Part shown: positions 1-64,000 of the stretch, one piece after another | How the letters are laid out: each line of letters starts with the position of its first letter | How positions within the stretch are numbered: position 1 is the first letter of the stretch | DNA from: Escherichia phage vB_EcoS_MM-1 | Sequence record: PV577657 | DNA: 64,000 bases | Direction: 5' to 3' (one strand) | Made by a program: the position numbers and the translations under genes | Notes under the pieces: generated by a model | What the model was told of the DNA's origin: nothing | The model's database searches: none | The model's input: the letters and a program-made list of their open reading frames with translations, nothing else

Positions 1-126
1 TACCAACGTAGCCCCCATGGGTACGAAGATATTACTTGGAGTATTAAACAATATCTTAAAGATGTATACTCTAGTTTTTCTGATGAAGACCTAGAAACAG
101 TTGCAGTGGAGTTTAATAATGACTAA
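1..126 (+). CDS. 3' end of an upstream gene (partial), hypothetical protein
   Basis: Open frame runs from the window edge to TAA at 124-126; no start visible in window. Confidence 0.4.
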   Translation, partial: YQRSPHGYEDITWSIKQYLKDVYSSFSDEDLETVAVEFNND

Positions 127-325
127 GAATGTGAAACACCTTAAATATCGCTTAATTTACAACGGACGTATGGAAACGGAAGACCTGGCCAAATTAGCTA
201 TTAACTCTAATGAGGTTACAGTGCGTGCGCTGGCAATTGAAAAGTTGCGTGCCTCTTATGAAAATCGTGTTATGGAACTAGAGGAGAAACTTTATGGCAT
301 TCTCGAAGCCGATGCTACCAGATAA
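119..325 (+). CDS. hypothetical small protein
   Basis: ATG at 119 preceded by GGAG at 107-110; ORF track frame (track start is TTG at 101). Confidence 0.5.
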   Translation: MTKNVKHLKYRLIYNGRMETEDLAKLAINSNEVTVRALAIEKLRASYENRVMELEEKLYGILEADATR

Positions 326-515
326 GGGTTTAAACGCCGCTTTGGAAAACGCATTAATGCAGCACTGGGAAACTGGCTATAAGGATGGTGTTGAATCCTG
401 CGCTACTATGCTAGAAGTTATTGCTAATACCTTAATGGAGAAAGGCAATAAAGAATTAGCTGAGCTATTAGACAGTATTGGGCAAAACTTCAGAGAACAG
501 GTGAAAAATGCGTAG
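294..515 (+). CDS. hypothetical small protein
   Basis: ATG at 294 with GAGGAG at 281-286; overlaps neighbours in the tight packing typical of phage operons. Confidence 0.55.
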   Translation: MAFSKPMLPDKGLNAALENALMQHWETGYKDGVESCATMLEVIANTLMEKGNKELAELLDSIGQNFREQVKNA

Positions 516-1344
516 ATTAATTATTATTAGCGGTGCAGGTTTGAGTGTTGAAAGTGGTGTACGAGCTTTTCGTACTGATACTGCTAGTGGTAAAGCATTG
601 TGGGATGACTATGATCTAGAAGAAGTATGTAATATTCATGCCTTTCGTGGTAATTTTTATCATAAAACCCACATGTTTTACAACAAGCGTCGTGAAGAGC
701 TAAAAACTGTTGAACCCAATCTTGCGCATTTGCGTATTGGTGAATGGTATAAACAATATCCAGGTCAAGTAGTAAACTTGACTACCAACGTTGATGACCT
801 TATTGAGCGTGCTGGCGTCCCACATAGTGACATTCTGCACATTCACGGATATTTAAAAGAGGTTGTTGTAGCTGATAGCTACAATAGTAGCAATAAACGG
901 ATTATTGATGTAGGATACAATTCTATTGATCCAGATGATTATAAATGGGTTAAACCTAATGTAATCTTCTTTGGAGAGCATGCTCCTGCATACGCAGAAA
1001 TGTATAATGTTTTTGATGGTATTACCAGTCAAGATATGATCATTGTGGTTGGTTGCTCTAACCAAGTAATTAACTTCTACTGGGAATTATTTCCTGTTCT
1101 TAATTTGACTGCTGCGAAACTTATGGTTGTTAACTACTATGATAGTGCCCTCGCAGCGGAACCGGTCTATCAAGGTATGACTCGTAGTGAGATGTACCAG
1201 CTGGAGGAACGCGGTATCCCTTACTGGAGTAAAGGTGCGGTAGATGCTTTCAGTGACCCTGATTTTATTGCTCGTGTAGAAGCTCATTTAGAGGGTAGAC
1301 CTTATGTGTCGAGAAGCAAGAGAAACAGGTATGTCCATAGTTAA
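508..1344 (+). CDS. Sir2-family (sirtuin-like) NAD-dependent protein, no zinc ribbon
   Basis: Sirtuin motifs in order: GAGLSVESGVRAFR (GAGIS-ESGIP-FR), LTTNVDDL..AG (TQNID-L), HIHG catalytic-His motif, PNVIFFGE; no CxxC pairs. Confidence 0.8.
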   Translation: MRRLIIISGAGLSVESGVRAFRTDTASGKALWDDYDLEEVCNIHAFRGNFYHKTHMFYNKRREELKTVEPNLAHLRIGEWYKQYPGQVVNLTTNVDDLIERAGVPHSDILHIHGYLKEVVVADSYNSSNKRIIDVGYNSIDPDDYKWVKPNVIFFGEHAPAYAEMYNVFDGITSQDMIIVVGCSNQVINFYWELFPVLNLTAAKLMVVNYYDSALAAEPVYQGMTRSEMYQLEERGIPYWSKGAVDAFSDPDFIARVEAHLEGRPYVSRSKRNRYVHS

Positions 1345-1513
1345 ATCTGTATATACACATCCCGACGATATATTTGTATGGGCAGATGGTAGTTGGTGCT
1401 ATCGCTGTGAGCTGTGGGAGATGGACTATAAATCCGATGACTATGGTGTTATATATGTTGATACGGTTGAGTATGATACGTTCTTAGAAAGGAACAAAAA
1501 TGGAAATAAGTAA
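1331..1513 (+). CDS. hypothetical small Cys-containing protein (start uncertain, alternative 1304)
   Basis: ORF track 1304..1513; internal ATG at 1331 sits after the Sir2 coding overlap. Confidence 0.4.
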   Translation: MSIVKSVYTHPDDIFVWADGSWCYRCELWEMDYKSDDYGVIYVDTVEYDTFLERNKNGNK

Positions 1514-2006
1514 TACTCCAATTATTTTTCTAGATATTGATGGGGTGCTCAATTCGAGCATCTCCCACCATCATGCACCTGATGACGAAAAGATTTTCTT
1601 TGGAAGTGACTGGGTTTTCAAGCCGCTTCTCAAGGCTTTTCAGGACTTTATTCGTCCTTCTCCAATAATGATTGTTGGAGTATCATCTTGGTTCTCTGTC
1701 AGAAATGAGATGGAGAACGTTCAGATTATGACCGGATTAGGTCTTATCGATCGTTTTCTTGGTACAACGGATTTTACTGGGGGTGGGTTATCTAGGGGTA
1801 ATTCTGTCCTTCGCTTCGTTGAAAAGCATAAGCTCAAACATTGGTGTGTTCTGGATGACGCTGGTGCTATGATGTATCAGTATCCAACGGTTATAGTCAA
1901 CGGTAGAACTGGAATAAATCTTCAAGATTTAATGGCTGTTAGCTATATGTTAGAGTTTAGTCCAGATCTTGAAATGTGTAAATCCTTACAACAATTTAAG
2001 GTGTAA
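1500..2006 (+). CDS. HAD-superfamily-like hydrolase/phosphatase
   Basis: N-terminal IIFLDIDGVLN matches HAD motif I (DxDGV). Confidence 0.6.
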   Translation: MEISNTPIIFLDIDGVLNSSISHHHAPDDEKIFFGSDWVFKPLLKAFQDFIRPSPIMIVGVSSWFSVRNEMENVQIMTGLGLIDRFLGTTDFTGGGLSRGNSVLRFVEKHKLKHWCVLDDAGAMMYQYPTVIVNGRTGINLQDLMAVSYMLEFSPDLEMCKSLQQFKV

Positions 2007-2008
2007 AT

Positions 2009-2437
2009 ATGTTCAATAATGTATTCTCTAAAGAAGCTAACCCAATTTTGGTTAACTTTTGGCGTACTCTCCCAGCTAGCCTGTATAATGAGGCTATTAA
2101 CTCCTTGAAAATATGGTGTGAGAATAACGAAATCTCCTTTGCTTTTAAAGATGATATTGATGAGGCCCCCTGTATTGGTTTAATTGTGCAGGTAGAGGAT
2201 GGTCTTGAAGAGATTGTCGGCTGGAAAGAGTTAGATGAAATGGGCTTAATTTTTGCGTTAAACTATAAGCTGTTTATGCCTGCTAAGCATCGCCTAGTTG
2301 TTAACTATAAAACTAGTGAATCTCCTGGTTTTCAGGTTAATGAACGTTATGGTTGGTCTTACTCACCGGAAGAAGTAAATGAGGGGATTCAGAAACTTCG
2401 ACGTTTCGGGTATATGATCCCAGGTTTAACTGCTTAA
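2009..2437 (+). CDS. hypothetical protein, paralog A of a tandem duplicated pair
   Basis: RBS AAGGTG before ATG; shares the block CIG..(W)(K/N)ELDEMGLI(F/V)ALN..LF.P with the downstream ORF. Confidence 0.65.
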   Translation: MFNNVFSKEANPILVNFWRTLPASLYNEAINSLKIWCENNEISFAFKDDIDEAPCIGLIVQVEDGLEEIVGWKELDEMGLIFALNYKLFMPAKHRLVVNYKTSESPGFQVNERYGWSYSPEEVNEGIQKLRRFGYMIPGLTA

Positions 2438-2446
2438 GGAGGCAGA

Positions 2447-2838
2447 ATGGAACAAGTATATTGGCGTCAGATTGACCCTAGTTTGGTGAAACGTGCGGAG
2501 AAGCTGCTACAACGTTGGTTGTGGGTAAGACAAGCCTCCTTCACTTTTCCGAGCAGCAAACAGATGATCCCTGTATTGGTGTTTTCCTATCCGGCTACGC
2601 CGGGGAATGGGAATTGGATTGGAATGAATTGTCTGCTATGGGTTTAATTGTTGCCCTAAATTTCTCTTTGTTCCATCCACGTGGGTTGGCCATACGTCGT
2701 GTGCCGGGTGATGGTTGTTCGCCCCATTTTTTACAGGTGGAAGATGATATTTGGGAGTACACTCCAGATATTCTCGCAGAAGCTAAAGAACAATTAAATC
2801 GTGTTGGGATTTATGTTCCAGGCCTAAATGATGAATGA
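2447..2838 (+). pseudogene. paralog B of the duplicated pair, interrupted by an apparent 1-nt frameshift (frame of 2447 switches to frame of 2515 near 2545-2551)
   Basis: Strong RBS AAGGAGG at 2434-2440 and ATG at 2447; the conserved domain continues in the 2515..2838 frame; adding one T to the T4 run at 2545-2548 restores ...SFTF-SEQQTDDPCIG, aligning with paralog A ISFAFKDDIDEAPCIG. Confidence 0.5.
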
Positions 2839-2906
2839 TTTTTATTAGCTGAAATTTGTAATCCGGGCTATTAGTGCTCGGATTATTACATAATCTTTTC
2901 AGTCGA

Positions 2907-2960
2907 TTGACAGTCAAAATAAATTGTCGTTGACAATTTGGATGGATTATGTAATAATAT
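2907..2960 (+). promoter_or_regulatory. promoter with two operator-like inverted repeats upstream of the HNH gene
   Basis: TTGACaGTCAA (2907-2917) and ATTGTC-gtt-GACAAT (2923-2937); -35 TTGACA 2931-2936, -10 TAATAT 2955-2960. Confidence 0.45.
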
Positions 2961-2977
2961 ATGTATTGGAGGTGAGG

Positions 2978-3430
2978 ATGTCATTCACACAGCAAGAACT
3001 TTTAGATAACTTCCGATATGAAGATGGTAAGTTATTTAGAACTACAGGAAGAAATGCAGGGAAAGAATGTTGTGTTTCTACAGGTAACGGATATTATCGT
3101 ATATCTCTAGGGAATAGGACTATGCTTCGGCATAGAGCAATATTTTTAATGCATCATGGATACTTACCTGATTTAGTAGATCATGTGAATACTATAAAAG
3201 GTGATGATCGTATTGAAAATCTTAGAGAGCAGACAGTATCCGGTAATCTAAGAAATATCAAATATAAGAAAGGAATGCATGTTTACCCTTCTGGTAGTAA
3301 GAACTGGCAAGTGGTATTTACTATTAACCGTAAACGTATAGTTAAAGGAACATATGACAACTATGAGGTTGCATGTTCTATGGCCAAGATGTTTAGAGGT
3401 CAATTATACGGTAGGGAATCAATCCAGTAA
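2978..3430 (+). CDS. HNH homing endonuclease
   Basis: RBS GGAGGTGAGG then ATG at 2978; motif HRAIFLMHHGYLPDLVDHVN...DDRIENL typical of phage HNH endonucleases. Confidence 0.8.
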   Translation: MSFTQQELLDNFRYEDGKLFRTTGRNAGKECCVSTGNGYYRISLGNRTMLRHRAIFLMHHGYLPDLVDHVNTIKGDDRIENLREQTVSGNLRNIKYKKGMHVYPSGSKNWQVVFTINRKRIVKGTYDNYEVACSMAKMFRGQLYGRESIQ

Positions 3431-3438
3431 AATTTCAT

Positions 3439-3468
3439 TTGCAAGGGAGTATTATTTTATAGTATAAT
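3439..3468 (+). promoter_or_regulatory. sigma70-type early promoter (T5-like)
   Basis: TTGCAA, 18-nt spacer, TATAAT (3463-3468), then ATTCCCATAAATGAGAGA, resembling the PN25 downstream box. Confidence 0.5.
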
Positions 3469-3498
3469 ATTCCCATAAATGAGAGACATTAGTAAAAA

Positions 3499-3528
3499 TT
3501 GATTTTGCTAATTTTTCTTGTTTACAAT
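3499..3528 (+). promoter_or_regulatory. possible second promoter
   Basis: TTGATT, 18-nt spacer, TACAAT. Confidence 0.35.
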
Positions 3529-3534
3529 CCGCGA

Positions 3535-3953
3535 TACGGAACAGTTAGGCTGCCCCATTAAGGGTTGTTTTAACTGTTACGTGTTAGTTTTTAAACAAAT
3601 AGTTAATAGAATACTTAGCGATCTACATCCCGTAGGAACCCTGGTAAGGCCTCGAAGCAACCTAGTGTGAGGTGGTTGTGAAGTGAGACGGGAAGAGTGA
3701 AAAACTCTGAGAAGTGATGACGTAAGGTATACTGCATCTAGTATGAGCTAGTACATGAAGCATTAGGTGAGCAAATCTGGCTTAGCGGCCATCCTCAAGG
3801 ATTTGTGCGGTATAGTGAAGCGGCAGTGTAGCGTGAAAGGGGAAGTTGCCACCCCCCTTCAGTATTTGCGATTAATTTGTTGAGAAATTGACAGTAACAG
3901 TTGTTCTATTCTTTCTGAATAGTCCTAAAGAAAACTTATTTCATTTCCAACAC
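3535..3953 (+). ncRNA. candidate structured untranslated leader or ncRNA (no ORF of 60 aa or more on either strand)
   Basis: About 420 nt between promoters and the RBS at 3954; purine/G-rich composition unlike the AT-rich flanks; hairpins GAGTgaaaaACTC, ATCCTcaAGGAT and GGGG-N11-CCCC. Confidence 0.3.
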
Positions 3954-3965
3954 AGGAGTATTGTT

Positions 3966-6752
3966 GTGTTCTCAATCCTACAAGGTCATGCAGGATTTCA
4001 TCGCGATTTAGCCACAGGCATTTGGCGAGAAGTTAAAGCAGAAGACTATCTTTTTGCTAAAAGATTTTCCTCAAAGCATCCTGAAGGTAAACCAGCTTCA
4101 ATGCCCTTCAAGTTTGATGTAATTGATGAAGTTGATCCTCAAACCCTAGTAGAAATGCTCCCTCTTATGAGACGTTTAACGTCTGACCCTCATATCGTTG
4201 CGGTACGAGGTCGATGTCTTGCACCCAAAAATAATGTGCGGCGTAAGAAGGGCAACTTTAATGTATCTAACCCAAGTCATATAATTGCAATGGACGTGGA
4301 TGGTATTGTAGATACAGGTGGTTGTAACAAGTTTGATCTTGTTGGCATGGCTCGACATATTATTAGAATGTTAAATAGTATTAGTGAGGATATGTTTCCT
4401 CTTGATGCAGGGTTTATTGCTCATGCATCGTCTTCGGCTGGGCTAAAACCAGGTATCCGAATGCACTTAATACTAGAATCTAATGTTAAAGTAACTCAGG
4501 GTCAAATCAAATTCTTATTTACATCTATCAATGAAAGTAGTAGACAAAAGTATGGCTTTGATATTGCCGACTTAGCTTATTACTCTTCCGTACAGCTCCA
4601 TTATTTTGCAGATCCGTTATTTACCGATGGTATAGTAGATCCGTTTAAGGCGGAGGGTGCTTCACGTCTGGTATTTGTTAAGGGTTCTAAAGTAAACTTA
4701 CCTAATAATCTGGTTGACTATGAAACAACTAGAGGTGAGTTTAAGGAGGAGTTTTACTCTTTACTCGATCAAATTAAAGGTAAAAAAGCTGCCTCCGATA
4801 AAGTAGAGGAAACTATCAGCGAACTAGAAGAAGCTGAGGATGGAGTGTATCTACGTATCATACCTAAACTCTATCACAGAGCTTTAGAGGATGGTGTTGA
4901 TTTTGCATGGCTAGAAAAAGAAATCCGTCCAGCCTTATCAGAATATATTGCAACCAAAGATAATAGTCGTAATATTCAAGATTACTTTAATAACGGTCGT
5001 AAACAGGCTCTGAAAGCATTTGTTAATAATTCTAAACGCGATATACCTGATGTTTTAAAAGGTATTCCACTTAAAAAGCTAGAAACTAACTCTCTAGAAA
5101 CTGATAACTTCTTGAAATTAAATACTGTACCACCAGAAGGTTATATGACTTTTGTAAAAGCAAGTCTAGGTACAGGTAAAACTACGGCGGTTGTGCGTTG
5201 GTTAGATTCAGGAGTTATTAAAGGTAATTTCTTAGCAATTACCAATACTCGAGCACTGGTATCTTCAAATGCTAAGAAATTTAGTGCAGGACAATATGAT
5301 AAGTCTGTAGATATGCTTAATTTTAAGCGTGGTGCTATTGACCGTATGTCCACAACTATTCACTCTTTGCATAAGTTCAAGAGTTTTATTGGTCAAATCG
5401 ATGCAATCTTTATAGATGAATGTGATGCTGTAATGAATGACCTATTATTCGCCCCGGTTGTTAAACAACGTCGTGAATGTATTCAGGTTCTTCGGGATAT
5501 TCTTGCAACTGCAAAAATCATTATATTATCTGATGGGGATATTAGTGCAGAAACAATTGAAGCATATGGTTCTTTAATTGAGTTTGATAAACCGGTTGCA
5601 TTTTATAATCATCACCGAAAAATGCTATCAAAAGCTCATGCCTACGAGTTCCCTGATGAATCCAGTATTTGGGTTGCACTTCAGACTTCTCTAGAGATGG
5701 GTGAGAAATCTATCCTAGTATCTGACTGTGGGCCGGATGAACTGAATGAGAAGGGCATGGCGTTGCGTCGTAATACGGGTGCGTTAGTTAAGGAAATCCA
5801 CTCAAACTCTACGTCTGATGTAGATATTCGACGTATTCTGGATTACACAACTAATGAGTTAATTGACCAACAAATTGATTGCTTATTATGTAGTCCATCC
5901 GTAACGAGTGGTGTTGACTTCAACTATTTTGATAACGTATTCGTTATTACTAGAACCAGTAACCAAGCGCCAAACATGCGTTTTCAAGCAATCAGGCGCG
6001 ACCGTGGTGCTCAGAACATTTATTATTTTATTGATAAATCTACGAGTGGATTCTCCGCAGGCTCTGAACAATATAATATTGATGAAGGTTGGCTGGAGTT
6101 AGCACAGCAATTATACGCACGTCGTAGGGAGCTGGAGTCTAGGAACTATACTAGTACTTTACGTTATTACTTGCTTGATCAGGGTGCAACTATTGATATT
6201 TTCAGTGAAAGCTGGGGAACTATCGAAGGTGCAGGTAAAGAGTATACAGAAGAGCGAATCAAAGCCATTTTGTATTCAACTCCTGATTATTGTGCTCCAC
6301 GCCATGCAGATGCATATGAAGCTAAACTACTTCTTGTTCGCTATTATCATCTTGAGTCTATTAAAGATGTAACAGTTGAGCATGTTGAGCAATACATTAA
6401 GGATAAACCGAATGATCGAGCGGCATTCTTCCATAAAATGCACGAGATGTTCTGGGAAGATATTAAGAAGTGTTCAAATGTCACTATCAAACCATTCATA
6501 GAAGCTCTGAAAGGCAAGAAGAAAGATTTCTTCCTTAAAACAGGTCAGAGTGCTAACCCAAAATATGCCAGAATGTATCTTGGTATGATGGGTATTGGCA
6601 AGGATATGAACACGGAGAATATTGTAGACTGGTACAGAACTTATTGTAAAATCGAGTGTATGCCAATTCCTTTCAAATTCATGACAGAGGAAGAGAAGGC
6701 TATGGCAGAAGAAGTACTGTCCGAACTTGGAGCAACTAATGAAGACGCATAA
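3966..6752 (+). CDS. large replication protein: AEP-primase-like N-domain fused to a P-loop helicase domain (possibly the replication-origin-binding type protein of T5-like phages)
   Basis: In-frame GTG at 3966 with AGGAG at 3954-3958 (track start TTG 3888 is less likely); DxD motif IIAMDVDG, GIRMHLIL, Walker A ASLGTGKTT, Walker B IFIDECD. Confidence 0.6.
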   Translation: MFSILQGHAGFHRDLATGIWREVKAEDYLFAKRFSSKHPEGKPASMPFKFDVIDEVDPQTLVEMLPLMRRLTSDPHIVAVRGRCLAPKNNVRRKKGNFNVSNPSHIIAMDVDGIVDTGGCNKFDLVGMARHIIRMLNSISEDMFPLDAGFIAHASSSAGLKPGIRMHLILESNVKVTQGQIKFLFTSINESSRQKYGFDIADLAYYSSVQLHYFADPLFTDGIVDPFKAEGASRLVFVKGSKVNLPNNLVDYETTRGEFKEEFYSLLDQIKGKKAASDKVEETISELEEAEDGVYLRIIPKLYHRALEDGVDFAWLEKEIRPALSEYIATKDNSRNIQDYFNNGRKQALKAFVNNSKRDIPDVLKGIPLKKLETNSLETDNFLKLNTVPPEGYMTFVKASLGTGKTTAVVRWLDSGVIKGNFLAITNTRALVSSNAKKFSAGQYDKSVDMLNFKRGAIDRMSTTIHSLHKFKSFIGQIDAIFIDECDAVMNDLLFAPVVKQRRECIQVLRDILATAKIIILSDGDISAETIEAYGSLIEFDKPVAFYNHHRKMLSKAHAYEFPDESSIWVALQTSLEMGEKSILVSDCGPDELNEKGMALRRNTGALVKEIHSNSTSDVDIRRILDYTTNELIDQQIDCLLCSPSVTSGVDFNYFDNVFVITRTSNQAPNMRFQAIRRDRGAQNIYYFIDKSTSGFSAGSEQYNIDEGWLELAQQLYARRRELESRNYTSTLRYYLLDQGATIDIFSESWGTIEGAGKEYTEERIKAILYSTPDYCAPRHADAYEAKLLLVRYYHLESIKDVTVEHVEQYIKDKPNDRAAFFHKMHEMFWEDIKKCSNVTIKPFIEALKGKKKDFFLKTGQSANPKYARMYLGMMGIGKDMNTENIVDWYRTYCKIECMPIPFKFMTEEEKAMAEEVLSELGATNEDA

Positions 6753-7257
6753 ACCAATGCCTCCTATGGCATTTATCCTAGAAAAGCTTAGGTATGACGA
6801 AAGTACTGGGGACTTAATTTGGTTATCTGGCCCAAGGAAGGGAAAGGTAGCGGGCTCCAAAATGAAAACTGGGAGACAGCTAGAGTTTATGATAAATGGG
6901 GGGCGGACAGCTTACTTAGCCCATAGAATAATCTGGTTTATAAAGACAGGTGAAGATCCTGGAGATAAAACTATTGACCATAAAGACGGTGATAGTTTAA
7001 ACAACTTGTGGGATAATTTACGTAAGGCTACCTATTCCGAAAATGGAAAGAATAAGAAGTGTTCTACTAATTCTACCGGATTCACTGGAGTTGTAAAACG
7101 AGGTAATAGGTATATGGCCTACGCTTACTGCGATGGAAAGCAACATATTTTTGGTAGACGAGATACCCCGGAAGAAGCCCATCAGCTATACCTTAGGGGA
7201 GTTAAAGAGCTGTTTGGTGAATTTAATCCCTCGGAGAGATATGACAGTGAAGAATAA
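6727..7257 (+). CDS. HNH homing endonuclease
   Basis: AYLAHRIIWFIKTGEDPGDKTIDHKDGDSLNNLWDNL; start overlaps the 3' end of the preceding gene. Confidence 0.8.
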   Translation: MEQLMKTHKPMPPMAFILEKLRYDESTGDLIWLSGPRKGKVAGSKMKTGRQLEFMINGGRTAYLAHRIIWFIKTGEDPGDKTIDHKDGDSLNNLWDNLRKATYSENGKNKKCSTNSTGFTGVVKRGNRYMAYAYCDGKQHIFGRRDTPEEAHQLYLRGVKELFGEFNPSERYDSEE

Positions 7258-7474
7258 AAAATGGGAAACAAGGAAGTTTCCAGTAAAAGAACGTAAAGTT
7301 CCTGTTTATGATACTTCGGAGAAGCTATGTAGGGTGGTACCGCACAGATTAGCTGGCATCCCTAACATATCCGAGTGGTTACTTAAACAACGGAGGACTA
7401 GCGTATCCCTTCGCATAGGGTTTGAGTTAGATAAAGTATATGCTGAACTTTCTTCTTTGCTCAAGGAATCGTAA
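7241..7474 (+). CDS. hypothetical basic protein
   Basis: ATG at 7241 with GGAGAG RBS; in frame with track ORF 7133..7474. Confidence 0.4.
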   Translation: MTVKNKKWETRKFPVKERKVPVYDTSEKLCRVVPHRLAGIPNISEWLLKQRRTSVSLRIGFELDKVYAELSSLLKES

Positions 7475-7482
7475 AAATTTAT

Positions 7483-7511
7483 TTGCATAGTGCAAAAAAT
7501 TTCTGTATAAT
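7483..7511 (+). promoter_or_regulatory. PN25-like strong early promoter
   Basis: TTGCAT, 17 nt, TATAAT, then AGATTCATAAATTTGAGAGAGGAG, near-identical to the T5 PN25 core and downstream box; palindrome TTTGCA-tag-TGCAAA overlaps the -35. Confidence 0.75.
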
Positions 7512-7542
7512 AGATTCATAAATTTGAGAGAGGAGTTTAAAT

Positions 7543-8247
7543 ATGGCTGGTTCTCGTAGAAAGAAACATATCCATGAAATCCCGGATGAAGTCTTTAAAA
7601 AGGTTATAGAGCATCTGGAGAACGGTGGTACTAAGAAAGCAGCATGTGAAATGCTCGGCGTATCATCCAATCCAACTATGGAAAGGATGATTGAAGAATG
7701 GCAAGACCGCCAGATTCAAGTTGCCGAAATGAAGAAAAAGAAACGTGGCACACTCATTGAAGGCATTGAGTTAGCTAACGTTATTGAGCAGTATTTATCT
7801 GGTGATTCTTTTGAAGAAATTGCCGATCGTAATTACCGCTCTGTAGCAATGGTTAAATCTGTTCTGGAACGATATGGTGCTCTACTTCGTTTGAACGATA
7901 TTGTAGATCCATTGAATCCTCCAATTATTCCTGATGATGCTGTAGCAGAAGAATTTGCAGTTGGTGAGCTTGTTTGGGTTCCTGGATACCAGTGTATCGG
8001 TGAAATCAAAAAAGCAATGGATAATCCTGTTGGTTGCTACCGTGTATGGCTTCTATCCGAAGGCAAACAACAGAACGTTCATTATATGAATTACGAGCTG
8101 GCTTCTGTTAAACATCTGGAAAAGTTAGGGGTAGACGTAAAATCTCTAGGGTATAAGTGGACTCGTGAAGAAATTATTACGTTGATTAACGAAGCTGTTA
8201 AGGCTGCTCTGAAACTTGATAAAGAAAAAGGAAAACGCCGTGAGTAA
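7543..8247 (+). CDS. helix-turn-helix DNA-binding protein
   Basis: RBS GAGAGGAG; N-terminal GGTKKAACEMLGVS HTH-like segment. Confidence 0.55.
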   Translation: MAGSRRKKHIHEIPDEVFKKVIEHLENGGTKKAACEMLGVSSNPTMERMIEEWQDRQIQVAEMKKKKRGTLIEGIELANVIEQYLSGDSFEEIADRNYRSVAMVKSVLERYGALLRLNDIVDPLNPPIIPDDAVAEEFAVGELVWVPGYQCIGEIKKAMDNPVGCYRVWLLSEGKQQNVHYMNYELASVKHLEKLGVDVKSLGYKWTREEIITLINEAVKAALKLDKEKGKRRE

Positions 8248-8491
8248 GCTAACAGATTTGCTTAAGGATGGTGAAACAAAAACCGTGTATCGTAGAAGCT
8301 GGGATAATGACAATAATGGCTTAGTGTTACTAACTTTAGACGCTGACTCAGATGTAGCTACCCAACATACCTGGGTAGCTGGTAATTATCCCTATAGTGA
8401 GGTTGTTACGTTAACAGTATGCGAAGCTATTGCCGACGATTGGGAGATTGCCAGCATTGATGATATGCTTGCTGTTGGCCTGGTGGAGTAA
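8216..8491 (+). CDS. hypothetical protein (start may be GTG at 8240)
   Basis: ORF track; overlaps upstream gene. Confidence 0.5.
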   Translation: MIKKKENAVSKLTDLLKDGETKTVYRRSWDNDNNGLVLLTLDADSDVATQHTWVAGNYPYSEVVTLTVCEAIADDWEIASIDDMLAVGLVE

Positions 8492-8508
8492 CTACTGAAA
8501 AATTTCAG

Positions 8509-8537
8509 TTGCTTAATCCTATAATTCTTGATATAAT
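8509..8537 (+). promoter_or_regulatory. sigma70-type early promoter
   Basis: TTGCTT, 17 nt, TATAAT. Confidence 0.6.
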
Positions 8538-8594
8538 ATTCTCATAGTTTGAAAGAACTATTCTGTTTAATTCTTAATTAAGGAAATATAAAAT

Positions 8595-9005
8595 ATGACT
8601 ACTCCAACTCAGTGGACTGATGAACTGTTCGAAAAAATGTCTTCCGAATACGTTGCTCGTATGGAGCAATTCCCAGAGGATGAACGTCCGGGTGTTAGCA
8701 TGGAAATTGTTAGCGAAATTGCCCAGGAAAATGGTGTAACTCCGAACGGTTTTCGTATGAAGCTGACTAAAGCAGGTTTGTATATCAAGAAAGCTGCTGG
8801 CTCTGCTTCTAAATCTAGCGCATCTACTGGAGAAAAGGCTTCTGGTGGTTCTCGTACCTCCAAAGCTCAAGCTCATGCCGATCTTCGTTCAGCATTCTCT
8901 GATGCTGGCTTAGCACCGGATTTTCTGGATGATGCAATTATCGATAAACTGACCGGTAAAGCGGCTGCTCATCTGGCAGAAGCAATCCGAGCTATCACTA
9001 AGTAA
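8595..9005 (+). CDS. hypothetical protein with HeH/SAP-like motif; codon usage suggests high expression
   Basis: Motif EIAQENGVTPNGFRMKLTKAG resembles the repeats in 12003..12770; GCT/CTG-rich codon usage. Confidence 0.55.
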   Translation: MTTPTQWTDELFEKMSSEYVARMEQFPEDERPGVSMEIVSEIAQENGVTPNGFRMKLTKAGLYIKKAAGSASKSSASTGEKASGGSRTSKAQAHADLRSAFSDAGLAPDFLDDAIIDKLTGKAAAHLAEAIRAITK

Positions 9006-9041
9006 TTTTTAGATAAATCCACCAACAAAAGGAACACAGTT

Positions 9042-9338
9042 ATGACCAAAGCTGAAATTATCGCACAATGTGAAAAATTTGGTGAGTTTTATCTTCATTA
9101 CGAGAAACTTCGTCAGAAAGGAACCACGTATCTTCAGGGTACGATGGAATTTGATCCAGCCCAAGATAAATATCTAGCTGAGCGTATTAAACGTGAACGT
9201 ATTCGTAAAGCGAAAGATGATGAGATCCTTGTCTTCTCTCGTACTAATGATAGCTTCCGTTTTATTCCTGTCGAAAAAGTCCGTCGTGTGACTAGCCTCC
9301 AATCAGAGTTAGATCGTGCTTCTCCAGTAGGCCGATAA
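9042..9338 (+). CDS. hypothetical protein
   Basis: ORF track; terminator immediately downstream. Confidence 0.55.
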   Translation: MTKAEIIAQCEKFGEFYLHYEKLRQKGTTYLQGTMEFDPAQDKYLAERIKRERIRKAKDDEILVFSRTNDSFRFIPVEKVRRVTSLQSELDRASPVGR

Positions 9339-9348
9339 GAAACCAATT

Positions 9349-9371
9349 AGCCCCTATATGGGGCTTTTTGT
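9349..9371 (+). terminator. rho-independent terminator
   Basis: AGCCCC-tata-GGGGCT followed by TTTTT. Confidence 0.7.
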
Positions 9372-9388
9372 GTATTTGGGATATGTAA

Positions 9389-9697
9389 ATGAGCGAACAG
9401 GTAAATCAAAACTATGAAGGACACGTTGATGACCAGTCCATCATACTTTGGGAGAAGGAGGGAGAACAAGTAAGATTAACAGTATCTGAATTTCGTGGGA
9501 ATCTATACATGGGTATTCGTTACTGGCTTCTTGATATTAATGATGAGTGGTTTCCAACGAAATCTGGCTTCTCTTTTCCTTACACCCTAGAAACAACATC
9601 ACAGCTTTTCTATGCGTTTACACAGATTCTTAGCGAATCTGAGGTTTTACATGAAGTACAGAAACGAGCTGAAGAACTCAAAGCCAAGAATGCCTAG
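9389..9697 (+). CDS. hypothetical protein
   Basis: ORF track. Confidence 0.55.
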   Translation: MSEQVNQNYEGHVDDQSIILWEKEGEQVRLTVSEFRGNLYMGIRYWLLDINDEWFPTKSGFSFPYTLETTSQLFYAFTQILSESEVLHEVQKRAEELKAKNA

Positions 9698-9713
9698 TTC
9701 TTGGCTTTTTCTT
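9683..9713 (+). terminator. rho-independent terminator overlapping the stop codon
   Basis: GCCAAGAA-tgcctag-TTCTTGGC then TTTTT. Confidence 0.65.
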
Positions 9714-9724
9714 TATAAATGTAC

Positions 9725-9753
9725 TTGCTTTCAACTCAGTTTTGTTATATAAT
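9725..9753 (+). promoter_or_regulatory. sigma70-type early promoter
   Basis: TTGCTT, 17 nt, TATAAT, then ATTTATATAAATTAATGAGAGGG. Confidence 0.6.
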
Positions 9754-9783
9754 ATTTATATAAATTAATGAGAGGGTTGCAAA

Positions 9784-10056
9784 GTGAAAAAGATAAGTAT
9801 AAGTACACTTAAACCTTTCCCGTACATCGGACAGCCTCTTATACTTATGTGGGAGGAGAAGATTAATGGGGAAAAGTATACTAAAACTAGAAGTGGGTAT
9901 AAGCTGACTTCACTTCATTACGAAAAAGAAGTATTAGTAGCTGAAATATACTCTCCGTTGTCAGATAGGCTAGTAAAAACTACATATTTGCATCGTTGCA
10001 AAAATTATACATGGCACGGATCCACTAGACAACCCTCATACTGTGAGGCAGAATAA
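9784..10056 (+). CDS. hypothetical protein (GTG start)
   Basis: ORF track. Confidence 0.45.
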   Translation: MKKISISTLKPFPYIGQPLILMWEEKINGEKYTKTRSGYKLTSLHYEKEVLVAEIYSPLSDRLVKTTYLHRCKNYTWHGSTRQPSYCEAE

Positions 10057-11028
10057 ATGACCAATGTAAAAGACTTTATTAAACGCTGTCAAGAAGCATA
10101 TTATCAAGGTATGTCTTTAATCTCTGACGAAGAATATGATCGTCTGATTAAAAGATTTCCGTTAGAAGAAGAGATCGGGCCTAAGGGCGATATTCCACAT
10201 CTGTATCGTATGTATTCTTTACAGAAAGTTTATTATAATCGTGGAGATAAACCCCCGTTTAACCCATTAGGTCAGGTAGAAACTGATAAGTTAGATGGTT
10301 GTGCAATTTCTCTGTTATATATTAATGGCGAATTTGTTCAAGCACTAACTCGTGGTAACGGTATTCTAGGGAATGATGTCACAAGCAACGTAAGATTGCT
10401 GAACATCCCTAAAAAGATTTCCCAAAAAGTACCTACTCAAATCACTGGTGAAGTTCTAATTACAAAAGAAGTAGAAAATAAACGTAACTTTGCCTCTGGT
10501 GCTATTAACCTCAAAGATAGTGATGATTTTGTACAACGTATCGGAGAAGGTGGTTTAATCTTCGTTGCATATGGTATCCAGTGTTCTGCTGAATCTGTAG
10601 GTATTACAGAAGCATATTTAAAAGATATGCTTTGGCTGGAGAATGAGAACTTCTTAACAGTTGTTAATGTGCGTTCTTTCTTTAAATGGATTCCGACGGA
10701 CGGTAAAGTTGTTCGTATTAATGATAACAACAAATTCTTCCGTGAAGGCTGGACTAATAAATTCCCTCGTGGAGCATTCGCTATTAAAGAGGATGAAGAA
10801 GGCGAGATTACAACTCTTACTAAAGTTGAATGGCAGGTAGGAGCTTCTGGTAAAGTAACTCCAGTTGGTTATTTCGAACCGGTAATTATTGATGATGCTA
10901 CAATTGTTAAAGCGACTCTTAATAACGTTGATTATATTAACTCTCTTGATCTAGAGATCGGTTGCCAGATTCGAGTGATTCGTGCTGGTGGTGTAATCCC
11001 GTGCATAGTAGAGCGAGTATATGATTAA
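10057..11028 (+). CDS. NAD-dependent DNA ligase, adenylation and OB-fold part (subunit A of a split ligase)
   Basis: KxDG adenylation motif (KLDGCA), TRGNGILGNDVT, OB-fold end IRAGGVIPCIVERV. Confidence 0.85.
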   Translation: MTNVKDFIKRCQEAYYQGMSLISDEEYDRLIKRFPLEEEIGPKGDIPHLYRMYSLQKVYYNRGDKPPFNPLGQVETDKLDGCAISLLYINGEFVQALTRGNGILGNDVTSNVRLLNIPKKISQKVPTQITGEVLITKEVENKRNFASGAINLKDSDDFVQRIGEGGLIFVAYGIQCSAESVGITEAYLKDMLWLENENFLTVVNVRSFFKWIPTDGKVVRINDNNKFFREGWTNKFPRGAFAIKEDEEGEITTLTKVEWQVGASGKVTPVGYFEPVIIDDATIVKATLNNVDYINSLDLEIGCQIRVIRAGGVIPCIVERVYD

Positions 11029-11068
11029 TACATAGCCCTTTGCTACCCATCTACCATATCGGAATTAT

Positions 11069-11097
11069 AAAGTGGTTATTGACATTTTCGCCGCTTA
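11069..11097 (+). promoter_or_regulatory. sigma70 promoter inside the ligase spacer
   Basis: TTGACA, 17 nt, TATACT. Confidence 0.55.
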
Positions 11098-11171
11098 GGT
11101 ATATACTATTATCATTCAGTTGAGGGATAGAAAGTTATGGCGAGGGTAAGCAAAGTTAGTTAAAATTGTAG

Positions 11172-11200
11172 TTGCTAAATGCTTAAATACTTGTTATAAT
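11172..11200 (+). promoter_or_regulatory. sigma70-type early promoter
   Basis: TTGCTA, 17 nt, TATAAT, then ATTTATATAAATTGA. Confidence 0.6.
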
Positions 11201-11230
11201 ATTTATATAAATTGATAAGGAAGAAATTTG

Positions 11231-12010
11231 ATGAAAATCGAAATTCCAACACAATGTCCCTCTTGTGGTTCTAAGCTAGATCTTGTCAACGGACAATTAT
11301 TTTGTCGGAATAAGTCCAACTGTCCAGCGCAATCAAGTAAGTTAATTGAGAACTTCTGTACAAAAATGAAGTTAAAGGGCTTTGGTCCAAAAACTATTGA
11401 AAAGCTGGAGCTGACGAAGATCTCAGAACTATTTTACCTAACCGAAGAAGATTTGGTTAGAGCCGTGGGTAGCAAGGTTGCCGCTAAGTTAATTAGCGAA
11501 TTAAATACTAAAGTTCGCGGAGACATTGACTTTGGTTCAGTTCTCGGTTCTTTAGGAATCCCTCTAATTGGAGAGGTTGCAGCAAAGAAATTATCCCAAA
11601 ATTGCACTAGCTTCCACGATGTGAAGGCTGACGGCAAGGCTGGAGAAAACTACAAAGCCTGGCTAAATTCCCCGCAAGGCAAGGATGTTATCGAACTACC
11701 GTGGAAATTCTCAACTGGTATTAAGGGCACTAAAGCTGACGTCATCATTACAGATGAATTAGTTGCCCAGCCAAATGGAATCGCGGTATGTATTACCGGA
11801 TCTTTGCAAGATTTTGCAAATCGAACGGATGCAACAAACTATTTAGAAAGTCTAGGGTATACGGTTAAGAAATCCGTTACCAAAGACGTAAAATACCTGA
11901 TCTGTGAGGATGAATCAAAACGTTCTTCCTCATCTTATAAGAAAGCCGAAACGAATGGGATAGAAATCCTGTCGATTAAAGAACTATTGGAGAAAAATAA
12001 TAATGTCTAA
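11231..12010 (+). CDS. NAD-dependent DNA ligase, Zn-finger/HhH/BRCT part (subunit B)
   Basis: CPSCGSKLDLVNGQLFCRNKSNCPAQ matches the LigA zinc finger; BRCT-like C-terminus; RBS AAGGAAG. Confidence 0.85.
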   Translation: MKIEIPTQCPSCGSKLDLVNGQLFCRNKSNCPAQSSKLIENFCTKMKLKGFGPKTIEKLELTKISELFYLTEEDLVRAVGSKVAAKLISELNTKVRGDIDFGSVLGSLGIPLIGEVAAKKLSQNCTSFHDVKADGKAGENYKAWLNSPQGKDVIELPWKFSTGIKGTKADVIITDELVAQPNGIAVCITGSLQDFANRTDATNYLESLGYTVKKSVTKDVKYLICEDESKRSSSSYKKAETNGIEILSIKELLEKNNNV

Positions 12011-12770
12011 ACTGAACTGGAACGTAGAAGGTGTAACCGAGTCTCTGAAAGCAAAAGCCACTGCTCTGGGTGTTTCTGTAATCTCTCAAGAACAAGTAGC
12101 TGCTATCGCTGCTGAACTGGCTGCTGAAACTGGCAAAGATGTTACTGCTCGCTCTGTTGGCTCTAAACTGCGTAAAGAAGGTTTTGAAGTACAGAAAGCT
12201 AACGAAGTACAGAAATCCCCGTGGACTCCTGAGCAGGAAGCTGAACTGGTTGATTTCCTGAACGCTCATGCTGGTCAGTATACCTATGCTGAAATCGCTG
12301 CTGCTGTAGCTGGTGGTCAGTTCGGTGCTAAACAGGTACAGGGTAAGATCCTGAGTCTGGAAATGACCGCTTCTGTTAAACCAACTGAAAAAGCTGCTGC
12401 TGTTCGTTCCTTTACTCCGGATGAAGAAACTGATTTTGTTAATCAGGTTGTTGCTGGTGCTACTATTGAAGCTATCGCTGCTCACTTCGGTCGTAATATC
12501 AAGCAGATCCGTGGTAAAGCTCTGAGCCTGCTTCGTGAAGGTCGTATCGCTGCTATGCCGGTACAGGAAACTTCCAGTGCTAAAACTCGTGAAGATCTGT
12601 TAGAAGGTCTGGATCTGGTTAACATGACTGTTGCTGAGATCGCTGAGAAAACTGGTAAGTCTGAGCGCGGTGTTAAATCTATGCTGTCTCGTCGTGGTCT
12701 GGTTGCTAAGGACTATGATGGTGCCGCTAAGCGTGCTAAACTGGATGCAAAAGCTGCGGCTGCTGAATAA
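12003..12770 (+). CDS. abundant DNA-binding-like protein with three HeH/SAP-like repeats (possibly the D5-type protein)
   Basis: Internal repeats (VTARSVGSKLRKEG / AKQVQGKILSLE / IKQIRGKALSLLREG / ERGVKSMLSRRG); strongly biased GCT/CTG codon usage; size about 28 kDa. Confidence 0.5.
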   Translation: MSKLNWNVEGVTESLKAKATALGVSVISQEQVAAIAAELAAETGKDVTARSVGSKLRKEGFEVQKANEVQKSPWTPEQEAELVDFLNAHAGQYTYAEIAAAVAGGQFGAKQVQGKILSLEMTASVKPTEKAAAVRSFTPDEETDFVNQVVAGATIEAIAAHFGRNIKQIRGKALSLLREGRIAAMPVQETSSAKTREDLLEGLDLVNMTVAEIAEKTGKSERGVKSMLSRRGLVAKDYDGAAKRAKLDAKAAAAE

Positions 12771-12786
12771 TCTGGTAAATTAAACC

Positions 12787-12820
12787 TAAGGGGAGGGGGC
12801 TATGCTCCTTCCCCTTTTTG
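12787..12820 (+). terminator. rho-independent terminator
   Basis: AAGGGGA ... TCCCCTT stem followed by TTTTT. Confidence 0.6.
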
Positions 12821-12852
12821 CATTTAGAAGGCACGAAAGCGTGCAAAGGAGA

Positions 12853-14325
12853 ATGACCTTGTTTAACGTGCAAGCTGTAGTGTTGAAGATGCTTCTAGCT
12901 TCTGAACAGAAGCAAATAGCATTGGAAACATTCTCAAAACTGCATAAAGATCATTTTAATGACGCTTTCTCCTCAATTTACCAAGCCGTCCAGAATTATT
13001 ATAAAAAATATAACACAATGCCGTCCATTGACGCACTGATGCTTGAGGCTAATAGGAACGCCCGCCTTTCTCAAGCTCTAGTCGTTTTAGCTAACACTCA
13101 AATTCCAGAAGTGAGCATGGAACAGGCACTTGAAGTCCTAGAGGCCGAATATACACAGGATTTATTCCTAAAGCTTCTAGAAACAGACGTGCTTCAAGAT
13201 TTAACAATGCTGGATCAGGGAGAAATTCTCAACCGAGTTGCCTCCCTTCACTTAAAATTAGAAGAGAAAGTAACGAATACTGGAAAAGTATTCAACGCAG
13301 ATAACATGCGTATTTTCCAGAGAGAAGAAGATACCAAACTGAACCTAATCGCTCTTGGTATTTGTAATGAGTTCGACGCTCAAATTGGTTTAGCTCGCAC
13401 AGAAACGTTACTGCTTGGTGGTTGGCGTGGTACTGGTAAATCCATTATCTGTTCAAACATACAGGTTCAGCAATATTTGAATGGAGATATTGCTCCATAC
13501 TTCTCAATTGAGATGAAAGAACATGAAGTATTTAGACGTAATCTAGCCATGCTAGCTGGTGTATCAGCACTAGCAATGCGTAATAATACTCTAGAAGGTG
13601 CAGCTCTGTTGAGACTAGCCAGAACTAGAGCTAGGATGTTCAACGGTGGTGAAGAGCTTTTCGATAACTTCGTTAAACAGTATACAATGGCTAAGATGAG
13701 TGATTTCTACGATATGGAGAGTAAGCTAATAGAAGGGTATGAGCTACATACTCCTATGATTATTGTTTATGACCCTGAGTTGTCTATTACAACAGTTGAC
13801 GTAGAATTAAATAAATTAGTTGCTAGATATGGTGATAAAGTTACAGTAGCTCTACTTGACTATATTAACCAAACCCGACTTCCAGACTCTAAAACCATTG
13901 ATATGTATGACTGGAAAGAACAGATGGTTGTTAGCTCGTCTTTCAAATCTATCTGCCAGAAACATAACGTGGCTGGCGTAGCTCCTTACCAGATCGATCA
14001 AGACGGTAGAACACGTATGTCAAAGGGGATTCTTGATTCCGCAGACATGGCTGCTAATCTTAATGCTGCAAAAGCTGATAATGGTCAAGGTGCTATTATG
14101 TTTGACTTCGTTAAGACTCGTTCTTCTGATAGCGTGAAGTTTATGCCTAAAATGAACTGGGAAACTCTGCGAATGGATAACACTACCAACCTAGCAATGG
14201 AAGATATATCTCAAATGGAAGCTGAGTTCGTTATCCCTATTGAGAAGGATAAGCCGGCTCAACCTAAACGTGCTAAGAAAGACAAAGCTGAAAATTCAAC
14301 AGGTGAACAGGCCAGCGATATATGA
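12853..14325 (+). CDS. DnaB/gp4-like replicative helicase (RecA-fold)
   Basis: Walker A GGWRGTGKS; ATG 12853 with AAAGGAGA RBS (track start 12802 lies inside the terminator hairpin). Confidence 0.7.
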   Translation: MTLFNVQAVVLKMLLASEQKQIALETFSKLHKDHFNDAFSSIYQAVQNYYKKYNTMPSIDALMLEANRNARLSQALVVLANTQIPEVSMEQALEVLEAEYTQDLFLKLLETDVLQDLTMLDQGEILNRVASLHLKLEEKVTNTGKVFNADNMRIFQREEDTKLNLIALGICNEFDAQIGLARTETLLLGGWRGTGKSIICSNIQVQQYLNGDIAPYFSIEMKEHEVFRRNLAMLAGVSALAMRNNTLEGAALLRLARTRARMFNGGEELFDNFVKQYTMAKMSDFYDMESKLIEGYELHTPMIIVYDPELSITTVDVELNKLVARYGDKVTVALLDYINQTRLPDSKTIDMYDWKEQMVVSSSFKSICQKHNVAGVAPYQIDQDGRTRMSKGILDSADMAANLNAAKADNGQGAIMFDFVKTRSSDSVKFMPKMNWETLRMDNTTNLAMEDISQMEAEFVIPIEKDKPAQPKRAKKDKAENSTGEQASDI

Positions 14326-14855
14326 TAACACAGGAAAGGCTAAAAGAGTTATTTGATTACTCCCCAGGAACTGGGGAGTTTACTAGAAAAGTATCTAGAG
14401 GTAATCAGAAAGCTGGTAGTATAGCTGGTTCTTTAAGAAAAGATGATTATATATGTATATGGGTAGATGGAAAGCCTTACTATGCGCATCAACTAGCTTT
14501 TCTCTATATGGAAGGTTATTTACCTGAAGAAGTAGACCATATAAACCGTATACGAAGTGATAATCGTTGGGTTAACCTTAAAGATTCTTCTCACCAAGAG
14601 AATAGCAGGAATAAAGCAGCTAAAAGTAAATCAGGGTATATAGGAGTTAGTTGGAATAAACAAAGGCAAAAATGGCAAGTTCAACTAAGAGATACCAATA
14701 AAAAGAAAATATTCGGTGGATATTTTGAGTACCAGAATTTAGAATCAGCAGTAGATAAGATTAATAATCTACGATTACAATTTCATGGGGAAAATGCTAT
14801 TCAAGAAATATTCGACCCGTCTAATTATCCTGCATTAGAGGAGATAAATTCATGA
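14322..14855 (+). CDS. HNH homing endonuclease
   Basis: YAHQLAFLYMEGYLPEEVDHINRIRSDNRWVNL; overlaps both helicase end and primase start. Confidence 0.8.
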   Translation: MITQERLKELFDYSPGTGEFTRKVSRGNQKAGSIAGSLRKDDYICIWVDGKPYYAHQLAFLYMEGYLPEEVDHINRIRSDNRWVNLKDSSHQENSRNKAAKSKSGYIGVSWNKQRQKWQVQLRDTNKKKIFGGYFEYQNLESAVDKINNLRLQFHGENAIQEIFDPSNYPALEEINS

Positions 14856-15742
14856 GTAGAATAACAGAATTACTTGATCTTAAGGGAATTGAGTATAAAG
14901 ATACTGGTGGAGATATTTTAATCTGTTGCTTAAATCCATATCATGATGATAAACACCCAAGTTTGCGTATTGATCCTGAAACCGGGATTATGCACTGCTT
15001 GAGTTGCGGTTTTGGCAAAGGTATACCTAGTATTTATCATTATTTTAATGAGACTCAATATAGACAATCTCCAAGACTATCCCAAGTACGTAAAAAGATT
15101 TCAGAGATTAGAAATGGATCTACGAATCTTGCAATCCCAGAATCTGCCTGCCTTTTCGAAGGTGATTTCCGAGGTATAAGTTCTAAGACCTTGAAGAAAT
15201 ATTTTGCTTTCCAACACCAAGAGAACTGGGAAGGCAGAATTGTATTCCCAATCACAGATGCTGTTGGACGCAATATCCTATTTTTGGGTCGTTCTATAAA
15301 CAGTTCTGCCCCTCCTAAATACTTAGTAAAACCAAAACAGGTTTCACCACCAATTTTCCCTGTACGATATAATACTCCAGTTCTTATTCTAGTTGAAGGT
15401 ATCTTTGATATGCTGAACCTAGAGGATAGTGGTATAGACTATGCTTCTTGCTGCTTTGGTACACATCAGTTTACTTCAGACAACATTGCAGATAAGTTCA
15501 GTCCGTACATTATTGCTGGTGTTAAAGTTGTTGTTATCTTACTAGATAATGATGCTTCTGGTAATAAAGCTGCACAAGCACTGGCCAAGCTAATTCGTAC
15601 AAAAACGCGTTTAACACCTGTAGTTGCTAACTTTCTTCTGCCTGAAGGTAAAGACCCAGGTGACTTAAATAAAGAAGAAATTGATATGTTAGCAAAACGT
15701 ATTGAAATTTTAGTTGCTGAATCGCTTAAAGATTTGGTATAA
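14852..15742 (+). CDS. DnaG-like DNA primase (zinc-binding domain plus Toprim)
   Basis: CCLNPYHDDKHPSLRIDPETGIMHCLSCGFGK zinc-binding motif; Toprim-like LVEGIFD and LLDNDASG. Confidence 0.85.
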   Translation: MSRITELLDLKGIEYKDTGGDILICCLNPYHDDKHPSLRIDPETGIMHCLSCGFGKGIPSIYHYFNETQYRQSPRLSQVRKKISEIRNGSTNLAIPESACLFEGDFRGISSKTLKKYFAFQHQENWEGRIVFPITDAVGRNILFLGRSINSSAPPKYLVKPKQVSPPIFPVRYNTPVLILVEGIFDMLNLEDSGIDYASCCFGTHQFTSDNIADKFSPYIIAGVKVVVILLDNDASGNKAAQALAKLIRTKTRLTPVVANFLLPEGKDPGDLNKEEIDMLAKRIEILVAESLKDLV

Positions 15743-15768
15743 TAGTCCTAAATAACTGAGGAGTTACT

Positions 15769-16098
15769 ATGGAATATGTATATATTTATGCGGATGTTCC
15801 AGTGTATGATAGTATAACACACAAAGAGGTTAAACTAGAGCGGTTTACAACACTGGAGTCCCTTAACAAACGAAAGAATTTCCATTTATTTGGTGATCCT
15901 AAATTACCTGCATCTTATATTTACTTTAAAGTAAAAGATACAGGTCAAGAGGTATACCTAACATATGATTGGGCTGTTGTAGAAAATACTGAGCAATCTA
16001 TGAAAGCGCTAGATGCTTTTCTGCGCATAGATGAAGAATTTCGGGTACTAGAAAAGCAGCGCAATGAAATGCGTAAATTACTTCACACATATAAATAG
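15769..16098 (+). CDS. hypothetical protein
   Basis: ORF track; RBS GAGGAG. Confidence 0.55.
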   Translation: MEYVYIYADVPVYDSITHKEVKLERFTTLESLNKRKNFHLFGDPKLPASYIYFKVKDTGQEVYLTYDWAVVENTEQSMKALDAFLRIDEEFRVLEKQRNEMRKLLHTYK

Positions 16099-16101
16099 TA
16101 T

Positions 16102-16130
16102 TTGCTATTATCCCAATATTTTGATATAAT
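16102..16130 (+). promoter_or_regulatory. sigma70-type early promoter
   Basis: TTGCTA, 17 nt, TATAAT. Confidence 0.6.
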
Positions 16131-16191
16131 ATATTGGTAAGTTAGAGAAGAAACACTGAAGTTATACTTACTTACCAAGAGGAGATTAAAT

Positions 16192-18759
16192 TTGAAAATC
16201 GCAGTAGTTGATAAAGCTCTAAATAACACTCGTTACGATAAACATTTCCAGCTATATGGCGAGGAAGTTGATGTATTTCATATGTGTAACGAGAAGTTAT
16301 CTGGTCGTTTGCTTAAAAAGCACATTACTATTGGAACACCAGAAAACCCATTTGATCCGAATGATTACGATTTTGTTATACTAGTAGGTGCTGAACCTTT
16401 CCTGTATTTCGCAGGTAAGAAAGGCATTGGTGACTATACTGGTAAACGTGTAGAGTATAATGGATATGCTAACTGGATTGCGAGTATCAGCCCAGCCCAG
16501 TTACACTTTAAACCTGAAATGAAACCAGTTTTCGATGCAACAGTAGAAAATATCCACGATATTATCAATGGTCGTGAGAAGGTTGCAAAAGCTGGTGATT
16601 ACCGTCCTATTACTGACCCTGACGAGGCGGAAGAATATATCAAGATGGTGTATAATATGGTTATCGGACCTGTCGCATTCGACTCCGAAACCTCAGCACT
16701 ATACTGTCGAGATGGTTATCTGCTTGGTGTTTCTATGTCTCACCAAGAGTATCAGGGTGTATATATCGATTCTGATTGTCTCACCGAGGTTGCAGTATAT
16801 TATCTCCAGAAAATTCTGGATAGTGAAAACCACACTATTGTTTTTCACAACCTGAAGTTTGATATGCACTTTTATAAGTACCATCTGGGACTTACTTTTG
16901 ATAAAGCGCATAAAGAACGCAGGCTCCATGATACTATGTTGCAGCATTATGTTCTAGATGAACGTCGTGGTACTCATGGCTTGAAATCTCTAGCAATGAA
17001 GTATACCGATATGGGTGACTATGACTTCGAACTAGATAAGTTCAAAGAGGATTACTGCAAAGCACATAAAATCAAGAAAGAAGATTTCACCTATGATTTA
17101 ATTCCGTTTGATATTATGTGGCCTTACGCTGCGAAAGATACCGATGCTACCATACGTTTGCACAACTTCTTCTTACCAAAAATTGAGAAGAATGAAAAAC
17201 TTTGTAGTCTGTATTATGATGTCCTAATGCCTGGTTGTGTATTTCTCCAGCGTGTTGAGGATCGTGGTGTACCTATTTCTATTGATCGTTTAAAAGAAGC
17301 TCAGTACCAGTTAACCCATAATCTGAATAAAGCTCGTGAAAAACTGTATACTTATCCAGAAGTCGTTCAGCTAGAGAAAGATCAGAACGAAGCGTTTAAC
17401 CCAAACTCTGTTAAACAACTCCGTGTTCTTCTGTTTGATTATGTTGGCTTAACTCCAACAGGTAAATTGACGGATACTGGAGCAGATTCTACAGATGCAG
17501 AAGCTCTGAACGAATTGTCTACGCAGCATCCAATTGCTAAGACTCTACTAGAGATTCGTAAGCTAACTAAGCTGATCTCTACTTATGTTGAGAAGATTCT
17601 TCTGAGTATTGATGCAGATGGTTGCATTCGTACTGGTTTCCACGAACATATGACTACTTCTGGTCGTCTGAGTTCTTCCGGTAAACTGAACTTGCAACAG
17701 TTACCTCGTGATGAATCTATTATCAAGGGTTGTGTAGTAGCTCCTCCTGGGTATCGTGTAATCGCATGGGACTTAACAACTGCGGAAGTTTATTATGCTG
17801 CTGTTCTATCTGGTGATAGAAATATGCAACAAGTATTTATCAACATGAGAAATGAACCAGATAAATACCCCGACTTCCACTCTAACATCGCACACATGGT
17901 ATTTAAGCTCCAATGCGAGCCTCGTGATGTTAAAAAGTTATTCCCAGCTCTGCGTCAAGCAGCTAAAGCAATCACCTTTGGTATTCTGTATGGTTCTGGC
18001 CCAGCTAAAGTAGCTCATTCTGTTAACGAAGCTCTTCTGGAACAGGCTGCTAAGACAGGCGAACCGTTTGTAGAGTGTACGGTTGCAGATGCTAAAGAGT
18101 ATATAGAAACTTACTTCGGTCAGTTCCCGCAGCTTAAGCGTTGGATTGATAAGTGCCATGATCAGATCAAGAATCATGGATTTATCTATAGTCACTTTGG
18201 TCGTAAACGTCGTCTGCATAATATCCACTCCGAAGACCGTGGTGTTCAAGGTGAAGAAATCCGTTCTGGATTTAACGCAATCATTCAGTCTGCTTCTTCT
18301 GATAGTCTCCTTTTAGGTGCTGTAGATGCAGATAATGAGATCATTTCTCTTGGCCTAGAACAAGAGATGAAGATTGTTATGCTGGTTCACGACTCCGTAG
18401 TTGCTATTGTTCGTGAGGATTTGATCGACCAATACAATGAAATCCTAATTCGTAATATTCAGAAAGACCGCGGTATTAGTATTCCTGGCTGTCCGATTGG
18501 TATTGATTCAGATTCTGAAGCTGGAGGTTCTCGCGACTACTCTTGTGGTAAGATGAAGAAACAGCACCCATCAATCGCTTGTATTGATGATGATGAATAT
18601 ACTCGTTATGTCAAGGGTGTATTACTTGATGCAGAATTCGAGTATAAGAAACTAGCTGCAATGGATAAAGAGCATCCAGATCATAGCAAATACAAGGATG
18701 ATAAGTTTATTGCTGTATGTAAAGATTTGGATAACGTGAGAAGGATTCTCGGTGCTTGA
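16192..18759 (+). CDS. family-A DNA polymerase with 3'-5' exonuclease domain (T5 D7-D9 type)
   Basis: 855 aa (T5 polymerase size); TTG start after AAGAGGAG; polymerase motifs RRLHD, QLPR, KAITFGILYG, LVHDSV. Confidence 0.9.
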   Translation: MKIAVVDKALNNTRYDKHFQLYGEEVDVFHMCNEKLSGRLLKKHITIGTPENPFDPNDYDFVILVGAEPFLYFAGKKGIGDYTGKRVEYNGYANWIASISPAQLHFKPEMKPVFDATVENIHDIINGREKVAKAGDYRPITDPDEAEEYIKMVYNMVIGPVAFDSETSALYCRDGYLLGVSMSHQEYQGVYIDSDCLTEVAVYYLQKILDSENHTIVFHNLKFDMHFYKYHLGLTFDKAHKERRLHDTMLQHYVLDERRGTHGLKSLAMKYTDMGDYDFELDKFKEDYCKAHKIKKEDFTYDLIPFDIMWPYAAKDTDATIRLHNFFLPKIEKNEKLCSLYYDVLMPGCVFLQRVEDRGVPISIDRLKEAQYQLTHNLNKAREKLYTYPEVVQLEKDQNEAFNPNSVKQLRVLLFDYVGLTPTGKLTDTGADSTDAEALNELSTQHPIAKTLLEIRKLTKLISTYVEKILLSIDADGCIRTGFHEHMTTSGRLSSSGKLNLQQLPRDESIIKGCVVAPPGYRVIAWDLTTAEVYYAAVLSGDRNMQQVFINMRNEPDKYPDFHSNIAHMVFKLQCEPRDVKKLFPALRQAAKAITFGILYGSGPAKVAHSVNEALLEQAAKTGEPFVECTVADAKEYIETYFGQFPQLKRWIDKCHDQIKNHGFIYSHFGRKRRLHNIHSEDRGVQGEEIRSGFNAIIQSASSDSLLLGAVDADNEIISLGLEQEMKIVMLVHDSVVAIVREDLIDQYNEILIRNIQKDRGISIPGCPIGIDSDSEAGGSRDYSCGKMKKQHPSIACIDDDEYTRYVKGVLLDAEFEYKKLAAMDKEHPDHSKYKDDKFIAVCKDLDNVRRILGA

Positions 18760-19249
18760 TTTCAAATTGCCCGTATATGCTTTACGGGCTTTTGTATCAA
18801 TTGAGCAAGAAGGTGATTATTCCGTAATTACAACAAGATATAATAAATATGTACTAGATAACAGGAAGTTGCCTGGCACTTTTTCTCAACGTAGGCTTAT
18901 TCTATTTGAGAAACGGAAAGAATTACCATATAAGCTCTATCCTATTAGGGGCAGAATATCCATGTTGTCTCAATTAGTTGGGTCAAAGCGTAGCCAATTT
19001 ATAGATTCTGATGGAAATCTTATTAACTGGAAGAAAACTACGTTTTATGATGTTGTCACCTCTAAAGTTTTGCATTCAGCTAGAATTTACAACGGAAAAT
19101 ACCAATGCTATGTAGCTAAAGTTCCATATCCATTTGTATTATCCTATGTTCCAGCTTATATAAGCTATATTCTGGTAAATAATAGCCCTGTTATTTACCA
19201 AGTCCATCAAGAGGAGCCTGAAATTCCTAGACTTAGAATAAAATTATGA
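18752..19249 (+). CDS. hypothetical protein
   Basis: ORF track; coupled to flanking genes. Confidence 0.5.
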   Translation: MLDFKLPVYALRAFVSIEQEGDYSVITTRYNKYVLDNRKLPGTFSQRRLILFEKRKELPYKLYPIRGRISMLSQLVGSKRSQFIDSDGNLINWKKTTFYDVVTSKVLHSARIYNGKYQCYVAKVPYPFVLSYVPAYISYILVNNSPVIYQVHQEEPEIPRLRIKL

Positions 19250-20598
19250 AGGTTGTTATATCTAATAAAGCCTATTTCAAGCCCGATGATGAACTTTGGG
19301 ATTATTGTAGTAAACAAACCACTTATCACATTGAGACAATGACTAGTAAATACCCTATTATGTATAAGAATAGTGGTGTTGTTGCCAAAGAGATTAAGTG
19401 GATTCCTATCACGCGTCTGGATTTACTAGATGCTAAAGGAGTAAAATACGAATTAGTCGATAAACGCACATTAGCTCCAGTAGATATACCAAGACCTAAG
19501 TTCAAGCTGCGTGAAGAAGACCAGCTCCCAATATATGAAGAGTGCGATGATACCTGTATTATTAATGGTAAGCCTGGATTTGGCAAAACTATCCTAGCCC
19601 TGGCACTTGCGTATAAATTTGGCCAGAAAACTTTGGTAATTTGTACCAACACATCTATTCGTGAAATGTGGGCGGCAGAAGTTCGTAAATGGTTTGGGTT
19701 TGAACCAGGTATCATAGGTTCTGGAAAATACAATATTGATCCACCAATTGTGGTCAGTAATATTCAAACAGTGAATAAACATGCGAATAATCTTTCTAAA
19801 GTATTCGGTACTGTTATAGTTGATGAAGTTCACCATTGTGTGGCTACAACTTTCACTAACTTCCTAGAAATATCATGTGCTCGCTATAAGATTGGGCTAT
19901 CTGGAACATTAAAACGTAAAGATGGTCTACAAGTTATGTTCAAAGATTTCTTTGGATATAAGATCTTTAGCCCACCGGTTAATAATACTGTTGCACCTAC
20001 AATCCATAGGTATTCCGTACCTGTTGAGTTATCAGGAAATCAGAATGTGCCATGGGCATTACGTGCTAACGATGTATACAACCATCCTGAGTATCGAGAG
20101 ACTATTATAAATCTAGCACATTTATACGTGAATATGGGACATAAAGTACTCATTGTAAGTGATAGAACAGAGCTAATCCAAACAGTACTAGAAGCTCTTA
20201 CACAACGTGGTGTTACAACGTATGAAATTATAGGGGCAACCCACTTGGATGACCGATTAAAAATTCAGGAAGATATAGCAAAAGGTGGACCTTGTGTACT
20301 TGCAGCCGCTCAAAGTATCTTCTCTGAAGGTATTTCTCTTAATGAGTTGTCTTGTTTAATAATGGGAAGTCTTATTAATAATGAGTCTCTCATTGAACAG
20401 CTTGCAGGTCGTGTTCAACGTATTGTTGATGGTAAACTCGACCCGATTGTTGTAGATCTAATTATGAAAGGTGGCACTGGGCTAAGGCAGGCTTCTGGAC
20501 GTATGGCAGTATATCGTAACAACGGGTGGAAAACTATTACTATGACTCCAGAGAAAGCAGTTCAATTAGCTAAAATTGCATTTGGCAACAGCTCATAA
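19246..20598 (+). CDS. SF2 DEAD/DEAH-box helicase (T5 D10-like)
   Basis: Walker A GKPGFGKT, DEVH box VIVDEVHH; 450 aa. Confidence 0.8.
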   Translation: MKVVISNKAYFKPDDELWDYCSKQTTYHIETMTSKYPIMYKNSGVVAKEIKWIPITRLDLLDAKGVKYELVDKRTLAPVDIPRPKFKLREEDQLPIYEECDDTCIINGKPGFGKTILALALAYKFGQKTLVICTNTSIREMWAAEVRKWFGFEPGIIGSGKYNIDPPIVVSNIQTVNKHANNLSKVFGTVIVDEVHHCVATTFTNFLEISCARYKIGLSGTLKRKDGLQVMFKDFFGYKIFSPPVNNTVAPTIHRYSVPVELSGNQNVPWALRANDVYNHPEYRETIINLAHLYVNMGHKVLIVSDRTELIQTVLEALTQRGVTTYEIIGATHLDDRLKIQEDIAKGGPCVLAAAQSIFSEGISLNELSCLIMGSLINNESLIEQLAGRVQRIVDGKLDPIVVDLIMKGGTGLRQASGRMAVYRNNGWKTITMTPEKAVQLAKIAFGNSS

Positions 20599-20610
20599 AT
20601 GATGTATAAT
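20582..20610 (+). promoter_or_regulatory. sigma70-type promoter
   Basis: TTGGCA, 17 nt, TATAAT, then ATATACATAAATTTGAGAGAG. Confidence 0.5.
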
Positions 20611-20681
20611 ATATACATAAATTTGAGAGAGAAAGTTTCGGATTGATAAGAAAGTCCGAAGCAGAAAAATAAAAATTTTAG

Positions 20682-20711
20682 TTGCTAAATTCTCTCGAAA
20701 TCTAGTATAAT
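20682..20711 (+). promoter_or_regulatory. sigma70-type promoter
   Basis: TTGCTA, 18 nt, TATAAT, then ATATACATAAATTCGAGGAG. Confidence 0.55.
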
Positions 20712-20818
20712 ATATACATAAATTCGAGGAGAAAACAAAAATTAAATTCTTCGATTATGAAAAGCTATACTTACTAGCTAGAGGAAATTCCGACCTAATT
20801 ATTAAGTTATTCAAAAGA

Positions 20819-21103
20819 ATGCTTACAGAGCCTGATGCTCACCAATTGTTGGTCGGTTCCTCATTCATTTTGAATGAATCAACTATTGTTGATAATCCAA
20901 ATAAATTGTCTAATAGACAACTGGCAGAATATCTAGGAATTTTAAGTCTACGAAATTATGCCGAATACAAGTTTACAAACGATCCTAGTTTGGACATGCA
21001 ATATGTTCCAGTATGGATACCACGTTTAGTAATCGACACTAACCCATTAATCGCAATTAACAAATCAAAATTAATCTTTAAAGAGGAAATAAAATATGGC
21101 TAA
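20819..21103 (+). CDS. hypothetical protein (weak)
   Basis: ORF track only; poor RBS. Confidence 0.35.
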   Translation: MLTEPDAHQLLVGSSFILNESTIVDNPNKLSNRQLAEYLGILSLRNYAEYKFTNDPSLDMQYVPVWIPRLVIDTNPLIAINKSKLIFKEEIKYG

Positions 21104-21869
21104 GTCTTGGGGCGAAACTACTGGCGGTTCTAACGATAAAATCGAATTCCTGAAGTTCAACAACGGTATCACTCGTGTTCGTATCGTTTCTGGTGTTCTT
21201 CCACGTTATGTCTATTGGCTGACTAATAAAGAGGGTAACGTAGCTCCTTTCGAATGTCTCCGTTTTAATCGTGACAAAGAGAGCTTCGTTCGCGGTAAAG
21301 CTGATCCGGTTCATGAGATGGGCTTCTTCGAGAAAGAGCTGGATAAAGATGGTAATCGTGTTCCGCTGAAACCGAAGAAAAACTATATCGCTTTTGTTAT
21401 CGATCGCTCTGATAACAAACTGAAAGTAATGGAAGTCAAGGCTACTATTCTGAAAGGCATCCAGTCTATCATGAAGCAGTTGAGTCTGGCAACTCCGTTT
21501 GATATTGATATTTCTATCGAGAAAAAAGGTAAAGGTTTCGATACTGAGTATGATGTACAGCAGATTGCTGCTATGCAGTTCCAGATTAAGCTGCAAGATC
21601 CTAACAGTGCAGAATCTAAGCAATATGCTGCAGATGTAGATCTGATCGGTGAAGCTATGTGTGATGAAGATGGCGACATCATTAAGTTCGAAAAAGTTCC
21701 TTCTCTGGAACAAACCTATCCGGTTCCTACCTATGAAGAGCAGAAAGAAGCAATTCTAGCCTTCATGGAGGGTCGTGAGAATAAAGATGATGATGCCAAA
21801 TCTGGTAATAGCAATGCAGGCTCCCAGAAAGGTATTGACACAGAAGCTGCAAGCGATCTGGACGACTAA
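21096..21869 (+). CDS. putative single-stranded DNA-binding protein (gp2.5-like)
   Basis: Strong RBS AAAGAGGAAAT; acidic C-terminal tail EAASDLDD; position within replication genes. Confidence 0.5.
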   Translation: MAKSWGETTGGSNDKIEFLKFNNGITRVRIVSGVLPRYVYWLTNKEGNVAPFECLRFNRDKESFVRGKADPVHEMGFFEKELDKDGNRVPLKPKKNYIAFVIDRSDNKLKVMEVKATILKGIQSIMKQLSLATPFDIDISIEKKGKGFDTEYDVQQIAAMQFQIKLQDPNSAESKQYAADVDLIGEAMCDEDGDIIKFEKVPSLEQTYPVPTYEEQKEAILAFMEGRENKDDDAKSGNSNAGSQKGIDTEAASDLDD

Positions 21870-21875
21870 TAAATA

Positions 21876-21901
21876 GAGGGGCTTCGGCCCCTTTCTTTTT
21901 A
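21876..21901 (+). terminator. rho-independent terminator
   Basis: AGGGGC-ttcg-GCCCCT followed by a T-run. Confidence 0.7.
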
Positions 21902-21905
21902 ACCA

Positions 21906-22883
21906 ATGAGAATATTATTTAGTGCTGATCATCATATCAAACTAGGACAAGATAAAGTTCCAAAGGAATGGCAGAAGCGTCGCTTCCTGATGCTAGGAGA
22001 ACGGTTAAATGATATATTCCATAATCATAACTGTGATCTTCATATTGCTGGTGGTGATATACTTGATGTTGCCGACCCGTCATCAGAAGAAGTAGAACTG
22101 CTTGAACAGTTCATGTCAAGACTTGACCATCCAGGCAAAATCTTTACTGGAAATCATGAAATGTTAACGAAAACCATTTCATGCCTATATCATTATGCAG
22201 GAGTTATTAATAAAGTAACGAGTGGTAAGTGGGAAGTAATTACCAAACCATATCGTTCCCCTGAATTTGATATTGTTCCGTATGACGAAATCCATAAATC
22301 TAAGTGGAAACCATCTGAATCAAAACTATGTTTCACGCATGTTCGCGGTGAAATCCCTCCGCATGTAAAACCAGAAATTAATCTAACTAAGTACAACTGT
22401 TATGATACTGTAATTGCTGGTGATTTACATTCTTATACTAATAGCCAGACTATCGGGTCTACTAGACTCCTCTACCCAGGGTCTCCATTAACTACATCGT
22501 TCCATAGAGAACGCACAAAAGGTACAAATGGTTGCTTTATAGTTGATACCGACACATTAAAAGTAGAATGGATTGAACTCGGTGATTTACCACAACTGAT
22601 TCGTAAAACAATCGGAGCTGGTGAAGAGATGGAACCTAGTGATTATGATCGTGTAGTCTATGAAGTTACTGGTGACGTTGTTCAATTAAAGTCTATCAAA
22701 GACTCTGATTTATTAGATAAGAAGATTAACCATCGAGTTACTAAAGACGCTAAGTTAAATCTTGTTGATCTTGATATGTTAGGCGAACTTGAACTTTACT
22801 TCCGTGAAGTTGAGAAGCTATCTCAAGGTGACATTGATAGAATCTTGGCTAGAGCTGCGAAATATGTCAAAGATTACAATTAA
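21906..22883 (+). CDS. SbcD/Mre11-like metallophosphoesterase nuclease
   Basis: Calcineurin-like motifs FSADHH, GGDILD, GNHE. Confidence 0.8.
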   Translation: MRILFSADHHIKLGQDKVPKEWQKRRFLMLGERLNDIFHNHNCDLHIAGGDILDVADPSSEEVELLEQFMSRLDHPGKIFTGNHEMLTKTISCLYHYAGVINKVTSGKWEVITKPYRSPEFDIVPYDEIHKSKWKPSESKLCFTHVRGEIPPHVKPEINLTKYNCYDTVIAGDLHSYTNSQTIGSTRLLYPGSPLTTSFHRERTKGTNGCFIVDTDTLKVEWIELGDLPQLIRKTIGAGEEMEPSDYDRVVYEVTGDVVQLKSIKDSDLLDKKINHRVTKDAKLNLVDLDMLGELELYFREVEKLSQGDIDRILARAAKYVKDYN

Positions 22884-24702
22884 GACACTAAAATTTAGTA
22901 ACGTTATGTCTTACGGTAAGGACATCGTAATTCATTTCGACAAGAATCCAGTTACTCAACTAATTGGTGGCAATGGGCTAGGGAAATCCACCATCGCTAC
23001 GGTTATCGAGGAATTGTTTTATAACAAGAACTCACGGGGTATTAAGAAGGATGCTCTGTTCTCTTGGTCTTCTCCGAAAAAAGAGTATGATATGCACGCT
23101 TACTTCTCAAAAGATGAAGATGAGTATGAATTGCATAAAGTAGTTAAATCAACTGCTAAAGTAACCCTTATTAAGAATGGAGAAGATATTAGTGGACACA
23201 CGGCGACCCAAACATACAAGATGATTGAAGAAATTATGGGTGGTGACTTCCAAACATTCACCAAACTTATTTATCAATCAGTGGGTTCTAATCTAGACTT
23301 TCTAAAAGCAACAGATGCAACACGTAAGGCTTTTCTTGTCAACTTGTTCAATCAAGAACAGTACAAAGAAATGTCAGAAACTATTAAGGCTGACCGTAAA
23401 GAAATAGCAAATACCTTAAATAATTTGCAGGGCCAAATGGCTGTAATTACGAAAATTCTTAATGGAAAGAATAACTTGGGAACTTTGCAGGAACCTGTAG
23501 AAGTACCGGAGTTTGATGAAGAGCCGTTAGCACAAGAACTTACTGAATCGAAAATTAAGGCGGCATTAGCCAAGTCTCAAGAGGCTAATATTACTAAATT
23601 GCGTAATTTGGACAAAGCTGTACAAGTTGCCGAACAATCTTTCGAGCCTTTCAAAAATTTACCCGCGCCCACTGACCAAAATGAAGAGATCTCGAGTGTT
23701 ACGCGTGACCTAACGATTGTGACCTCACGTGCGAGCGAAGTTAAGAAACGTTATCAGAAGTTCAAGCAAGAGGCTTCAAATACTGAATGTCCTACCTGTG
23801 GTACTCATCTGGATACAACTGCTGCGCAAAAAGCAATGGATATGGCTAGAACAGAATATGATCCTCTGTTCAAAGAGAAGCAATCTCTTGAAGCTAAGCT
23901 AGAACAGTTGAAGAAGGAACAACTTGAGTACGTTGCGTATACTAGAGCAAAGGATGCTTTGGATAAGGCAGTGGTAGCTAGAGACGAGTTCAAAAATTCA
24001 ATGAGTGATGCTTCTTTTGAAGAACTCAATGTGCAAATCCTACAGGTGCAAATCCGACAATTAGAACAGGAAATAGCTGATGGACGTTCTAAGGTTGCAA
24101 TTGCTAAAGAACATAATGCAAATATTGAGTTAGCCAATGCAAAATATAAGGCGAAACTAGAACAGATTGAGAAAGCTGAGGCAGAAATGTCTGAGATTAC
24201 ATCCAAACTGGATGGAGTATCAGAAGCTGTTGCTGATCTCGATATTCTGATTGCTGCATTAAAGAATCTAGTAGGATATAAGCTAGAGCATAGTGTGAAA
24301 GTATTTGAAGAACTTATCAATAAATACCTTTCTATTATGACTGGCGGTAAGTTCGCACTTGGATTTGAACTTGATGAAACGAAATTGCAAGTAGTAATCT
24401 TCAATGATGGAAACCGTACCAGTATGGAGAATTGCTCTACTGGTCAGCAAAGTCGAATCAACCTAGCAACTCTGTTAGCTATTCGAATGCTACTAACATC
24501 TATTAGTAAAGTTAATATTAATCTTCTATTCCTTGATGAAGTAATTAGCTTTATTGATACTAAAGGACTTGACACCCTTGTTGAATTATTAAATGAGGAA
24601 GAAAGTCTAAATTCTATCATTGTTTCTCATGGGCATACGCATCCATTAGCCCATAAGATTACTGTCAAAAAAGATGCAGAAGGATTTTCCTACTTAGAAT
24701 AA
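22864..24702 (+). CDS. SbcC/Rad50-like ATPase
   Basis: Walker A GGNGLGKST, zinc-hook CPTCGT, Walker B LLFLDEV, long coiled-coil middle; ATG 22864 gives the typical MSKITIKTLKF N-terminus. Confidence 0.8.
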   Translation: MSKITIKTLKFSNVMSYGKDIVIHFDKNPVTQLIGGNGLGKSTIATVIEELFYNKNSRGIKKDALFSWSSPKKEYDMHAYFSKDEDEYELHKVVKSTAKVTLIKNGEDISGHTATQTYKMIEEIMGGDFQTFTKLIYQSVGSNLDFLKATDATRKAFLVNLFNQEQYKEMSETIKADRKEIANTLNNLQGQMAVITKILNGKNNLGTLQEPVEVPEFDEEPLAQELTESKIKAALAKSQEANITKLRNLDKAVQVAEQSFEPFKNLPAPTDQNEEISSVTRDLTIVTSRASEVKKRYQKFKQEASNTECPTCGTHLDTTAAQKAMDMARTEYDPLFKEKQSLEAKLEQLKKEQLEYVAYTRAKDALDKAVVARDEFKNSMSDASFEELNVQILQVQIRQLEQEIADGRSKVAIAKEHNANIELANAKYKAKLEQIEKAEAEMSEITSKLDGVSEAVADLDILIAALKNLVGYKLEHSVKVFEELINKYLSIMTGGKFALGFELDETKLQVVIFNDGNRTSMENCSTGQQSRINLATLLAIRMLLTSISKVNINLLFLDEVISFIDTKGLDTLVELLNEEESLNSIIVSHGHTHPLAHKITVKKDAEGFSYLE

Positions 24703-24705
24703 AAC

Positions 24706-25188
24706 ATGGCTGTAGATAGTAGAGAGAAAGGTAAACGTGGTGAATATCAGGTAAGAGATATTCTACGTGAGCGTACAGGTCTTGAGTGGGAACGTGTTCC
24801 TGGCTCTGGTGCTTTTGGCCAGAGCCACGGACTGAAGGGTGACATCTACCTTCCACCACAAAGTGGACACATTAGTAAATACTGCTTCGAAGTTAAGTGG
24901 TATAAAGATGATAATATCTCAAGTAATTTATTTAATGTTGGTGAATCCACTCTAGAGAAGTGGTGGCAGCAGTGCTCACGTGAAGGTGAGCAGATGAACT
25001 CCAAACCTGCATTAATATTCAAAAAAGACAGAGGACAGTGGTTAATAGCTTTGGATAGCTCAGACCCGATGGTTGACAACTTAATGAGTCGTACCCATAT
25101 GGTGTTAAATAAAAAAGACATGGAAATCGTAATTGGTTTATTTGAGCCGTGGCTACATCATGCATCTGTTGAGGACTTAATTAAATAA
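24706..25188 (+). CDS. PD-(D/E)xK nuclease, Hjc-like Holliday junction resolvase candidate
   Basis: KGKRGEYQVRDIL...GSG...GDI...FEVK matches the Hjc-type pattern. Confidence 0.5.
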   Translation: MAVDSREKGKRGEYQVRDILRERTGLEWERVPGSGAFGQSHGLKGDIYLPPQSGHISKYCFEVKWYKDDNISSNLFNVGESTLEKWWQQCSREGEQMNSKPALIFKKDRGQWLIALDSSDPMVDNLMSRTHMVLNKKDMEIVIGLFEPWLHHASVEDLIK

Positions 25189-26063
25189 TGAGTAAATCCT
25201 GGGGAAAATTTATTGAAGAAGAGGAAGCTGAAATGGCTTCCCGTCGTAACCTAATGATTGTCGATGGAACTAACTTAGGCTTTCGCTTCAAACATAACAA
25301 TAGTAAAAAACCATTTGCCTCAAGTTATGTTTCCACTATTCAGTCTCTAGCAAAATCTTATTCTGCTAGAACTACAATAGTTTTAGGAGATAAGGGGAAG
25401 TCTGCATTCCGCTTAGAGCATTTACCTGAGTATAAGGGTAATCGAGATGAGAAATACTCTCAGCGTACGGAAGAGGAGAAAGCGTTAGATGAGCAGTTCT
25501 TCGAGTATTTGAAAGATGCTTTCGAGTTATGTGAAACTACATTCCCAACTTTCACTATTCGGGGTGTAGAAGCAGATGATATGGCAGCTTATATTGTTAA
25601 ACTGATCGGGCATCTATATGATCACGTTTGGCTGATTTCTACTGACGGTGACTGGGATACTTTATTAACTGATAAAGTATCTCGCTTCTCTTTCACAACA
25701 CGTCGTGAATACCATCTTCGTGATATGTATGAGCATCATAATGTTGACGATGTAGAGCAGTTTATCTCCCTGAAAGCAATTATGGGTGATTTAGGGGATA
25801 ATATCCGAGGTGTTGAAGGTATTGGGGCAAAGCGCGGGTATAATATTATTCGTGAATTTGGTAACGTTCTGGATATTATTGATCAGCTTCCACTGCCTGG
25901 AAAACAGAAATATATACAGAATTTAAATGCTTCGGAAGAATTGCTTTATCGAAACCTAATTCTGGTTGATTTACCTACCTACTGTGTGGATGCTATTGCT
26001 GCTGTAGGTCAAGATGTATTAGATAAATTTACAAAAGATATTTTGGAGATTGCAGAACAATGA
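25188..26063 (+). CDS. 5'-3' flap endonuclease/exonuclease (T5 D15-like)
   Basis: 291 aa (T5 FEN size); LMIVDGTNL, VEADD, H3TH-like GDLGDNIRGVEGIG. Confidence 0.85.
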   Translation: MSKSWGKFIEEEEAEMASRRNLMIVDGTNLGFRFKHNNSKKPFASSYVSTIQSLAKSYSARTTIVLGDKGKSAFRLEHLPEYKGNRDEKYSQRTEEEKALDEQFFEYLKDAFELCETTFPTFTIRGVEADDMAAYIVKLIGHLYDHVWLISTDGDWDTLLTDKVSRFSFTTRREYHLRDMYEHHNVDDVEQFISLKAIMGDLGDNIRGVEGIGAKRGYNIIREFGNVLDIIDQLPLPGKQKYIQNLNASEELLYRNLILVDLPTYCVDAIAAVGQDVLDKFTKDILEIAEQ

Positions 26064-26506
26064 TTAAAATTAAATTAACTCATCCAGATTGTATGCCTAA
26101 GATTGGTTCCGAAGATGCCGCAGGTATGGATCTGCGAGCATTCTTTGGTACTAATCCTGCCGCAGACTTACGCGCTATTGCACCAGGCAAATCTCTTATG
26201 ATTGACACCGGTGTCGCGGTAGAAATTCCGCGAGGTTGGTTCGGTTTGGTAGTTCCGCGTAGTTCTTTAGGTAAACGCCATTTGATGATTGCAAATACCG
26301 CAGGAGTGATTGACTCAGACTATCGTGGAACTATTAAGATGAATCTGTTTAACTACGGTTCTGAAATTCAAACTCTGGAGAATTTTGAAAGACTTTGTCA
26401 GCTAGTAGTAGTACCACACTACTCAACTCATAATTTTGAAATCGTTGACGAACTAGGGGAGACTGATCGTGGGGAAGACGGATTTGGAAGTTCAGGAAGC
26501 AAATAA
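26060..26506 (+). CDS. dut: dUTP pyrophosphatase
   Basis: dUTPase motifs AGMDLRA, GVIDSDYRG, C-terminal RGEDGFGSSG. Confidence 0.85.
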   Translation: MIKIKLTHPDCMPKIGSEDAAGMDLRAFFGTNPAADLRAIAPGKSLMIDTGVAVEIPRGWFGLVVPRSSLGKRHLMIANTAGVIDSDYRGTIKMNLFNYGSEIQTLENFERLCQLVVVPHYSTHNFEIVDELGETDRGEDGFGSSGSK

Positions 26507-26732
26507 TTTTACTGATCCTAATATGATAGGTATTGATACTAATATGTCAACTTATCAGATTAAAACTGCTGAACCAGAAACGTTTGTGCTAAAAACAGAT
26601 AAAGAAGGTAATGTTACTTTCTGGGACCCTGAAGGTTTTGTAGAGCTTTGTACTAATACGGATAATGAGCATTTAAAACTACTATTAGCTATTTATAATC
26701 TTGGTATTATAGAAGGTTGTAGAAGCAAGTAA
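26469..26732 (+). CDS. hypothetical protein
   Basis: ORF track; start uncertain. Confidence 0.4.
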   Translation: MGKTDLEVQEANNFTDPNMIGIDTNMSTYQIKTAEPETFVLKTDKEGNVTFWDPEGFVELCTNTDNEHLKLLLAIYNLGIIEGCRSK

Positions 26733-26735
26733 TAG

Positions 26736-26772
26736 AAAAACCCCGGTGGATTTTGTCCACCGGGGTTTCTTT
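26736..26772. terminator. bidirectional rho-independent terminator between convergent early and late blocks
   Basis: CCCCGGTGGA-tttt-GTCCACCGGGG flanked by A-run upstream and T-run downstream. Confidence 0.8.
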
Positions 26773-26788
26773 GTACTATGTATATGTA

Positions 26789-29557
26789 CTATGAGTTATC
26801 TGGCTTAATAAGCTCGCTAACAAGTTTCTTCAGTTCGGTTAATTCTTGCTCAAGTTTGTTAACTTTATCAGCTTGATAACGAAATGCGCAAGCTAGGTCT
26901 GCCATAATGACGTTGTTATCAAGCGCTAATGTGTCATCTGCTTTGTCAACAACAATTTGACGATCTACATATTCTTCACCTTCATCGTTAACACCTACAA
27001 CATCTGCAAAAATATCACCTCCCGGGATTAATTTTACGTATTCGGGATCTATTTTTAGCAGGTCTTGGGCTATTAAGCCGAATCGTTGGATATCGCTACC
27101 GTTGTATTTAAACATCGTTGGCAACCACTGCATAACTCGGTCATAGCTTTCTTTTCCATCTGTATAAATTATATCGTGCTTTAAATCTCTGTCAGAGTTA
27201 GCGGCCTTTTGAAAAATGAAATTTCCACTTGATGACCATGTGGTTATATCGTTTGAGGCTGGCTGAAACTGGAAGTTACAGAAAAAATTACCATCACCAC
27301 GAAGTCTTAGCGAGCAAAAAGGCCAAGCATTATTTCCCTGTGGGATAAGTCCCCAAGTTGCGCGAATTGGATAACCACCAGTGGATTGTGTACCCCATGA
27401 AAGGCCAGGTGCCCATCCACCATCATTGTTAGCAATAGTCTCACCCCAAACAAGAGCATTACCCCAATAGTTAGGAGCATCCCATCCCATTTGTTGGGTT
27501 TTGCCAGTGTATTGAGCAGAATGCGTTCTGCCGTCAGGGTAAAACTTGTGCATATAGGACCGTATCCCTGCTTGATACAACTCTATTCCAAAAGATTCAA
27601 CGTGTGTGTCGCCTCTTCTGATTAAACCAGCGATAGCGTAATCGTCATACCAGTTGTAACGACTTACACCAGTCCATGTGTTTATTGGTGGATTCATGAT
27701 TGAAAATAGTTGTGACGCATTGCGTTCATTCCCATCTGCATAAATACCAGCCCCAGGAGCTAAGGAAATACTTTTCGCTCCTGAAAAAGTACCATTTTCA
27801 TTAAACTGATAATACTGTGATGCCCCATTATGAAATACGCCTATTGTATGCTTTCCTACGCCTACTTGAGTCTCAAAATAAGACTGAGAAGAACCAATAT
27901 CTTCGCCTTGTGTATTCTTTAATTTTGAATGATATATACCTGCATTTGCAGTAGTTGCATTTTCCGTTTCGTTTTCAACATTAAGACTTAGGAACTTTGG
28001 TGCATGTTTCTCACCAAGCCCTATATTATTTCTGATACCATTCGCATCCTTAGCACCTGTACCACCAAATTGAATACCTAGTGGTAGCCATTGATTGGTT
28101 GTAGCATCATAAACGCCCCAATGATCCCCACCATCTGGAATGGTTAGATACTTGTTTTTATTTGGAGAATATAAAATTGTTTCACCAGAATTCTGAAACA
28201 GCCTATCAACTCCTAAATTATATCTAGCACCTTCAGGAGTATCTGCTCCTGTACCACCAGCCGCAGTTGATAATGGAAGAGTTTCCCATGATATTCCATC
28301 ACCTTTTGTATCTCTCTGAAGTACAATAAGACCATCATCTCTAATAACAAATCTATATAATCTATTATGTGAATATAGAAAAGTATGAACCCCATCTTGT
28401 ACAAGTGAGTCTATAAGGAGTGTCTGACGAGAAGCATTGATATTTGACAGATCTGAGAGATTATTTTCTTTTAGTAACGATTTACTAATGATACCTTCAG
28501 CTTTTCCAGCAGCTACTTCCGCACGCCCAGCGTCTGTAGATGCACTTTGTGCGCTACCAGCAGCATTGCTAGCTTGTTGTCCTGCTTCGGTAGCGCTATT
28601 ACTTGCTTGTGCAGCCGAGGCTGCAGCAGCATCTTTTAGCACTGTAGTTTCCGTTACCGCACTATCCTTAATACCTTGTGTGTCTGTTTTTAATTGCTCA
28701 ACATCAGATTTTAAAGCCGTTGTTTCACCTATAGTGCTGTCTTTAATTAGTTGAGTATCTGTTTTTAATTGCTCAACATCTGATTTTAAGCCTTGAATAG
28801 TAGTTACTGATTGGTTAGCTGAGGCTGCGGAATGGGCTGCATTAGTCTCACTAGTTTTTGCATTGGTTTCACTAGTTTTTGCATTGGCTTCACTAGCTTT
28901 TGCATTAGTTTCCGAGGTTTTTGCAGCGGATGCTGATGCGGCGGCTTGTGCAGAGAATATTTCTGCCCCATCTCTATAGCCTTTAGAATCCGAAGCAGAA
29001 GCAGCAGCATTAGTTTCACTAGCCTTTGCCTTATCTTCACTAGTCTTTGCTGCAATAGCAGAAGCAGCAGCATTAGTTTCACTAGCCTTTGCCTTATCTT
29101 CGCTAGCCTTTGCATTAGTCTCACTAGTTTTTGCGTTAGTCTCACTAGTTTTTGCATTAGTTTCACTAGCCTTTGCCTTATCTTCGCTAGTTTTAGCATT
29201 AGTCTCAGATATTTTAGCTGCAGCTGCTGATTCCTCCGATTTAGTAGCTGATGCAGCAGATTGAGTAGCAGATGTAGCGGACTGAGTGGCAGAGGCTTCA
29301 GAAGCTCCAGCAGAAATAGCAGCTTCCTGTTCAGAGTTCTTAGCATTAAGCTCCGAAGTTTTAGCCGCTATCTCAGAATCTTTTGCAGCTGCAGCAGACT
29401 TAGCTGCAGCCTCAATAGAAGATACTAACTCACTTGCAGTAATAGAGCTAATAGAATTACCTAGAGTTACTGTATATCTAGGAAACTTACTAGCAGTAGC
29501 TTTAGTATCATCAATATTTAATATTTGTTGTACAATAATTTTAGTAGTTACTGCCAT
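26789..29557 (-). CDS. L-shaped tail fibre (pb1-like) with C-terminal intramolecular-chaperone domain
   Basis: N-terminal Ala/Ser-rich heptad repeats (TSETNAK); C-terminal SDRDLKHDIIYTDG...FGLIAQDLLKIDPEYV resembles the S74 auto-processing chaperone domain. Confidence 0.75.
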   Translation of the reverse strand: MAVTTKIIVQQILNIDDTKATASKFPRYTVTLGNSISSITASELVSSIEAAAKSAAAAKDSEIAAKTSELNAKNSEQEAAISAGASEASATQSATSATQSAASATKSEESAAAAKISETNAKTSEDKAKASETNAKTSETNAKTSETNAKASEDKAKASETNAAASAIAAKTSEDKAKASETNAAASASDSKGYRDGAEIFSAQAAASASAAKTSETNAKASEANAKTSETNAKTSETNAAHSAASANQSVTTIQGLKSDVEQLKTDTQLIKDSTIGETTALKSDVEQLKTDTQGIKDSAVTETTVLKDAAAASAAQASNSATEAGQQASNAAGSAQSASTDAGRAEVAAGKAEGIISKSLLKENNLSDLSNINASRQTLLIDSLVQDGVHTFLYSHNRLYRFVIRDDGLIVLQRDTKGDGISWETLPLSTAAGGTGADTPEGARYNLGVDRLFQNSGETILYSPNKNKYLTIPDGGDHWGVYDATTNQWLPLGIQFGGTGAKDANGIRNNIGLGEKHAPKFLSLNVENETENATTANAGIYHSKLKNTQGEDIGSSQSYFETQVGVGKHTIGVFHNGASQYYQFNENGTFSGAKSISLAPGAGIYADGNERNASQLFSIMNPPINTWTGVSRYNWYDDYAIAGLIRRGDTHVESFGIELYQAGIRSYMHKFYPDGRTHSAQYTGKTQQMGWDAPNYWGNALVWGETIANNDGGWAPGLSWGTQSTGGYPIRATWGLIPQGNNAWPFCSLRLRGDGNFFCNFQFQPASNDITTWSSSGNFIFQKAANSDRDLKHDIIYTDGKESYDRVMQWLPTMFKYNGSDIQRFGLIAQDLLKIDPEYVKLIPGGDIFADVVGVNDEGEEYVDRQIVVDKADDTLALDNNVIMADLACAFRYQADKVNKLEQELTELKKLVSELIKPDNS
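28810..29260 (-). repeat. in-frame 21-nt tandem repeats encoding the TSETNAK heptads of the tail fibre
   Basis: Repeated GCATTAGTTTCACTAGCCTTT-type units on the plus strand. Confidence 0.7.
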
Positions 29558-29979
29558 TATTTAGTTACCCCATCACTGATAAATACTTTACCCTCCATTA
29601 TACGAAAGGAGCTAATTGCAGATCCTATAACATCTCTAGTCATAATTATATCATAGTATCCTGCGAATCGCTGACGAGGGTTATATTTATCTCTATCTTT
29701 AGATGCTCTAGCCCCTATATTTTCCACAGATTCTACTGGCAAACTTATAGCTACAGCCCCTTGAGCAGCATCAATAATATTAGTAGTAAAGGATGCTAAT
29801 ATCTCCGCATTCTCATCTAGGCTATTTTTTATAGTACCCCTTAGAGAATACCCGGTTAAGTTAACGGGGGTATTTGTAGGTGGATAAGTACTATCATCAA
29901 CATCTAAGAACCGCATCATTAAACCATATGGTACTTTCTCATCTATTACTAAATCTATAACTCTATTTTCAGTACTCAT
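29557..29979 (-). CDS. tail/collar protein (T5 p140-like by size and position)
   Basis: 140 aa, between pb4-like and fibre genes. Confidence 0.5.
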
Positions 29980-29982
29980 TAT

Positions 29983-32055
29983 TTACCTTATATGGATGTA
30001 CCCGTTTTGCAGGTCTATCTTCATTCTGTAATAGGCTTCCGGATTATCAGATAATGCAGCGTTTCTATCATAAATAACGTTAACACCGATCTGAGATAAG
30101 AAGGCATTATTTGCTACAATCTTACTGGCGGTTACCGTACCATTAACTATCATATCGCCATGCAGTACCATTGCTGGGTTAACCCAACCGGAACCATTCC
30201 ATTGACGAGTAAATGCAGATTGCGGAGCATTACTATTAAACTCTGTCAATACATCATATCTAACTGGAGGACTACCAAAGTTATTCTGGAAGAAGGCATT
30301 AGCCTGCCCATCATCCCAACCACCAAGACCAGGAATACCTAAGGAATACATTCCAGGACCACGTTGTCCATCATGTCCTATAGTACCTTCAGTACCACTC
30401 CACTGAACTACATCAGACCAGCTAGTACCTGCAAGTAGCTTATTAGTAACTGGGTCAAGTGTACCCGTAGTCGCATAGATATTTTGTGTCATATCTGTAC
30501 GATTAGGTGGAGTTTTTGACCAACCAGGAGGCGGATAATCTTGTTCTAGTGGCTTTGCTGGAAGTGCAGTTGATATCTTATAAACAAATACTGTTTGCTT
30601 GCCCTGTATACCTGTTTGGATATCTACATCGCCATTTGGTGTTCCAATTACTACTCCACTAGAAATACGTAGTACATCACCATCATAACGAATCCACTGT
30701 GTGGCATTACCAATGTCTAACTTAGCTTTGGCAGAGGTATTATCCATGCCCATCCAAATACCGGAGTTATTATCCCCCCAAGATTTACCTTGAGTGTAAA
30801 TTGCTGGATTATCCTTACCGGATAAGTTAGTCATGATAAAATTCGCAGCATTAATATCTCTAGTAATTACTTTACCATCAACGTTAACAACACGGTTTAT
30901 AGGATCAAAAGAAATAGGTGCTTTTCCCTCTTCATCTAGCAGACCAATGTTAATAGCACCAGTAGCTGCATCGATTAAGAATGTCTGTCTCCAGATTTCT
31001 CCATCTTTCATGCTGCCCTTAATAAAGGCATAGTTAACATCAATACCAGTCTCATTGACAAAGCTGTTATCTAGAGGAGTATCTTCATTCAATATAAATG
31101 TTACAGGAGCTGATTCTGTTATATCTTGTTTATTTGGTCCCCAGGCAATTGATGATACCTTAAAGGTATGTTCAACTTTCCATGGGAATGATATAATTGT
31201 TGCAGCTCTGGCAGCACCAACGTTTATCTTTTGAGCTTTAGCCCAGCCAGTCTTAGCGTATTCTTCAGAATTTATATATGTAACCAAGAACTCACGAACA
31301 TTAGCACCACCACCGCGTTCCCAATCCCACTCAATTCTAACATCATATCGTTCTTTACCATCAGCAATTCGTGCAGCTTTAAAAACAATATTGATAGGTG
31401 CAGTAGGAGGAACAAAATTATAAGCTACTGTTAAAATATTAGGGAATTCATAGTACCCAGAAGAATCAACTGTAACACCATCAGGCATAGTTACTTGACC
31501 AGATATTCTGATCTTATAATCTCCGATAGGAACTCCACCAAATTTAATAGTAGAACCTAAAGCCCCAATGTAATACTTAGTCCAAGGACTGTCTTCAGTA
31601 GCTGTACTTTTTAACTCAATAGTACAGTAGCTTGCTTCACCAGTTGTTTCTACGACAACTATCGGTGCACCTACCCCAACATCCACAGGTTCTGATTCAG
31701 ATCTTGCTGCAACAATTATTGGCTTCTCTTTTGTCCTAAAGTTAGTCTCATTAGAGAGATTGATACCAATCTTAGCCTCTAGCAGTTCAGAATCAATAAT
31801 AGAGTCGTAGAAAGCCCCTTGAATCTCGTAAGAGGTTGAAGGGGTCAGGTTATTAATCATTATGAAGAAAGTATCTATACCAGTATAATCACGTCTATCT
31901 ATACTTTCTCCTGTCTTTAACCAAAAAGATCTACCAATAACGTCATAGTCAGTATATATAGAGTGCTGGACATATGCCATTGTATATCCAGTCATTATAC
32001 TATTTAAAACCATTTTGGCTGGTGCATTATTCGAAATCATTAAATGGATGCCCAC
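29983..32055 (-). CDS. baseplate/tail-tip protein (pb4-like)
   Basis: 690 aa, follows the baseplate hub as in T5. Confidence 0.6.
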   Translation of the reverse strand: MGIHLMISNNAPAKMVLNSIMTGYTMAYVQHSIYTDYDVIGRSFWLKTGESIDRRDYTGIDTFFIMINNLTPSTSYEIQGAFYDSIIDSELLEAKIGINLSNETNFRTKEKPIIVAARSESEPVDVGVGAPIVVVETTGEASYCTIELKSTATEDSPWTKYYIGALGSTIKFGGVPIGDYKIRISGQVTMPDGVTVDSSGYYEFPNILTVAYNFVPPTAPINIVFKAARIADGKERYDVRIEWDWERGGGANVREFLVTYINSEEYAKTGWAKAQKINVGAARAATIISFPWKVEHTFKVSSIAWGPNKQDITESAPVTFILNEDTPLDNSFVNETGIDVNYAFIKGSMKDGEIWRQTFLIDAATGAINIGLLDEEGKAPISFDPINRVVNVDGKVITRDINAANFIMTNLSGKDNPAIYTQGKSWGDNNSGIWMGMDNTSAKAKLDIGNATQWIRYDGDVLRISSGVVIGTPNGDVDIQTGIQGKQTVFVYKISTALPAKPLEQDYPPPGWSKTPPNRTDMTQNIYATTGTLDPVTNKLLAGTSWSDVVQWSGTEGTIGHDGQRGPGMYSLGIPGLGGWDDGQANAFFQNNFGSPPVRYDVLTEFNSNAPQSAFTRQWNGSGWVNPAMVLHGDMIVNGTVTASKIVANNAFLSQIGVNVIYDRNAALSDNPEAYYRMKIDLQNGYIHIR

Positions 32056-34889
32056 TCCACAGACTGTTCTCCATCATCTCCTTCTGCTCTAATACGAAAA
32101 TATAGTTTTCTATTTATTCCTAGAGCATCACTGTTATGAAGAGCAAAATCTGCCTTATTATACATTAATAAATAGTCATAAGTATACTGATTTTCAATAC
32201 GTACACTTCTTAGCATTCTATTCTGGGAGTCATAGATTTCCAGAGTATAGAATATACTTTCTATTATATCTTCTTCTGGTATCCTATCCCAAGCTAGTTT
32301 TACATCTGGGCCTACAAATTCAGTTACATCCCCAGAAGCCGTATTAGTTACCCTAAAATTAGATACTATACTTAGGTTTTTAGCAGAGTTAAGTTCTATA
32401 GATAAGGTTACTGGAGAACTTCTTCTACCATTTATATCCACAGCCCTTATTTCAAATATCGCTAAGCCTGCAGGCTCTCCAATTATCTCTTGGATCATGC
32501 GTTCATTGGGATTTGTTTCTAGTTGCTGCACAATATAAGGCTCAGCATGCCCGGAATGCACGATAGAGTAATAAACTACGTTATTAGTTAAGCTTGGAAG
32601 CCAAGATAACTCACCATTTTTTCCTATAGAACCAACTAAACCACCGGGTGTAGGAGTATATTTAAAATCTCTAGGAGGAAGAACGTTGTTACTAATATCT
32701 GGTATATCATTACCACTATTATCTACTTGATCAGAGTTGATAAATACATCTTCCCCATACTCCTGTAGAGTAACATTTATCTTTCCTTCTCTAGAGTTTT
32801 CGACTTCATCTACTAAAAAGTACTTCTTATCCCATCCGTAACGGTCGTATGTAAATGCAATAGCATCGTTAGGCTCAATACCAATGAATTGATATGGTAA
32901 AGAAAATGAGAGGGTTCTAGAATACCTAGATTTCTTAAGTTCTCTGTCTGCAAAACTTCTAGCAGTATAGTAGTTAGTTATATTTGCAAAAGATAATTGT
33001 AATTTTTTATCTAAATTTTTATCCTGCTCTTTATATTTAGAGTTATAAAAGGTAATAGAGTTAGTTTTCCAGCTAAGAGCTGGGTCTACTATGGATGCTT
33101 GAACTGAGTTGAATTTATTTCTACCAGTAGTATCTGATAGCTCTAAATCACCATAAGTATCCAGAAAATTAATCTCTAATGGAGTATTAGAATATTTTTC
33201 TACAGTAATCCTATATTGACCAGATAAGTTGTTAATAGCCCCACCGTAGGATTCTAGTAAACCTTGCACATTTTTAAATACTGATTCAGATGTATCTAGA
33301 ATAGTATTCATTTGTACTATTTGTCTATTTTCTGCTAATGGATCAGTCCACCCAACATATCTCCAGTATGGCTGCCAGGATACTTGGTAAGATTCATCTA
33401 TAATATCTAAGATAGCAGCTTCTTGTACCAATTGTTGTAGGGGGAACTGATCAATAGCAATGTTTGCACCATACCTATCTGAAGTTAAGTAGTCAAGTGT
33501 TTGCCAAATACCATTTAAACTAGTACTATTAGCAGTTACTCTACCATCAGGATGATAGATTTTTATCTTCTTACCCTGAATCTCAGCACTAACTTCTGGA
33601 ATCTCAGTTCTATTTTCATTAATAGTAAAGCGTACTACCGCGTATGCAGTATCTAATAGTTTATATCTAGCATCCCAGTACTCAGGCCCATTACCGTTCA
33701 TATTTTGGAGATAGAACCCACGTTCCTTCGCTATATTTACTAATACTTCAGAAGCCGTTTGATCAGCTTTTCCATGATAAGTCCAAATCCTTATATCACC
33801 ATTACCATCATTATATTTATATTCCTGACCGTGCACAGAAGGACTACTAGAAGATATTCCTGATGCTATTCTTTGCATGGTGTCTCCTGCTACTTTTTTA
33901 ACACCGAAACAGGTTCTAGCAGAGCTATCATTAGAGTCCATACAAATCATAGGGTTATCCCCAAAGGAAAAGTCAAGAAAACCGTCTATCTCTCCTTCAG
34001 CAAAAGCGTATACTACGTAAACTATATTAGGATTGTGTAATTCCGTATCCGCAAAAATAGGTATTCCCGGTATTTTCTGTACACCATAAACTACTGGTAT
34101 ATACTTAGCAGCAAGGTTAAAATCTATATCTACTTCTTTAGTAACAGTCTCATAATACTTTTTAAGACTATAACTTCTAGATAGTCCAAATAGCTTTTTC
34201 TTAGACTTTAGCTTGTATCTTTCTTCCTGTACCTGATACTTTGCTAGAATAGAGATACTTTTATTGGCATGAAAGAACCCATAATCTTCCTGGTACTCAA
34301 GTCTTTTAGCCCCGTTAGATGGAACTAATTGTCCTGCTACAACCTCAAGCCCTCTATGAGAAGCATCATCAGTAAACCTACCGTTAACCCTATCAAAATC
34401 ATAGAATTGGTTAGAACAATTCCAAGTAATTGTAGAGGTTCCAACCCCAGAAGTACTAATGTTGTCCTTAATACCTCCACCAGTAATTCTCCCTCTAAAG
34501 TATAATAAAGGGCCATTTGTGTCTGGGTCTACAGGTAAAATAGAACCATCCTCTGTAATAATTGCTTGATGAATTGATACTAGTCTATCTAAAAAGGACA
34601 CACCATTCTGCACTAATTTCAGTACTTCATCCTGCGCTGTACCTGTAATAGTAAAGGATAGGCTGCCAATAGATAAATCTCTATTTTGTTTATGTGTGCT
34701 AATAGACTTAACTTTACCGGCCTGGTACAAAATACCATTATATAGTACATCTCTAAAATAGTCAGTTAAGTAAATAAAAGCAGTACTAGTACCAGTAGAG
34801 CCGGGTAATTCTAGAGAAATTAGACTAGCAGTTTTTATTCTGCTATTATTTTTTAAGTAGTTTCTAGCACTATCTAATATTTTTTTCAT
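32040..34889 (-). CDS. baseplate hub / tail-tip protein (pb3-like)
   Basis: 949 aa, same as T5 pb3; downstream of distal tail protein. Confidence 0.7.
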   Translation of the reverse strand: MKKILDSARNYLKNNSRIKTASLISLELPGSTGTSTAFIYLTDYFRDVLYNGILYQAGKVKSISTHKQNRDLSIGSLSFTITGTAQDEVLKLVQNGVSFLDRLVSIHQAIITEDGSILPVDPDTNGPLLYFRGRITGGGIKDNISTSGVGTSTITWNCSNQFYDFDRVNGRFTDDASHRGLEVVAGQLVPSNGAKRLEYQEDYGFFHANKSISILAKYQVQEERYKLKSKKKLFGLSRSYSLKKYYETVTKEVDIDFNLAAKYIPVVYGVQKIPGIPIFADTELHNPNIVYVVYAFAEGEIDGFLDFSFGDNPMICMDSNDSSARTCFGVKKVAGDTMQRIASGISSSSPSVHGQEYKYNDGNGDIRIWTYHGKADQTASEVLVNIAKERGFYLQNMNGNGPEYWDARYKLLDTAYAVVRFTINENRTEIPEVSAEIQGKKIKIYHPDGRVTANSTSLNGIWQTLDYLTSDRYGANIAIDQFPLQQLVQEAAILDIIDESYQVSWQPYWRYVGWTDPLAENRQIVQMNTILDTSESVFKNVQGLLESYGGAINNLSGQYRITVEKYSNTPLEINFLDTYGDLELSDTTGRNKFNSVQASIVDPALSWKTNSITFYNSKYKEQDKNLDKKLQLSFANITNYYTARSFADRELKKSRYSRTLSFSLPYQFIGIEPNDAIAFTYDRYGWDKKYFLVDEVENSREGKINVTLQEYGEDVFINSDQVDNSGNDIPDISNNVLPPRDFKYTPTPGGLVGSIGKNGELSWLPSLTNNVVYYSIVHSGHAEPYIVQQLETNPNERMIQEIIGEPAGLAIFEIRAVDINGRRSSPVTLSIELNSAKNLSIVSNFRVTNTASGDVTEFVGPDVKLAWDRIPEEDIIESIFYTLEIYDSQNRMLRSVRIENQYTYDYLLMYNKADFALHNSDALGINRKLYFRIRAEGDDGEQSVEWASI

Positions 34890-35500
34890 AGACTTTCCCG
34901 TAAATTTAATGAGATGTTGGAGTATGTTCCGTTATTATTTAGTGTAGATCCAAAAGCATCACCATTCATGAGTTTTGTTCTAAATAGTATTCCATTAAAT
35001 ACTGGCTTCTCCGCTCCAGTAGTAGTTATAAATAAATCAGGGTATAAGTTTATGGACCATGTATTACCTGATTTGTTAAATGATGTTATTTTATATACTT
35101 TTGGGTGGTTAGACAGCTTAAACAGATCTCCCGGTTTTGGAGTACCTGTAAGAAGTCCTTTTGTATCCATAGTTATATTAGAACCTTTCTGTCCAGCAGG
35201 TATATTTACTAGACTAGTATTACCTCTAACTCTAAAAGCTTCGTATTGGGGTAATATAACATCTATATAACCACCAGTCCTTTTGTATTCTAGAATAAAA
35301 GCATCTAGAACACTATATTCATCTGGAAATAATTCTGGATAAGAAATATTTATACCCCAGTATTGAGCAGATACCTTAACTTCGTTAACTTTACCATTTG
35401 GTAACTCATCACGAATTACTGGGTCATTATCAATCAGGTTAACACTTTCGAATCCTAAGCCTGAAAGTTCTGGATTCGTGTATGGGTCTGGTAATCTCAT
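34886..35500 (-). CDS. distal tail protein (pb9-like)
   Basis: 204 aa, immediately after the tape measure gene. Confidence 0.6.
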   Translation of the reverse strand: MRLPDPYTNPELSGLGFESVNLIDNDPVIRDELPNGKVNEVKVSAQYWGINISYPELFPDEYSVLDAFILEYKRTGGYIDVILPQYEAFRVRGNTSLVNIPAGQKGSNITMDTKGLLTGTPKPGDLFKLSNHPKVYKITSFNKSGNTWSINLYPDLFITTTGAEKPVFNGILFRTKLMNGDAFGSTLNNNGTYSNISLNLRESL

Positions 35501-35569
35501 AGTTAATTTCTCCTCTTTAATAACAATATTATAATAGTATTAGAAAATTTTATCAAGAAATTTTTATTT

Positions 35570-35603
35570 TTCCATAAAGAAAAGGAGGACTCAAAGTCCT
35601 CCT
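35570..35603 (-). terminator. hairpin terminator/attenuator after the tape measure gene
   Basis: AGGAGGACT-caaa-GTCCTCCT with T-run on the minus strand. Confidence 0.5.
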
Positions 35604-35609
35604 CCAGTT

Positions 35610-38600
35610 TTAAGAGTTTCCTAATGTTTTCAGACTAGCACCGTTCTCATTCAGAGCTAATTCTACTGCGTCTCTTAGAGCACTACTATTACTAGAAGCA
35701 AACTCTCTGAAACTTGCGGCATCCATAGCACTAATATTCAAGATGATAGGTCTTCCTGAAGTTGAGTTAGATGAGGCTTTTAGCTCATCATTAGGTGTAG
35801 CTTTCATAGGAACCATAGGGGTAACTACTTCTGTACCATGTTCACCCATTTGGTAACTAACCCCTGGGTACATATTACCACCTTCAGCACGAGGAACGAA
35901 AGAGTTGGCACTACCTATACCTTGATCGCCACGAATATAAGATAGTTCACCTGCATTAGCAGACATGGACACATCTATATTCTTTTGACGCTCTCCTAAG
36001 GTTAAGTAACTAGTTGTATCAGCTCCCGAATCAGCAATACTCGACATACTCGATGCAGAGGATGCTTGGGCGAGGGCCAGAGCACCTGCCAAACCTGCCG
36101 CTACCATCAGAGGGATAGAGAACGGGTATGGAACAGCTGTTGCCGCCTGCATTACAGCTACTGCAGTTTGGATGATAATCTGCTTCTTAGCTGCGTCTTG
36201 TTGAATCTTCAGCTTTTCAGCTTCTAACTTTTTCAGTTTAGCTTTAGATGCCTCAGATTTACCATCTCGTTTCTGCTCTGCTGCAATAGCCTGATCAATT
36301 GCACTAACCTGTTGACTAGTACTATATTGAATCATAGAGGCCACAGTCTGCATACCTGAAGCAATCATAGATGTAGTATCTAAAGATCCCTGGGAGAATT
36401 GAATCATAGCATTGGTTAGGTTACCCATGCTTTGAGCTACAGCGGTTGCTTCAGAGTTTAGCTCAGATAGTTTAGAGATTGCCTGATCATAAGAAGCCAT
36501 TCTATTTTGCATATCAGCAAAATCTTTATCTTCTCCAGATAATCCAGTTGTAGGGGTATACACAGCACCTACAGAAGACCCTACCTGTTGCTGCATCTGG
36601 CTATCTCTCTGTTTTCTAAGCTGTTCTAAGGCTGCTGAAGTTTTATAAATCTCATTACGATATTTAATTTCTTCTTCAGTATTACCTTTAGACAGCTCCA
36701 GCTGCTGCTGCAGAATAGATAACCTTTCAGTGAGAATCTGGGACTGACCAGTGACATTTCTCTGCGTTTGGCTAACCTCTAAGGCATCCATAAGGGCGGA
36801 TACATGAGTAGCAGTAGCTTGTTTCTCTGCTTCCCATAACTCTCTACTTATCTGTGCTTGAGCACGTCTAGACTGTTCTGCCTCTTTTTGTTTATCCGCT
36901 TGTTTTAAGTACCACTCATATTTTTCTTCCTCTATAGTTAGTTCTAGCTTTAACTGTGCTAATCTATACTGAGTGCTAGTCATAGTACGGTCATTCAGAA
37001 GAGCTATCTCACGATCTACACCCAGAATTTTATCTGTGTAATCCTTGACCTTTTTCTGGGCTTCCATACCCTGATTAGTAAGCTTAAGTTTCTCCAGCTG
37101 AATTTTTTCAATTTCTTTCTCAACAGCTTTATTTCCCTGGTTTGTTTGAAGAACACGGCGTAAAGCAGCTTCTTGCTCTTCTAACTGTTGGAGTTCTAAA
37201 TGCCTACCAGCTTCCTGTGCTTTTTCTTTATCCTTAGTTTGGTTATATACATCAGCTATCTTCTGTTGAACTGCTAACTGATTTTTAGTTTCATTACCAG
37301 TTAGTTTAACATACTCAGATAGAGCCTGAGATGCAGTTTTCATTTCAGATAGGGTGTTAAACCCTAAGTTGAGACTTTTAACGTACTCATCAGCACTCTT
37401 ACCAGTTCCTGCGGATAGAGACGATACGTTTTTAATTACTTCTTCAAAAGTTGCACTGGTTTTAGCGGCAGTATCTGTGCTAGTAGCTATATTTTGAAAG
37501 TCATTAGCTAAATCACTAGACGTTTTCTTAGTTTGGTTATATGCTTTTTGTTGCTCTGTCAGACCCTTTAGAGCAGCAGAATTAAAGTCATATACAGCAT
37601 CTGGGTCATATACATCTTTCTGTAGATTAATCTGTTTCTGGAACTCCGGATTAGCCTTTGCAGCAGCAGCTCCTGCAGTTTGGAAGGCCGATTTCCAAGC
37701 AGTAAGGTTTTCAGTAGAATCTTCTACTTCTTTATCTAACCTACTTACTTGTAGACCCATAGCGGCGGTTTCTGCTACAAATTGCTTATTGGCCTCCGAA
37801 GCACCTGCTGCTGCAAGACCAACAGGAATACCTTCACCAACTTGACGTATAGCTAGTTTTGTATAGAAATCTGCTTGTTCCATTCGTTTATCGAACTCAG
37901 ATTTTAGCTTATTACGCTTATCAAGAGATTCCTTATACATATCTAGAGCTTTATTATAGCCTTCTTCAGAAGCAGCTAAACTTAAAGCAACAGCACCAAC
38001 GTTGGTAGGGTCTATCTGTCTATTAGTTTTTTCTTGGGCCCTAGCTGCCTCAGCAGATATAGAAGCCTGAGATGTATAAAATACTGTGTTGATAGCATCA
38101 ATTACTGGCCCTAAATACTTAGCAGCAGCTTGTTGTATTTTTCTTAGTGCAGCATCTGCATTAGCAGCAAATTGCTCCCATGGGGTTGCACGTAGTACTT
38201 CATCTAGGTAGCCAAACCGCTTAGTAGATTCAGCAATTACCGCGTTAGCATATGCTTGTTGTTTCTGGAAAGTGGTAAGACTATTAACATTATATGTTAT
38301 ACCTGTGTTTGCAGCATTTAACTGTTTAACATAATCAGCGTATGCGTCATTAAGACGGATGGTGACACCAAGTTCATCCAGAAGTTCAATTTCTTGTTTA
38401 GATACGCCCTTAATTACACGGTTAAGTGCATCAGTCATATCAACGCCAAGAACAGCAGCAGCACGACGAGCTACTAAACCAAATTTATTAAGTTGTTCAG
38501 CATCAAATCCATAAGCAGATGCTGAAGATGCCTGTCTCATTGCTTCCTCAAAAGAAATAGCATATCCAGCAGCTTCTTGTAGTGATCTAGCAAGGGTCTG

Positions 38601-39290
38601 AACAGGAGTACCTGTCTGAGTACCTACTATAACACCAAATTTTTCTAGACGATTTAGCTGATCACCTAGTTTAAGTTGTTCAAATGCTGATTGCAAAACG
38701 AAGATGTTGGAAGCAAGAGCTGCGTACATAATAGGTAAACTACCACCTATCTTAGCCATTGCCGCAAAATCACGAGTTGCACCACGTGCTGAACCAGAAG
38801 TATTACCAATAGCTCTAGAAGCTCTACCAGCGGCACCAGCAGTGTCGTTAAAACCTCTAGCTGTACCACCTAATGCTCTATTAGTATCGTATAATCTATC
38901 CTGGACTTTTTCTGTTGCAGCTGCAACATCATTACCCATTGTTTTAACAGATCTAGAAACTCCATCAAATCCGACTTCTAATTTATCTGCTACTTCAATC
39001 ATTGTAATAGCGAGGTCGTCTAACTTAGCCCCTATATCATTAATAGATTTAGTAACACTAAGCATACCCCTACTAGCTTGCATTTTAGTAAGACTTTTCG
39101 CTGCTCTGTCTGCTGCCCTCTCAATGGAATAAAGAGTTCTGGGCATTTTACCTAACTGCTCATTTGTCAGTTCGGAAGCAGCAGCAGCATTTTCCAACGC
39201 ATCAGATACGTTTTCAATAGACTTTGCAGTACGAGTTGCCCCCTTCTGTTTAACGTCTATTAGTAATTCTCGTATTAGCTTATCAGTCAT
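35610..39290 (-). CDS. tail tape measure protein (pb2-like)
   Basis: 1226 aa; long coiled-coil middle, hydrophobic Ala-rich segments. Confidence 0.85.
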   Translation of the reverse strand: MTDKLIRELLIDVKQKGATRTAKSIENVSDALENAAAASELTNEQLGKMPRTLYSIERAADRAAKSLTKMQASRGMLSVTKSINDIGAKLDDLAITMIEVADKLEVGFDGVSRSVKTMGNDVAAATEKVQDRLYDTNRALGGTARGFNDTAGAAGRASRAIGNTSGSARGATRDFAAMAKIGGSLPIMYAALASNIFVLQSAFEQLKLGDQLNRLEKFGVIVGTQTGTPVQTLARSLQEAAGYAISFEEAMRQASSASAYGFDAEQLNKFGLVARRAAAVLGVDMTDALNRVIKGVSKQEIELLDELGVTIRLNDAYADYVKQLNAANTGITYNVNSLTTFQKQQAYANAVIAESTKRFGYLDEVLRATPWEQFAANADAALRKIQQAAAKYLGPVIDAINTVFYTSQASISAEAARAQEKTNRQIDPTNVGAVALSLAASEEGYNKALDMYKESLDKRNKLKSEFDKRMEQADFYTKLAIRQVGEGIPVGLAAAGASEANKQFVAETAAMGLQVSRLDKEVEDSTENLTAWKSAFQTAGAAAAKANPEFQKQINLQKDVYDPDAVYDFNSAALKGLTEQQKAYNQTKKTSSDLANDFQNIATSTDTAAKTSATFEEVIKNVSSLSAGTGKSADEYVKSLNLGFNTLSEMKTASQALSEYVKLTGNETKNQLAVQQKIADVYNQTKDKEKAQEAGRHLELQQLEEQEAALRRVLQTNQGNKAVEKEIEKIQLEKLKLTNQGMEAQKKVKDYTDKILGVDREIALLNDRTMTSTQYRLAQLKLELTIEEEKYEWYLKQADKQKEAEQSRRAQAQISRELWEAEKQATATHVSALMDALEVSQTQRNVTGQSQILTERLSILQQQLELSKGNTEEEIKYRNEIYKTSAALEQLRKQRDSQMQQQVGSSVGAVYTPTTGLSGEDKDFADMQNRMASYDQAISKLSELNSEATAVAQSMGNLTNAMIQFSQGSLDTTSMIASGMQTVASMIQYSTSQQVSAIDQAIAAEQKRDGKSEASKAKLKKLEAEKLKIQQDAAKKQIIIQTAVAVMQAATAVPYPFSIPLMVAAGLAGALALAQASSASSMSSIADSGADTTSYLTLGERQKNIDVSMSANAGELSYIRGDQGIGSANSFVPRAEGGNMYPGVSYQMGEHGTEVVTPMVPMKATPNDELKASSNSTSGRPIILNISAMDAASFREFASSNSSALRDAVELALNENGASLKTLGNS

Positions 39291-39302
39291 GTTTTATTTT
39301 TC

Positions 39303-39337
39303 CCAATAAAAAAGGCTCTGGGCAAATCACCCAGAGC
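39303..39337 (-). terminator. hairpin terminator/attenuator upstream of the tape measure gene
   Basis: GGCTCTGGG-caaatca-CCCAGAGCC with T-run on the minus strand; flank TTTTCCCAATAAAAAAGG shared with the 44306..44337 element. Confidence 0.55.
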
Positions 39338-39373
39338 CAAGCCTCATCGTGGAACGCCCATTGGAGGAAACTT

Positions 39374-39742
39374 TTACCGTGCACGAGATCTAGCATGTGG
39401 CTTAACGTTAGGAATCCTTCCGTTTTGCGGTTTATGCTTCTCAGCACGTTTACGTGCAGCATCTACAGCTTTAGCATCAAATATATTGATAATGTGTAGA
39501 ACAAATTCTTTTTCTATAGGATCAGTAATCCCATAAATATCAAATAAAACACCTAGTGCAGCCTTATCCTTACCTATAAAAATAGGAAAGTCACCCGGTA
39601 TGAAACAGTCAATCAGACTGTTATAAATATTCATACTAATAGATACAATAGGTGGAAAATCTTCGAGTTCAACGGGCATAGCCTTAGGATCAGGCTCTAT
39701 ACCCATTGACTCGCAAAGTATTAAATATTGTTGTTTAGTCAT
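39374..39742 (-). CDS. tail assembly chaperone-like protein (by position), possible frameshift extension product
   Basis: Lies just upstream of the tape measure gene; its frame is open upstream to 39829, overlapping the end of 39804..40208. Confidence 0.45.
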   Translation of the reverse strand: MTKQQYLILCESMGIEPDPKAMPVELEDFPPIVSISMNIYNSLIDCFIPGDFPIFIGKDKAALGVLFDIYGITDPIEKEFVLHIINIFDAKAVDAARKRAEKHKPQNGRIPNVKPHARSRAR

Positions 39743-39803
39743 TTTAGATGCTGAGCTTTTAATACATTTGTCTGCAAAATCAGCAACAGCATCTAGAAGT
39801 TCT

Positions 39804-40208
39804 TTACGCTTTTGAGCTACGAAAAGTGTCTAAGTGGAACACTGTCTGGTTGATCCAAGAATCAAACGCAGCAGAGTTCTGCATGAGCATTACAGCATTA
39901 TCGCGGCTAAAAGGAACTTCAGTAGCAGGATCAGCATCTGTTTCAATCAGCATCAGTTTTTCAACGTCACCTACAGTCAAACCAGTCCAACCTTTAATAG
40001 CTGCGTCAACAAAGGCTTCAATGAACTTATCATCATCCTGTACCTGAACCAAAGTACCATTAACCCATTCATCGCGTTTAGCAGAAGAAATAACACGTTT
40101 AGAGGTAGCACGAGACATATAGTTAAGTTCTAGTTTAAAGTTCGGCATACCTGGGTAGGAAAGAGTAATAGTACGAGTATCAAGAGTAATATCTTTTAAA
40201 TTAATCAT
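39804..40208 (-). CDS. tail assembly chaperone-like protein (by position)
   Basis: 134 aa between tube and tape measure genes. Confidence 0.45.
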   Translation of the reverse strand: MINLKDITLDTRTITLSYPGMPNFKLELNYMSRATSKRVISSAKRDEWVNGTLVQVQDDDKFIEAFVDAAIKGWTGLTVGDVEKLMLIETDADPATEVPFSRDNAVMLMQNSAAFDSWINQTVFHLDTFRSSKA

Positions 40209-41104
40209 TTTTTAATTTCTCCAAAGAAATCTATTCTCACTGGGTCTGAAGAAGCAGTAGGTATAATGTCCCACTCAACTCTATACACATCTGAGAACTC
40301 TAGGCGTTTTGTAATACGTGCTGAAGGAAAATCTATAGAAATATTATTATTTCTTATCGTTAAAGGTAGATCTGTCTCCGGTTCGATAGTGTAAACCATA
40401 TCTCCTGCAAAACGTTTTAAGTAATATAGAGAAATGGTTGCCGAAGCATTCATTTCATTTACATAAGCTCTTTTATTATTATAAATTTTATTTATATCAA
40501 AAACACTCTTATCTTCTCTCCAAGAGCACTGCTGTTGGAAAGATAAAGAGGCAGAAATAAGACCGGGTAAGATGCTGCCATTAGTAGAAGCTATTACTGG
40601 GCTGTAAGACATTACTTCACCCTGTATAATAGAAGCTGCTTCTCTATACGTAGATACTTCGGAAAATTTTCCCGATTCAATACCAACATTAAGAATTGGT
40701 ATGTTCTTATCTAAAGAAAAATCTACCGTAGATACATAACAGTTTTCAAAATATACACAGTTATTATCTTTATTTACTATATAGATATTGAACATAATAG
40801 GTTCAATATTACTACTATATAGTGGGAGTAAGAAAGTATTACCTTTTCTATCAAAACCTAACCATTCAAAGAAGTTAGCCTCAGTAAGAGTATTACTGAA
40901 ATTTACTGCTAGAGAGATAGAAGAGGGGGTTTGAGCATTTATAATAGAGTCTGCATAGTTAGTTCTACGATGAACAGTCCTACGAAGAGTCTTGAATTCC
41001 TCGTAGGAAGTCTGTATATCATAGTTTGATAGGGCATCAAAATGAAATGCCCTACCATCATACTCAACTATAACTTTTGACTCTCTCATTAGAGAGTAGT
41101 ACAT
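40205..41104 (-). CDS. tail protein, function unknown
   Basis: 299 aa, immediately after the tube gene. Confidence 0.5.
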   Translation of the reverse strand: MYYSLMRESKVIVEYDGRAFHFDALSNYDIQTSYEEFKTLRRTVHRRTNYADSIINAQTPSSISLAVNFSNTLTEANFFEWLGFDRKGNTFLLPLYSSNIEPIMFNIYIVNKDNNCVYFENCYVSTVDFSLDKNIPILNVGIESGKFSEVSTYREAASIIQGEVMSYSPVIASTNGSILPGLISASLSFQQQCSWREDKSVFDINKIYNNKRAYVNEMNASATISLYYLKRFAGDMVYTIEPETDLPLTIRNNNISIDFPSARITKRLEFSDVYRVEWDIIPTASSDPVRIDFFGEIKK

Positions 41105-41108
41105 TTAA

Positions 41109-42503
41109 TTAGCCACCTGCTGTTACAGTAATCTGTTTAGTACCTTTAACTCCAGAACCATCTTTAGCAGTAGCTTCTACAGTAACTGCACCAGTTTTAC
41201 TAGCATCTGCTGTTAACAGTCCGGTCGCACTGATAGTAGCTGCATCGCCGGCAGTGATAGCCCAAGTAACTTCCTTATTCTTTGCGGAAGAAGGAGTAAC
41301 TTCAACACTCATTTGAAGAGTAGCCGAGTTGTTTACTGTAGTAGCATCACCAGCAGATTTAACAGTAATTGCGGTTACAGCATTAGTAGCACCATCACCA
41401 TTAACAATCAAGTTATTAATAGTTGTTTTGGTATATTTACTAGAGAAGCCTAAGTAACCTTCATCACCAGCATCCAGATCAGATGGAATAGCTTTAAACT
41501 CTACTGAAGTACCAAGTACATCATCAGTTTCAATAGTAGGAATATTAACGTGTGCTTGTTTAGCTACCAAAATAGCCGCAGGACGTTCTTCATCGTATTC
41601 GCCACCAAGTACTAGAGCAATTTCGAAGCGGTTAACTACCTTCAGAGTTTTGATAAGATCTTTATACAGCTCCATAGAACCAAGAGATTTATCATTCAGA
41701 TAAGCAGTTAATGAACCAGTTAGTTCAAATGCGCCAGTAAATGAACCGATCGGAATATTTACACGGGACATAATATTTGGGGTTAGATACGTGATATTAT
41801 TATTAATGGTGAAAGTACCACCAGTAATAGGTATGTCATAAGACTTATTGGTATCCATATCCTTAATTTTCAAGATAGTCAGTTTGTTCTTAATATAAGA
41901 ACCCTGGATAGTCATATAAGTTTCATCATCAATACCTACCTCATCTGGATCAAATGGTTGCTCATCCAGAGGAATAAGCTGATTACCATTACCAGACCAA
42001 GTTACACGGCCAATATCTTCAATATCAACATTAACTTCTGCCTGATTAATCTGACAGGAATCAATATAACTCCATGCTTTATCAGTCAGAATATAAATAT
42101 GTAACATTGCTAACTCGTGATAAGAGTTATCTTTGAAGTTAACCATAAAGTTAGCTTCGTTATTGTGTGCCCCTGTATTACCCCCTAAGTTAATAGCTTT
42201 ACCACTAGAAAGTGCATGCCATAACATATAGTCAGGAACGATTTGCTTCTGATCCTCTTTATTGATATAGGGCAGGATGTAAGTGGAGAAACTCCACTCA
42301 GCTGCGTTTAAAGAGTCATTAAAACGTTTAGAACCACGAGTTGGACGCGGACCAGCTTCATTAACAGTAATATCTGTTGAGTTACTGTCCTGACCCCAAG
42401 AAATATCATCCTGAACTAGAATCTCTTGCGTGTTGGTCTTATTATGACCAGTCTTAACCGTAGACACGAAGATTCGAGTATTACGTAATAGTTGTAAAGA
42501 CAT
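41109..42503 (-). CDS. major tail tube protein (pb6-like) with C-terminal Ig-like (Big_2) domain
   Basis: 464 aa, same as T5 pb6; C-terminal Ig-like segment. Confidence 0.8.
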   Translation of the reverse strand: MSLQLLRNTRIFVSTVKTGHNKTNTQEILVQDDISWGQDSNSTDITVNEAGPRPTRGSKRFNDSLNAAEWSFSTYILPYINKEDQKQIVPDYMLWHALSSGKAINLGGNTGAHNNEANFMVNFKDNSYHELAMLHIYILTDKAWSYIDSCQINQAEVNVDIEDIGRVTWSGNGNQLIPLDEQPFDPDEVGIDDETYMTIQGSYIKNKLTILKIKDMDTNKSYDIPITGGTFTINNNITYLTPNIMSRVNIPIGSFTGAFELTGSLTAYLNDKSLGSMELYKDLIKTLKVVNRFEIALVLGGEYDEERPAAILVAKQAHVNIPTIETDDVLGTSVEFKAIPSDLDAGDEGYLGFSSKYTKTTINNLIVNGDGATNAVTAITVKSAGDATTVNNSATLQMSVEVTPSSAKNKEVTWAITAGDAATISATGLLTADASKTGAVTVEATAKDGSGVKGTKQITVTAGG

Positions 42504-42529
42504 TTAATTATTTTCTCCTAATCTGTAAC

Positions 42530-43015
42530 TTATCTGCGAAGTGACCTACGTGGAGGCTGATACCTCACTGTTACATTTATTTCTGCTAAACCATATGGGG
42601 CCAGTAGACCCTCATCTGTACTAACTGATGTAATGATCATATCAGTTGCCTCACATGGGAAGGTCGATCCATTAGGTTTACTAACAGTATATTCTAAATT
42701 TCCACCTGTGTCAATAACGGTTTTTATATCCGCTACGAGTTTTTCAAGTTGCTCTTGAATGTCTGTTTTCTCTTTATCGTACACCAGGATTGGAAGTTCT
42801 AAAAACATCCACTGTTGGCCCGAAGGAAGATACTGCCCAGTTTCAGTTCCGATATGGACTGCCACATAAGGAAACTCTCGTATTTCCTCAAATTTATAAG
42901 TTTGACGAGAAACGTTTCCATATAGGTTATTAAAATATTCATCAGGTTGAGAGCCATCCAACTGTTTAGATATACGGTCAACCAGAGCTTGTGCAATACT
43001 TGTTCTATGATCCAT
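42530..43015 (-). CDS. tail completion/terminator protein
   Basis: 161 aa, upstream of the tube gene. Confidence 0.5.
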   Translation of the reverse strand: MDHRTSIAQALVDRISKQLDGSQPDEYFNNLYGNVSRQTYKFEEIREFPYVAVHIGTETGQYLPSGQQWMFLELPILVYDKEKTDIQEQLEKLVADIKTVIDTGGNLEYTVSKPNGSTFPCEATDMIITSVSTDEGLLAPYGLAEINVTVRYQPPRRSLRR

Positions 43016-43018
43016 TTA

Positions 43019-43786
43019 TTAGGTTCCTTGATTAACCTTGATTTTATATCTAGAGTGAATCAGGTCTCTTGCAGCTTTTGCTATAGCCTCACCAATAAGT
43101 TTTTGGGGGTTTCTAGCGCCTGGGTAAGGTCGTAGAGATAATCTTCGATATGTAGATACTGCTGGATTAAATACAGAATATGGACGTACCATATAATTAT
43201 ACGTCACGTTTAGTTCGGGGGCACCTTTACTAGTCTCTGCATCCCTAAGCATAACATCTTTAATTTTTAGAGAATTTGCAAATCTACCAGTTCTAAACTT
43301 TAATGGCGCTCCTGCCTTTTTCATATCTTTTATCAAATATTCCTTAGCAACTATTTCAAGAATAGTACGCATATTACTATTTGATACAAAACGACCGGAA
43401 GCACCTGTTACTGCACCAGAATAACCATCTTCCACATCTCTAGGATCACCGAAGTTTACCTGTACTCTACCTGTAGAACGTTTTTTACCTACAGCAGATT
43501 TTTTACCCGCGGTTGCTTGTATTAAGTTCTCTAGAGCACCTAAATCTCCCGAAAGATCTAAACTAGAGGATACCGCTTTTAGTATAGAGGCTGTTCTAAC
43601 ATCAAGAAGATCTTGTGATACGGGTTTTGAAAACTTAAAAGATACTTGAGCAACAGTACCATCTCTGGTAGGATCTTTTAACCCTGTCTCAACAGAGTAC
43701 ACAACAGTATTCTTATTATTTTCAGATCGTCCTGCAGTATCTAGCTGCTCTTTAATAATTTGTTTAGCTAGATCGGAAAGAGACAT
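43019..43786 (-). CDS. head-tail joining protein
   Basis: 255 aa, between capsid and tail genes. Confidence 0.45.
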   Translation of the reverse strand: MSLSDLAKQIIKEQLDTAGRSENNKNTVVYSVETGLKDPTRDGTVAQVSFKFSKPVSQDLLDVRTASILKAVSSSLDLSGDLGALENLIQATAGKKSAVGKKRSTGRVQVNFGDPRDVEDGYSGAVTGASGRFVSNSNMRTILEIVAKEYLIKDMKKAGAPLKFRTGRFANSLKIKDVMLRDAETSKGAPELNVTYNYMVRPYSVFNPAVSTYRRLSLRPYPGARNPQKLIGEAIAKAARDLIHSRYKIKVNQGT

Positions 43787-44298
43787 TATACTCTCCTGTA
43801 TACTTCAATAATAGTACGAATATGCTCTGGAATACCAGACTTAGTGCTATTGAAGGTTACTGTTTCACCACCAATTGTTTTAGCTTGGCGATAATCTTGT
43901 TTATGCCAATGATCTACTAGCATACACGCTGCTAACTTAAGATCTTCAGGCACTGGGTTAAATCCACCTTGTGTATACGCTACGTCCATATAACCTTCTG
44001 GAGGATTAAATTTGAGAAGGATAATACCGTCAGAGTATAGTTTATACTGCTCTGGGTCAATCTCATTATCATTAATCGTCACTTTAGTTACGGAGGTAGC
44101 AGATGGTGAACTCAGAAAATATTTCCTACGTGTAGGTTTTGTATTGATTAACTGGTCTACCGCATCAGCATCATCCATGCCTAGAAGGCTCGTAATCAGC
44201 GCATTGGCAGCAGTAATCATCATTTCTACACCGGATTCTAGTTCAGGTCGCTTTAAGCTACCATATAATCTATAGTCTTCGGCTGTAATGATTTGCAT
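43786..44298 (-). CDS. head completion/adaptor protein
   Basis: 170 aa, follows the major capsid gene. Confidence 0.45.
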   Translation of the reverse strand: MQIITAEDYRLYGSLKRPELESGVEMMITAANALITSLLGMDDADAVDQLINTKPTRRKYFLSSPSATSVTKVTINDNEIDPEQYKLYSDGIILLKFNPPEGYMDVAYTQGGFNPVPEDLKLAACMLVDHWHKQDYRQAKTIGGETVTFNSTKSGIPEHIRTIIEVYRRV

Positions 44299-44305
44299 TT
44301 ATTTT

Positions 44306-44337
44306 TCCCAATAAAAAAGGAGAGCCGAAGCTCTCCT
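44306..44337 (-). terminator. hairpin terminator/attenuator after the major capsid gene
   Basis: AGGAGAGC-cgaa-GCTCTCCT with T-run on the minus strand. Confidence 0.55.
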
Positions 44338-44357
44338 TATCGGCTGAAAAGCCTGTA

Positions 44358-45734
44358 TTAAGATGCAGCGTAAGCACCAGATACAACGCCGTTATTAAAG
44401 TAACGTTGCAGGTTAACACGCTGAGTAACGTAGTACGCATCACGCTGTTTACCAGCTTGGCGCTCACGTTCAACAGTAACAGCACGCTGACGCGGCATTA
44501 CGAAGTTATCTTTATAAACAATAACTGCGAACTCTGCAGAGTTAGCTTTAGCCGGGAAGAACTCAGAAACTACAACCGGCAGACCGTAAATACGACCAAC
44601 CTGACCTTGCAGTTTAACAGCATCATTACCAACTTGGGCAACATCCTGCCATTCTTCATCTTCCAGCAGATCGTAATAAGCATCCATAGATACAATCAGT
44701 ACCAGTTTGCTCAGTTTCAGACCATGACGGCCCAGTTTACGGCGCAGTTTAGAGATAGTTTTAGCAGTTACCAGAACAGAACCATCAGCTTTAGCTTCAG
44801 TAATAACTTTAGCACTATCGCCTTCAGCCAGTTTCAGCAGACCCTTAGGCTTACCAGTACCGTCACCAGTCATGAAAGCTTCTTCGATAGAAACAGCGTG
44901 TGCTTCAATCAGACGCTTACGCAGCAGCGGTAGCAGGGAGAAGATTGCATCTTCTTCAGTTTCATCAGTAATGAAGGACTTAGCAGCCAGTTTATAGGTT
45001 TTGAACTGAATTTCAGTCAGAGCACCTTTAACTTCGTCACCAGTAGTAGCATCAGTACCATATGCGCTAGCATCTACCCAAGTAGCTTTACCAGCATCTG
45101 GTTCAACCAGCATAGTAAGAATTTTGCTGGACATTGGCAGTTCTTCAAACAGAGCACCAACTACTAGTTCTTTCTGCAGGTCACGAATAATACGCTGGGA
45201 GAAAATAGTTTCGTAGCTTTCACTAGAAACTTCTACTGAAGAGGACTGGTTTACAGTTTTCAGGTGTCTCTGGCCATGTTCGGTATCAAATACACCTTTT
45301 TCCATCACGTAAGACAGAAGAACCAGTTTTTCAACTTCATCTTCAAAGTTTTCCTGAGTACCGTACAGTGCTTTAGTTACGCTATCACCAACGAAGGAAC
45401 GACCTTCACGAGCTGCTAGCAGAGATTTGATTTCGTCCTGAAGACCAACAATAGTTTCCTGCTGTTTTTCTACAGTCTGTGCAAACAGTTCTGCGCTCTT
45501 CTTAGATTTCTCATCCAGGGATTTAACCAGTTCCAGAGCTTCTTCTAGCTTCTGACGATCTTCGCCAACTGCTTTAGAAACCAGGTCATTCATACGAGCC
45601 AGTTCTTTTTCTTCCTGCTCTTTACGCATACGTTCAGCTTCAGCAGCTTTCTGAGCAGCGGTCAGACCTTCCAGAGATTTAGCCAGATCACCCAGACCAA
45701 GTTCTTCTTTCAGCTTATTAATATCAATAGTCAT
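44358..45734 (-). CDS. major capsid protein precursor (HK97 fold, pb8-like) with N-terminal scaffolding delta domain
   Basis: 458 aa, same as T5 pb8; coiled-coil N-terminus (EELGLGDLAKSLEGLTAAQKAAEAERMRKEQEEKEL). Confidence 0.85.
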   Translation of the reverse strand: MTIDINKLKEELGLGDLAKSLEGLTAAQKAAEAERMRKEQEEKELARMNDLVSKAVGEDRQKLEEALELVKSLDEKSKKSAELFAQTVEKQQETIVGLQDEIKSLLAAREGRSFVGDSVTKALYGTQENFEDEVEKLVLLSYVMEKGVFDTEHGQRHLKTVNQSSSVEVSSESYETIFSQRIIRDLQKELVVGALFEELPMSSKILTMLVEPDAGKATWVDASAYGTDATTGDEVKGALTEIQFKTYKLAAKSFITDETEEDAIFSLLPLLRKRLIEAHAVSIEEAFMTGDGTGKPKGLLKLAEGDSAKVITEAKADGSVLVTAKTISKLRRKLGRHGLKLSKLVLIVSMDAYYDLLEDEEWQDVAQVGNDAVKLQGQVGRIYGLPVVVSEFFPAKANSAEFAVIVYKDNFVMPRQRAVTVERERQAGKQRDAYYVTQRVNLQRYFNNGVVSGAYAAS

Positions 45735-45751
45735 TTTTAAATAATTCTCCG

Positions 45752-46384
45752 TTATTCTTTAACGTAGCCTAAAGCTATCGCAAGTTTTTCTAGTTCAGAA
45801 AGATTACGTTCTTGAGCTGGGACAGCTTTAGAACTTATTGCAGTAAAAGATTTACGCCATTCAGTATAATCATGACCATTCATACTCTTAGCGAGATTGA
45901 ATGTTGAGTCCTGATTACAAGGTACAGAAACTACCGAAACTTCGTATAGTTCTAAATCTTTAATAATAAATATATCAGTAGCTTCATCCCACTCTGCATC
46001 TAGGCAGCGGAATCCGATACTAAAAGTTTTCAGTACACCGTTTTTAATTAGCGAAAAGATAGCCGGGTCAGAACTTTCATAGATCTCACATTCGATTTCG
46101 AGACCCATTTCAGTAGGATTAAGATCAATACACTTGCCGATTGGACGACGATGGTCGTGTCCGAAAAGAATAATCGGGTTTTTCATGTAGTTAGCAAGTG
46201 CATTAGATGTTTTCCATGCAGAGGCAGGAATTACATCACCAGCGCGATCTTTACTAATTGTATTAGCGAATCCACGGATTTTTACAACACCCTCTTTGGA
46301 TTCGCTATCAATAGATTTAATATAAGCATCTAAATGAACCGGTGCTGATTTTAACTTGTTATAGTCAATAGCAGCTTGTGTCAT
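45752..46384 (-). CDS. prohead protease (pb11-like)
   Basis: 210 aa, same as T5 pb11; between decoration/portal and capsid genes. Confidence 0.7.
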   Translation of the reverse strand: MTQAAIDYNKLKSAPVHLDAYIKSIDSESKEGVVKIRGFANTISKDRAGDVIPASAWKTSNALANYMKNPIILFGHDHRRPIGKCIDLNPTEMGLEIECEIYESSDPAIFSLIKNGVLKTFSIGFRCLDAEWDEATDIFIIKDLELYEVSVVSVPCNQDSTFNLAKSMNGHDYTEWRKSFTAISSKAVPAQERNLSELEKLAIALGYVKE

Positions 46385-46387
46385 TTA

Positions 46388-46870
46388 TTAGCCTCCAACA
46401 CCGGGATTAACCGTTACTGTGCATGCAGTAGAAGGTTTACTAACTTTCTTGCTATCTGTAACCGTTACTTTATAGACTCCCGAATCATCAGTAGCTGCTG
46501 CAGGCTTAGTATAGGTAGCTCCTGAAGCATCTGGAATAGGAGAACCATCTTTAGTCCATGCATAAGTATATGGACCAGTACCGCCGGTTGCAGTAACTGA
46601 AAGGGTTAATGCTGCTCCCTCTTCAACGGACATGCTAGCAGTTAAATCTTTAGAAAGAGTTAATGGTGGAGCAGGAGGAACTGCTTTACCATATGCCTCT
46701 ACAAATTTCTTCCATACTTTACGGTTAGTATGCGCAGATGAAAGTCCTAGTTCTCTACGCAGAAAAGCGTAACTAGGAACATATTTATGCGCAGCAACCG
46801 TAGCAAAGAAGATATGAGATTCTGGCAGTTTTTCACCAAAAATGGTCTTTAGACCATTATAATCAATCAT
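46388..46870 (-). CDS. capsid decoration protein with Ig-like domain (pb10-like)
   Basis: C-terminal Ig-like segment TYAWTKDGSPIPDASGATYT. Confidence 0.6.
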   Translation of the reverse strand: MIDYNGLKTIFGEKLPESHIFFATVAAHKYVPSYAFLRRELGLSSAHTNRKVWKKFVEAYGKAVPPAPPLTLSKDLTASMSVEEGAALTLSVTATGGTGPYTYAWTKDGSPIPDASGATYTKPAAATDDSGVYKVTVTDSKKVSKPSTACTVTVNPGVGG

Positions 46871-48084
46871 TCTTTATCTCCCTCGGTGGAACCTTGAGGT
46901 CTACCACCTTCTTGACCAGACACACCTGTTGCAGAACCAGCAACGTTAGCAGGAATACGAATCTTATCCATCTGCTCATCATCTAAAGGTTCAAGGTTCA
47001 GCTCTAAACGAGCTTCGTTACCAGTCATAATACCATTATTAACCAATGAGGTTAAATGTTTAGCCTCAGCTTCTTTATCTGGTGTTAATGCAGCTACTTC
47101 CTTAGTATTAGGAGTAATCTTATAACCAAAAAAGAAAGTAAGAGAACTAGTCAGTTTGTTCAGCATAGGAATGATAGTCATGTAATAGAACAGTTCGATA
47201 TTTGGTCGAATGTTCGCGTTATTACCACCATCAAGTAACACTTGCGGAACACCAAAGGCTAGACAGATAGATTTATTAAATCCTTCAATGTCTTCCTTAA
47301 AGTCTAGATCTTTAAAAGAGGATATTTGGGAGTACGGTTTAGCTTTCATACCACCATCTAGAATCAGGACAGAGGACTGACCAGTACTAGGATTATAATC
47401 TAGTTGTAATTCTTCTTGTTTACGCTCACGCAATTTCTTGTTCAGGATTTCATCCGTCTCAAGAATAAGTCCAATCACGGTTCCGTTATCGAGGAATTTC
47501 TCTTTAAAGTTAAGCATCTTAGAACGCTTCTCAAGAGAATCAATAACAGTAGCAACACGAGATTGTCCAGAAATTTGAGAATTTGTGCCACACACGTAAC
47601 TGTTATCCTTTATAAAGATAATCTCATCTACGCGATAGTCTATCTGGTTATTAAATATAAATTTTTTGATAAACTTATTGGCATCTGCCTCTACTTGCAT
47701 TAATGCAGCAGGGACATGGTAAAGTGCTGTGCCATCCCAATAGATGTATGCACAACCTTCAAAAAGTAGGTCAGTGACTACAAGTCTACGGAATGTGCTT
47801 ATATCCATGAATGGATTAGGTCGTACATTTAAGAGAGTGTCTAGAGTCTTTGCCTTGATGCCATTGGCATACGTGACAATATTATATTTATCTCCGACAG
47901 TATAAGAACACTCCGCCGCACTATCTATAACCATATTAGCAGTTCTATTGAGAATCTCAATTTTACTGTAGGCTTGTCCAGTGGTAAAAGGCTTACGGTT
48001 AGTGCGATGACTAACTGGTTCCATGTCTCTTATAATACGTTGACCCGGATTTAGCTTTTCAGTAATCCAGCTTTTAAAACCCAT
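46867..48084 (-). CDS. portal protein (pb7-like)
   Basis: 405 aa, directly downstream of terminase/HNH. Confidence 0.8.
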   Translation of the reverse strand: MGFKSWITEKLNPGQRIIRDMEPVSHRTNRKPFTTGQAYSKIEILNRTANMVIDSAAECSYTVGDKYNIVTYANGIKAKTLDTLLNVRPNPFMDISTFRRLVVTDLLFEGCAYIYWDGTALYHVPAALMQVEADANKFIKKFIFNNQIDYRVDEIIFIKDNSYVCGTNSQISGQSRVATVIDSLEKRSKMLNFKEKFLDNGTVIGLILETDEILNKKLRERKQEELQLDYNPSTGQSSVLILDGGMKAKPYSQISSFKDLDFKEDIEGFNKSICLAFGVPQVLLDGGNNANIRPNIELFYYMTIIPMLNKLTSSLTFFFGYKITPNTKEVAALTPDKEAEAKHLTSLVNNGIMTGNEARLELNLEPLDDEQMDKIRIPANVAGSATGVSGQEGGRPQGSTEGDKE

Positions 48085-48521
48085 TATAAGAACCTTGCGA
48101 ATCCTGATTTTGTTTCAGTCTTGACTTGTGTCTTTTCTTGAGGATTCTGTAATTTGTCTTTCTGCTTTTGAACCCACACTTTTTGCTTATTAGCAGAAAA
48201 TAAAGGAGGTTCTTTTGTGTAAACCTTATGTAATAATTGGTGATGGTGTACACAAAGGGTAACAGTGTCTTCTACTAGCTCATGCCTATATCGATCATAG
48301 AATGCCGTCCTATTTGAAAGGACTATTTCTTCGTCAGTGAAATCCAATTGGAGTTCTTTAGCAAATTTTTTAACTAGTAGAGACACCGTATGGTAATGAT
48401 GAAGCTCTAATTCTTCAGCACAACCGCAGATAGCACATTGAGAGTCTTTTTTATATTGACTTTTTATTCCGTCTCTCATAAGGGATATAGCATCGCGTTT
48501 ATATTTTATATTGCTTGCCAT
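48084..48521 (-). CDS. HNH endonuclease inserted between terminase and portal genes
   Basis: CAICGCAEELELHHYH...CVHHHQLLHK; start taken at MASNIK with GGAGAA RBS (track start 48608). Confidence 0.7.
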   Translation of the reverse strand: MASNIKYKRDAISLMRDGIKSQYKKDSQCAICGCAEELELHHYHTVSLLVKKFAKELQLDFTDEEIVLSNRTAFYDRYRHELVEDTVTLCVHHHQLLHKVYTKEPPLFSANKQKVWVQKQKDKLQNPQEKTQVKTETKSGFARFL

Positions 48522-48635
48522 AGTGTTCTCCTCAACTGTATGAATATAGTATACATAATCGTATCGAATTTGTAAAGGGGATTTTAAAATGCAGGAATGG
48601 GATACCAACTGAGTAGTATCCCTTCCTATACTTAT

Positions 48636-49952
48636 TTATTTACCACGGGAAATAGAGTAAATTCCATAGCGCAGAGCATCACAGAGGTGAGAGTTAGCAT
48701 CATGACGTGGTTTTTCACGTGATAATTTTTCTTCACCTTCTTGGAAATCCCACTTGTAATTCTGCAATGCGTGAATTAATGAGGAACATGAAGCATCCAC
48801 AATAATCTTGCCTTGTTGGAATAGTGCTTGTAAACATGCTAATCCATCTAGGACAGATTTTTTAGCTGGAGCCGATGCAATTTCATGTTCATAAGCTAAG
48901 TCCTGACGGAACTGAGCTGCGGCAGAGTCAACAAAAACACGATCAACTTTATAACGATCTATACAGTGCTGAATGTAAGCCGCATGCTGAGCTGTGGTTT
49001 TCTCCGCCTGCTGGTACTCTTCTAATACATAGTAGGTATCTGTATCATAGTGGTACTTAATAGTAAGAACTGCTGTAGGATCACGATAACCAACGTCAAT
49101 ACCAAGCAACGTTTCGAATGCTTCATCATCTTTAAAGAAGTGACGCATACCTTTAAGGTCTTTAACATGGTCTATAGCATTAAAGGTATCAAAGATCTGA
49201 CCTTCGAATACAGAGAAGTCAGCCTCATATTCCTGACGAAAGTAGTTTTTACTAACTGTACGACGTGCTTCTTCGATATCATTCAGATCAGCACGTGGGT
49301 TATCACGATACGTACCATGAATAGATACCCAGTTAGGTAATGTATCATCAAATCCATAGGCATAAAACTCTTTAAACCAGTTACCACCACGAGGAGTAGA
49401 GATAAATAGAGCCTTAGAGTTTGGTTTATCTAGGGTAGGACGCAACTGAACTCTAAAGGCATCACCACCCACATCGGAAATTGCCGCCTCATCAAAGATG
49501 ATAAAGTCATATGAACGCCCAACTGCGGAGTCAGCCTGCGCCGCAGAAGCTAGTTTAAACAGAGAACCATTAGCTAACTCAATCTCTTTATCTTTAGCAT
49601 TCTCACGTTCGGTTTGTAGGCCATATTTTTTAATAAGACCACGAATCTGAGACCATCCGATGTTGGCCAGTGAGTAGTTAGGAGCAACTACTAGCACCTT
49701 TACGTTAGGCTCCAGCAACTTTAGAAACCCAAGTGTGTATGCGATGAAGGATTTACCTACACGGCGTGATACACACGCCGTTACAAAACGATGTCTAGGG
49801 TCTTCTAGCGCATTGATAATCGCTATTTGAGGACCATTAGGTGTAATACCCTCTTGAGCTAGTATTCCTGAAACAGGTAGACGAAAGAAACGTTTGTCTA
49901 TTCCGAAATCAATAACATCAACTGTGTTAACGTAGGGTCTTGATACTTCCAT
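48636..49952 (-). CDS. terminase large subunit
   Basis: 438 aa; Walker A-like CVSRRVGKS; C-terminal nuclease-like region. Confidence 0.85.
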   Translation of the reverse strand: MEVSRPYVNTVDVIDFGIDKRFFRLPVSGILAQEGITPNGPQIAIINALEDPRHRFVTACVSRRVGKSFIAYTLGFLKLLEPNVKVLVVAPNYSLANIGWSQIRGLIKKYGLQTERENAKDKEIELANGSLFKLASAAQADSAVGRSYDFIIFDEAAISDVGGDAFRVQLRPTLDKPNSKALFISTPRGGNWFKEFYAYGFDDTLPNWVSIHGTYRDNPRADLNDIEEARRTVSKNYFRQEYEADFSVFEGQIFDTFNAIDHVKDLKGMRHFFKDDEAFETLLGIDVGYRDPTAVLTIKYHYDTDTYYVLEEYQQAEKTTAQHAAYIQHCIDRYKVDRVFVDSAAAQFRQDLAYEHEIASAPAKKSVLDGLACLQALFQQGKIIVDASCSSLIHALQNYKWDFQEGEEKLSREKPRHDANSHLCDALRYGIYSISRGK

Positions 49953-50434
49953 TACTTCTTACCTCCAGTAGCTAGGGAAGTAATTAAGTCCATGTAGTTT
50001 TGATCCCCAGCTCCAGCAATAATATTATTCTGGATATTGGTCTGATTAGCAGGAGCACGGACGGCAGCTTTAGCTTTTTCTAGCTCCACCATCATTTTCA
50101 TCTCTTCCATCTTCATTTTATGTGCCTTCCAGAGAATATCCATAATATCCTGGTCAGAACCCATGCCAGTTTCTTCCAGTTCCTCCAGCTTACGTTTAAT
50201 AACTTCATCTAGAACACCGAACAAACGATCTCTGTTACGGAATCCACTCTCCATAAAAATATCGTTCAAGTAATTCTTAACTTCACTACGATTCATAATA
50301 TCTCGGAAAGCAATTTCAGACATTCCAAGACTACGTGCGGCAGAAGGCACATCGCTACCGCACTGTAAATAAGCTTCAATCACATCCATCCCTTCAGGGG
50401 ACATAAGATCTGGTACTAATATATCATTTGCCAT
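49952..50434 (-). CDS. terminase small subunit candidate (HTH)
   Basis: 160 aa immediately upstream of the large subunit; HTH-like [17 protein letters not shown]. Confidence 0.5.
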
Positions 50435-50444
50435 ATTTCCTCCT

Positions 50445-52202
50445 TTAGGTAAGGCGTTGAACTGTTACTCTTAATCTAGGTAGAAAAACTGCACTACCTA
50501 AACTTACGTGCATAACTACCCCTAACTCTACATTTCCATTCCCCAGATTTTTAGCAGTATATATAAAACTATTTCTACTTAGGGCATTGTTAGGTGTGTA
50601 TCTAAAAGCAGATGTAGTATGAAAAGGTACTAAATACCCTACTGGTAATGTTAAAATCTGGTGGAATATCGCGTCACCATTACTATAACTATATGCTCTT
50701 CTTCCTTGCACCTGAAACACACCGTTATTCCATGTATTAGCAGGGACACCTGCACAGTTAAGATTACCTGATATAACTTCAGTGGTAAGAATTACTGTAG
50801 CATTGCCACCCGGTATACCTAGCCCAATAGTTGATAAACCAACGTATCTATCTCCTGTTCCTGGGTAGCTGGGGGTAATATCATCTCCCATATAAGAACT
50901 ACCTACATTTCCACCAAAAAGTCGTAATGGAACTGCTGATGGTCCCCAAACAACCCCGTGTTCATTACCGATAGTATTATCATTAGAGTTTACGTACCAT
51001 TGCTTACCAGCTCCGAATTTGTAAATACTAATTTGAGACTTAGCCCCTCCATAGTCCACAGGAGACCATAAACTCCCGTTACTAGAACCTACAAGTTCAC
51101 ACCTTGCGGTGGTATCCCCAAAGGCCCCAGTATATGCTGCATTATTTCCAATATATTCCATATCTGGTCTATAACCTAAGTTACCGAAAGCGTTCTGGTT
51201 AATAAACTTGTATCCAGTATTGGGAAGACTAACCCCTTTAATTATGAAATTAGAAGGAGATATAAGAATATCTGAACCAGTAAAAGGATTACCAGAGATA
51301 CTCATACCACCATTTGAGTATCTTAAATTCAAAACGTACCAAATAACTTTAGTAGGAGTTATGTTATACCAATCTTGTAGTATTGTAGAATCACCAGATT
51401 GATTAGCTAAATTAGTTGTAGAACCCCTACAAACAAACCTATTACCCCCATCATGATACATAGTATTTACATTACCAGGAAGACCTTGTCTTACCCCACC
51501 ATACCCACGTATGTTAGAGTTACAAACATAGAACCAATCGTGCCCTCTGTGTGCTGATCCTAAAGGAGACATCCATCCTGGGTCCCAGTAATTTTGGTTA
51601 TTCCCATCTATAGGTACTGTACTACTATTAGTAGGGAATCCTAACTGTGCAAAAGCTTCTGCAACAGTAACCCCTACTGGAGCTCCTGCACCTGGCCTAA
51701 CTATACCATGATACGTACTATGTAGGGTAGTTCCACCAGTACCATTCCTAGAAATAGATTCTTCATGCCCTATAGATGGATTATAGTTATATGTACCAGA
51801 TGCCAGGCTATTACCAAATGCAAATCCACTAGTCTGGGAAACACTAGCAAAAGATCTAAAAGGATCTGCTTGAGTGGCAACTATAGTTTGACCCACCTTA
51901 CTCTGAGTACCATTAAGAAAAGCTCTGTGAGTACCATTAATCTCAATAGCAGTTAATATAACTCTACCAGGATCGTTAGATTTAATATTTATTATGTCAG
52001 AGGGCATCTGACATACAAAAAACCCATTTCCGGCATTTCCTAACCCAGCCTCATAAGTACCATCAACTAGGACAAATGGCATATCACTATGAAAAATACT
52101 ATTGGCATTTGGACTATAGTGACGATTAATGTCACCACCAGATTCAGTATTTAAAGATAGTACGGTCTTACCATCGCTATATTTTCCAGCGAAAAAACCC
52201 AT
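50445..52202 (-). CDS. receptor-binding tail protein (pb5/Oad-like)
   Basis: 585 aa, Gly/Asn-rich, divergently adjacent to the llp-like lipoprotein as in T5. Confidence 0.6.
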
Positions 52203-52227
52203 ATAATCTCCTATTATAAAAATGTAT

Positions 52228-52256
52228 TTGCTTTCATCCCTCTATTTTGCTATAAT
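52228..52256 (+). promoter_or_regulatory. PN25-like early promoter driving llp
   Basis: TTGCTT, 17 nt, TATAAT, then AGATTCATAAATTAGAAATGGAGAG. Confidence 0.65.
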
Positions 52257-52287
52257 AGATTCATAAATTAGAAATGGAGAGATAAAT

Positions 52288-52554
52288 ATGAAAAAGTTTG
52301 TGATTGCACTAGTTGCCGCAGTTATGTTATCTGGTTGTGCACCTGCTCCCAAACCATTTTGTACTGGATTTGTAAAATCTTTTGGTGGTGCGGGAGAAGA
52401 ACATTACGGCCTCAAGGTTCAAAAAGTTCGTATTAAGGGAGATCGCTTCCCAGTAGTACAGCTCCGTACTAAGTTTGGATGGTGGGATCTCAGTCAGTTT
52501 GACCTTAAATATGGTGATTGTAAATTTAAACTAGAGCAATCTAACTACATGTAA
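52288..52554 (+). CDS. llp: lytic-conversion lipoprotein (Llp-like), receptor-blocking superinfection exclusion
   Basis: Signal peptide with lipobox LSGC; small size; divergent from the receptor-binding gene. Confidence 0.7.
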   Translation: MKKFVIALVAAVMLSGCAPAPKPFCTGFVKSFGGAGEEHYGLKVQKVRIKGDRFPVVQLRTKFGWWDLSQFDLKYGDCKFKLEQSNYM

Positions 52555-52731
52555 TTAGTATAAAGCAAAAAGACATCTAAGTAAACTAAATTTTTTATTT
52601 TTTGGATGGTATATTGGCAGAAACCACTATGTAAGAAAATGAGAAGTCCTTCTAGGAAGTCACAAGCATGGTTGGTTATATACAAATTATAAAATATTTT
52701 AAAATACCATACTCATAGGAGCAAGAAAGAT

Positions 52732-52860
52732 ATGTCAAATAAAAGAAAGAACAGACGCGGAGAAGTGTACGAAGCGTGGATTAATATTTACGGATTTGGT
52801 TTTGTATTATTCCTAATCTTCGTAGGTTTTTGGTTAGCAGCTATGGCGGGGTGGATTTAA
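52732..52860 (+). CDS. small basic protein with one C-terminal transmembrane helix (42 aa)
   Basis: RBS AGGAGCAAGAAAG then ATG; MSNKRKNRRGEVYEAWINIYGFGFVLFLIFVGFWLAAMAGWI. Confidence 0.45.
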   Translation: MSNKRKNRRGEVYEAWINIYGFGFVLFLIFVGFWLAAMAGWI

Positions 52861-53015
52861 TGGAATGGGTAATTATTGGCATATTCGTCTTATTGATACT
52901 TCTCTTTGTAGGCTTACGTGTAATAGATACCTCTGTAACCCAAACAGAAATTAAATTAATGCAGTTGAGTAATAGATTATCTAGAATTGAAACTTTATTA
53001 GAGGAGCGTAAATAA
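52860..53015 (+). CDS. small single-pass membrane protein, paralog 1 (51 aa)
   Basis: ATG overlaps previous stop (TAATGG); MEWVIIGIFVLLILLF...RIETLLEERK. Confidence 0.5.
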   Translation: MEWVIIGIFVLLILLFVGLRVIDTSVTQTEIKLMQLSNRLSRIETLLEERK

Positions 53016-53122
53016 TGGAATGGGTAATTATTGCACTACTGGGGATTGTGATTATTGGGCAATGTATTTTAGATAATTATTTAGCTAGAATTGAAACCTT
53101 ACTATCGGAGAAACGTAAATGA
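53015..53122 (+). CDS. small single-pass membrane protein, paralog 2 (35 aa)
   Basis: ATG overlaps previous stop; MEWVIIALLGIVIIGQ...RIETLLSEKRK. Confidence 0.45.
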   Translation: MEWVIIALLGIVIIGQCILDNYLARIETLLSEKRK

Positions 53123-53313
53123 TGGAAGTGGGAATTACACTAATAGTAATATTAGTCTGGGTAATCCTCATTGTCTCTCGTATAGTGTATCTCCGCCTAA
53201 AAACTCTAGAAGCTCAGGTGAAACAACAACAAGTTATTCTAGAAAAGTTAGTACTACTGCAACGTTGTGATAGCACCCGTATTCTGCAAATTGAGAGGGA
53301 ATTAGATGTTTAG
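53119..53313 (+). CDS. small single-pass membrane protein, paralog 3 (64 aa)
   Basis: ATGA overlap with previous gene; MMEVGITLIVILVWVILIV then amphipathic helix. Confidence 0.5.
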   Translation: MMEVGITLIVILVWVILIVSRIVYLRLKTLEAQVKQQQVILEKLVLLQRCDSTRILQIERELDV

Positions 53314-53551
53314 TATTGTAATTGCTTTTATTATCGGGATACTTGCGGGAGTTTTCGGGACAACTGCGGCAATCAACAAGCATCGTAAATATATTGCGGA
53401 AGTATCGCGGGAGATTGCGGAAAGGGAGCGGAAGTTTGACGAGAAACGTGCGGAGTTTGAGCGGGAGTGGTCGGACGGATCTCGGGCGTCGCGGAAGAGA
53501 TTCCGTGAGTTCAGACCAGAACACAGGTTTGATGACCATTCTATGCGCTAA
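53306..53551 (+). CDS. small membrane protein with Arg/Glu-rich C-terminal tail (81 aa)
   Basis: 8-nt overlap with previous gene; N-terminal TM helix MFSIVIAFIIGILAGVFGTTAA. Confidence 0.5.
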   Translation: MFSIVIAFIIGILAGVFGTTAAINKHRKYIAEVSREIAERERKFDEKRAEFEREWSDGSRASRKRFREFRPEHRFDDHSMR

Positions 53552-53716
53552 TTTGACTTTTGCCAAATTTCATAAGATTACACATGGAGGTGTGTCCAGT
53601 GGGTCGGGGGAGAATACTTAGTCTGCTAACCGCCACCCCCCGTTACTATTATCATGGTAATTGTTTCACCCTGCAATTAAAATGGTTGCAGGGTGAAACA
53701 ATTTCAACTTTAATTA

Positions 53717-54493
53717 TTACGCAACTTTTAATTTCTCGATATATTGTTGCGGGCTGCAACTATATTCTGCGCGTTCTTCCTCGGTCATACCTTCCCAACA
53801 TAATTTCAAACGATCAGCTAGGAATTGATAATCATTATCATCATCGAGGGATTCATCAATAAAGGTTTCACCTATCAATGCCACGCCGATTGATAGAATA
53901 TCGTTAACGGCTTGCGCGTCCAGCGTTTTAAATCCGTATGATGCCGCCGCTGATAGTACACCCTTATGATCATCAATCATTGTAAAATCAGCGTTCGGAT
54001 ATAACTGTTTAAATAATTCAAAATAATAAGATTTATAAACTGCGTCTTTGCTGTGGTATATCTCGCTAACTTTATCAGCCTCAAAATATTTATGCAGTGT
54101 ATCGCGAGAAAACACGCGGATATTACTATCACCACGACCGCGCAAGCCTTGTTTGCGCAAATAATAATAGTCCGACTTGCTCATTAGTCGAGCGGTACAA
54201 ATAATGTTTAAAGTATTTGCGTCATTCATGCACTGGCGCATATATGTAACAAGGGGCAATAAAGTATCTTGCATTATTAAATCATGTTTGCAGGCTTCAT
54301 TTTTATACTTATTTAAATCTAAATTGCCCTCGCTATCAAAGCAAGGCGCTACACGATGGAAAGAATTAATGATAGTGCCGTCCAGATCCCAAATCATGAC
54401 GCGGGAAATATGCGGGAAATTACGGGTAATATTCATTTTAACTTGATTCATTTTGTTACGTTCTCCATTAAAGGGATTTAGTTTATCCAGCAT
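53717..54493 (-). CDS. dmp: HAD-family 5'-deoxyribonucleotidase-like protein (Dmp-like)
   Basis: HAD motif I MIWDLDGTIINS; first gene of the pre-early-like block. Confidence 0.65.
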   Translation of the reverse strand: MLDKLNPFNGERNKMNQVKMNITRNFPHISRVMIWDLDGTIINSFHRVAPCFDSEGNLDLNKYKNEACKHDLIMQDTLLPLVTYMRQCMNDANTLNIICTARLMSKSDYYYLRKQGLRGRGDSNIRVFSRDTLHKYFEADKVSEIYHSKDAVYKSYYFELFKQLYPNADFTMIDDHKGVLSAAASYGFKTLDAQAVNDILSIGVALIGETFIDESLDDDNDYQFLADRLKLCWEGMTEEERAEYSCSPQQYIEKLKVA

Positions 54494-54531
54494 TACCCGC
54501 TATTTATAAGCGGGTAATAATAAATCAACTA

Positions 54532-54924
54532 TTAAAGACCATAAGCCAACGCATCAGCGATAAAACTAACATCCTCACCGGATACGCTAGAACGAATCCC
54601 CGCGCAGGTGTATACCTTTGCGCTCGCTAGCTGATCATCAAGGCAAGCGGGGCAAGGCGCGACAACTGCAAAGGCTAGACCAGATTTTACCGCGTCAATA
54701 ATGATTGTTTCTTGTTTCATCGTGTCAACATAAACGCCTTTTGCTTTAATATGGCTGGTTAGTTTGCCTTGCGTATAGGCAAAGGTAGTAACCTGTAAAG
54801 CGTCATTGAAATCTAATAATTCATCAATAACGTGCCCCGCCTCGACGTGGTAACGTTCACCATTAGAATAAACCAGAACAATGGAAGACTGAGCGCGATC
54901 GAATGGAATATTTTGCTTTTTCAT
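54532..54924 (-). CDS. hypothetical pre-early protein
   Basis: ORF track; terminator hairpin downstream. Confidence 0.5.
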   Translation of the reverse strand: MKKQNIPFDRAQSSIVLVYSNGERYHVEAGHVIDELLDFNDALQVTTFAYTQGKLTSHIKAKGVYVDTMKQETIIIDAVKSGLAFAVVAPCPACLDDQLASAKVYTCAGIRSSVSGEDVSFIADALAYGL

Positions 54925-54963
54925 ACTTATAAAACTCCAATTAGTTTAATATAGGGATTTAAT

Positions 54964-55254
54964 TTATTTGATAATAATCTGCATCTGGTACGGCGTTAAT
55001 TCACCGTTTACGGGTAAATTATTATCGCTTAGCCACTCATAAAAAGCGCCATCATCATCAAAAGGAACAACATCATTATCACGATAATCGATGGAAATAA
55101 TGCCATCCGTATTAGTTTTGGCGGCTAGGATAGGCCCAAAGCTGTAAACTTTATCGGATTCCATTTCATCCGGTGAGATGAATGCTTTTTCGTCCAATGT
55201 TTTGGGTAATGTAACTTTCATTTTTTGACTCCTGTAATAGCGGCTATATTTCAA
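54964..55254 (-). CDS. hypothetical pre-early protein
   Basis: ORF track. Confidence 0.5.
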   Translation of the reverse strand: MKYSRYYRSQKMKVTLPKTLDEKAFISPDEMESDKVYSFGPILAAKTNTDGIISIDYRDNDVVPFDDDGAFYEWLSDNNLPVNGELTPYQMQIIIK

Positions 55255-55274
55255 GCCGCTAGGGGATAATTTAA

Positions 55275-56939
55275 TTACGCGAAAAATTTACCGTTTTTAA
55301 AGTCAATCAAAGTGCGCTGACCGTTTGCATAGGTAATTAAATGCGTTTGCGTCCAGCTTGACGCGCCAACGTTGTAACCCATATCCAGACTACCAGCTAC
55401 GCCAGCGGTATAAACGCCACCGTAAATGCTAGCGGTATGGGTGTGTCCCGTGTTTAGCTTGCCCAATTTCTTAAACTGTTTAGGATTGCCACGACTGCCG
55501 TTAATGCCGTTGTGACCGTGTACGCCGCACTCAATGCCTGCAATCTTGAAAGATTGATCAGTGGTTAGGAAAATGGCGTTAAACTCACAACCTGCAACCT
55601 TGCGCAGCGCATAATCTAGCACGTTAAAAGTATCATCATGATCACTGATCGCCGCGTAAATTGCAGCATTCAGGCGGTGATATAGTTCGGCGTTGGCTGG
55701 ATCGTCTTTGATGTTAGCATTACGATCATCTAACCAGCGGGATAGCGCCAAATCGTGATTAGATTCAACAATGATTGTTTGAGAGAAATCACGTTCCATT
55801 GATTCCAGCACGCGCCCCGTATCGATAAGATCATCCAGAACTTTATCACGTCCAGCGGCATACTGTTTTGCTAGGAATACACCGGATGCACGGTTATGAT
55901 GATTGCGCGATGTAAAATCATGCACGTCATGGATAAACTGATATTTTGGTTTAAGAATATCAAGCAAGCTATTTTCGCCAGCCCATGACGCAACGGCACA
56001 ATCATCATCTAATTTTTCCGCATGAATATCGCCATACTGCAAGCCTAAAACATGCCCCGATGTTTCATAGCATCCGGCAGGAGTAGCGCAAACATTCAGA
56101 TCATAAAACACCCCGCTTTCGTCCATTGTTTCAAGCTGGCGAACAAAAAATTCCCCGTCCTCGTCGAACTCAACAATCAGCGCGCCGAAGTTATGCAGAG
56201 CTTCCGCTTTTTGTCCTGCTTTCTGCTGAATATAGTTTTTAAGCGTTGCCGTTCCGGTTGAATACATACGGCGCACTACTTCACCTTTTAAAGCTGGCAC
56301 GCTTTCAGCGGTGATTTTAGCGTGACCAATTGCCAGCCCCTCAATATTGAGCGCCGTTGCAGTTTCTGCAAATCCTGAAAGCGGGTAATCTGCGGTTGGC
56401 AAAACATTAATTTCAGCCATGAAAGCAAAACGGCGGTTATTTAAAAACACGTTTTTGCTGCAAATATATTTATCAAATGCGGGATCGTATTTGATACCGT
56501 CTGCACCTTCTTCATTCTGGAAGCCATTTTTATTATAAATATACTTAGAAACAAGCAAATCAGCACCGATATATTCAGCGAATTTTTCCAGACTTGCTAA
56601 AAAGTTTTTATGCGGGAAAGTATTATTTTGAATCGACGTAATAATAAAGCGTTTACCCTGTTTTACTTCCCATTGCTCAACCGTACTAGAAACAATTCCC
56701 GCCGCTTCTGGGCGCTCATCGTTTTTAATGGCTTTTGCTACTTTTGCCGCTTTCGGTTTAGCTGGTTTATTTGCTTCCAGCCAGTCGCAGATAGCGGTTG
56801 AATGCTTCGTTGTATCGTAGACCGCTTTTGATATATCGTCGCAGACTTCCAGTTTAGTAGCGCGCAGACGTTTACCATAGAAATTAAAGTCAGCGGCCAT
56901 TTTCAGGATAACGGTTTGTTTTTCTGCGGAAATAATCAT
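55275..56939 (-). CDS. A1: A1-like pre-early protein, metallophosphatase fold
   Basis: 554 aa (T5 A1 is 556); phosphoesterase motifs GDIHAE and GHTHTASI. Confidence 0.7.
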   Translation of the reverse strand: MIISAEKQTVILKMAADFNFYGKRLRATKLEVCDDISKAVYDTTKHSTAICDWLEANKPAKPKAAKVAKAIKNDERPEAAGIVSSTVEQWEVKQGKRFIITSIQNNTFPHKNFLASLEKFAEYIGADLLVSKYIYNKNGFQNEEGADGIKYDPAFDKYICSKNVFLNNRRFAFMAEINVLPTADYPLSGFAETATALNIEGLAIGHAKITAESVPALKGEVVRRMYSTGTATLKNYIQQKAGQKAEALHNFGALIVEFDEDGEFFVRQLETMDESGVFYDLNVCATPAGCYETSGHVLGLQYGDIHAEKLDDDCAVASWAGENSLLDILKPKYQFIHDVHDFTSRNHHNRASGVFLAKQYAAGRDKVLDDLIDTGRVLESMERDFSQTIIVESNHDLALSRWLDDRNANIKDDPANAELYHRLNAAIYAAISDHDDTFNVLDYALRKVAGCEFNAIFLTTDQSFKIAGIECGVHGHNGINGSRGNPKQFKKLGKLNTGHTHTASIYGGVYTAGVAGSLDMGYNVGASSWTQTHLITYANGQRTLIDFKNGKFFA

Positions 56940-57029
56940 AGTAATAAAACTCCATTAAAGGGATTAGATTAATAACGGCAATATTGCCAAATATAACGCC
57001 TCAAATAATAGGCGTTATAATTTGCAACA

Positions 57030-57227
57030 TTAATTTAAAGGCACTAGGCTAGAACTAACACCACAAGCAACGGCAGCGATAAAACAAAGCAAGCCCAAAC
57101 GTTTTGCTAATTTAGATTTACGTTTAAAATAATATGAATCTAAATCATTTTGAAAATAAGCGAACAATAACGAGGGCGCCATAATAAACAAGCCTAGAAT
57201 TAATGATTCAGTAGGATAAAAGATCAT
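57030..57227 (-). CDS. small hydrophobic protein
   Basis: ORF track; two hydrophobic segments. Confidence 0.4.
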   Translation of the reverse strand: MIFYPTESLILGLFIMAPSLLFAYFQNDLDSYYFKRKSKLAKRLGLLCFIAAVACGVSSSLVPLN

Positions 57228-57284
57228 TTTAAAAACTCCTGATTTAAGGGAAGAAAATAACTATCGCTAAACAGTTATATTATT

Positions 57285-57315
57285 GCCCCCTCACTAAAAA
57301 AAGGGGGGCAAGGTA
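57285..57315 (-). terminator. hairpin terminator after the A2-like gene
   Basis: GCCCCCT-cactaaaaaa-AGGGGGGC. Confidence 0.55.
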
Positions 57316-57321
57316 TAACTA

Positions 57322-57729
57322 TTATTCGCCTGCGGCTTGTTTTACTTCCTCGGCAACGCCTAACAATTGCGCTACTGCGTCCAGCGTTTCAAGTTTTGCA
57401 CTTTCAAGGCTTGCCAGATCATCGGCATCTTTGATAATGCCGGAATCGATAGCGTGTTTTGCAATAACGCGTACATAATGAGCTTTGCGGATTGAACTAC
57501 CGCCGCCAACTTTGCGGGGCTTACCGCTTTTTTGATATGCTTTTGCGCTGGTCAATTTTGACCGAACGGATACGGGAGAAGCCGCGCCTACTGCTTTTGC
57601 AATCTCTTTCAGGCCGTCGCTATTTGCGAAATCTAAACCGTTTTCATTAATTAACTGTTGATACATGGAAACAGCTTTCTGAGTGTTTTCTTCATTCCAT
57701 GCGAATTTTGCGGTTTTAGCGTTAGTCAT
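57322..57729 (-). CDS. A2: A2-like pre-early DNA-binding protein
   Basis: 135 aa, basic centre (KSGKPRKVGGGSSIRKAH), adjacent to A1-like gene. Confidence 0.55.
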   Translation of the reverse strand: MTNAKTAKFAWNEENTQKAVSMYQQLINENGLDFANSDGLKEIAKAVGAASPVSVRSKLTSAKAYQKSGKPRKVGGGSSIRKAHYVRVIAKHAIDSGIIKDADDLASLESAKLETLDAVAQLLGVAEEVKQAAGE

Positions 57730-57825
57730 GATGTAACTCCTATTAGTTTAATTTAAGGGATTAGATTAACTTAATGTTAATCGTTATATCCCCCTGAAAT
57801 AAGGGGATATAAAGTTAACACTAAT

Positions 57826-58077
57826 TTACAATACAGCTTCCCATTTTTCGTTGCGTTGAACAACCTTTACAACATCGCCGGATTTAACGCGAACGCTAAA
57901 AACGGGCTTGCCGTTGTTACTACGTTCATTTTCAGCGTATACCGCGTCGATTGTATCGAACGGCATAAGCGCCGCACCTTTAATACGTTCGGCCTTTCCG
58001 GTTAATTCATCCGTTTTAGTAACGAAAGGAATGAAGACGAATTGACCAACTTTCGGCGCGGTAATAACGTTTTGCAT
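57826..58077 (-). CDS. hypothetical pre-early protein
   Basis: ORF track; hairpin TATATCCCC-N9-GGGGATATA downstream. Confidence 0.5.
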   Translation of the reverse strand: MQNVITAPKVGQFVFIPFVTKTDELTGKAERIKGAALMPFDTIDAVYAENERSNNGKPVFSVRVKSGDVVKVVQRNEKWEAVL

Positions 58078-58307
58078 AATATAAACTCCTAGTTATTTGG
58101 GGATTGTTCCGCATTACCTGCTAGAAAGTAACAGCAGGTAATAAGTAACAATCCGCTCGCCAATATAATCAATTTTAAAGAACTCCACGTAGGCCGCTAT
58201 ATCCCGTTAGGGGGCGGGATGCATTATGGTAAGCACCGACCGTCAAATTTTATCAAGTTATCGCTCTTATCGAACTGGGTACATCTTAAAACCTATCGGC
58301 TAGGTTG

Positions 58308-58511
58308 TCAAACAATTTTTTGCAATTTTTTATGATTTTCTTTTAGGTCAATCATAATATTTCGCCAGATCATTTCCAGACCTTGCTGGCGACCTTTCTT
58401 GTACTGCGTGAATCTATATCTTACTGATCTTTGAGCTACTGTCAACAAATTTTTTGTTTTGCTATCTAGTGCCTTAATAGGCTTGCCAGTGATCAAAAGC
58501 GTTTGTTTCAT
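58308..58511 (-). CDS. small basic protein
   Basis: RBS AAGGAA on the minus strand before ATG. Confidence 0.45.
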   Translation of the reverse strand: MKQTLLITGKPIKALDSKTKNLLTVAQRSVRYRFTQYKKGRQQGLEMIWRNIMIDLKENHKKLQKIV

Positions 58512-58956
58512 ATCGTCGATTCCTTATAATGAATAAGTTTACCGCCGATAGGCTTTAAGATGTACCCAATTTTTAAAGAGCGTGGCGGTAAACTTCCCGC
58601 CGTGTAGTTCGTCATTGCCGCCCTACGAGATAAATAATAGGGGATTCCCGAAAATGGCGCAACCTTATTTTTGTAAAGAAATGTAAAGGTAAAACTCACC
58701 GGACACCGTGCGGCGACGGCCTAAAATTAAAAGAAACGGGCGCGCGAATACCACAAAATAAAGCAAATAGGCAAGTAATTTTTTCATTTATATTTGCTTT
58801 GCCCTACTTGACAAAATCTAAAAAGCTCGTGGTAACGATAAACGGCTTATCCCCTTATGATGGGATGGCTAAAAACTTTATTGCGTTCTGGAGCGTTTTA
58901 GGCGCATTCTAGCCTTGTTGATAACTTATCCCCAAAAGCAAAAATGAAATTTTCCT

Positions 58957-58993
58957 AGTTATCCACTTGACTTTTATTTTCCAGTGGATAACT
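58957..58993. promoter_or_regulatory. inverted pair of DnaA-box-like sites
   Basis: AGTTATCCACT ... AGTGGATAACT flanking TGACTTTTATTTTCC. Confidence 0.5.
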
Positions 58994-59255
58994 ACTTATT
59001 TTATGAAATAAATTAATTGACTTTTATTTGTTAGTATGCATCGGAAAGATAGCAGACTAATAATTGCTAGAATGATAATCATGCTGGTGGATTGTAACGA
59101 CCTGAATTATTAGCAGACTATTAATCACGGAAAAATCTCATTAGCCAACTAACTATTTCATGATATATAATATACATATAAATTAATGAGAAATAATAAC
59201 TATAAGAAATCATCTAGCTAAGTGAGAACCACTATCATTTAAGTTATACACAAAG

Positions 59256-59264
59256 TTATCCACA
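59256..59264 (+). promoter_or_regulatory. consensus DnaA box
   Basis: TTATCCACA exact 9-mer. Confidence 0.5.
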
Positions 59265-59333
59265 GCACTTTTTGACTTGACACGATAGGCGGCGATATAA
59301 GGACTTTTACACAGACTTATCTACAGGTTATTC

Positions 59334-59353
59334 CACTGTATAAATATACAGGG
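59334..59353. promoter_or_regulatory. LexA (SOS) box-like palindrome
   Basis: cACTGTATAAATATACAGgg = CTGT-N8-ACAG with AT-rich core. Confidence 0.55.
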
Positions 59354-59618
59354 TAAAAAGGTAGTGTTAACAACTGCAATCAATTTTAAGCGGCTTAAAT
59401 CGCATTCTAACGAGCTAAACGCTGCGGGGTAATATTAAAGTAAAGCCTTAATGCGTCGCCCTGGTGGCTTCGCCGTGGTTTGCTCTTTATTGCACCGCTG
59501 CGCGGTTAGCATAAAAATAGGCGCTAGGCAAGGAAAATAAAAAGGTAAAATAATATTTGCCTATGCTAGAAATTTACCTTTATCATTCACTCACCGATTA
59601 ACGAGGGAGGCCGAACAA

Positions 59619-60398
59619 ATGAGGCTTTATAAACCTGATAATGCCACCGTTTTAAAAGGTGCATTGCGCAACCTGCTGGATGGTAGCAAGTCAACCAGCA
59701 TTAAACATTTTATTAACAAGATTGAAACTATTCATCAAAACTTTTTTGATGATTATGACGCTTATGATATGGATAGTTTTCTACCCTTATATAGACAAGG
59801 GGCAACGCTAGTTTTATATAATCGGGATTGCCATATCTTTACAGGCAGGGGAGCGGGGCCGGATACCGATTTTATTGTTGCGCAGGGTAATAATATTGTT
59901 GCGTATCATAGCAATTCAGGCCGTCAATCATTTAATATAAATAGTTTTGAGCTTATTGGACTTGATCTGATAAATGGACTTTCTAGCATTGAGGGATTTT
60001 TAGATGTTATCTGGAAGTATTTACCCGCTGGATGGCATAAGCCGGATAACGACGGATCTCAATATACCGGTATAATGGCTTTTGATGGCGACGGTAATTT
60101 TTTGTTACCACGGGAGCTATACCCATATATTTATGATGGGGATATAGAAAGCGCTGGTTTTTCTTTCTGGAAAGATGAAGATCAGATTATTGACAGCGTA
60201 GAAAACCATGCTGTAAATTCTAACACTCAAAGCGTTAACACTCAAACTACTGAAAACAAAGGAAAAAACACTATGACCAAGATTGCTAACATCGTTGCCG
60301 CTAATAAATCCGCCGTTGTAAATGCTGCAAAACTGGAAGCGGGTAAAATTGCACTGACTCAAATCACGAAAGTAGCGGCTAAAAAGCACCGTTCATGA
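59619..60398 (+). CDS. hypothetical protein
   Basis: Strong RBS GAGGGAGG; 259 aa. Confidence 0.6.
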   Translation: MRLYKPDNATVLKGALRNLLDGSKSTSIKHFINKIETIHQNFFDDYDAYDMDSFLPLYRQGATLVLYNRDCHIFTGRGAGPDTDFIVAQGNNIVAYHSNSGRQSFNINSFELIGLDLINGLSSIEGFLDVIWKYLPAGWHKPDNDGSQYTGIMAFDGDGNFLLPRELYPYIYDGDIESAGFSFWKDEDQIIDSVENHAVNSNTQSVNTQTTENKGKNTMTKIANIVAANKSAVVNAAKLEAGKIALTQITKVAAKKHRS

Positions 60399-60628
60399 TT
60401 AAAGGCTATATTGATACGCCGATTGGTCGAGTAGTGATTGCTAACCTGCTAAGTGTAGCGGTTGACCAGTACGCACCGACTAACCAGAAAGCGAAAGCGG
60501 TAGCAGGGGCGGCTATGGAAGCGGCAATGCTGGAAATGGTGCAAAGTTTTAACATCGCTGAAATGATTGATGAAATGGTGAAAGGTATTGATATTTCTAC
60601 TTTTACCACTAGCACCGAAATCGAGTAA
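60395..60628 (+). CDS. hypothetical protein
   Basis: ATGA overlap with previous gene; terminator hairpin AGTGGGGA-ttatt-TCCCCACT after stop. Confidence 0.5.
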   Translation: MIKGYIDTPIGRVVIANLLSVAVDQYAPTNQKAKAVAGAAMEAAMLEMVQSFNIAEMIDEMVKGIDISTFTTSTEIE

Positions 60629-60693
60629 TAATATTTAGTGGGGATTATTTCCCCACTTTACTACTCCCTTGTTAATTAATAGGAGGCTAACTA

Positions 60694-61188
60694 ATGGCTG
60701 AGGAAAAATACGGCTTCTCGCTAGGAGAAGTGAGCACGGCTAAACATGATATGATCATTTTAGTCGATTGTCATACTGGCTATTGCGGAGAAGGGAACAC
60801 CGAAGAATACTTTGTTCCTGCTGGTACGGATCTGGACGCTTTCGCTCATGAAATGGCTATTGATAATGCTTCTCGTTTTGGTAGCGATGGCTATGAAGAC
60901 GAAGAAACTGGCGAATGGTATGAAAATGAAAACGTATATGCAAGCCTTTATCATTATCAGCTAAGTAAATCCGGCACATATGTAAACGGCGGCGATCCTA
61001 TTAATTCCGTCATGAAATTAATTATTAAATATGGTGGCGTCGAGATAATTGATAACAAAGCGGTAATATACGCAAACCGATTAAAACAGCTTGTTTATAT
61101 TCCTGATAGTACCCGATGGGATGAATACGCTGTTTTGCATGACGAATTGAAACGATGTTTCAATATTGAATCCCTGCAAGTAGTCTAA
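60694..61188 (+). CDS. hypothetical acidic protein
   Basis: Strong RBS AGGAGG; 164 aa. Confidence 0.6.
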   Translation: MAEEKYGFSLGEVSTAKHDMIILVDCHTGYCGEGNTEEYFVPAGTDLDAFAHEMAIDNASRFGSDGYEDEETGEWYENENVYASLYHYQLSKSGTYVNGGDPINSVMKLIIKYGGVEIIDNKAVIYANRLKQLVYIPDSTRWDEYAVLHDELKRCFNIESLQVV

Positions 61189-61293
61189 TGTAAAGTTTTG
61201 TAAAGGTCGCCTTTTATGGTGGCCTTTTTTGTTATAATGCTTTTACACCAAAACGGTGGATTGAAAATTTTCCCAAAAATTTGGAGGCTTAAA

Positions 61294-61524
61294 ATGGTTG
61301 CTTATTCTTCTGCTAGTCATCTGTTTACCGCGCAAGGCTGGGTATCTAATCGTGCTGTCATCTATGAAATGGTGCAGGAGTTCGGCATTGCTAAAACTTA
61401 TAATACCATTCAGGAACTATATAACGCCGATAAAATCGATCAGCAAACGGCTGGCTTTTTACTGGATACCCTGAAAGCTGAACATTGCACTAAAAAACAA
61501 GCCGCTAAAATTGTTTTAATGTAA
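61294..61524 (+). CDS. hypothetical protein
   Basis: ATG 61294 with GGAGG RBS (track start 61216); terminator CGGGGCG-ttacttt-CGCCCCG downstream. Confidence 0.5.
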   Translation: MVAYSSASHLFTAQGWVSNRAVIYEMVQEFGIAKTYNTIQELYNADKIDQQTAGFLLDTLKAEHCTKKQAAKIVLM

Positions 61525-61573
61525 TTAATAACGGGGCGTTACTTTCGCCCCGATAACTAGGAGGCTATCACAA

Positions 61574-61723
61574 ATGGTTATTTTTCGATCTATTTTAGCG
61601 GGTATCTTGGGCGCTATTTTATCGTTATTTGCGATAGCTTTCGGCGTTCACGCTGTTATTATTGGCGCTGGCATTGCTGCGTTTTCTTATCTGCTGGGCT
61701 GCATGACTAGTAAAGGAGAATAA
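61574..61723 (+). CDS. small two-helix hydrophobic protein (49 aa)
   Basis: RBS AGGAGG; Gly/Ala-rich TM segments; below ORF-track length cutoff. Confidence 0.45.
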   Translation: MVIFRSILAGILGAILSLFAIAFGVHAVIIGAGIAAFSYLLGCMTSKGE

Positions 61724-61725
61724 AA

Positions 61726-61938
61726 ATGATCCGCAACGTTTCCCTTGCACGTTCGAAAGGCTTTAAGCTGGTGGATGTTAACACGTTCGAGTGGGAAGAT
61801 TGTAAAATCGAATATGTAGCACGTAACAAAAATGCCTTTCGTGTTACCGAGAAAAAATTTGATAAGCGCGGCAACGTGATAGCTGAAACAGTTAAACATT
61901 TTGCCACCTTTTACGCTGCTTTCCGTGGGGTATTATGA
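61726..61938 (+). CDS. hypothetical protein
   Basis: RBS AAAGGAGAA. Confidence 0.5.
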   Translation: MIRNVSLARSKGFKLVDVNTFEWEDCKIEYVARNKNAFRVTEKKFDKRGNVIAETVKHFATFYAAFRGVL

Positions 61939-62057
61939 TTCAGCAAATTAAAACGGCTTTTCGTTTTTGGGGCGTCCTGCCTTCAATTGGTTTTATTCTG
62001 ATAATTATTAGTCAGCTAATGATCATCGGCGGAACTATTTGGGAGCTATGCAAATGA
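61935..62057 (+). CDS. small hydrophobic protein (40 aa)
   Basis: ATGA overlaps at both ends. Confidence 0.35.
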   Translation: MIQQIKTAFRFWGVLPSIGFILIIISQLMIIGGTIWELCK

Positions 62058-62398
62058 TAATTTATGAAGGCAATCGCTTTGTTGCTAATTGCCGTCCGGC
62101 ATTATTAGCAAACTATTTAAACCAGCTTTCCCCAGCTTATAAGGGCGTTATTAATATTTATGAGGGAAAGGCGCATTATAAAATTAATGCGGTCGTTGCC
62201 CGTGAACTAGCATTTCAATTTTTGACCTTTGCATCTTGTGACGTTCAGGTTATGGGTGAGGCATTAATCGCGGAAAATGAAGAGGATTTTATTAATATTT
62301 TCCGTAAGGTATGCACTGAGCGCTTGATAATGAAAGGCGCGTATATTCAATCAACTGCGGAAAGTATTGAAACAGCATTTCGAAAGGTGGCGCAATGA
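62054..62398 (+). CDS. hypothetical protein
   Basis: ATG 62054 (track start TTG 62039); 114 aa. Confidence 0.5.
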   Translation: MIIYEGNRFVANCRPALLANYLNQLSPAYKGVINIYEGKAHYKINAVVARELAFQFLTFASCDVQVMGEALIAENEEDFINIFRKVCTERLIMKGAYIQSTAESIETAFRKVAQ

Positions 62399-62498
62399 GA
62401 TTATATATTTTCGTTGGTAATGTTAAGGCAGCTAATGATTCCGCTGGTGGCGACAACGTTCGCCACCATTGGCAAAAATATATTTACTAGGAGTTATT

Positions 62499-62606
62499 AT
62501 GTCTGGTTTAATGTTTACCTTATTAGTAGTTTATAGCATAATTACGGCAGGAATAGTAACTTATGTTACTAGTAAAATTTGGCCGGGAATATATGGTAAT
62601 TTTTAA
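62499..62606 (+). CDS. small hydrophobic protein (35 aa)
   Basis: RBS AGGAG; single TM helix. Confidence 0.35.
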   Translation: MSGLMFTLLVVYSIITAGIVTYVTSKIWPGIYGNF

Positions 62607-62621
62607 TAACGGAGCGTTATT

Positions 62622-62825
62622 ATGAGCAATAAAATTATTGTAACCAAAATCAGTACAATGGTTGATGTTTTTTACGTGCCAGATACGCCGGAGAATCGGC
62701 AAGCGGTCGAGCGGGGCGAATATGATAAAGTGATTTATGATCACGATGGTTATTATCAGTATTTGGTGGATTCCTACGGGGAGGAGGAGAAGATCACGCA
62801 TCGACTACCGGAGGAGGGTTTATGA
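62622..62825 (+). CDS. hypothetical acidic protein
   Basis: RBS ACGGAG; 67 aa. Confidence 0.5.
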   Translation: MSNKIIVTKISTMVDVFYVPDTPENRQAVERGEYDKVIYDHDGYYQYLVDSYGEEEKITHRLPEEGL

Positions 62826-62980
62826 AACGATGGTTTAATCACTGGTACAAGCGGTTTTTAGTACGCCGTCGCAAGTCTAGGCATCAAGATGAGTGGCGGG
62901 AGTGGGCAAAGCGTAACGGTTGCCCGCTACTATAATAATCACGGGGCGCAACTATCGGGAAGTGCCCCCAATTCTCAAAT

Positions 62981-63001
62981 GAGAATCATTCTCATTTGAC
63001 C
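62981..63001. repeat. perfect 21-bp palindrome
   Basis: AAATGAGAAT-C-ATTCTCATTT; partial copies recur at the ends of the 67-bp repeats. Confidence 0.8.
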
Positions 63002-63192
63002 GCGCCCGCGATGGTTAGCCTGCTAATGATTAGGGTGTTACGTGTCGCCTTGTGTGATCGTTAGCGAGCTAACTAATTTTCAAGCCTCCTCCAATTTTGC
63101 CCTTGTTTTAGTATCTCCACCAAAATTAAACGCGTTAGAATGCGATCTAGGACGTTTTAACGCTATATTAGAATTATTCACTGCGTAGGAAT

Positions 63193-63212
63193 ACTGTATA
63201 TTTATACAGTAG
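63193..63212. promoter_or_regulatory. LexA (SOS) box-like palindrome
   Basis: TACTGTATATTTATACAGTA. Confidence 0.6.
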
Positions 63213-63219
63213 GATAAGC

Positions 63220-63302
63220 TGTGGATAAGTCTGTTAATAACACCCCAAAATGGCTAGGATTCTGTCAAGTCAAATCGTGCTGTTAATAAGTCTGTGGATA
63301 AC
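63220..63302. promoter_or_regulatory. two consensus DnaA boxes within an inverted motif pair
   Basis: TGTGGATAA at 63220-63228 and 63294-63302, each linked to GTCTGTTAATAA. Confidence 0.5.
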
Positions 63303-63317
63303 TTAAATAATAGTGTT

Positions 63318-63488
63318 TCTCACTTCCGTTCTTAAATACGAATCACTATCATTTGCGTTCCACTTTCTAAATGAGAATCATTCTGCTTTTTAAAGGAGAA
63401 TCGTTTCACTTCCTGAATAATTCTCACTTCCATTCTTAAATGCGAATTATTATCATTCTCATTCCGCTTTTTAAATGAGAATCATTCT
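63318..63488. repeat. two about 67-bp direct repeats, each ending in the AAATGAGAATCATTCT half-palindrome
   Basis: Units at 63318-63384 and 63422-63488 are near-identical. Confidence 0.75.
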
Positions 63489-63511
63489 CATTATCATTCG
63501 CATTCAGGCGA

Positions 63512-63529
63512 GCAGGGCAATTGCCCTGC
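63512..63529. repeat. perfect 18-bp palindrome
   Basis: GCAGGGCAA-TTGCCCTGC. Confidence 0.7.
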
Positions 63530-63535
63530 GCTTTT

Positions 63536-63758
63536 GTGCAAATCCGACATTGCTCCACGGGTGTTACGTGCGGGCGTGTATGTGCGAATCCGACAATTTT
63601 TGGTAGTGTGCAAATCCGACCCGAAAAATTTTTATAGTGTGCAAATCCGACAATGAATTTTCCTAAAAACTCCAGCAATCACGAACTGCGTTCGAATCCT
63701 GTGGGGTATGTGCAAATCCGACACGGTTTTTCTAGGATTAAGATGTGCGAATCCGACA
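63536..63758 (+). repeat. array of six direct copies of GTGC(A/G)AATCCGAC(A), irregularly spaced, each followed by a T-rich tract
   Basis: Copies at 63536, 63582, 63608, 63638, 63710 and 63745. Confidence 0.8.
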
Positions 63759-64000
63759 AGATTTTTGTGACTTCGATTGGAGGGTGTGTGATTGTGTGAG
63801 TTTGGGGAGAAGTTGAGAGAGCGAGAAAAATTTGAGGGAACTGCGGGAGGGGCGCATGTTTGGTGCGGAGCACCTGATTTGCGGGGATTTTGGGGAAGAG
63901 TTGAGAAGATTTGGGTTAATTTGAGATTAGTGCAGAAAAAGTAAAATTTTATTAGCTAAATGGAGCAAAATAGCTTGACAAGTGAAAATTCTTGTGGCTC

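What the first reader, a model, noticed from the sequence alone, without database searches (positions are those of the whole stretch)
3966..6752. Giant protein fusing an AEP-primase-like DxD domain to a Walker A/B helicase domain
The N-terminal part contains IIAMDVDG and GIRMHLIL (DxD and His motifs, as in archaeo-eukaryotic primase/PrimPol catalytic cores). The central part has Walker A GTGKTT and Walker B IFIDECD. The phage also encodes a separate DnaG-type primase and a DnaB/gp4-like helicase, so a second primase-helicase is redundant on paper and may be an origin-specific initiator or repair primase-polymerase.
Basis: partly seen in the sequence, partly recalled or inferred. Interest (0 to 1): 0.45.

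Follow-up and report, generated by a model that had tools for sequence, protein, structure and literature searches.

The report
Phage T5 D2: hidden primase–helicase
The gene is the phage T5 "D2 / replication origin-binding" protein, a known helicase related to the herpesvirus origin-binding protein, and its unstudied first quarter is very probably a working archaeal/eukaryotic-type primase, so this classic phage seems to carry a second, dedicated primer-making enzyme for starting replication.

Summary
The coding sequence (CDS) 3966-6752(+) encodes a 928-aa protein with all four quoted motifs. The window is a T5-like phage (Tequintavirus). The protein is 94% identical to T5.108, the "D2" protein shown in 2013 to be a bipolar SF2 helicase related to HSV UL9; that paper does not mention a primase domain.

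The archaeo-eukaryotic primase (AEP) interpretation is supported.
- An AlphaFold model of residues 1-380 (pLDDT 93.6) retrieves almost only AEP structures with Foldseek: LigD-Pol, ASFV and S-2L PrimPols, RepB', poxvirus D5. The scores are weak.
- D110/D112, S155/H167 and D202 are invariant, and R234 nearly so, in 33 full-length relatives down to 17% identity.
- More distant relatives carry the same domain fused to VapE, D5-type or PriCT-2 modules.

The rest of the protein is a helical bundle, a UL9-like SF2 helicase (Foldseek E 3e-15) and a helical C-terminal domain. The gene keeps its place beside DnaB-like, DnaG-type and PolA genes even in a very divergent relative, so it is not redundant.

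The most likely role is an initiator primase-helicase. Catalysis and origin binding are untested. The domain matches no Pfam family and none of the PrimPol-PV1 families. It is a new member of a known kind, of moderate interest.

The parts
3966..6752 (+). CDS of the 928-aa D2 / 'replication origin binding' protein (GTG start, stop included)
   Evidence: ORF list and translation. It is 100% identical to PV577658 CDS0146, 94% identical to T5 T5.108, and matches phrog_3712 end to end.
3954..3958 (+). Shine-Dalgarno AGGAG, 7 nt upstream of the GTG start
   Evidence: Read directly from the sequence.
3966..4724 (+). AEP-type primase(-polymerase) catalytic domain, aa 1-253
4293..4301 (+). AEP motif I, D110-V-D112 (metal ligands)
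   Evidence: Translation. D110 and D112 are 33/33 in A3, and 70/72 and 71/72 in A2. The motif lies on strand 104-114 of the model.
4428..4466 (+). AEP motif II, S155-SSAG...R-M-H167
   Evidence: Translation. S155 and H167 are 33/33 in A3; H167 is 67/72 in A2. H167 lies on strand 164-176. Weak hhalign matches register it with the motif II His of All3500, RepE/RepS and PrimHYQ.
4569..4571 (+). AEP motif III aspartate, D202
   Evidence: Translation. It is invariant, 72/72 in A2 and 33/33 in A3.
4665..4667 (+). Candidate motif IV arginine, R234 ('Rh' at the start of strand 235-238)
   Evidence: Present in 66/72 of A2 and 29/33 of A3. The motif is defined in PMC5862659. Its equivalence here is inferred from position and secondary structure.
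4743..5036 (+). Helical bundle domain, aa 260-357 (four long helices), in the position that PriCT / helix-bundle domains occupy in other AEP primases
5133..6065 (+). UL9-like SF2 helicase core, aa 390-700 (two RecA-like domains)
   Evidence: PF02399. PDB sequence hits to HSV-1 OBP. Foldseek 9hgj_A E 2.9e-15. Biochemistry of the T5 orthologue (PMC3632103).
5160..5186 (+). Walker A, ASLGTGKTT (K405)
   Evidence: Translation. Invariant A399, G402, G404 and K405. K405E abolishes the ATPase and helicase activities of T5 D2 (PMC3632103).
5406..5426 (+). Walker B / motif II, IFIDECD (D484, E485)
   Evidence: Translation. D484 and E485 are invariant.
6078..6749 (+). C-terminal all-helical domain, aa 705-928, a candidate DNA-binding or dimerisation domain
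   Evidence: Model secondary structure. The Foldseek alignment to HSV-1 OBP spans 556-604 columns, longer than the helicase core alone. The function is inferred from UL9, whose C-terminal domain binds the origin and forms the dimer interface (PMC12543377). No sequence-level match was found.
12802..14325 (+). Context: separate DnaB-like (SF4) replicative helicase (T5 D6)
   Evidence: PF03796 DnaB_C, E 7.8e-9. Annotation.
14852..15742 (+). Context: separate DnaG-type primase (T5 pri)
   Evidence: Zn_ribbon_DnaG, DNAG_N and Toprim domains. Annotation.

Best explanation
The gene encodes the T5 D2 protein, a four-module replication enzyme. The modules are a catalytically competent AEP primase(-polymerase) domain (aa 1-253), a helical bundle (aa 260-357), a UL9-like SF2 helicase (aa 390-700) and a helical C-terminal domain (aa 705-928).

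**Proposed mechanism.**
1. D2 engages phage DNA at a start site, either an origin or a DNA structure.
2. It opens the DNA with its mainly 3'-5' helicase.
3. Its own AEP domain, helped by the helical bundle, lays down the first primer on the exposed strand for the T5 PolA polymerase.
4. The DnaB-like helicase (D6) and the DnaG-type primase then take over fork progression and lagging-strand priming.

In effect D2 would combine in one chain what herpesviruses split between UL9 and the UL52 primase. It would work like the AEP-helicase initiators of plasmids and satellites.

**Shown.** The helicase identity and the activity of the orthologue. The AEP-like fold of the model. Strict conservation of the catalytic residues. 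Conserved synteny with the other replisome genes.

**Inferred.** Primer synthesis. Origin recognition. The hand-over to DnaB and DnaG.
For: **Identity.** 100% identical to a Tequintavirus record and 94% to T5 T5.108.

**Helicase.** PF02399. PDB sequence hits to HSV-1 OBP. Foldseek E 2.9e-15 over 556 columns. Published ATPase and bipolar helicase activity, with 3'-5' dominant and K405E dead (PMC3632103).

**AEP fold.**
- The N-domain model has pLDDT 93.6.
- 48 of the top 50 Foldseek PDB hits are AEP-containing proteins: LigD-Pol (prob 0.98), S-2L PrimPol (prob 0.96), ASFV PrimPol, RepB', Prim-PolC, VACV/MPXV D5 and E5, and HSV helicase-primase.

**Catalytic residues under selection.** D110, D112, S155, H167 and D202 are 33/33 in full-length relatives down to 17% identity. 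R234 is 29/33. D202 is 72/72 in the wider set.

**Homologues of the domain.** They are fused to VapE-like, DUF5906/D5-type, D5_N and PriCT_2 modules. They match positions 1-230 of phrog_16950 'DNA primase' and the N-terminus of the Xylella phage Xfas53 P4-family primase.

**Non-redundancy.** The divergent D2-like protein P0037 lies in the same NrdD - D2 - ligA/B - D5 - DnaB - DnaG - PolA module. The protein is present in 905 phage records across Escherichia, Salmonella, Klebsiella, Vibrio, Aeromonas and other hosts.

**Initiator analogy.** An AEP+SF2 relative sits right after an AlpA-like HTH_17 gene on a small element, with no DnaB or DnaG gene in the 10-kb contig. AEP fusions to UL9-like SF2 helicases are described for mobile elements (PMC5862659).
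Against: - No Pfam, NCBIfam or PDB sequence profile matches the N-domain.
- hhalign against All3500 and six other PrimPol-PV1 family sets is not significant (best P 0.014-0.05), while those families detect each other at E 1e-4 to 1e-14, except All3500 against PolpTN2, which gave 0.05.
- The published biochemistry reported no primase activity. It was not assayed: ATP was the only nucleotide discussed.
- No origin, iterons or AT-rich unwinding element were found in or next to the gene, and sequence-specific DNA binding by D2 has not been shown.
- The phage already has a DnaG-type primase, so D2's primase could serve repair or restart rather than initiation.
Confidence: 0.6

Rival explanations
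1. The AEP domain is active, but D2 is a restart or repair primase-polymerase-helicase rather than the origin initiator. It would reprime or extend DNA at stalled, broken or nicked templates, or at recombination intermediates. Normal initiation and lagging-strand priming would use DnaB and DnaG.
For: - The catalytic residues are conserved.
- The closest structural hits include repair polymerases and repriming enzymes: LigD-Pol, Prim-PolC, human PrimPol and NHEJ polymerase.
- The phage has a complete DnaB/DnaG/PolA set.
- No origin-like repeats lie near the gene.
- T5 D2 acts on short tailed duplexes as a low-order oligomer, typical of repair-type SF2 helicases (PMC3632103).
- T5 virion DNA carries site-specific single-strand nicks (general knowledge, not tested here).
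Against: - The helicase and C-terminal part resemble an origin-binding initiator (UL9) best, not a repair helicase.
- Relatives of the AEP domain are overwhelmingly fused to replicative or initiator helicases of mobile elements.
- The gene sits in the core replication module.
Confidence: 0.22
2. The N-terminal domain has an AEP-derived fold but is not a polymerase in practice. It would serve as a DNA-binding, regulatory or protein-recruitment module for the helicase, for example explaining the extra 5'-3' 'bipolar' behaviour.
For: - The only activities demonstrated are ATPase, helicase and DNA binding (PMC3632103).
- Similarity to characterised AEPs is weak.
- Inactivated AEP and Rep-like domains used for DNA binding are known in other viral helicases (PMC4889955, for origin-binding domains derived from inactivated nucleases).
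Against: Both motif I aspartates, the motif II Ser and His and the motif III Asp are invariant across sequences that are otherwise only 17-45% identical. The motif IV Arg is nearly invariant. That pattern is what a maintained active site looks like, not a degenerate scaffold. The AEP domain has as many columns at 90% conservation or more (13) as RecA2 of the helicase.
Confidence: 0.12
3. The N-terminal domain is not related to AEPs at all. The DxD and His motifs are chance matches, and the fold hits are false positives from a generic alpha/beta sandwich.
Against: - 48 of the 50 best Foldseek hits are AEP proteins from at least eight different families.
- The motif order and spacing (DxD, then S..H, then D, then R on successive strands) are those of AEPs.
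- Even the weak hhalign matches register motifs I and II correctly.
- Homologues carry PriCT-2, D5_N and VapE partners typical of AEPs.
Confidence: 0.06

Closest known systems
Bacteriophage T5 D2 protein (T5.108, AAU05245; Wong, Sayers & Sanders 2013, PMC3632103)
   Same: It is the orthologue: 94% identity over all 928 aa, in the same genomic position, with identical Walker A including K405.
   Different: Nothing of substance differs. However, the published description covers only the helicase core, two coiled-coil predictions and a putative HTH. The N-terminal 250 aa were not assigned, and primase activity was not considered. In NC_005859 the gene name D2 is attached to a different 234-aa ORF.
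Herpes simplex virus 1 origin-binding protein UL9 (PDB 9hgj/9hgi; PF02399)
   Same: It has an SF2 helicase core with the same family signature and is the best structural match of the full-length model (E 2.9e-15). It also has a helical C-terminal domain after the helicase, 3'-5' polarity, and a role in starting viral replication beside a separate helicase-primase.
   Different: UL9 has no primase domain; herpesvirus priming is done by the separate AEP UL52. The UL9 C-terminal RVKNL origin-recognition motif was not found by sequence in D2. D2 origin binding is unproven. D2 also shows weaker 5'-3' unwinding.
AEP-helicase fusion initiators of plasmids, satellites and viruses (pRN1 ORF904, NrS-1 primase-polymerase, poxvirus D5, ASFV C962R PrimPol, VapE/P4-family 'primases')
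   Same: They have an N-terminal AEP catalytic domain, then a helical domain, then a 3'-5' helicase and a DNA-binding end. The D2 N-domain's own homologues have exactly these VapE/D5-type partners. The AEP parts of these proteins appear among the fold hits.
   Different: Their helicases are hexameric SF3/AAA+ types, whereas D2 uses a non-ring SF2 helicase. Most of these elements lack a separate DnaB/DnaG pair, which T5 has.
All3500-family AEPs fused to UL9-like / pVOG9714 SF2 helicases (PrimPol-PV1 supergroup, Kazlauskas et al. 2018, PMC5862659)
   Same: The overall architecture is the same: AEP followed by a UL9-like SF2 helicase. They keep His in motif II, have an Arg in motif IV, and are associated with phages and mobile elements.
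   Different: The profile-profile comparison of the D2-type AEP with All3500 and the other PV1 families is not significant (P 0.014-0.6), although most of those families recognise each other strongly with the same method. Motif III context also differs: D..Y..VQ.HY.A.P in D2, against D....NP.RVMRL.G in All3500. T5 is absent from that paper's tables.

Membership tests
Archaeo-eukaryotic primase (AEP) superfamily | RRM-like alpha/beta catalytic core fold shared by AEPs | tested here: met
Archaeo-eukaryotic primase (AEP) superfamily | Motif I (hhhDhD), motif II (sG..H) and motif III (hD), in this order, conserved | tested here: met
   D110-x-D112, S155...H167 and D202 are present. They are invariant in 33 full-length relatives, and conserved in 67-72 of 72 sequences in the wider set.
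Archaeo-eukaryotic primase (AEP) superfamily | Significant sequence or profile match to a curated AEP family | tested here: not met
   No Pfam, NCBIfam or PDB-sequence hit for aa 1-380 or for its relatives' N-domains. The only matches are to PHROGs named 'DNA primase' through the relatives.
Archaeo-eukaryotic primase (AEP) superfamily | Template-dependent primer synthesis or polymerase activity dependent on the motif I aspartates | not testable with these tools
   This needs biochemistry. The only published assays on the T5 protein are ATPase, helicase and EMSA.
PrimPol-PV1 supergroup / All3500 family (Kazlauskas 2018) | Detectable profile similarity to PolpTN2-related families | tested here: not met
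   hhalign of the D2-type N-domain profile (72 sequences) gives P 0.048 against All3500 and 0.014-0.6 against PolpTN2, RepE/RepS, PrimHYQ, PrimQH, RepB' and InversePrim. Control comparisons of All3500 against most of these give E 1e-4 to 4e-14. The family samples were small (2-19 sequences).
PrimPol-PV1 supergroup / All3500 family (Kazlauskas 2018) | Motif IV 'Rh' arginine on the strand downstream of motif III | tested here: inconclusive
   R234-L at the start of strand 235-238 is conserved in 66/72 and 29/33 sequences. Its equivalence to PolpTN2 R231 is positional only.
UL9-like SF2 helicases (Pfam PF02399 Herpes_ori_bp) | Match above the curated Pfam threshold, with SF2 motifs I, II and VI | tested here: met
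   PF02399 scores 29.1 bits against a cut-off of 20. Walker A and B and R672/Q674/R678/R680 are conserved. PDB hits are to UL9. Foldseek E 2.9e-15.
UL9-like SF2 helicases (Pfam PF02399 Herpes_ori_bp) | Sequence-specific origin binding through the C-terminal domain | not tested
   There is no sequence match to the UL9 C-terminal domain. The long Foldseek alignment (556-604 columns) hints at partial structural overlap only. No T5 origin sequence is available to test.
PriCT / helix-bundle accessory domain of AEP primases | Homology of the helical domain that follows the AEP core to PriCT-1/2 or the pRN1 helix-bundle domain | tested here: inconclusive

The most novel reading that the evidence does not exclude
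T5 D2 would be the founding characterised member of a previously uncatalogued AEP family: it has no Pfam model and lies outside the PrimPol-PV1 families. Its primase would be wired to a non-hexameric UL9-type SF2 helicase. This single protein would recognise the long-sought T5 replication start sites, melt them and synthesise the first leading-strand primer. The reported 'bipolar' helicase behaviour would then partly reflect ssDNA handling by the AEP and helical-bundle module. Bacterial viruses with a full DnaB/DnaG replisome would still depend on an archaeo-eukaryotic-type primase for initiation, a one-chain equivalent of herpesvirus UL9 plus UL52.
Probability: 0.3. Interest if true: 0.65.

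Novelty: new member of a known kind. Interest (0 to 1): 0.45.

Why it matters
T5 is a classic model phage whose replication initiation is still not understood. Its D2 protein is the only biochemically studied UL9-type helicase from a bacterial virus.

If the N-terminal quarter is an active AEP primase, three things follow.
- The published picture of D2 as a bipolar helicase with an HTH is incomplete.
- T5-like phages (over 900 sequenced genomes, many of them therapy candidates) carry two unrelated primases with presumably divided labour.
- Simple experiments on an already purified protein could define how a non-ring SF2 helicase and an AEP cooperate to start replication.

It also marks an AEP family that current domain databases miss. 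This explains the inconsistent GenBank labels for this gene: 'replication origin binding', 'DNA primase', 'DNA primase C', 'helicase', 'hypothetical', and even 'tail protein'.

Tried and rejected
- **Word-indexed homologue search** with aa 1-380 returned only two fragments, so the exhaustive representative search was used instead.
- **Sequence links of the N-domain to solved structures.** The single sequence and two profiles found only UL9, VapE and NrS-1 helicase parts, and nothing for the AEP part.
- **Pfam, NCBIfam and PHROGs at permissive thresholds** on the N-domain returned only its own PHROG.
- **Membership in the All3500 / PrimPol-PV1 families** was tested with sequences taken from the supplement of PMC5862659 and rejected at the profile level.
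- **PriCT homology of the helical bundle** was not supported by hhalign.
- **An origin near or inside the gene.** Repeat and composition scans showed only short two-copy chance-level repeats and no AT trough.
- **PhiHAP-1/N15-type RepA.** I tested whether the ~1000-aa distant relatives P0049 and P0053 are RepA proteins of this type. tblastn against phages instead hit the Xylella phage Xfas53 primase and T5-like phages, so that link is not shown.
- **Cluster names** for ten relatives were uninformative.
- **Literature searches** for an AEP or primase-polymerase description of T5 D2 found none in the held library. Iyer et al. 2005 (PMC1176014) is not held, so prior mention there cannot be excluded.
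- **RSF1010** could not be fetched by accession.
- **Active-site geometry.** Model coordinates are not exposed, so it could not be measured.
Full report
**1. What is there**

The window is a T5-like phage. Region 3888-6752 is 100% identical to Escherichia phage vB_EcoS_MM-2 (Tequintavirus). It is 80-99% identical to more than 400 other T5-like genomes.

The ORF ending at 6752 starts at GTG 3966, seven bases after an AGGAG. This agrees with the deposited annotation and with the start of the PHROG profile match.

- HIIAMDVDG, with D110 and D112
- SSSAGLKPGIRMHLIL, with H167
- ASLGTGKTT, with K405
- IFIDECD, with D484 and E485

These were verified by translation. The phage does encode a separate DnaB-like helicase (12802-14325) and a DnaG-type primase (14852-15742).

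**2. Identity of the protein**

It is 94% identical over its full length to T5 T5.108. This is the protein that Wong, Sayers and Sanders purified as 'D2' (AAU05245). They showed it to be a DNA-dependent ATPase and a bipolar SF2 helicase:
- 3'-5' unwinding is dominant.
- K405E is inactive.
- The protein works as a low-order oligomer.
- HSV UL9 is its closest characterised relative (PMC3632103).

That paper assigns only residues 389-690 (helicase), two coiled-coil predictions and a putative HTH at 308-329. The first ~250 residues are left unassigned and no primase is mentioned.

Public records name the gene inconsistently: 'replication origin binding protein', 'helicase', 'DNA primase', 'DNA primase C', 'hypothetical', and even 'tail protein'. 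In NC_005859 the gene name D2 sits on a neighbouring 234-aa ORF. That ORF has no helicase signature.

**3. The helicase two-thirds**

- Pfam gives only PF02399 (Herpes_ori_bp) above threshold.
- PDB sequence searches hit only HSV-1 origin-binding protein structures.
- A full-length AlphaFold model (33-sequence alignment, pLDDT 89.3) has HSV-1 OBP as its best Foldseek match. The E-value is 2.9e-15 over 556-604 alignment columns, ahead of RecQ/BLM/DEAD-box helicases at about 1e-9.
- Walker A and B and the motif VI arginines are invariant or nearly so.
- After the helicase comes an all-helical domain, aa 705-928. In UL9 the C-terminal domain binds the origin and forms the dimer interface (PMC12543377). 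For D2 this role is only an analogy.

**4. The N-terminal third: evidence for an AEP**

(a) *Homologues.* An exhaustive phmmer search of 1.84 billion representatives with aa 1-380 found 81 relatives. About 30 have the same ~900-1050-aa architecture. The rest share only aa ~30-260. They carry other C-terminal modules: VapE-like (11), DUF5906/D5-type (8), PriCT_2 (4), D5_N, Pox_D5 and a DnaG zinc ribbon. Thirty-nine of 42 match phrog_16950 'DNA primase'. In short single-domain relatives this match covers positions 1-230 of the profile, which is the shared domain itself. One relative has PriCT_2 immediately after it. Two distant ~1000-aa relatives of this domain also hit the N-terminus of the Xylella phage Xfas53 'P4 family primase'.

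(b) *Fold.* A model of aa 1-380 from a 72-sequence alignment has pLDDT 93.6.
- With Foldseek against the PDB, 48 of the 50 best hits are AEP-containing proteins from many families. These are mycobacterial and Pseudomonas LigD-Pol, archaeal NHEJ polymerase, ASFV PrimPol, cyanophage S-2L PrimPol, RSF1010 RepB', Prim-PolC, vaccinia and mpox D5/E5, and HSV helicase-primase. Probabilities reach 0.98, but E-values are only 2e-3 to 0.2 and TM-scores are low.

(c) *Motifs.*
- In 33 full-length relatives (17-80% identical), D110, D112, S155, H167 and D202 are invariant and R234 is 29/33.
- In the 72-sequence set D202 is 72/72, D112 is 71/72, D110 is 70/72, H167 is 67/72 (otherwise Arg) and R234 is 66/72.
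- Their order and their location on successive strands (104-114, 164-176, 235-238) correspond to AEP motifs I, II, III and the 'Rh' motif IV described by Kazlauskas et al..
- The AEP domain has as many near-invariant columns (13) as the second RecA domain of the helicase. This argues for a maintained active site.

**5. Evidence against, and limits**

- No curated sequence model (Pfam, NCBIfam, PDB sequences) recognises the domain.
- I took primase-domain sequences of All3500, PolpTN2, RepE/RepS, PrimHYQ, PrimQH, RepB' and InversePrim from the supplement of PMC5862659 and ran hhalign. The D2-type profile reaches only P 0.014-0.6. All3500 detects PrimHYQ, PrimQH, InversePrim, RepE/RepS and RepB' at 4e-14 to 1e-4.
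- The weak D2 alignments do register motif I with motif I and the motif II His with His. [quoted passage not shown] - Nothing computational shows catalysis or origin binding.
- No iterons or AT-rich element were seen around the gene.

**6. Context**

The protein is present in 905 phage records, essentially the whole family Demerecviridae on Escherichia, Salmonella, Klebsiella, Proteus, Providencia, Vibrio and Aeromonas.

A very divergent member (P0037) lies in the same module: NrdD - D2-like - split NAD ligase - D5-like - DnaB - DnaG - PolA. The second primase-helicase has therefore been retained alongside DnaB and DnaG over long evolutionary distances. This speaks against redundancy.

Outside T5-like phages, an AEP+SF2 relative (P0049) follows an AlpA-like HTH_17 gene on a small contig with no DnaB or DnaG gene in view. 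That is the layout of satellite or island replication initiators.

**7. Mechanism proposed**

D2 is most likely an initiator primase-helicase. The C-terminal and helicase parts would engage and open DNA. The AEP domain with its helical bundle would make the first primer for the T5 PolA. DnaB (D6) and the DnaG-type primase would then run the fork.

The pairing of an AEP with a predominantly 3'-5' helicase is the same logic as in AEP-SF3/MCM systems, whereas DnaG pairs with 5'-3' DnaB. This polarity argument rests on established knowledge of those families and is an inference here. I give this reading about 0.6.

The main rival is a restart or repair primase-polymerase, at about 0.2. It is favoured by the repair-type AEPs among the fold hits and by the presence of a complete DnaB/DnaG set. 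A non-catalytic AEP-derived DNA-binding module (about 0.1) and 'not an AEP' (about 0.05) are disfavoured by the conservation pattern and by the specificity of the fold hits.

**8. Comparison and novelty**

The protein itself is known, and the helicase half is already explained. AEP-helicase fusions are a well-known kind. AEP fusions to UL9-like SF2 helicases have been noted for the All3500 family (PMC5862659). Some GenBank annotators already write 'DNA primase'.

What appears not to be in the literature I could search is the recognition that the biochemically characterised T5 D2 helicase carries a conserved AEP active site. The same goes for the observation that this AEP type lies outside current curated families. 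Iyer et al. 2005 could not be consulted.

I therefore rate it a new member of a known kind, with moderate interest (0.45). It is directly testable with existing reagents and bears on the unsolved question of how T5 starts replication, but the concept is not surprising to specialists in phage replication.

Noticed in passing
window 7543-8247 (+): This 234-aa ORF is annotated 'helicase', and in NC_005859 it carries the gene name D2 (T5.111). It has no P-loop or helicase domain in Pfam, only a sub-threshold HTH_28 hit. The label and gene name look misassigned; Wong et al. use D2 for the 928-aa protein.
   Followed up: partly
window 6739-7257 (+): An HNH homing-endonuclease ORF (PF13392, E 1e-12) overlaps the last 14 nt of the D2 CDS. 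A second HNH ORF lies at about 14322-14855 (from the annotation), between the DnaB-like helicase and the DnaG-type primase genes. A third lies just upstream of D2, at about 2978-3430.
   Followed up: partly
window 10057-11028 and 11231-12010 (+): The NAD-dependent DNA ligase is encoded as two separate CDS (ligA/ligB), as in T5. The split is also present in the very divergent T5-like contig L004 (14945-15928 and 16022-16792).
   Followed up: no
window 508-1344 and 1500-2006 (+): Two Sir2-like (NAD-dependent deacetylase / ADP-ribosyltransferase family) genes lie a few kb upstream of the replication module, according to the deposited annotation. I did not examine them here.
   Followed up: no
L006 5402-8652 (metagenomic contig): A ~1000-aa protein (P0049) with the D2-type AEP domain and a weak SF2 (DEAD/ResIII) signal directly follows an HTH_17 (AlpA/excisionase-like) gene. 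This suggests that the AEP+SF2 architecture also serves small integrative elements or satellites.
   Followed up: partly
window 3431-3965: A ~530-nt stretch upstream of D2 holds only two tiny annotated ORFs. In T5 the equivalent region carries an annotated terminator and promoter. I saw no iterons or a marked AT trough there.
   Followed up: partly

What the first reader, a model, noticed from the sequence alone, without database searches (positions are those of the whole stretch)
8595..12770. Two highly expressed-looking proteins sharing a repeated HeH/SAP-like motif
ORF 12003..12770 contains three or four internal repeats (consensus roughly V-T/K-x-x-S/G-x-G-x-K-L/I-R/L-K/S-x-G). The same motif occurs once in ORF 8595..9005 (VTPNGFRMKLTKAG). 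Both genes use host-optimal GCT/CTG/CGT codons, unlike their neighbours. This resembles Rho-N/SAP-type helix-extension-helix DNA/RNA-binding motifs; these may be abundant nucleoid- or transcription-modulating proteins.
Basis: seen in the sequence. Interest (0 to 1): 0.4.

Follow-up and report, generated by a model that had tools for sequence, protein, structure and literature searches.

The report
Phage T5 D5 and D3 DNA-binding proteins

Summary
The window is a T5-like phage (Tequintavirus), 100% identical over 8400-13000 to Escherichia phage vB_EcoS_MM-2. ORF 12003..12770 is the T5 D5 protein, identical to the T5 copy. ORF 8595..9005 is the T5 D3 protein.

Both observations hold. D5 contains four related repeats, and the motif recurs in D3. 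D5 has the strongest codon bias of the window's 64 ORFs, above the major capsid gene; D3 ranks 3rd-4th.

The fold assignment is wrong. AlphaFold2 models show three-helix helix-turn-helix units, and the motif is the turn plus the third helix. The best solved-structure match for both models is the GcrA DNA-binding domain. Pfam gives sigma-70 region 4, homeodomain-like and Myb matches, and no SAP, Rho_N or HeH match.

The same module also forms the N-terminus of the pre-early DNA-binding protein A2 (57322..57729, minus strand). A2 is a full-length paralogue of D3; both fall in phrog_1725.

The functional guess, abundant DNA- and transcription-modulating proteins, agrees with published work. D5 is a DNA-binding protein affecting replication and late expression (1979). 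A 2026 preprint describes its HTH fold and reports retron escape mutations in D5 and D3.

Verdict: already known, low interest.

The parts
8509..8537 (+). T5-type early promoter-like site (TTGCTT, 17 nt spacer, TATAAT) upstream of D3; AAGGA Shine-Dalgarno at about 8581-8585
   Evidence: Read directly in the sequence. The consensus scan missed it because TTGCTT matches only 3 of 6 positions of TTGACA. That TTGCTT is the -35 of strong T5 promoters such as PN25 is from memory.
8595..9005 (+). D3 gene (136 aa, 14.5 kDa, pI 5.7)
   Evidence: Annotated 'D3 protein' or 'DNA binding protein' in near-identical phages. phrog_1725 E 4.7e-50. CAI 0.562, Nc 35.2.
8595..8792 (+). D3 N-terminal three-helix HTH domain (residues 1-66; helices 9-24, 28-45, 50-59).
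8793..8852 (+). D3 Ser/Ala/Gly/Lys-rich linker (residues 67-86), predicted disordered. It carries the conserved GG(S/A)RTSKA box.
   Evidence: pLDDT below 50 over residues 67-86. Conservation. The box aligns with GGGSSxRKA of the A2 protein.
8853..9002 (+). D3 C-terminal helical domain (residues 87-136), the most conserved part (DKLTGKAAAHLAEAIRKITK). It is unrelated to the repeats.
   Evidence: Alignment. No profile similarity to any D5 repeat (probability <= 0.2%). Function not established.
11079..11200 (+). Two promoter-like sites in the ligA-ligB spacer: TTGACA-17-TATACT at 11079-11107 and TTGCTA-17-TATAAT with an upstream TG at 11172-11200. They are positioned to drive ligB and D5.
   Evidence: These are consensus matches only.
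12003..12770 (+). D5 gene (255 aa, 27.1 kDa, pI 6.8). Its start overlaps the ligB stop (ATGTCTAA). GGAG lies about 10 nt upstream.
   Evidence: 100% identical at protein level to the D5 locus of a 121,750-bp contig (L014), which I take to be T5 itself. phrog_323 'transcriptional regulator, D5-like' E 1.4e-71. Annotations. CAI 0.738, Nc 29.6. Upstream sequence.
12003..12200 (+). D5 repeat 1 (residues 1-66; helices 11-22, 29-43, 49-58). Motif at residues 47-60.
   Evidence: Invariant residues W6, R50, K55, L56, R57.
12201..12377 (+). D5 repeat 2 (residues 67-125; helices 76-88, 95-101, 109-118), with a Myb/GcrA-like 'W-T-x-E-x-E' start. Motif at residues 107-120.
   Evidence: Weak Myb matches. 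Invariant residues Q113, G114, K115, L117.
12378..12563 (+). D5 repeat 3 (residues 126-187; helices 139-150, 155-162, 166-178). Motif at residues 166-180.
   Evidence: R2-R3 hhalign 96%, E 3e-9. HTH_23 match at residues 151-184. Invariant residues G171, K172.
12564..12719 (+). D5 repeat 4 (residues 188-239; helices 210-217, 221-231), similar to sigma-70 region 4.2. Motif at residues 220-232.
   Evidence: Sigma70_r4_2 scores 28.8 bits against a cut-off of 25.7. 48 of 50 family members match. Invariant residues G223, L228, R231.
12720..12767 (+). D5 conserved C-terminal helix (residues 240-254, GAAKRAKLDAK...)
   Evidence: Role unknown; a contact for cooperative binding is my inference.
12788..12816 (+). 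Intrinsic-terminator-like hairpin (13 pairs, 8 G-C) followed by a T-run, 18 nt after the D5 stop
   Evidence: A hairpin plus T-run, with different sequences, follows D5 in 23 of 23 divergent relatives.
57322..57729 (-). Pre-early A2 protein (135 aa, pI 9.1): a third carrier of the same N-terminal HTH module and a full-length paralogue of D3
   Evidence: Annotated A2 in MT080103 and OQ885479. phrog_1725 E 4.2e-51, the same family as D3. hhalign of the A2 family against the D5 family: 95.8%, E 7e-9. Against the D3 family: 91%, E 1e-6 over 93 columns. Window HMM scan.
7594..7881 (+). Two tandem HTHs (residues 18-113) of the 234-aa protein annotated 'D2 protein', colinear with D5 repeats 3-4. A probable fourth carrier of the module.
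   Evidence: Smith-Waterman against R4 z = 7.5. hhalign 67%, E 5e-5 over 88 columns. Sub-threshold HTH_28 and HTH_23 Pfam matches. Weaker evidence than for the others.

Best explanation
ORF 12003..12770 is the D5 protein of a T5-like phage and ORF 8595..9005 is its D3 protein.

D5 is an array of four tandem three-helix helix-turn-helix (HTH) domains plus a short conserved C-terminal helix. The 'motif' is the turn and third (recognition) helix of each HTH. It carries the invariant Gly, Lys and Arg positions.

Inferred mechanism for D5:
- It is made in near-stoichiometric, structural-protein-like amounts early in infection.
- Its several HTH recognition helices insert into successive major grooves of duplex phage DNA with little sequence specificity.
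- The coated template supports replication, shuts off early transcription and permits late transcription.

D3 carries one copy of the same HTH, then a disordered linker and an unrelated conserved helical domain. It is a paralogue of the pre-early DNA-binding protein A2. D3 most likely acts as a second abundant DNA-binding factor of the early phase.

Shown here: gene identity, repeat architecture, HTH fold, paralogy, codon bias and transcription-unit layout.
Taken from the literature: DNA binding, and the roles in replication and late expression.
Inferred: multi-groove coating and the role of D3.
For: Identity.
- 100% nucleotide identity to phage vB_EcoS_MM-2 over 8400-13000. D3 and D5 annotations in relatives.
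- D5 protein is 100% identical to the copy in a 121,750-bp contig.
- phrog_323 'D5-like' E 1e-71 and phrog_1725 'DNA binding protein' E 5e-50.

Fold.
- D5 model pLDDT 94.2, with four units of three helices.
- Pfam: Sigma70_r4_2 above its cut-off in the window protein and matched by 48/50 family members; HTH_23 by 34/50; Myb by 17/50; GcrA by 9/50.

The motif is the functional surface.
- 13 of 18 invariant columns of a 50-sequence family alignment lie in the four third helices, which make up 44 of 255 residues. Hypergeometric P = 1e-7.

Paralogy.
- D3 against D5 repeat 1: 91-93%.
- A2 against D5: 95.8%. A2 against D3: 91%.
- D3 and A2 fall in the same PHROG.
- The precomputed Pfam family PF26822.1 is on all A2 homologues and on some D3 and D5 homologues.

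Abundance.
- D5 has the highest CAI and lowest Nc of 64 ORFs, above the major head protein. D3 and the ssDNA-binding protein come next.
- D5 has the lowest Nc among its neighbours in 16 of 23 divergent loci and the second lowest in 5 more.
- The D5 orthologue is among the top spectral-count proteins of phiR2-01 (PMC8624392).

Expression signals.
- Strong promoter-like sites upstream, and a terminator after D5 conserved in 23/23 relatives.

Function from the literature.
- D5 is a DNA-binding protein affecting replication and late gene expression (McCorquodale 1979, cited in PMC12630848).
- bioRxiv 10.64898/2026.07.11.737809: D5 has an HTH that binds retron msdDNA and is a 26-kDa monomer. They also carry D3 E30Q and G85D, both nearly invariant positions.
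- A2 is a DNA-binding protein needed for second-step transfer (10.64898/2026.04.02.716235).

Synteny.
- A D3 homologue lies upstream of D5 in 22 of 23 divergent loci.
Against: - No binding experiment could be run here. That all four repeats contact DNA is inference.
- Repeat 2 is net acidic (3 K+R against 7 D+E), and D5 as a whole is neutral (pI 6.8), unlike classical basic nucleoid proteins.
- pTM is 0.55, so the relative arrangement of the repeats is not predicted.
- The D3 model is only moderate (pLDDT 74), and Foldseek found no significant PDB match for it.
- D3 on its own did not trigger the retron, and I retrieved no direct DNA-binding data for D3.
- The same preprint lists a premature stop (W74*) in D5 of a viable escape phage. 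This sits oddly with D5 being required for replication.
- The properties of cooperative, sequence-independent duplex binding come from my memory of papers I could not retrieve (Rice et al. 1979, J Biol Chem; Fujimura and Roop 1983, J Virol).
Confidence: 0.8

Rival explanations
1. One reading: the repeats are SAP / Rho-N / helix-extension-helix motifs, that is, two-helix nucleic-acid-binding modules.
For: - The motif 'G-x-K-L-R-K-x-G' loosely resembles the second half of the SAP consensus (comparison from memory).
- In repeats 1 and 2 the link between helices 2 and 3 is 5-7 residues, longer than a classic HTH turn.
Against: - No SAP, Rho_N, HeH or LEM Pfam match at E <= 1 for either protein. 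None is among the top families for 50 relatives.
- Every unit has three helices.
- An independent AlphaFold3 analysis calls the fold HTH.
Confidence: 0.03
2. D5 is primarily a specific transcription factor that contacts RNA polymerase, rather than a general DNA-coating protein. It could act as a sigma region-4-like or GcrA-like adaptor that redirects host RNA polymerase from early to late T5 promoters.
For: - Repeat 4 exceeds the Pfam Sigma70_r4_2 cut-off, and 48 of 50 relatives match it, best E 6e-12.
- The best structural match is GcrA. From memory, GcrA works with sigma-70.
- D5 is needed for late gene expression.
- Databases label it 'transcription factor' or 'transcriptional regulator'.
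Against: - No sigma region 2 or 3 domain architecture and no GcrA C-terminal domain were detected.
- Similarity to sigma region 4.2 is common among generic HTHs.
- Codon bias above that of the capsid gene, plus very high spectral counts, argue for stoichiometric rather than catalytic or regulatory amounts.
- From memory, the late-expression defect could be secondary to the replication defect.
Confidence: 0.15
3. The codon bias does not reflect expression level. It would instead be a compositional quirk (Ala-rich, higher G+C) or a sign of recent acquisition from a host genome.
For: - D5 and D3 are 15-17% Ala and have G+C of 0.46-0.47, against about 0.39 for the window.
Against: - GC3 is not raised (0.31-0.32). 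The preference is for GCT, CGT and CTG specifically.
- RSCU correlates at 0.91 with the major capsid gene.
- The low Nc is conserved in D5 orthologues across phages with G+C of 0.35-0.45, including marine ones.
- The proteins are confined to T5-like phages.
- Proteomics shows high abundance.
Confidence: 0.04

Closest known systems
Bacteriophage T5 gene D5 product (T5.118; phrog_323 'transcriptional regulator, D5-like')
   Same: Identical protein sequence. Same position between ligB and the DnaB-like helicase. Same size: 27 kDa calculated, 26 kDa by mass photometry in the 2026 preprint.
   Different: Nothing differs; it is the same protein. What this analysis adds: the four-repeat dissection, GcrA as the closest solved fold, and the conserved codon bias and terminator across the family.
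Bacteriophage T5 pre-early A2 protein (phrog_1725; Pfam PF26822)
   Same: D3 and A2 have the same length and the same layout (W-containing HTH domain, Gly/Ser/Lys linker box, helical C-domain), and they fall in the same PHROG. The A2 N-domain is also homologous to D5 repeat 1.
   Different: - A2 is pre-early, basic (pI 9.1) and needed for second-step DNA transfer. D3 is early and acidic (pI 5.7), and its role is uncharacterised.
- The C-terminal halves align only through the first helix.
GcrA DNA-binding domain (Caulobacter, PDB 5yiu; Pfam PF07750)
   Different: - The window proteins do not match the GcrA Pfam model. Only 9 of 50 D5 relatives match it weakly, best E 0.003.
- No GcrA C-terminal domain was detected.
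- D5 has four tandem copies; from memory, GcrA has one.
Myb/SANT tandem repeats (c-Myb R1-R3, Timeless DNA-binding repeats, Bdp1 SANT)
   Different: - The three regularly spaced tryptophans are absent.
- The Pfam Myb score is below the cut-off for the window protein: 17.6 against 24.4 bits.
Sigma-70 region 4.2 (Pfam PF08281)
   Same: Repeat 4 scores above the curated cut-off, as it does in nearly all relatives.
   Different: No region 2 and no other sigma domain. Only one of the four repeats is involved.
SAP / HeH / Rho N-terminal motif
   Same: A short helical nucleic-acid-binding element with a conserved Gly and basic residues.
   Different: Those are two-helix motifs; these units have three helices with an HTH. 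No profile or fold match was found.

Membership tests
T5 D5 protein family (phrog_323) | Full-length sequence match to T5 D5 | tested here: met
   100% protein identity to the D5 locus of a 121,750-bp contig. phrog_323 E 1.4e-71 over residues 1-253.
T5 D5 protein family (phrog_323) | Position in the early replication cluster, between ligB and the DnaB-like helicase | tested here: met
T5 D5 protein family (phrog_323) | Binds double-stranded DNA; needed for replication and late expression | not testable with these tools
   Literature only: the 1979 title cited in PMC12630848 and msdDNA binding in the 2026 preprint.
T5 A2/D3 family (phrog_1725) | Full-length profile match of ORF 8595..9005 | tested here: met
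   phrog_1725 E 4.7e-50, residues 1-136. A2 matches the same family at E 4.2e-51. hhalign of the A2 family against the D3 family: 91%, E 1e-6.
T5 A2/D3 family (Pfam PF26822) | Match to the Pfam model | tested here: inconclusive
   PF26822.1 is precomputed on all A2 homologues and on 3 D3 and 5 D5 homologues. The model is absent from the local Pfam copy, so the window proteins could not be scored.
SAP / HeH / Rho_N motif | Match to the SAP, HeH, LEM or Rho_N profiles | tested here: not met
   No such family at E <= 1 for either protein. None among the 25 most-matched families of 50 relatives.
SAP / HeH / Rho_N motif | Two helices joined by an extended loop, with no third helix | tested here: not met
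Helix-turn-helix (three-helical) DNA-binding domains | Three-helix bundle with helix 2, a turn and helix 3, and structural matches to solved HTH domains | tested here: met
GcrA family (PF07750) | Match to the family profile at its cut-off | tested here: not met
   No hit for the window proteins at E <= 1. 9 of 50 relatives match weakly, best E 0.0032. No GcrA sequence hit in PDB with the family profiles at E <= 10.
GcrA family (PF07750) | Fold of the DNA-binding domain | tested here: met
Sigma-70 family | Region 4.2 HTH | tested here: met
   PF08281 scores 28.8 bits against a cut-off of 25.7, at residues 204-230.
Sigma-70 family | Region 2 (core binding and -10 recognition) | tested here: not met
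   No Sigma70_r2 match in the window protein or among the top families of 50 relatives.
Myb/SANT repeats | Profile match at the cut-off, and spaced tryptophans | tested here: not met
   Myb_DNA-binding scores 17.6 bits against a cut-off of 24.4. Only W74 (F137 in repeat 3) occupies the first Trp position. 17 of 50 relatives match at E <= 0.1.

The most novel reading that the evidence does not exclude
One GcrA-like HTH module has been duplicated through the T5 genome and would form a staged, phage-encoded 'chromatin' system.
- Copies: one in pre-early A2, one in early D3, two in the 234-aa 'D2' protein and four in D5.
- These proteins would successively coat and organise the incoming and then replicating phage DNA.
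- D5's four-HTH array would act as the switch from early to late transcription.
- Bacterial immunity (the type IX retron) would have evolved to sense exactly this module. That would explain why escape mutations fall in D5, D3 and probably the 234-aa protein.
Probability: 0.2. Interest if true: 0.5.

Novelty: already known. Interest (0 to 1): 0.2.

Why it matters
D5 is one of the oldest characterised T5 early proteins. A 2026 preprint has also identified it as the trigger of a retron defence system.

Three things are settled here:
- The same module is shared with D3 and A2.
- Extreme codon optimisation and a dedicated terminator are conserved in D5 relatives, including marine T5-like phages.

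These points give a rational basis for mutagenesis: which helix-3 residues to change, and which repeat to delete. They also help interpret the retron escape mutations, since G53 and G232 are the motif's glycines.

None of this changes what these proteins are thought to do. The practical value is better annotation. D3 and A2 are paralogues. 'Helicase' for the 234-aa protein is doubtful. Any 'SAP/HeH' label would be wrong.

Tried and rejected
- Sequence search of PDB with the single proteins gave only non-significant hits: Myb E 0.56 and ribosomal L11 E 0.68.
- With family profiles, the D5 family gave only an engineered engrailed homeodomain (E 0.003) and Timeless (E 0.087). The D3 family gave nothing meaningful.
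- The D3 C-terminal domain showed no relation to any D5 repeat or to the D3 N-domain. Its fold remains unassigned. I considered a helix-hairpin-helix reading of 'LTGKAAAHL' but have no evidence for it.
- PF26822 could not be examined because it is not in the local Pfam copy.
- The exhaustive HMM search with the D3 profile returned 200 representatives. The 150 listed are all D3-sized, so it neither confirmed nor refuted cross-retrieval of A2 or D5.
- Rfam found no RNA family in 7000-14500. There are no tRNA genes in the window.
- The key old papers (PMC353123, PMC4743489) are not held. The phiR2-01 supplements are not held.
- The DRT4 paper on a T5 'DNA binding protein' concerns ORF55, not D5 or D3.

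Full report
WHAT THE WINDOW IS. A megablast of 8400-13000 against phage records gives 100% identity over the whole query to Escherichia phage vB_EcoS_MM-2 (PV577658). It gives 96-98% identity to many T5-like phages of the genus Tequintavirus. In annotated relatives, ORF 8595..9005 is 'D3 protein' or 'DNA binding protein'. ORF 12003..12770 is 'D5 protein / DNA-binding protein / D5-like transcriptional regulator'. D5 sits between the NAD-ligase subunit B gene and the DnaB-like helicase gene. The D5 protein is 100% identical to the copy in a 121,750-bp contig, which I take to be T5 itself. PHROGs places D5 in phrog_323 ('transcriptional regulator, D5-like', E 1.4e-71). It places D3 in phrog_1725 ('DNA binding protein', E 4.7e-50).

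CHECK OF THE OBSERVATION: REPEATS. I divided the 255-aa protein into R1 (1-66), R2 (67-125), R3 (126-187) and R4 (188-239).
- Smith-Waterman scores against 500 shuffles: R2-R3 z = 7.8, R1-R4 z = 3.5, R2-R4 z = 3.0, R3-R4 z = 2.9.
- With sub-alignments cut from a 50-sequence family alignment, hhalign gives R2-R3 96% (E 3e-9), R1-R4 80%, R1-R3 76% and R3-R4 64%.
- There are therefore four repeats in two subtypes.

CHECK OF THE OBSERVATION: D3. The resemblance to D3 covers a whole domain. D3 residues 1-71 align to D5 residues 1-68 at 91% probability, E 1e-6. The D3 N-domain matches R1 at 93% and R4 at 89%.

CHECK OF THE OBSERVATION: CODON USAGE. I called 64 non-overlapping ORFs in the window.
- D5 has the highest E. 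coli codon adaptation index, 0.738. The window mean is 0.295 (sd 0.114).
- The major head protein gene (44358..45734, minus strand; phrog_10) is second at 0.673. D3 is third at 0.562. The ssDNA-binding protein gene (21096..21869; phrog_1607) is fourth at 0.540.
- The immediate neighbours of D5 and D3 score 0.15-0.36.
- In D5, 17 of 19 Leu are CTG, 10 of 12 Arg are CGT and 39 of 44 Ala are GCT.
Effective number of codons: D5 29.6 (rank 1), capsid 32.6, SSB 35.0, D3 35.2, median 45.0. RSCU correlation with the capsid gene: 0.91 for D3 and D5, 0.89 for SSB, median 0.45.
- Both halves of the observation are confirmed.

WHAT THE MOTIF IS. The AlphaFold2 model of D5, built on the 50-sequence alignment, has mean pLDDT 94.2. 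It shows four units of three helices:
- repeat 1: helices 11-22, 29-43 and 49-58;
- repeat 2: helices 76-88, 95-101 and 109-118;
- repeat 3: helices 139-150, 155-162 and 166-178;
- repeat 4: only two helices called, 210-217 and 221-231;
- a C-terminal helix at 240-254.

pTM is 0.55, as expected for beads on a string. Of the 18 invariant columns of the family alignment, 13 fall in these four third helices, which hold 44 of the 255 residues. Hypergeometric P = 1e-7.

FOLD MATCHES.
- Pfam agrees. In D5, Sigma70_r4_2 exceeds its curated cut-off at residues 204-230. HTH_23, HTH_28, Myb and HTH_33 give sub-threshold matches on the other repeats.
- Across 50 relatives, 48 match Sigma70_r4_2, 34 match HTH_23, 17 match Myb and 9 match GcrA.
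The units are helix-turn-helix domains of the three-helical GcrA/Myb-like kind.
- Membership of the GcrA, Myb or sigma families proper is not met (see the membership table). The statement is about fold and likely mode of action.

THE SAME MODULE ELSEWHERE IN THE WINDOW. HMMs of D5 repeat 1 and of the D3 N-domain, searched against all 529 stop-to-stop fragments of the window, both pick up ORF 57322..57729 on the minus strand (E 1e-4 and 5e-4).
- This ORF is the pre-early A2 protein. It lies next to A1, in the terminal-repeat region.
- The A2 family profile matches the D5 family at 95.8% (E 7e-9). It matches the D3 family at 91% (E 1e-6) over 93 columns, running through the HTH, the Gly/Ser/Lys linker box and into the first C-terminal helix.
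- PHROGs already groups A2 and D3 in phrog_1725.
- The precomputed Pfam family PF26822.1 is on every A2 homologue and on some D3 and D5 homologues.
- So this paralogy is implicit in existing databases.
- The 234-aa protein annotated 'D2 protein' (7543..8247) has two HTHs colinear with D5 repeats 3-4: Smith-Waterman z = 7.5, hhalign 67%, E 5e-5. This evidence is weaker.

COMPARATIVE EVIDENCE. A pattern-plus-tblastn scan of viral contigs returned 79 loci. I analysed 23 of them, 22 divergent at 47-77% identity plus the T5 locus itself.
- All four D5 repeats are present in every one.
- A D3 homologue with both of its domains lies 2-5 kb upstream of D5 in 22 of 23.
- D5 has the lowest effective number of codons among its neighbours in 16 loci and the second lowest in 5 more, across G+C contents of 0.35-0.45.
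- A G+C-rich hairpin followed by a T-run lies within about 75 nt after the D5 stop in all 23, with unrelated stem sequences.

EXPRESSION SIGNALS IN THE WINDOW.
- The terminator after D5 is at 12788-12816.
- Two promoter-like sites lie in the ligA-ligB spacer: TTGACA-17-TATACT at 11079-11107, and TTGCTA-17-TATAAT with a TG at 11172-11200.
- D3 has its own TTGCTT-17-TATAAT site at 8509-8537.
- ligB shares the transcription unit with D5 but has a CAI of only 0.246. The difference in output is therefore probably set at translation. This is my inference.

WHAT THE LITERATURE SAYS.
[quoted passage not shown] 1979, J Virol 29:322; the title and a summary are cited in PMC12630848). The paper itself is not held.
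- From memory, not retrieved: D5 binds duplex DNA cooperatively (Rice et al. 1979, J Biol Chem) and modulates T5 DNA polymerase at nicks (Fujimura and Roop 1983, J Virol).
- In the T5-like Yersinia phage phiR2-01, the D5 orthologue was among the highest spectral-count proteins, together with the major tail and head proteins (PMC8624392).
- A July 2026 preprint (10.64898/2026.07.11.737809) identifies T5 D5 as the trigger of the type IX retron-Kva2. It describes an HTH in an AlphaFold3 model that binds the msdDNA stem-loop, and measures D5 as a 26-kDa monomer.
- That preprint reports escape phages with D5 G53D, W74*, V149I and G232D plus D2 E76Q, and with D3 E30Q and G85D.
D5 G53, W74 and G232, and D3 E30 and G85, are all nearly invariant in my alignments.
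- A2 is described as a DNA-binding protein essential for second-step transfer (10.64898/2026.04.02.716235).

MOST LIKELY MECHANISM.
- Shown here: D5 is a four-HTH array whose conserved surface is the set of four recognition helices. It is translated from the most codon-optimised gene of this window, at the end of a strongly promoted, terminated transcription unit.
- From the literature: it binds DNA and is needed for replication and the early-to-late switch.
- Inferred: one monomer places several recognition helices in successive major grooves of duplex phage DNA with low sequence specificity. Neighbouring monomers may interact through the conserved C-terminal helix, giving a coated template.
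- Inferred for D3: with one HTH, a flexible linker and a separate conserved domain, D3 is the early-phase paralogue of A2 and probably a second abundant DNA-binding factor. Its C-domain may mediate oligomerisation or partner binding.
- Caveats: D5 is neutral (pI 6.8) and repeat 2 is acidic. The repeat arrangement is not predicted. I found no binding data for D3. A stop codon in D5 of a viable escape phage is unexplained.

RIVALS.
- The SAP/HeH reading is contradicted by the tests above.
- A more specific role as an RNA-polymerase-contacting factor, sigma region-4-like or GcrA-like, is not excluded. It rests only on generic HTH similarity, and it fits poorly with structural-protein-level codon bias.
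- Codon bias as a compositional artefact is contradicted by unchanged GC3, by the match to the capsid gene's codon choice, by conservation across hosts and by proteomics.

NOVELTY AND VERDICT. The genes, their DNA-binding nature, the HTH fold of D5 and the A2-D3 grouping are all already on record. This analysis adds detail:
- four repeats in two subtypes;
- the GcrA DNA-binding domain as the closest solved structure for both D5 and D3;
- the A2/D3 module being homologous to D5 repeat 1;
- family-wide codon bias and terminator;
- the mapping of the retron escape mutations onto the motif.

The finding is real. Its functional guess is right, its structural label is wrong, and it is of low novelty.

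Noticed in passing
window 57322..57729 (-): The pre-early A2 protein carries the same N-terminal HTH module as D3 and D5 repeat 1, and is a full-length paralogue of D3 (same PHROG; hhalign 91-96%). Its codon bias is also above average (Nc 37.8, rank 7 of 64; CAI 0.408).
   Followed up: yes
window 7543..8247 (+), residues 18-113 = 7594..7881: The 234-aa protein annotated 'D2 protein' (LR597659) or 'helicase' (PV577658, phrog_3611) has two tandem HTHs colinear with D5 repeats 3-4 and no helicase motif in Pfam. The name 'D2' is used in PMC3632103 for the 929-aa bipolar helicase instead, so the 'helicase' label on the 234-aa protein may be a transferred error. Residue 76 of the 234-aa protein is Glu, which fits the 'D2 E76Q' retron escape mutation. 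Residue 76 of the large helicase ORF, as I translated it, is His.
   Followed up: partly
window 12788..12816 and 12802..14325 (+): The annotated ATG (12802) of the DnaB-like helicase lies inside the stem of the D5 terminator hairpin, and its first codons translate the hairpin. The PHROG match starts at residue 15, and another ATG lies at 12853 just after AAGGAGA. The true start may be downstream of the annotated one.
   Followed up: partly
window 21096..21869 (+): The ssDNA-binding protein gene (phrog_1607) is the other strongly codon-optimised early gene (CAI 0.540, Nc 35.0, RSCU r = 0.89 with the capsid gene). The four most biased genes of the window are thus three DNA-binding proteins plus the major head protein.
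   Followed up: partly
window 6727..7257 (+) and 14322..14855 (+): Two HNH endonuclease ORFs have the lowest CAI in the region (0.17 and 0.15). They are present in vB_EcoS_MM-2 but absent at the same places in T5_ev212 (compare). They are probably mobile homing endonucleases inserted between replication genes.
   Followed up: no
window 10057..12010 (+): The NAD-dependent DNA ligase is split into two ORFs, ligA and ligB. A 200-bp spacer between them contains two strong promoter-like sites (11079-11107 and 11172-11200).
   Followed up: no
window 9389..9697 (+): A 102-aa ORF matches the PC4 transcriptional coactivator / ssDNA-binding domain (Pfam PF02229, E 8e-8, above its cut-off). It is followed by a terminator-like hairpin at 9680-9708.
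   Followed up: no
D5 residue W74 (window 12222..12224): The 2026 retron preprint lists a premature stop at W74 of D5 in a viable escape phage. D5 is described elsewhere as required for replication and late expression. The two statements are hard to reconcile. A mixed population, a suppressor, or a conditional requirement could explain it.
   Followed up: no
D3, D5 and A2 homologues: Pfam family PF26822.1 is precomputed on all A2 homologues and on a few D3 and D5 homologues. It is not in the local Pfam copy, so its name and boundaries could not be checked.
   Followed up: partly
window 1..64000: No tRNA genes (ARAGORN) in the window, and no Rfam family in 7000-14500.
   Followed up: yes

What the first reader, a model, noticed from the sequence alone, without database searches (positions are those of the whole stretch)
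10057..12010. NAD-dependent DNA ligase split into two genes exactly at the OB-fold / zinc-finger boundary, with promoters in the 200-bp spacer
ORF 10057..11028 ends with the OB-fold; ORF 11231..12010 begins with the LigA zinc finger. The spacer carries a near-consensus sigma70 promoter (TTGACA-17-TATACT) and a second T5-type promoter, so the two halves can be transcribed separately. A split ligase is known in T5-like annotation, but the promoter-bearing spacer suggests differential dosage or the relic of an excised insertion.
Basis: partly seen in the sequence, partly recalled or inferred. Interest (0 to 1): 0.4.

Follow-up and report, generated by a model that had tools for sequence, protein, structure and literature searches.

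The report
Known split T5 ligase with promoters
This is the two-gene (ligA/ligB) NAD-dependent DNA ligase of T5-like phages with two early promoters in the gap; both are real but already annotated in reference T5 genomes, and a related phage's two-subunit ligase has been solved on nicked DNA.

Summary
ORF 10057..11028 encodes domain Ia, the adenylation domain and the OB fold. ORF 11231..12010 encodes the Zn finger, HhH and BRCT. The two tile the LigA profile TIGR00575 at positions 4-378 and 388-651. The 202-bp spacer holds TTGACA-17-TATACT and TTGCTA-17-TGtTATAAT.

None of this is new. The window is a T5-like phage. T5 records name the genes ligA/ligB (dnlj1/dnlj2) and annotate both promoters (P-K 28b/28a; T5P36/T5P37). 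The literature has called the ligase "split" since 2005. PDB 9hu3/9i5i show the phage PR1 heterodimeric ligase on nicked DNA.

What I add:
- ligA and ligB are separate ORFs in all 80 IMG/VR relatives retrieved with a LigB query, and a promoter always sits just upstream of ligB.
- Extra genes in relatives (GIY-YIG endonucleases, NADAR, DprA-like, radical SAM) lie between ligA and the promoters.
- The spacer is not an insertion relic.
- Unsplit 555-578 aa relatives exist in the same PC4-ligase-D5-DnaB synteny. Seven of ten carry a promoter-like site inside the ORF at or just after the OB/Zn junction.

The split coincides with the start of the ligB-D5 transcription unit.

The parts
9680..9708 (+). 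Intrinsic terminator ending the preceding unit (PC4-like gene 9389..9697)
   Evidence: Terminator scan, 12-bp stem plus T run. The equivalent site is annotated as a terminator in T5 AY587007 and in HASG4.
9715..9781 (+). Promoter of the orf90-ligA unit. Its -10 and initial transcribed block TATAATATTTATATAAATT lies at 9748..9766. It corresponds to T5P35 / 'putative promoter'.
   Evidence: 19-nt block identical to P2's -10 and downstream region. T5 records annotate a promoter and 'repeat b copy 4' between this terminator and ligA. The outer limits are approximate.
9784..10056 (+). 90-aa ORF of unknown function. Its stop overlaps the ligA start (TAAATG). It is absent from T5 ATCC and st0.
   Evidence: (no Pfam hit).
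10057..11028 (+). ligA: catalytic subunit (domain Ia, nucleotidyltransferase with K78-L-D-G, and OB fold), 323 aa
   Evidence: Pfam. TIGR00575 positions 4-378. AlphaFold model with pLDDT 86.6 matches 9hu3_A / 9i5i_A at TM 0.82-0.85. 97-100% identical to annotated ligA of T5-like phages.
11029..11230 (+). 202-bp non-coding spacer with stop codons in all three frames and no terminator
   Evidence: fold z = +0.72; no Rfam family. 99% identical to T5.
11079..11107 (+). P1 = T5 'promoter P-K 28b' / 'T5P36': TTGACA-17-TATACT. The annotated feature corresponds to window 11059..11133.
   Evidence: Conserved in Klebsiella, Pectobacterium, Providencia, Proteus and Vibrio relatives.
11138..11164 (+). Mini-ORF MARVSKVS* behind an SD-like GAGGGA in the P1 transcript. 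Probably not a gene.
   Evidence: Sequence. The ATG is not conserved in Klebsiella or Vibrio, but the purine block is.
11172..11200 (+). P2 = T5 'promoter P-K 28a' / 'T5P37': TTGCTA-17-TGtTATAAT followed by ATT (the early-promoter ATATT signature). The annotated feature corresponds to window 11152..11226.
   Evidence: TTGnTATAATATT is invariant in seven lineages. ATATT signature of early promoters: PMC7472727.
11231..12010 (+). ligB: DNA-binding subunit (Cys4 Zn finger, HhH, BRCT), 259 aa, with RBS AAGGAAG 8 nt upstream
   Evidence: Pfam. TIGR00575 positions 388-651. Matches PDB 9hu3_B 'DNA ligase subunit B' over its full length, E = 5.5e-80. RBS.
12003..12770 (+). D5-like DNA-binding transcription factor gene. 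Its start overlaps the ligB stop (ATGTCTAA), so it is co-transcribed and probably translationally coupled with ligB.
   Evidence: (Sigma70_r4_2, 9.6e-7).
12788..12816 (+). Strong intrinsic terminator closing the ligB-D5 unit
   Evidence: 13-bp stem with 8 GC pairs plus T run. Annotated in HASG4.

Best explanation
The locus encodes the heterodimeric NAD-dependent DNA ligase of T5-like phages. LigA (Ia, NTase, OB) carries the chemistry. By analogy with truncated LigA enzymes, it should self-adenylate with NAD+ but not seal nicks alone. LigB (Zn, HhH, BRCT) supplies the DNA-clamping half, and the two associate non-covalently on nicked DNA. They are translated separately: they are in different frames, there are stops in all frames between them, and ligB has its own RBS. 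The break in the gene coincides with a transcription-unit boundary. ligA is the last gene of the unit that starts after the terminator at 9680..9708. The tandem sigma-70 promoters P1 (P-K28b) and P2 (P-K28a) start a ligB-D5 unit that ends at the terminator at 12788..12816. Because no terminator follows ligA, ligB and D5 should receive read-through plus P1 and P2 transcription, giving them higher or longer expression than ligA (inferred). The arrangement is ancient and maintained by selection. It is not a recent accident or a decayed insertion. Shown here: domain complementarity, promoter sequence and conservation, and synteny. From outside sources: promoter annotation and the heterodimer-DNA structure. 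Inferred: transcript architecture, dosage, and the requirement of LigB for sealing.
For: Complementary halves tile the LigA profile and align across the junction with single-chain LigA. All 120 best homologues of the fused query are LigA-only proteins of 320-337 aa, down to 43% identity. In all 80 IMG/VR loci retrieved with a LigB query (LigB 38-100% identical), ligA lies directly upstream as a separate ORF. PDB 9hu3/9i5i are 'PR1 phage heterodimeric DNA ligase in complex with 21-mer nicked DNA'. LigN lacking Zn/HhH/BRCT adenylates but cannot ligate (PMC1684257). Both promoters are annotated in T5. Both are conserved in seven divergent lineages while the flanks diverge. All 55 distinct gaps have a site of at least 9/12 in the last 80 nt before ligB (44 have at least 10/12), against a shuffle mean of 7.74; 38 of 55 are at or below 5%. 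Inserted genes in relatives always sit between the ligA stop and P1. No terminator or structure follows ligA. The ligB stop overlaps the D5 start and a terminator follows D5.
Against: No transcript 5' ends, RNA levels or protein ratios were seen here, and promoter activity rests on annotation and conservation. I could not find the primary paper for P-K28a/b or for 9hu3 in the library. Each half scores below the TIGR00575 equivalog cut-off (173.8 and 107.2 against 444.45). The motif IV lysine is an invariant arginine in this family, so the kinetics may differ from canonical LigA. NAD+ use by this enzyme was not tested.
Confidence: 0.85

Rival explanations
1. The spacer is the scar of an excised or decayed mobile insertion (homing endonuclease gene or intron) that split a once-intact ligase. 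On this view the promoters are incidental.
For: The gap does receive mobile genes in relatives. Salmonella phage SP3 has a GIY-YIG ORF there (PF01541, 1.1e-5), and its ligA drops from 98-100% to about 70% identity in the last 160 nt, as expected for co-conversion. L071 has a second GIY-YIG/NUMOD ORF. Phage genes split by endonuclease genes are known, such as Aeh1 nrdA/mobE (PMC3045599, PMC2988022).
Against: The two annotated promoters account for nearly all of the 202 bp. Rfam finds nothing. No HNH or GIY-YIG remnant was seen. The spacer and both promoters are conserved from E. coli to Vibrio phages. The endonuclease insertions are rare (2 of about 437 records) and lie upstream of P1, so they were added to a pre-existing gap.
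Confidence: 0.05
2. Promoter-first model. The split exists because a promoter for the downstream D5 regulator has to sit at this point in the replication module. In unsplit relatives that promoter is embedded in the ligase ORF, at the OB-Zn linker or just after it. Fission, or re-fusion, happened around it.
For: Ten unsplit ligases of 555-578 aa (33-40% identical to LigA+LigB) lie next to a 237-253 aa gene (confirmed as a D5 homologue for L094), with PC4-like, DnaB or DnaG genes detected in several of the contigs. They have at most about 16 nt before the D5-like gene. Seven of ten have a site of at least 10/12 between -60 and +270 nt of the first Zn-finger Cys codon, against 1.9 +/- 1.2 in synonymous-codon shuffles (0 of 300 reach 7). 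Seven of nine internal sites fall in 19.5% of the gene length. L097's lineage-specific linker insert encodes a perfect TTGACA-17-TATAAT, and L100's linker encodes TGcTATAATATATT. Only 2 of 68 split-lineage ligB 5' regions have such a site.
Against: The positional window was chosen after seeing the data. No expression data exist. Three of ten have no site. The direction of change (fission or fusion) is unresolved, and the NJ tree that interleaves split and unsplit forms has no support values.
Confidence: 0.35
3. P1 and P2 belong to different temporal classes, with P2 early and P1 late-like, so ligB-D5 stays on late in infection while ligA is early only.
For: P1 shares gttaTTGACA-17-TATACT with the promoter at 42714(-). 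Its -10 and initial transcribed block matches 21 of 24 positions of the promoter at 48576(-). Those two lie in front of the gene I take to be the tail-tube gene and the portal/protease/major-head operon. PJ5 is described as late in PMC7472727; identifying 42714 as PJ5 rests on my memory of its sequence. P1 is the only TATACT-type site of at least 10/12 on the early strand.
Against: AY587007 labels both as 'putative early'. The P1 -10 hexamer is TATAAT in Proteus, Providencia and some Vibrio lineages. The late-region promoter at 35556 carries the supposedly early ATATT signature, so sequence class is a poor predictor of timing.
Confidence: 0.2
4. The two ORFs are joined into one protein by recoding or splicing (read-through, frameshift, ribosomal bypass, split intein or intron).
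For: None beyond the adjacency of the two halves.
Against: The ORFs are in different frames and there are 5-7 stops in every frame of the gap. There is no room for intein fragments, since LigA ends at profile position 378 and LigB starts at 388. No intron model matches. The solved enzyme consists of two chains, and chain B starts MKIQIPT.
Confidence: 0.01

Closest known systems
Bacteriophage T5 ligA/ligB (dnlj1/dnlj2; AAU05253/AAU05254) with promoters P-K 28b / P-K 28a (T5P36/T5P37)
   Same: Same genes, same 202-bp spacer (99% identical) and same two promoters. About 97% DNA identity over the locus.
   Different: The window has a 90-aa ORF between the upstream promoter and ligA that T5 ATCC and st0 lack. 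Otherwise nothing differs.
PR1 phage heterodimeric DNA ligase, PDB 9hu3 and 9i5i (Providencia phage vB_PreS_PR1, a T5-like phage)
   Same: Two chains that correspond one-to-one to LigA (E = 2.6e-103) and LigB (E = 5.5e-80). The model of window LigA superposes at TM 0.82-0.85 with 52-53% identity. The complex is bound to nicked DNA.
   Different: It is an orthologue in a different genus. The PR1 gap is 192 bp, with P1 = TTGACG-17-TATAAT.
Canonical single-chain bacterial LigA (E. coli 2owo/4glx, T. filiformis 1dgs/1v9p)
   Same: Same domain order and motifs (KxDG, OB, Cys4 Zn finger, HhH, BRCT). The sequences are collinear across the junction.
   Different: It is one polypeptide of about 670 aa. 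The phage enzyme is compact (582 aa in total), about 25-28% identical, has Arg instead of the motif IV Lys, and is split in the OB-Zn linker.
Unsplit compact ligases of environmental T5-like phages (for example L094, L097, L100)
   Same: 33-40% identical over the whole LigA+LigB length, with a D5-like gene immediately downstream in all ten and PC4-like, DnaB or DnaG genes detected in several.
   Different: They are one ORF with no spacer. Promoter-like sites lie inside the coding sequence.
Aeromonas phage Aeh1 nrdA-a/nrdA-b split by the mobE homing endonuclease gene ('genes in pieces')
   Same: An essential phage DNA-metabolism enzyme encoded as two adjacent genes whose products reassemble (PMC3045599, PMC2988022).
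   Different: There the endonuclease gene occupies the gap, and element-derived residues mediate assembly. Here the gap holds promoters, no residues are added at the junction, and endonuclease genes are only occasional later arrivals.

Membership tests
NAD-dependent DNA ligase (LigA, TIGR00575) | Nucleotidyltransferase domain with motif I KxDG | tested here: met
   PF01653, 2.2e-23. K78-L79-D80-G81 is invariant or nearly so in 20 LigA subunits and 10 unsplit relatives.
NAD-dependent DNA ligase (LigA, TIGR00575) | N-terminal domain Ia (NMN-binding, specifies NAD+) | tested here: inconclusive
   The TIGR00575 alignment starts at profile position 4 / residue 7. Two N-terminal helices are predicted. 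Y15, Y27 and D28 are invariant. Equating these with E. coli Y22/Y35/D36 rests on memory, and phmmer against PDB did not align this segment.
NAD-dependent DNA ligase (LigA, TIGR00575) | OB-fold domain following NTase | tested here: met
   PF03120, 3.8e-22, residues 252-321.
NAD-dependent DNA ligase (LigA, TIGR00575) | Cys4 zinc finger, HhH and BRCT C-terminal modules | tested here: met
   Four Cys are invariant (C332, C335, C348, C354 of the fused numbering). BRCT scores 33.3 bits against a cut-off of 21.3. HhH hits are below cut-off, but TIGR00575 positions 388-651 are covered continuously.
NAD-dependent DNA ligase (LigA, TIGR00575) | All domains on one polypeptide, scoring above the equivalog cut-off | tested here: not met
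   Two ORFs. Scores are 173.8 and 107.2 bits against a cut-off of 444.45. It is a split, divergent relative rather than an equivalog.
NAD-dependent DNA ligase (LigA, TIGR00575) | NAD+-dependent nick sealing | not testable with these tools
   Inferred from homology and from the PR1 heterodimer-nicked DNA structures.
T5-type heterodimeric ligase (ligA + ligB) | Adjacent ligA (Ia-NTase-OB) and ligB (Zn-HhH-BRCT) genes in a T5-like replication module upstream of D5 | tested here: met
   100% identical to phage vB_EcoS_MM-2 and about 97% to T5-type records.
T5 early promoters P-K 28b / P-K 28a | Sequence identity with the annotated promoter features | tested here: met
   The spacer is 99% identical to AY692264 and AY587007, and the hexamers fall inside both annotated features.
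T5 early promoters P-K 28b / P-K 28a | Transcription initiation in vivo or in vitro | not testable with these tools
   Only the annotation and my memory of the 1980s Bujard-lab promoter work. No paper was found in the library.
Gene split by a homing endonuclease or intron (Aeh1 nrdA type) | Endonuclease gene, intron or their remnants in the gap | tested here: not met
   No ORF of 30 aa or more lies wholly within the spacer. No Rfam hit. The spacer consists of promoters. The feature is met only in SP3/L035 and L071.
Split intein / trans-splicing | Intein fragments at the LigA C-terminus and LigB N-terminus | tested here: not met
   Profile coverage leaves 2 residues at the LigA C-terminus and 1 at the LigB N-terminus.

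The most novel reading that the evidence does not exclude
The ligase is split where it is because a promoter for the D5 transcription-factor gene is anchored at the OB/Zn-finger boundary. In unsplit T5-like relatives that promoter is written into the coding sequence of the inter-domain linker (L097: in-frame perfect TTGACA-17-TATAAT; L100: TGcTATAATATATT) or just downstream. Fission, or re-fusion, has occurred around it, possibly more than once. A corollary is that LigB is made in excess of LigA, or for longer. That could tune how efficiently T5's own site-specific nicks are sealed.
Probability: 0.3. Interest if true: 0.5.

Novelty: already known. Interest (0 to 1): 0.22.

Why it matters
As stated, the finding adds nothing to what T5 annotation, the 2005 genome paper and the 2026 PR1 ligase structures already say. 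The comparative picture is a small addition. It offers a concrete, testable reason for a conserved gene fission, namely an embedded promoter at a domain boundary that serves the next gene. It also marks the ligA-ligB gap as a recurrent landing site for accessory and selfish genes in Demerecviridae. If LigA:LigB stoichiometry is controlled by these promoters, that could bear on the old question of why T5 DNA keeps its nicks despite a phage-encoded ligase.

Tried and rejected
- Intron or known RNA in the spacer: Rfam at E up to 10 gave only two chance hits.
- Terminator or structure after ligA: none found; fold z = +0.72.
- Read-through, frameshift, bypass or intein: excluded by frames, stops and profile coverage.
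- The extra 193 bp in phA11, oldekolle and others: it lies upstream of ligA, not in the spacer.
- HNH or homing endonuclease in the gaps of smaug, Stubb, Athena, BBMuffin and 70E37-2: none. The cargo is NADAR, DprA-like or unknown.
- Literature searches by promoter sequence, PDB code and the names K28a/K28b found nothing usable. No T5 transcriptome paper was found. The supplement of PMC7472727 holds only figure legends.
- Early versus late classification by the ATATT discriminator: unreliable, because the late-region promoter at 35556 also has it.
- The NJ tree of the LigB region interleaves split and unsplit forms but has no support values, so I draw no conclusion on the number of events.
- The mini-ORF at 11138..11164 is not conserved as an ORF.
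Full report
**What is in the window.**
ORF 10057..11028 (+, 323 aa) and an ORF ending at 12010 with ATG at 11231 (259 aa) are present as described. The first carries the NAD-ligase adenylation domain (PF01653, 2.2e-23) and the ligase OB fold (PF03120, 3.8e-22, ending at residue 321). The second starts with a Cys4 zinc finger (CPSC-x12-C-x5-C) and has weak HhH hits and a BRCT domain (5.7e-8). Against NCBIfam TIGR00575 (LigA, 652 positions), LigA covers positions 4-378 and LigB covers 388-651. Full-length T. filiformis and E. coli LigA align without a break across '...AGGVIPCIVERVYD|MKIEIPTQCPSCGS...'. The split is therefore exactly in the short OB-Zn linker, with about nine linker positions missing and nothing added.

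The two ORFs are in different frames. The 202-bp spacer has 5-7 stop codons in each frame, and ligB has its own AAGGAAG ribosome-binding site. The scan finds TTGACA-17-TATACT at 11079..11107 (11/12) and TTGCTA-17-TATAAT with an upstream TG at 11172..11200 (10/12). The number of promoter-like sites in the surrounding 3.6 kb is not above chance (8 found, 9.3 expected). The case for these two therefore rests on annotation and conservation, covered below.

**Identity and prior knowledge.**
The window is a T5-like phage. It is 100% identical over the locus to Escherichia phage vB_EcoS_MM-2 and about 97% identical to T5-type records. [quoted passage not shown] 2005 (PMC1684257). It also names ligA AAU05253 and ligB AAU05254 (PMC3632103).

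The two reference T5 records annotate both spacer promoters. AY587007 has 'putative early promoter T5P36' and 'T5P37' between dnlj1 and dnlj2. AY692264 has 'promoter P-K 28b' and 'promoter P-K 28a' between ligA and ligB. The window spacer is 99% identical to both, and the hexamers fall inside the annotated features.

PDB entries 9hu3 (released 2026-01-14) and 9i5i (2026-02-18) are titled 'PR1 phage heterodimeric DNA ligase in complex with 21-mer nicked DNA' (one with the phage nick sequence, one with a random sequence). Their chains A and B correspond to LigA (E = 2.6e-103) and LigB (E = 5.5e-80). Chain B is 100% identical to Providencia phage vB_PreS_PR1 / PSTCR5. My model of window LigA (pLDDT 86.6) superposes on chain A at TM 0.82-0.85. 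Both the observation and its promoter component are therefore already known.

**How it most likely works.**
For another NAD+ ligase, a fragment holding only Ia, the adenylation domain and OB adenylates itself normally but cannot ligate without Zn/HhH/BRCT (PMC1684257). I therefore infer that LigA is the catalytic subunit and LigB the DNA-clamping subunit, assembled non-covalently as in the PR1 structures.

Transcriptionally, the gene break coincides with an operon boundary. A terminator (9680..9708) and a promoter whose -10 and downstream block is identical to that of P2 (9748..9766) precede orf90-ligA. No terminator or stable structure follows ligA. P1 and P2 precede ligB. The ligB stop overlaps the start of the D5 transcription-factor gene (ATGTCTAA), and a strong terminator (12788..12816) follows D5. 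I infer that ligB-D5 receives read-through plus two dedicated promoters, while ligA receives one. It is plausible but not measured.

**Conservation.**
- All 120 best database homologues of a fused LigA+LigB query, down to 43% identity, are LigA-only proteins of 320-337 aa.
- In all 80 IMG/VR loci recovered with a LigB profile (38-100% identity), ligA lies immediately upstream on the same strand as a separate ORF. Gaps range from 70 bp to 1.36 kb.
- Aligning the region upstream of ligB from T5, smaug, Klebsiella, Proteus and two Vibrio groups shows invariant TTGAC...TATA.T (P1) and TTGnTATAATATT (P2) amid diverged flanks.
- Enterobacterial and Vibrio lineages have the tandem pair, at about -120 and -30 from the ligB ATG. 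Environmental lineages with gaps of 70-120 bp have one near-consensus promoter, mostly at about -30 to -45.
- All 55 distinct gaps have a site of at least 9/12 in the last 80 nt (44 have at least 10/12), against a shuffle mean of 7.74.

**Is the spacer an insertion relic?**
No. The two annotated promoter features cover nearly all of it, it has no Rfam match, and it is conserved family-wide. The stretch between the ligA stop and P1 is, however, a hot spot for added genes:
- a 64-aa ORF in smaug;
- a NADAR protein in Proteus phage Stubb (1.6e-31);
- DprA-like (phrog_768) and unknown ORFs in Vibrio Thalassavirus;
- a crAss001_48-domain ORF;
- a radical-SAM protein;
- two GIY-YIG homing-endonuclease genes.

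The GIY-YIG gene of Salmonella phage SP3 (L035) is found in only 2 of about 437 records. It is accompanied by a drop in ligA identity from 98-100% to about 70% over the last 160 nt (14 synonymous and 6 non-synonymous codon changes in the last 30 codons). This is what co-conversion or target-site divergence would produce. These are later arrivals in an existing gap, not its origin.

**Unsplit relatives and a possible reason for the split.**
An exhaustive search with LigB found mostly standalone proteins of about 250 aa. It also found twelve compact single-chain ligases, ten of which (555-578 aa) I examined. They are 33-40% identical to LigA+LigB over the full length and have an 8-20 residue linker at the T5 break point. 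All ten lie in T5-like gene neighbourhoods with a 237-253 aa gene immediately downstream, several of which give faint Sigma70_r4_2 hits as T5 D5 does. PC4-like, DnaB, DnaG or PolA genes were detected in several of the contigs. For L094, homology of the flanking genes was confirmed: D5 at 43% identity (1e-56) and the PC4-like gene at 44% (4e-23).

In these genomes the D5-like gene follows the ligase with at most about 16 nt between them. Seven of the ten ligase ORFs contain a sigma-70-like site of at least 10/12 between -60 and +270 nt of the first Zn-finger cysteine codon. Synonymous-codon shuffles give 1.9 +/- 1.2, and 0 of 300 reach 7. Seven of the nine internal sites lie in 19.5% of the gene length. 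The window for this test was chosen post hoc.

In L097, a lineage-specific linker insert (GVDNLSSDEYNNN) spells a perfect in-frame TTGACA-17-TATAAT. In L100, the linker encodes TGcTATAATATATT, the T5 early-promoter signature (ATATT motif from PMC7472727). This suggests that a promoter serving D5 is anchored at this domain boundary, and that fission, or re-fusion, took place around it. An unsupported NJ tree interleaves split and unsplit forms, so neither the number nor the direction of events is resolved. I give this reading about 0.3-0.35.

**A second, weaker idea.**
P1 resembles late structural-gene promoters. It shares gttaTTGACA-17-TATACT with the site at 42714(-). Its -10 and transcribed block matches 21 of 24 positions at 48576(-), in front of the portal/protease/major-head operon. 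P2 is of the common early type. This could mean dual temporal control of ligB-D5. Against it, the T5 annotation calls both promoters early, P1's -10 hexamer varies among lineages, and the ATATT criterion fails for the late-region promoter at 35556.

**Verdict.**
The comparative additions are of modest interest.

Noticed in passing
L035 (Salmonella phage SP3) 3199-3837; ligA 3' end 3046-3206: A GIY-YIG homing-endonuclease gene sits right after the ligA stop. The last 160 nt or so of ligA fall to about 70% identity, against 98-100% upstream, which looks like a co-conversion or target-immunity footprint. It is present in only 2 of about 437 T5-like records.
   Followed up: partly
L005 (Proteus phage Stubb) 1640-2257; L006/L007 (Vibrio Athena, BBMuffin); L049 564-1568; L045 3319-3537; L071 1415-2560: The ligA-ligB gap carries varied cargo in relatives: a NADAR domain protein (possible ADP-ribose removal from DNA), a DprA-like protein (phrog_768), a radical-SAM protein, a crAss001_48-domain protein and a second GIY-YIG/NUMOD endonuclease. 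All lie upstream of the promoters.
   Followed up: partly
window 9784-10056: The 90-aa ORF overlapping the ligA start is absent from T5 ATCC and st0, where the promoter abuts ligA. Phage phA11 has a further 66-aa ORF there. The 5' flank of ligA is therefore also a variable slot for small ORFs.
   Followed up: partly
window 11138-11164: An eight-codon mini-ORF (MARVSKVS*) follows an SD-like GAGGGA in the P1 initial transcribed region. The ATG is not conserved outside the T5/Epseptimavirus group, but the purine-rich block is. A near-identical block follows the late portal-operon promoter at 48548, where it serves as a real RBS.
   Followed up: partly
window LigA residue R220 (codon about 10714-10716): The position aligned with the E. 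coli LigA motif IV lysine (DGVVIK) is an invariant arginine in all split and unsplit compact phage ligases examined.
   Followed up: no
window 35556-35528 (-), 42714-42686 (-), 7482-7511 (+): These sites match, from memory, the classical T5 promoters PD/E20 (with the 'aaagaggagaaattaactatg' leader used as RBSII in expression vectors), PJ5, and a PN25-like promoter. PD/E20 lies in front of the distal tail protein gene, yet carries the 'early' ATATT motif.
   Followed up: partly
window about 6739-7257 and about 14322-14855 (+): HNH endonuclease genes are annotated in the 100%-identical record. One follows the origin-binding protein gene and one lies between the DnaB-like helicase and the primase. 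These are further selfish-element insertions in the replication module.
   Followed up: no
L096, L099, L102: about +205 to +209 nt after the first Zn-finger Cys codon: Three unsplit ligase genes have a promoter-like site at almost the same offset inside the HhH-coding region. This suggests a conserved internal promoter position distinct from the linker one.
   Followed up: partly
window 12003-12770: The D5 protein hits Sigma-70 region 4 (PF08281, 9.6e-7) and several HTH families, consistent with its annotation as a DNA-binding transcription factor.
   Followed up: no
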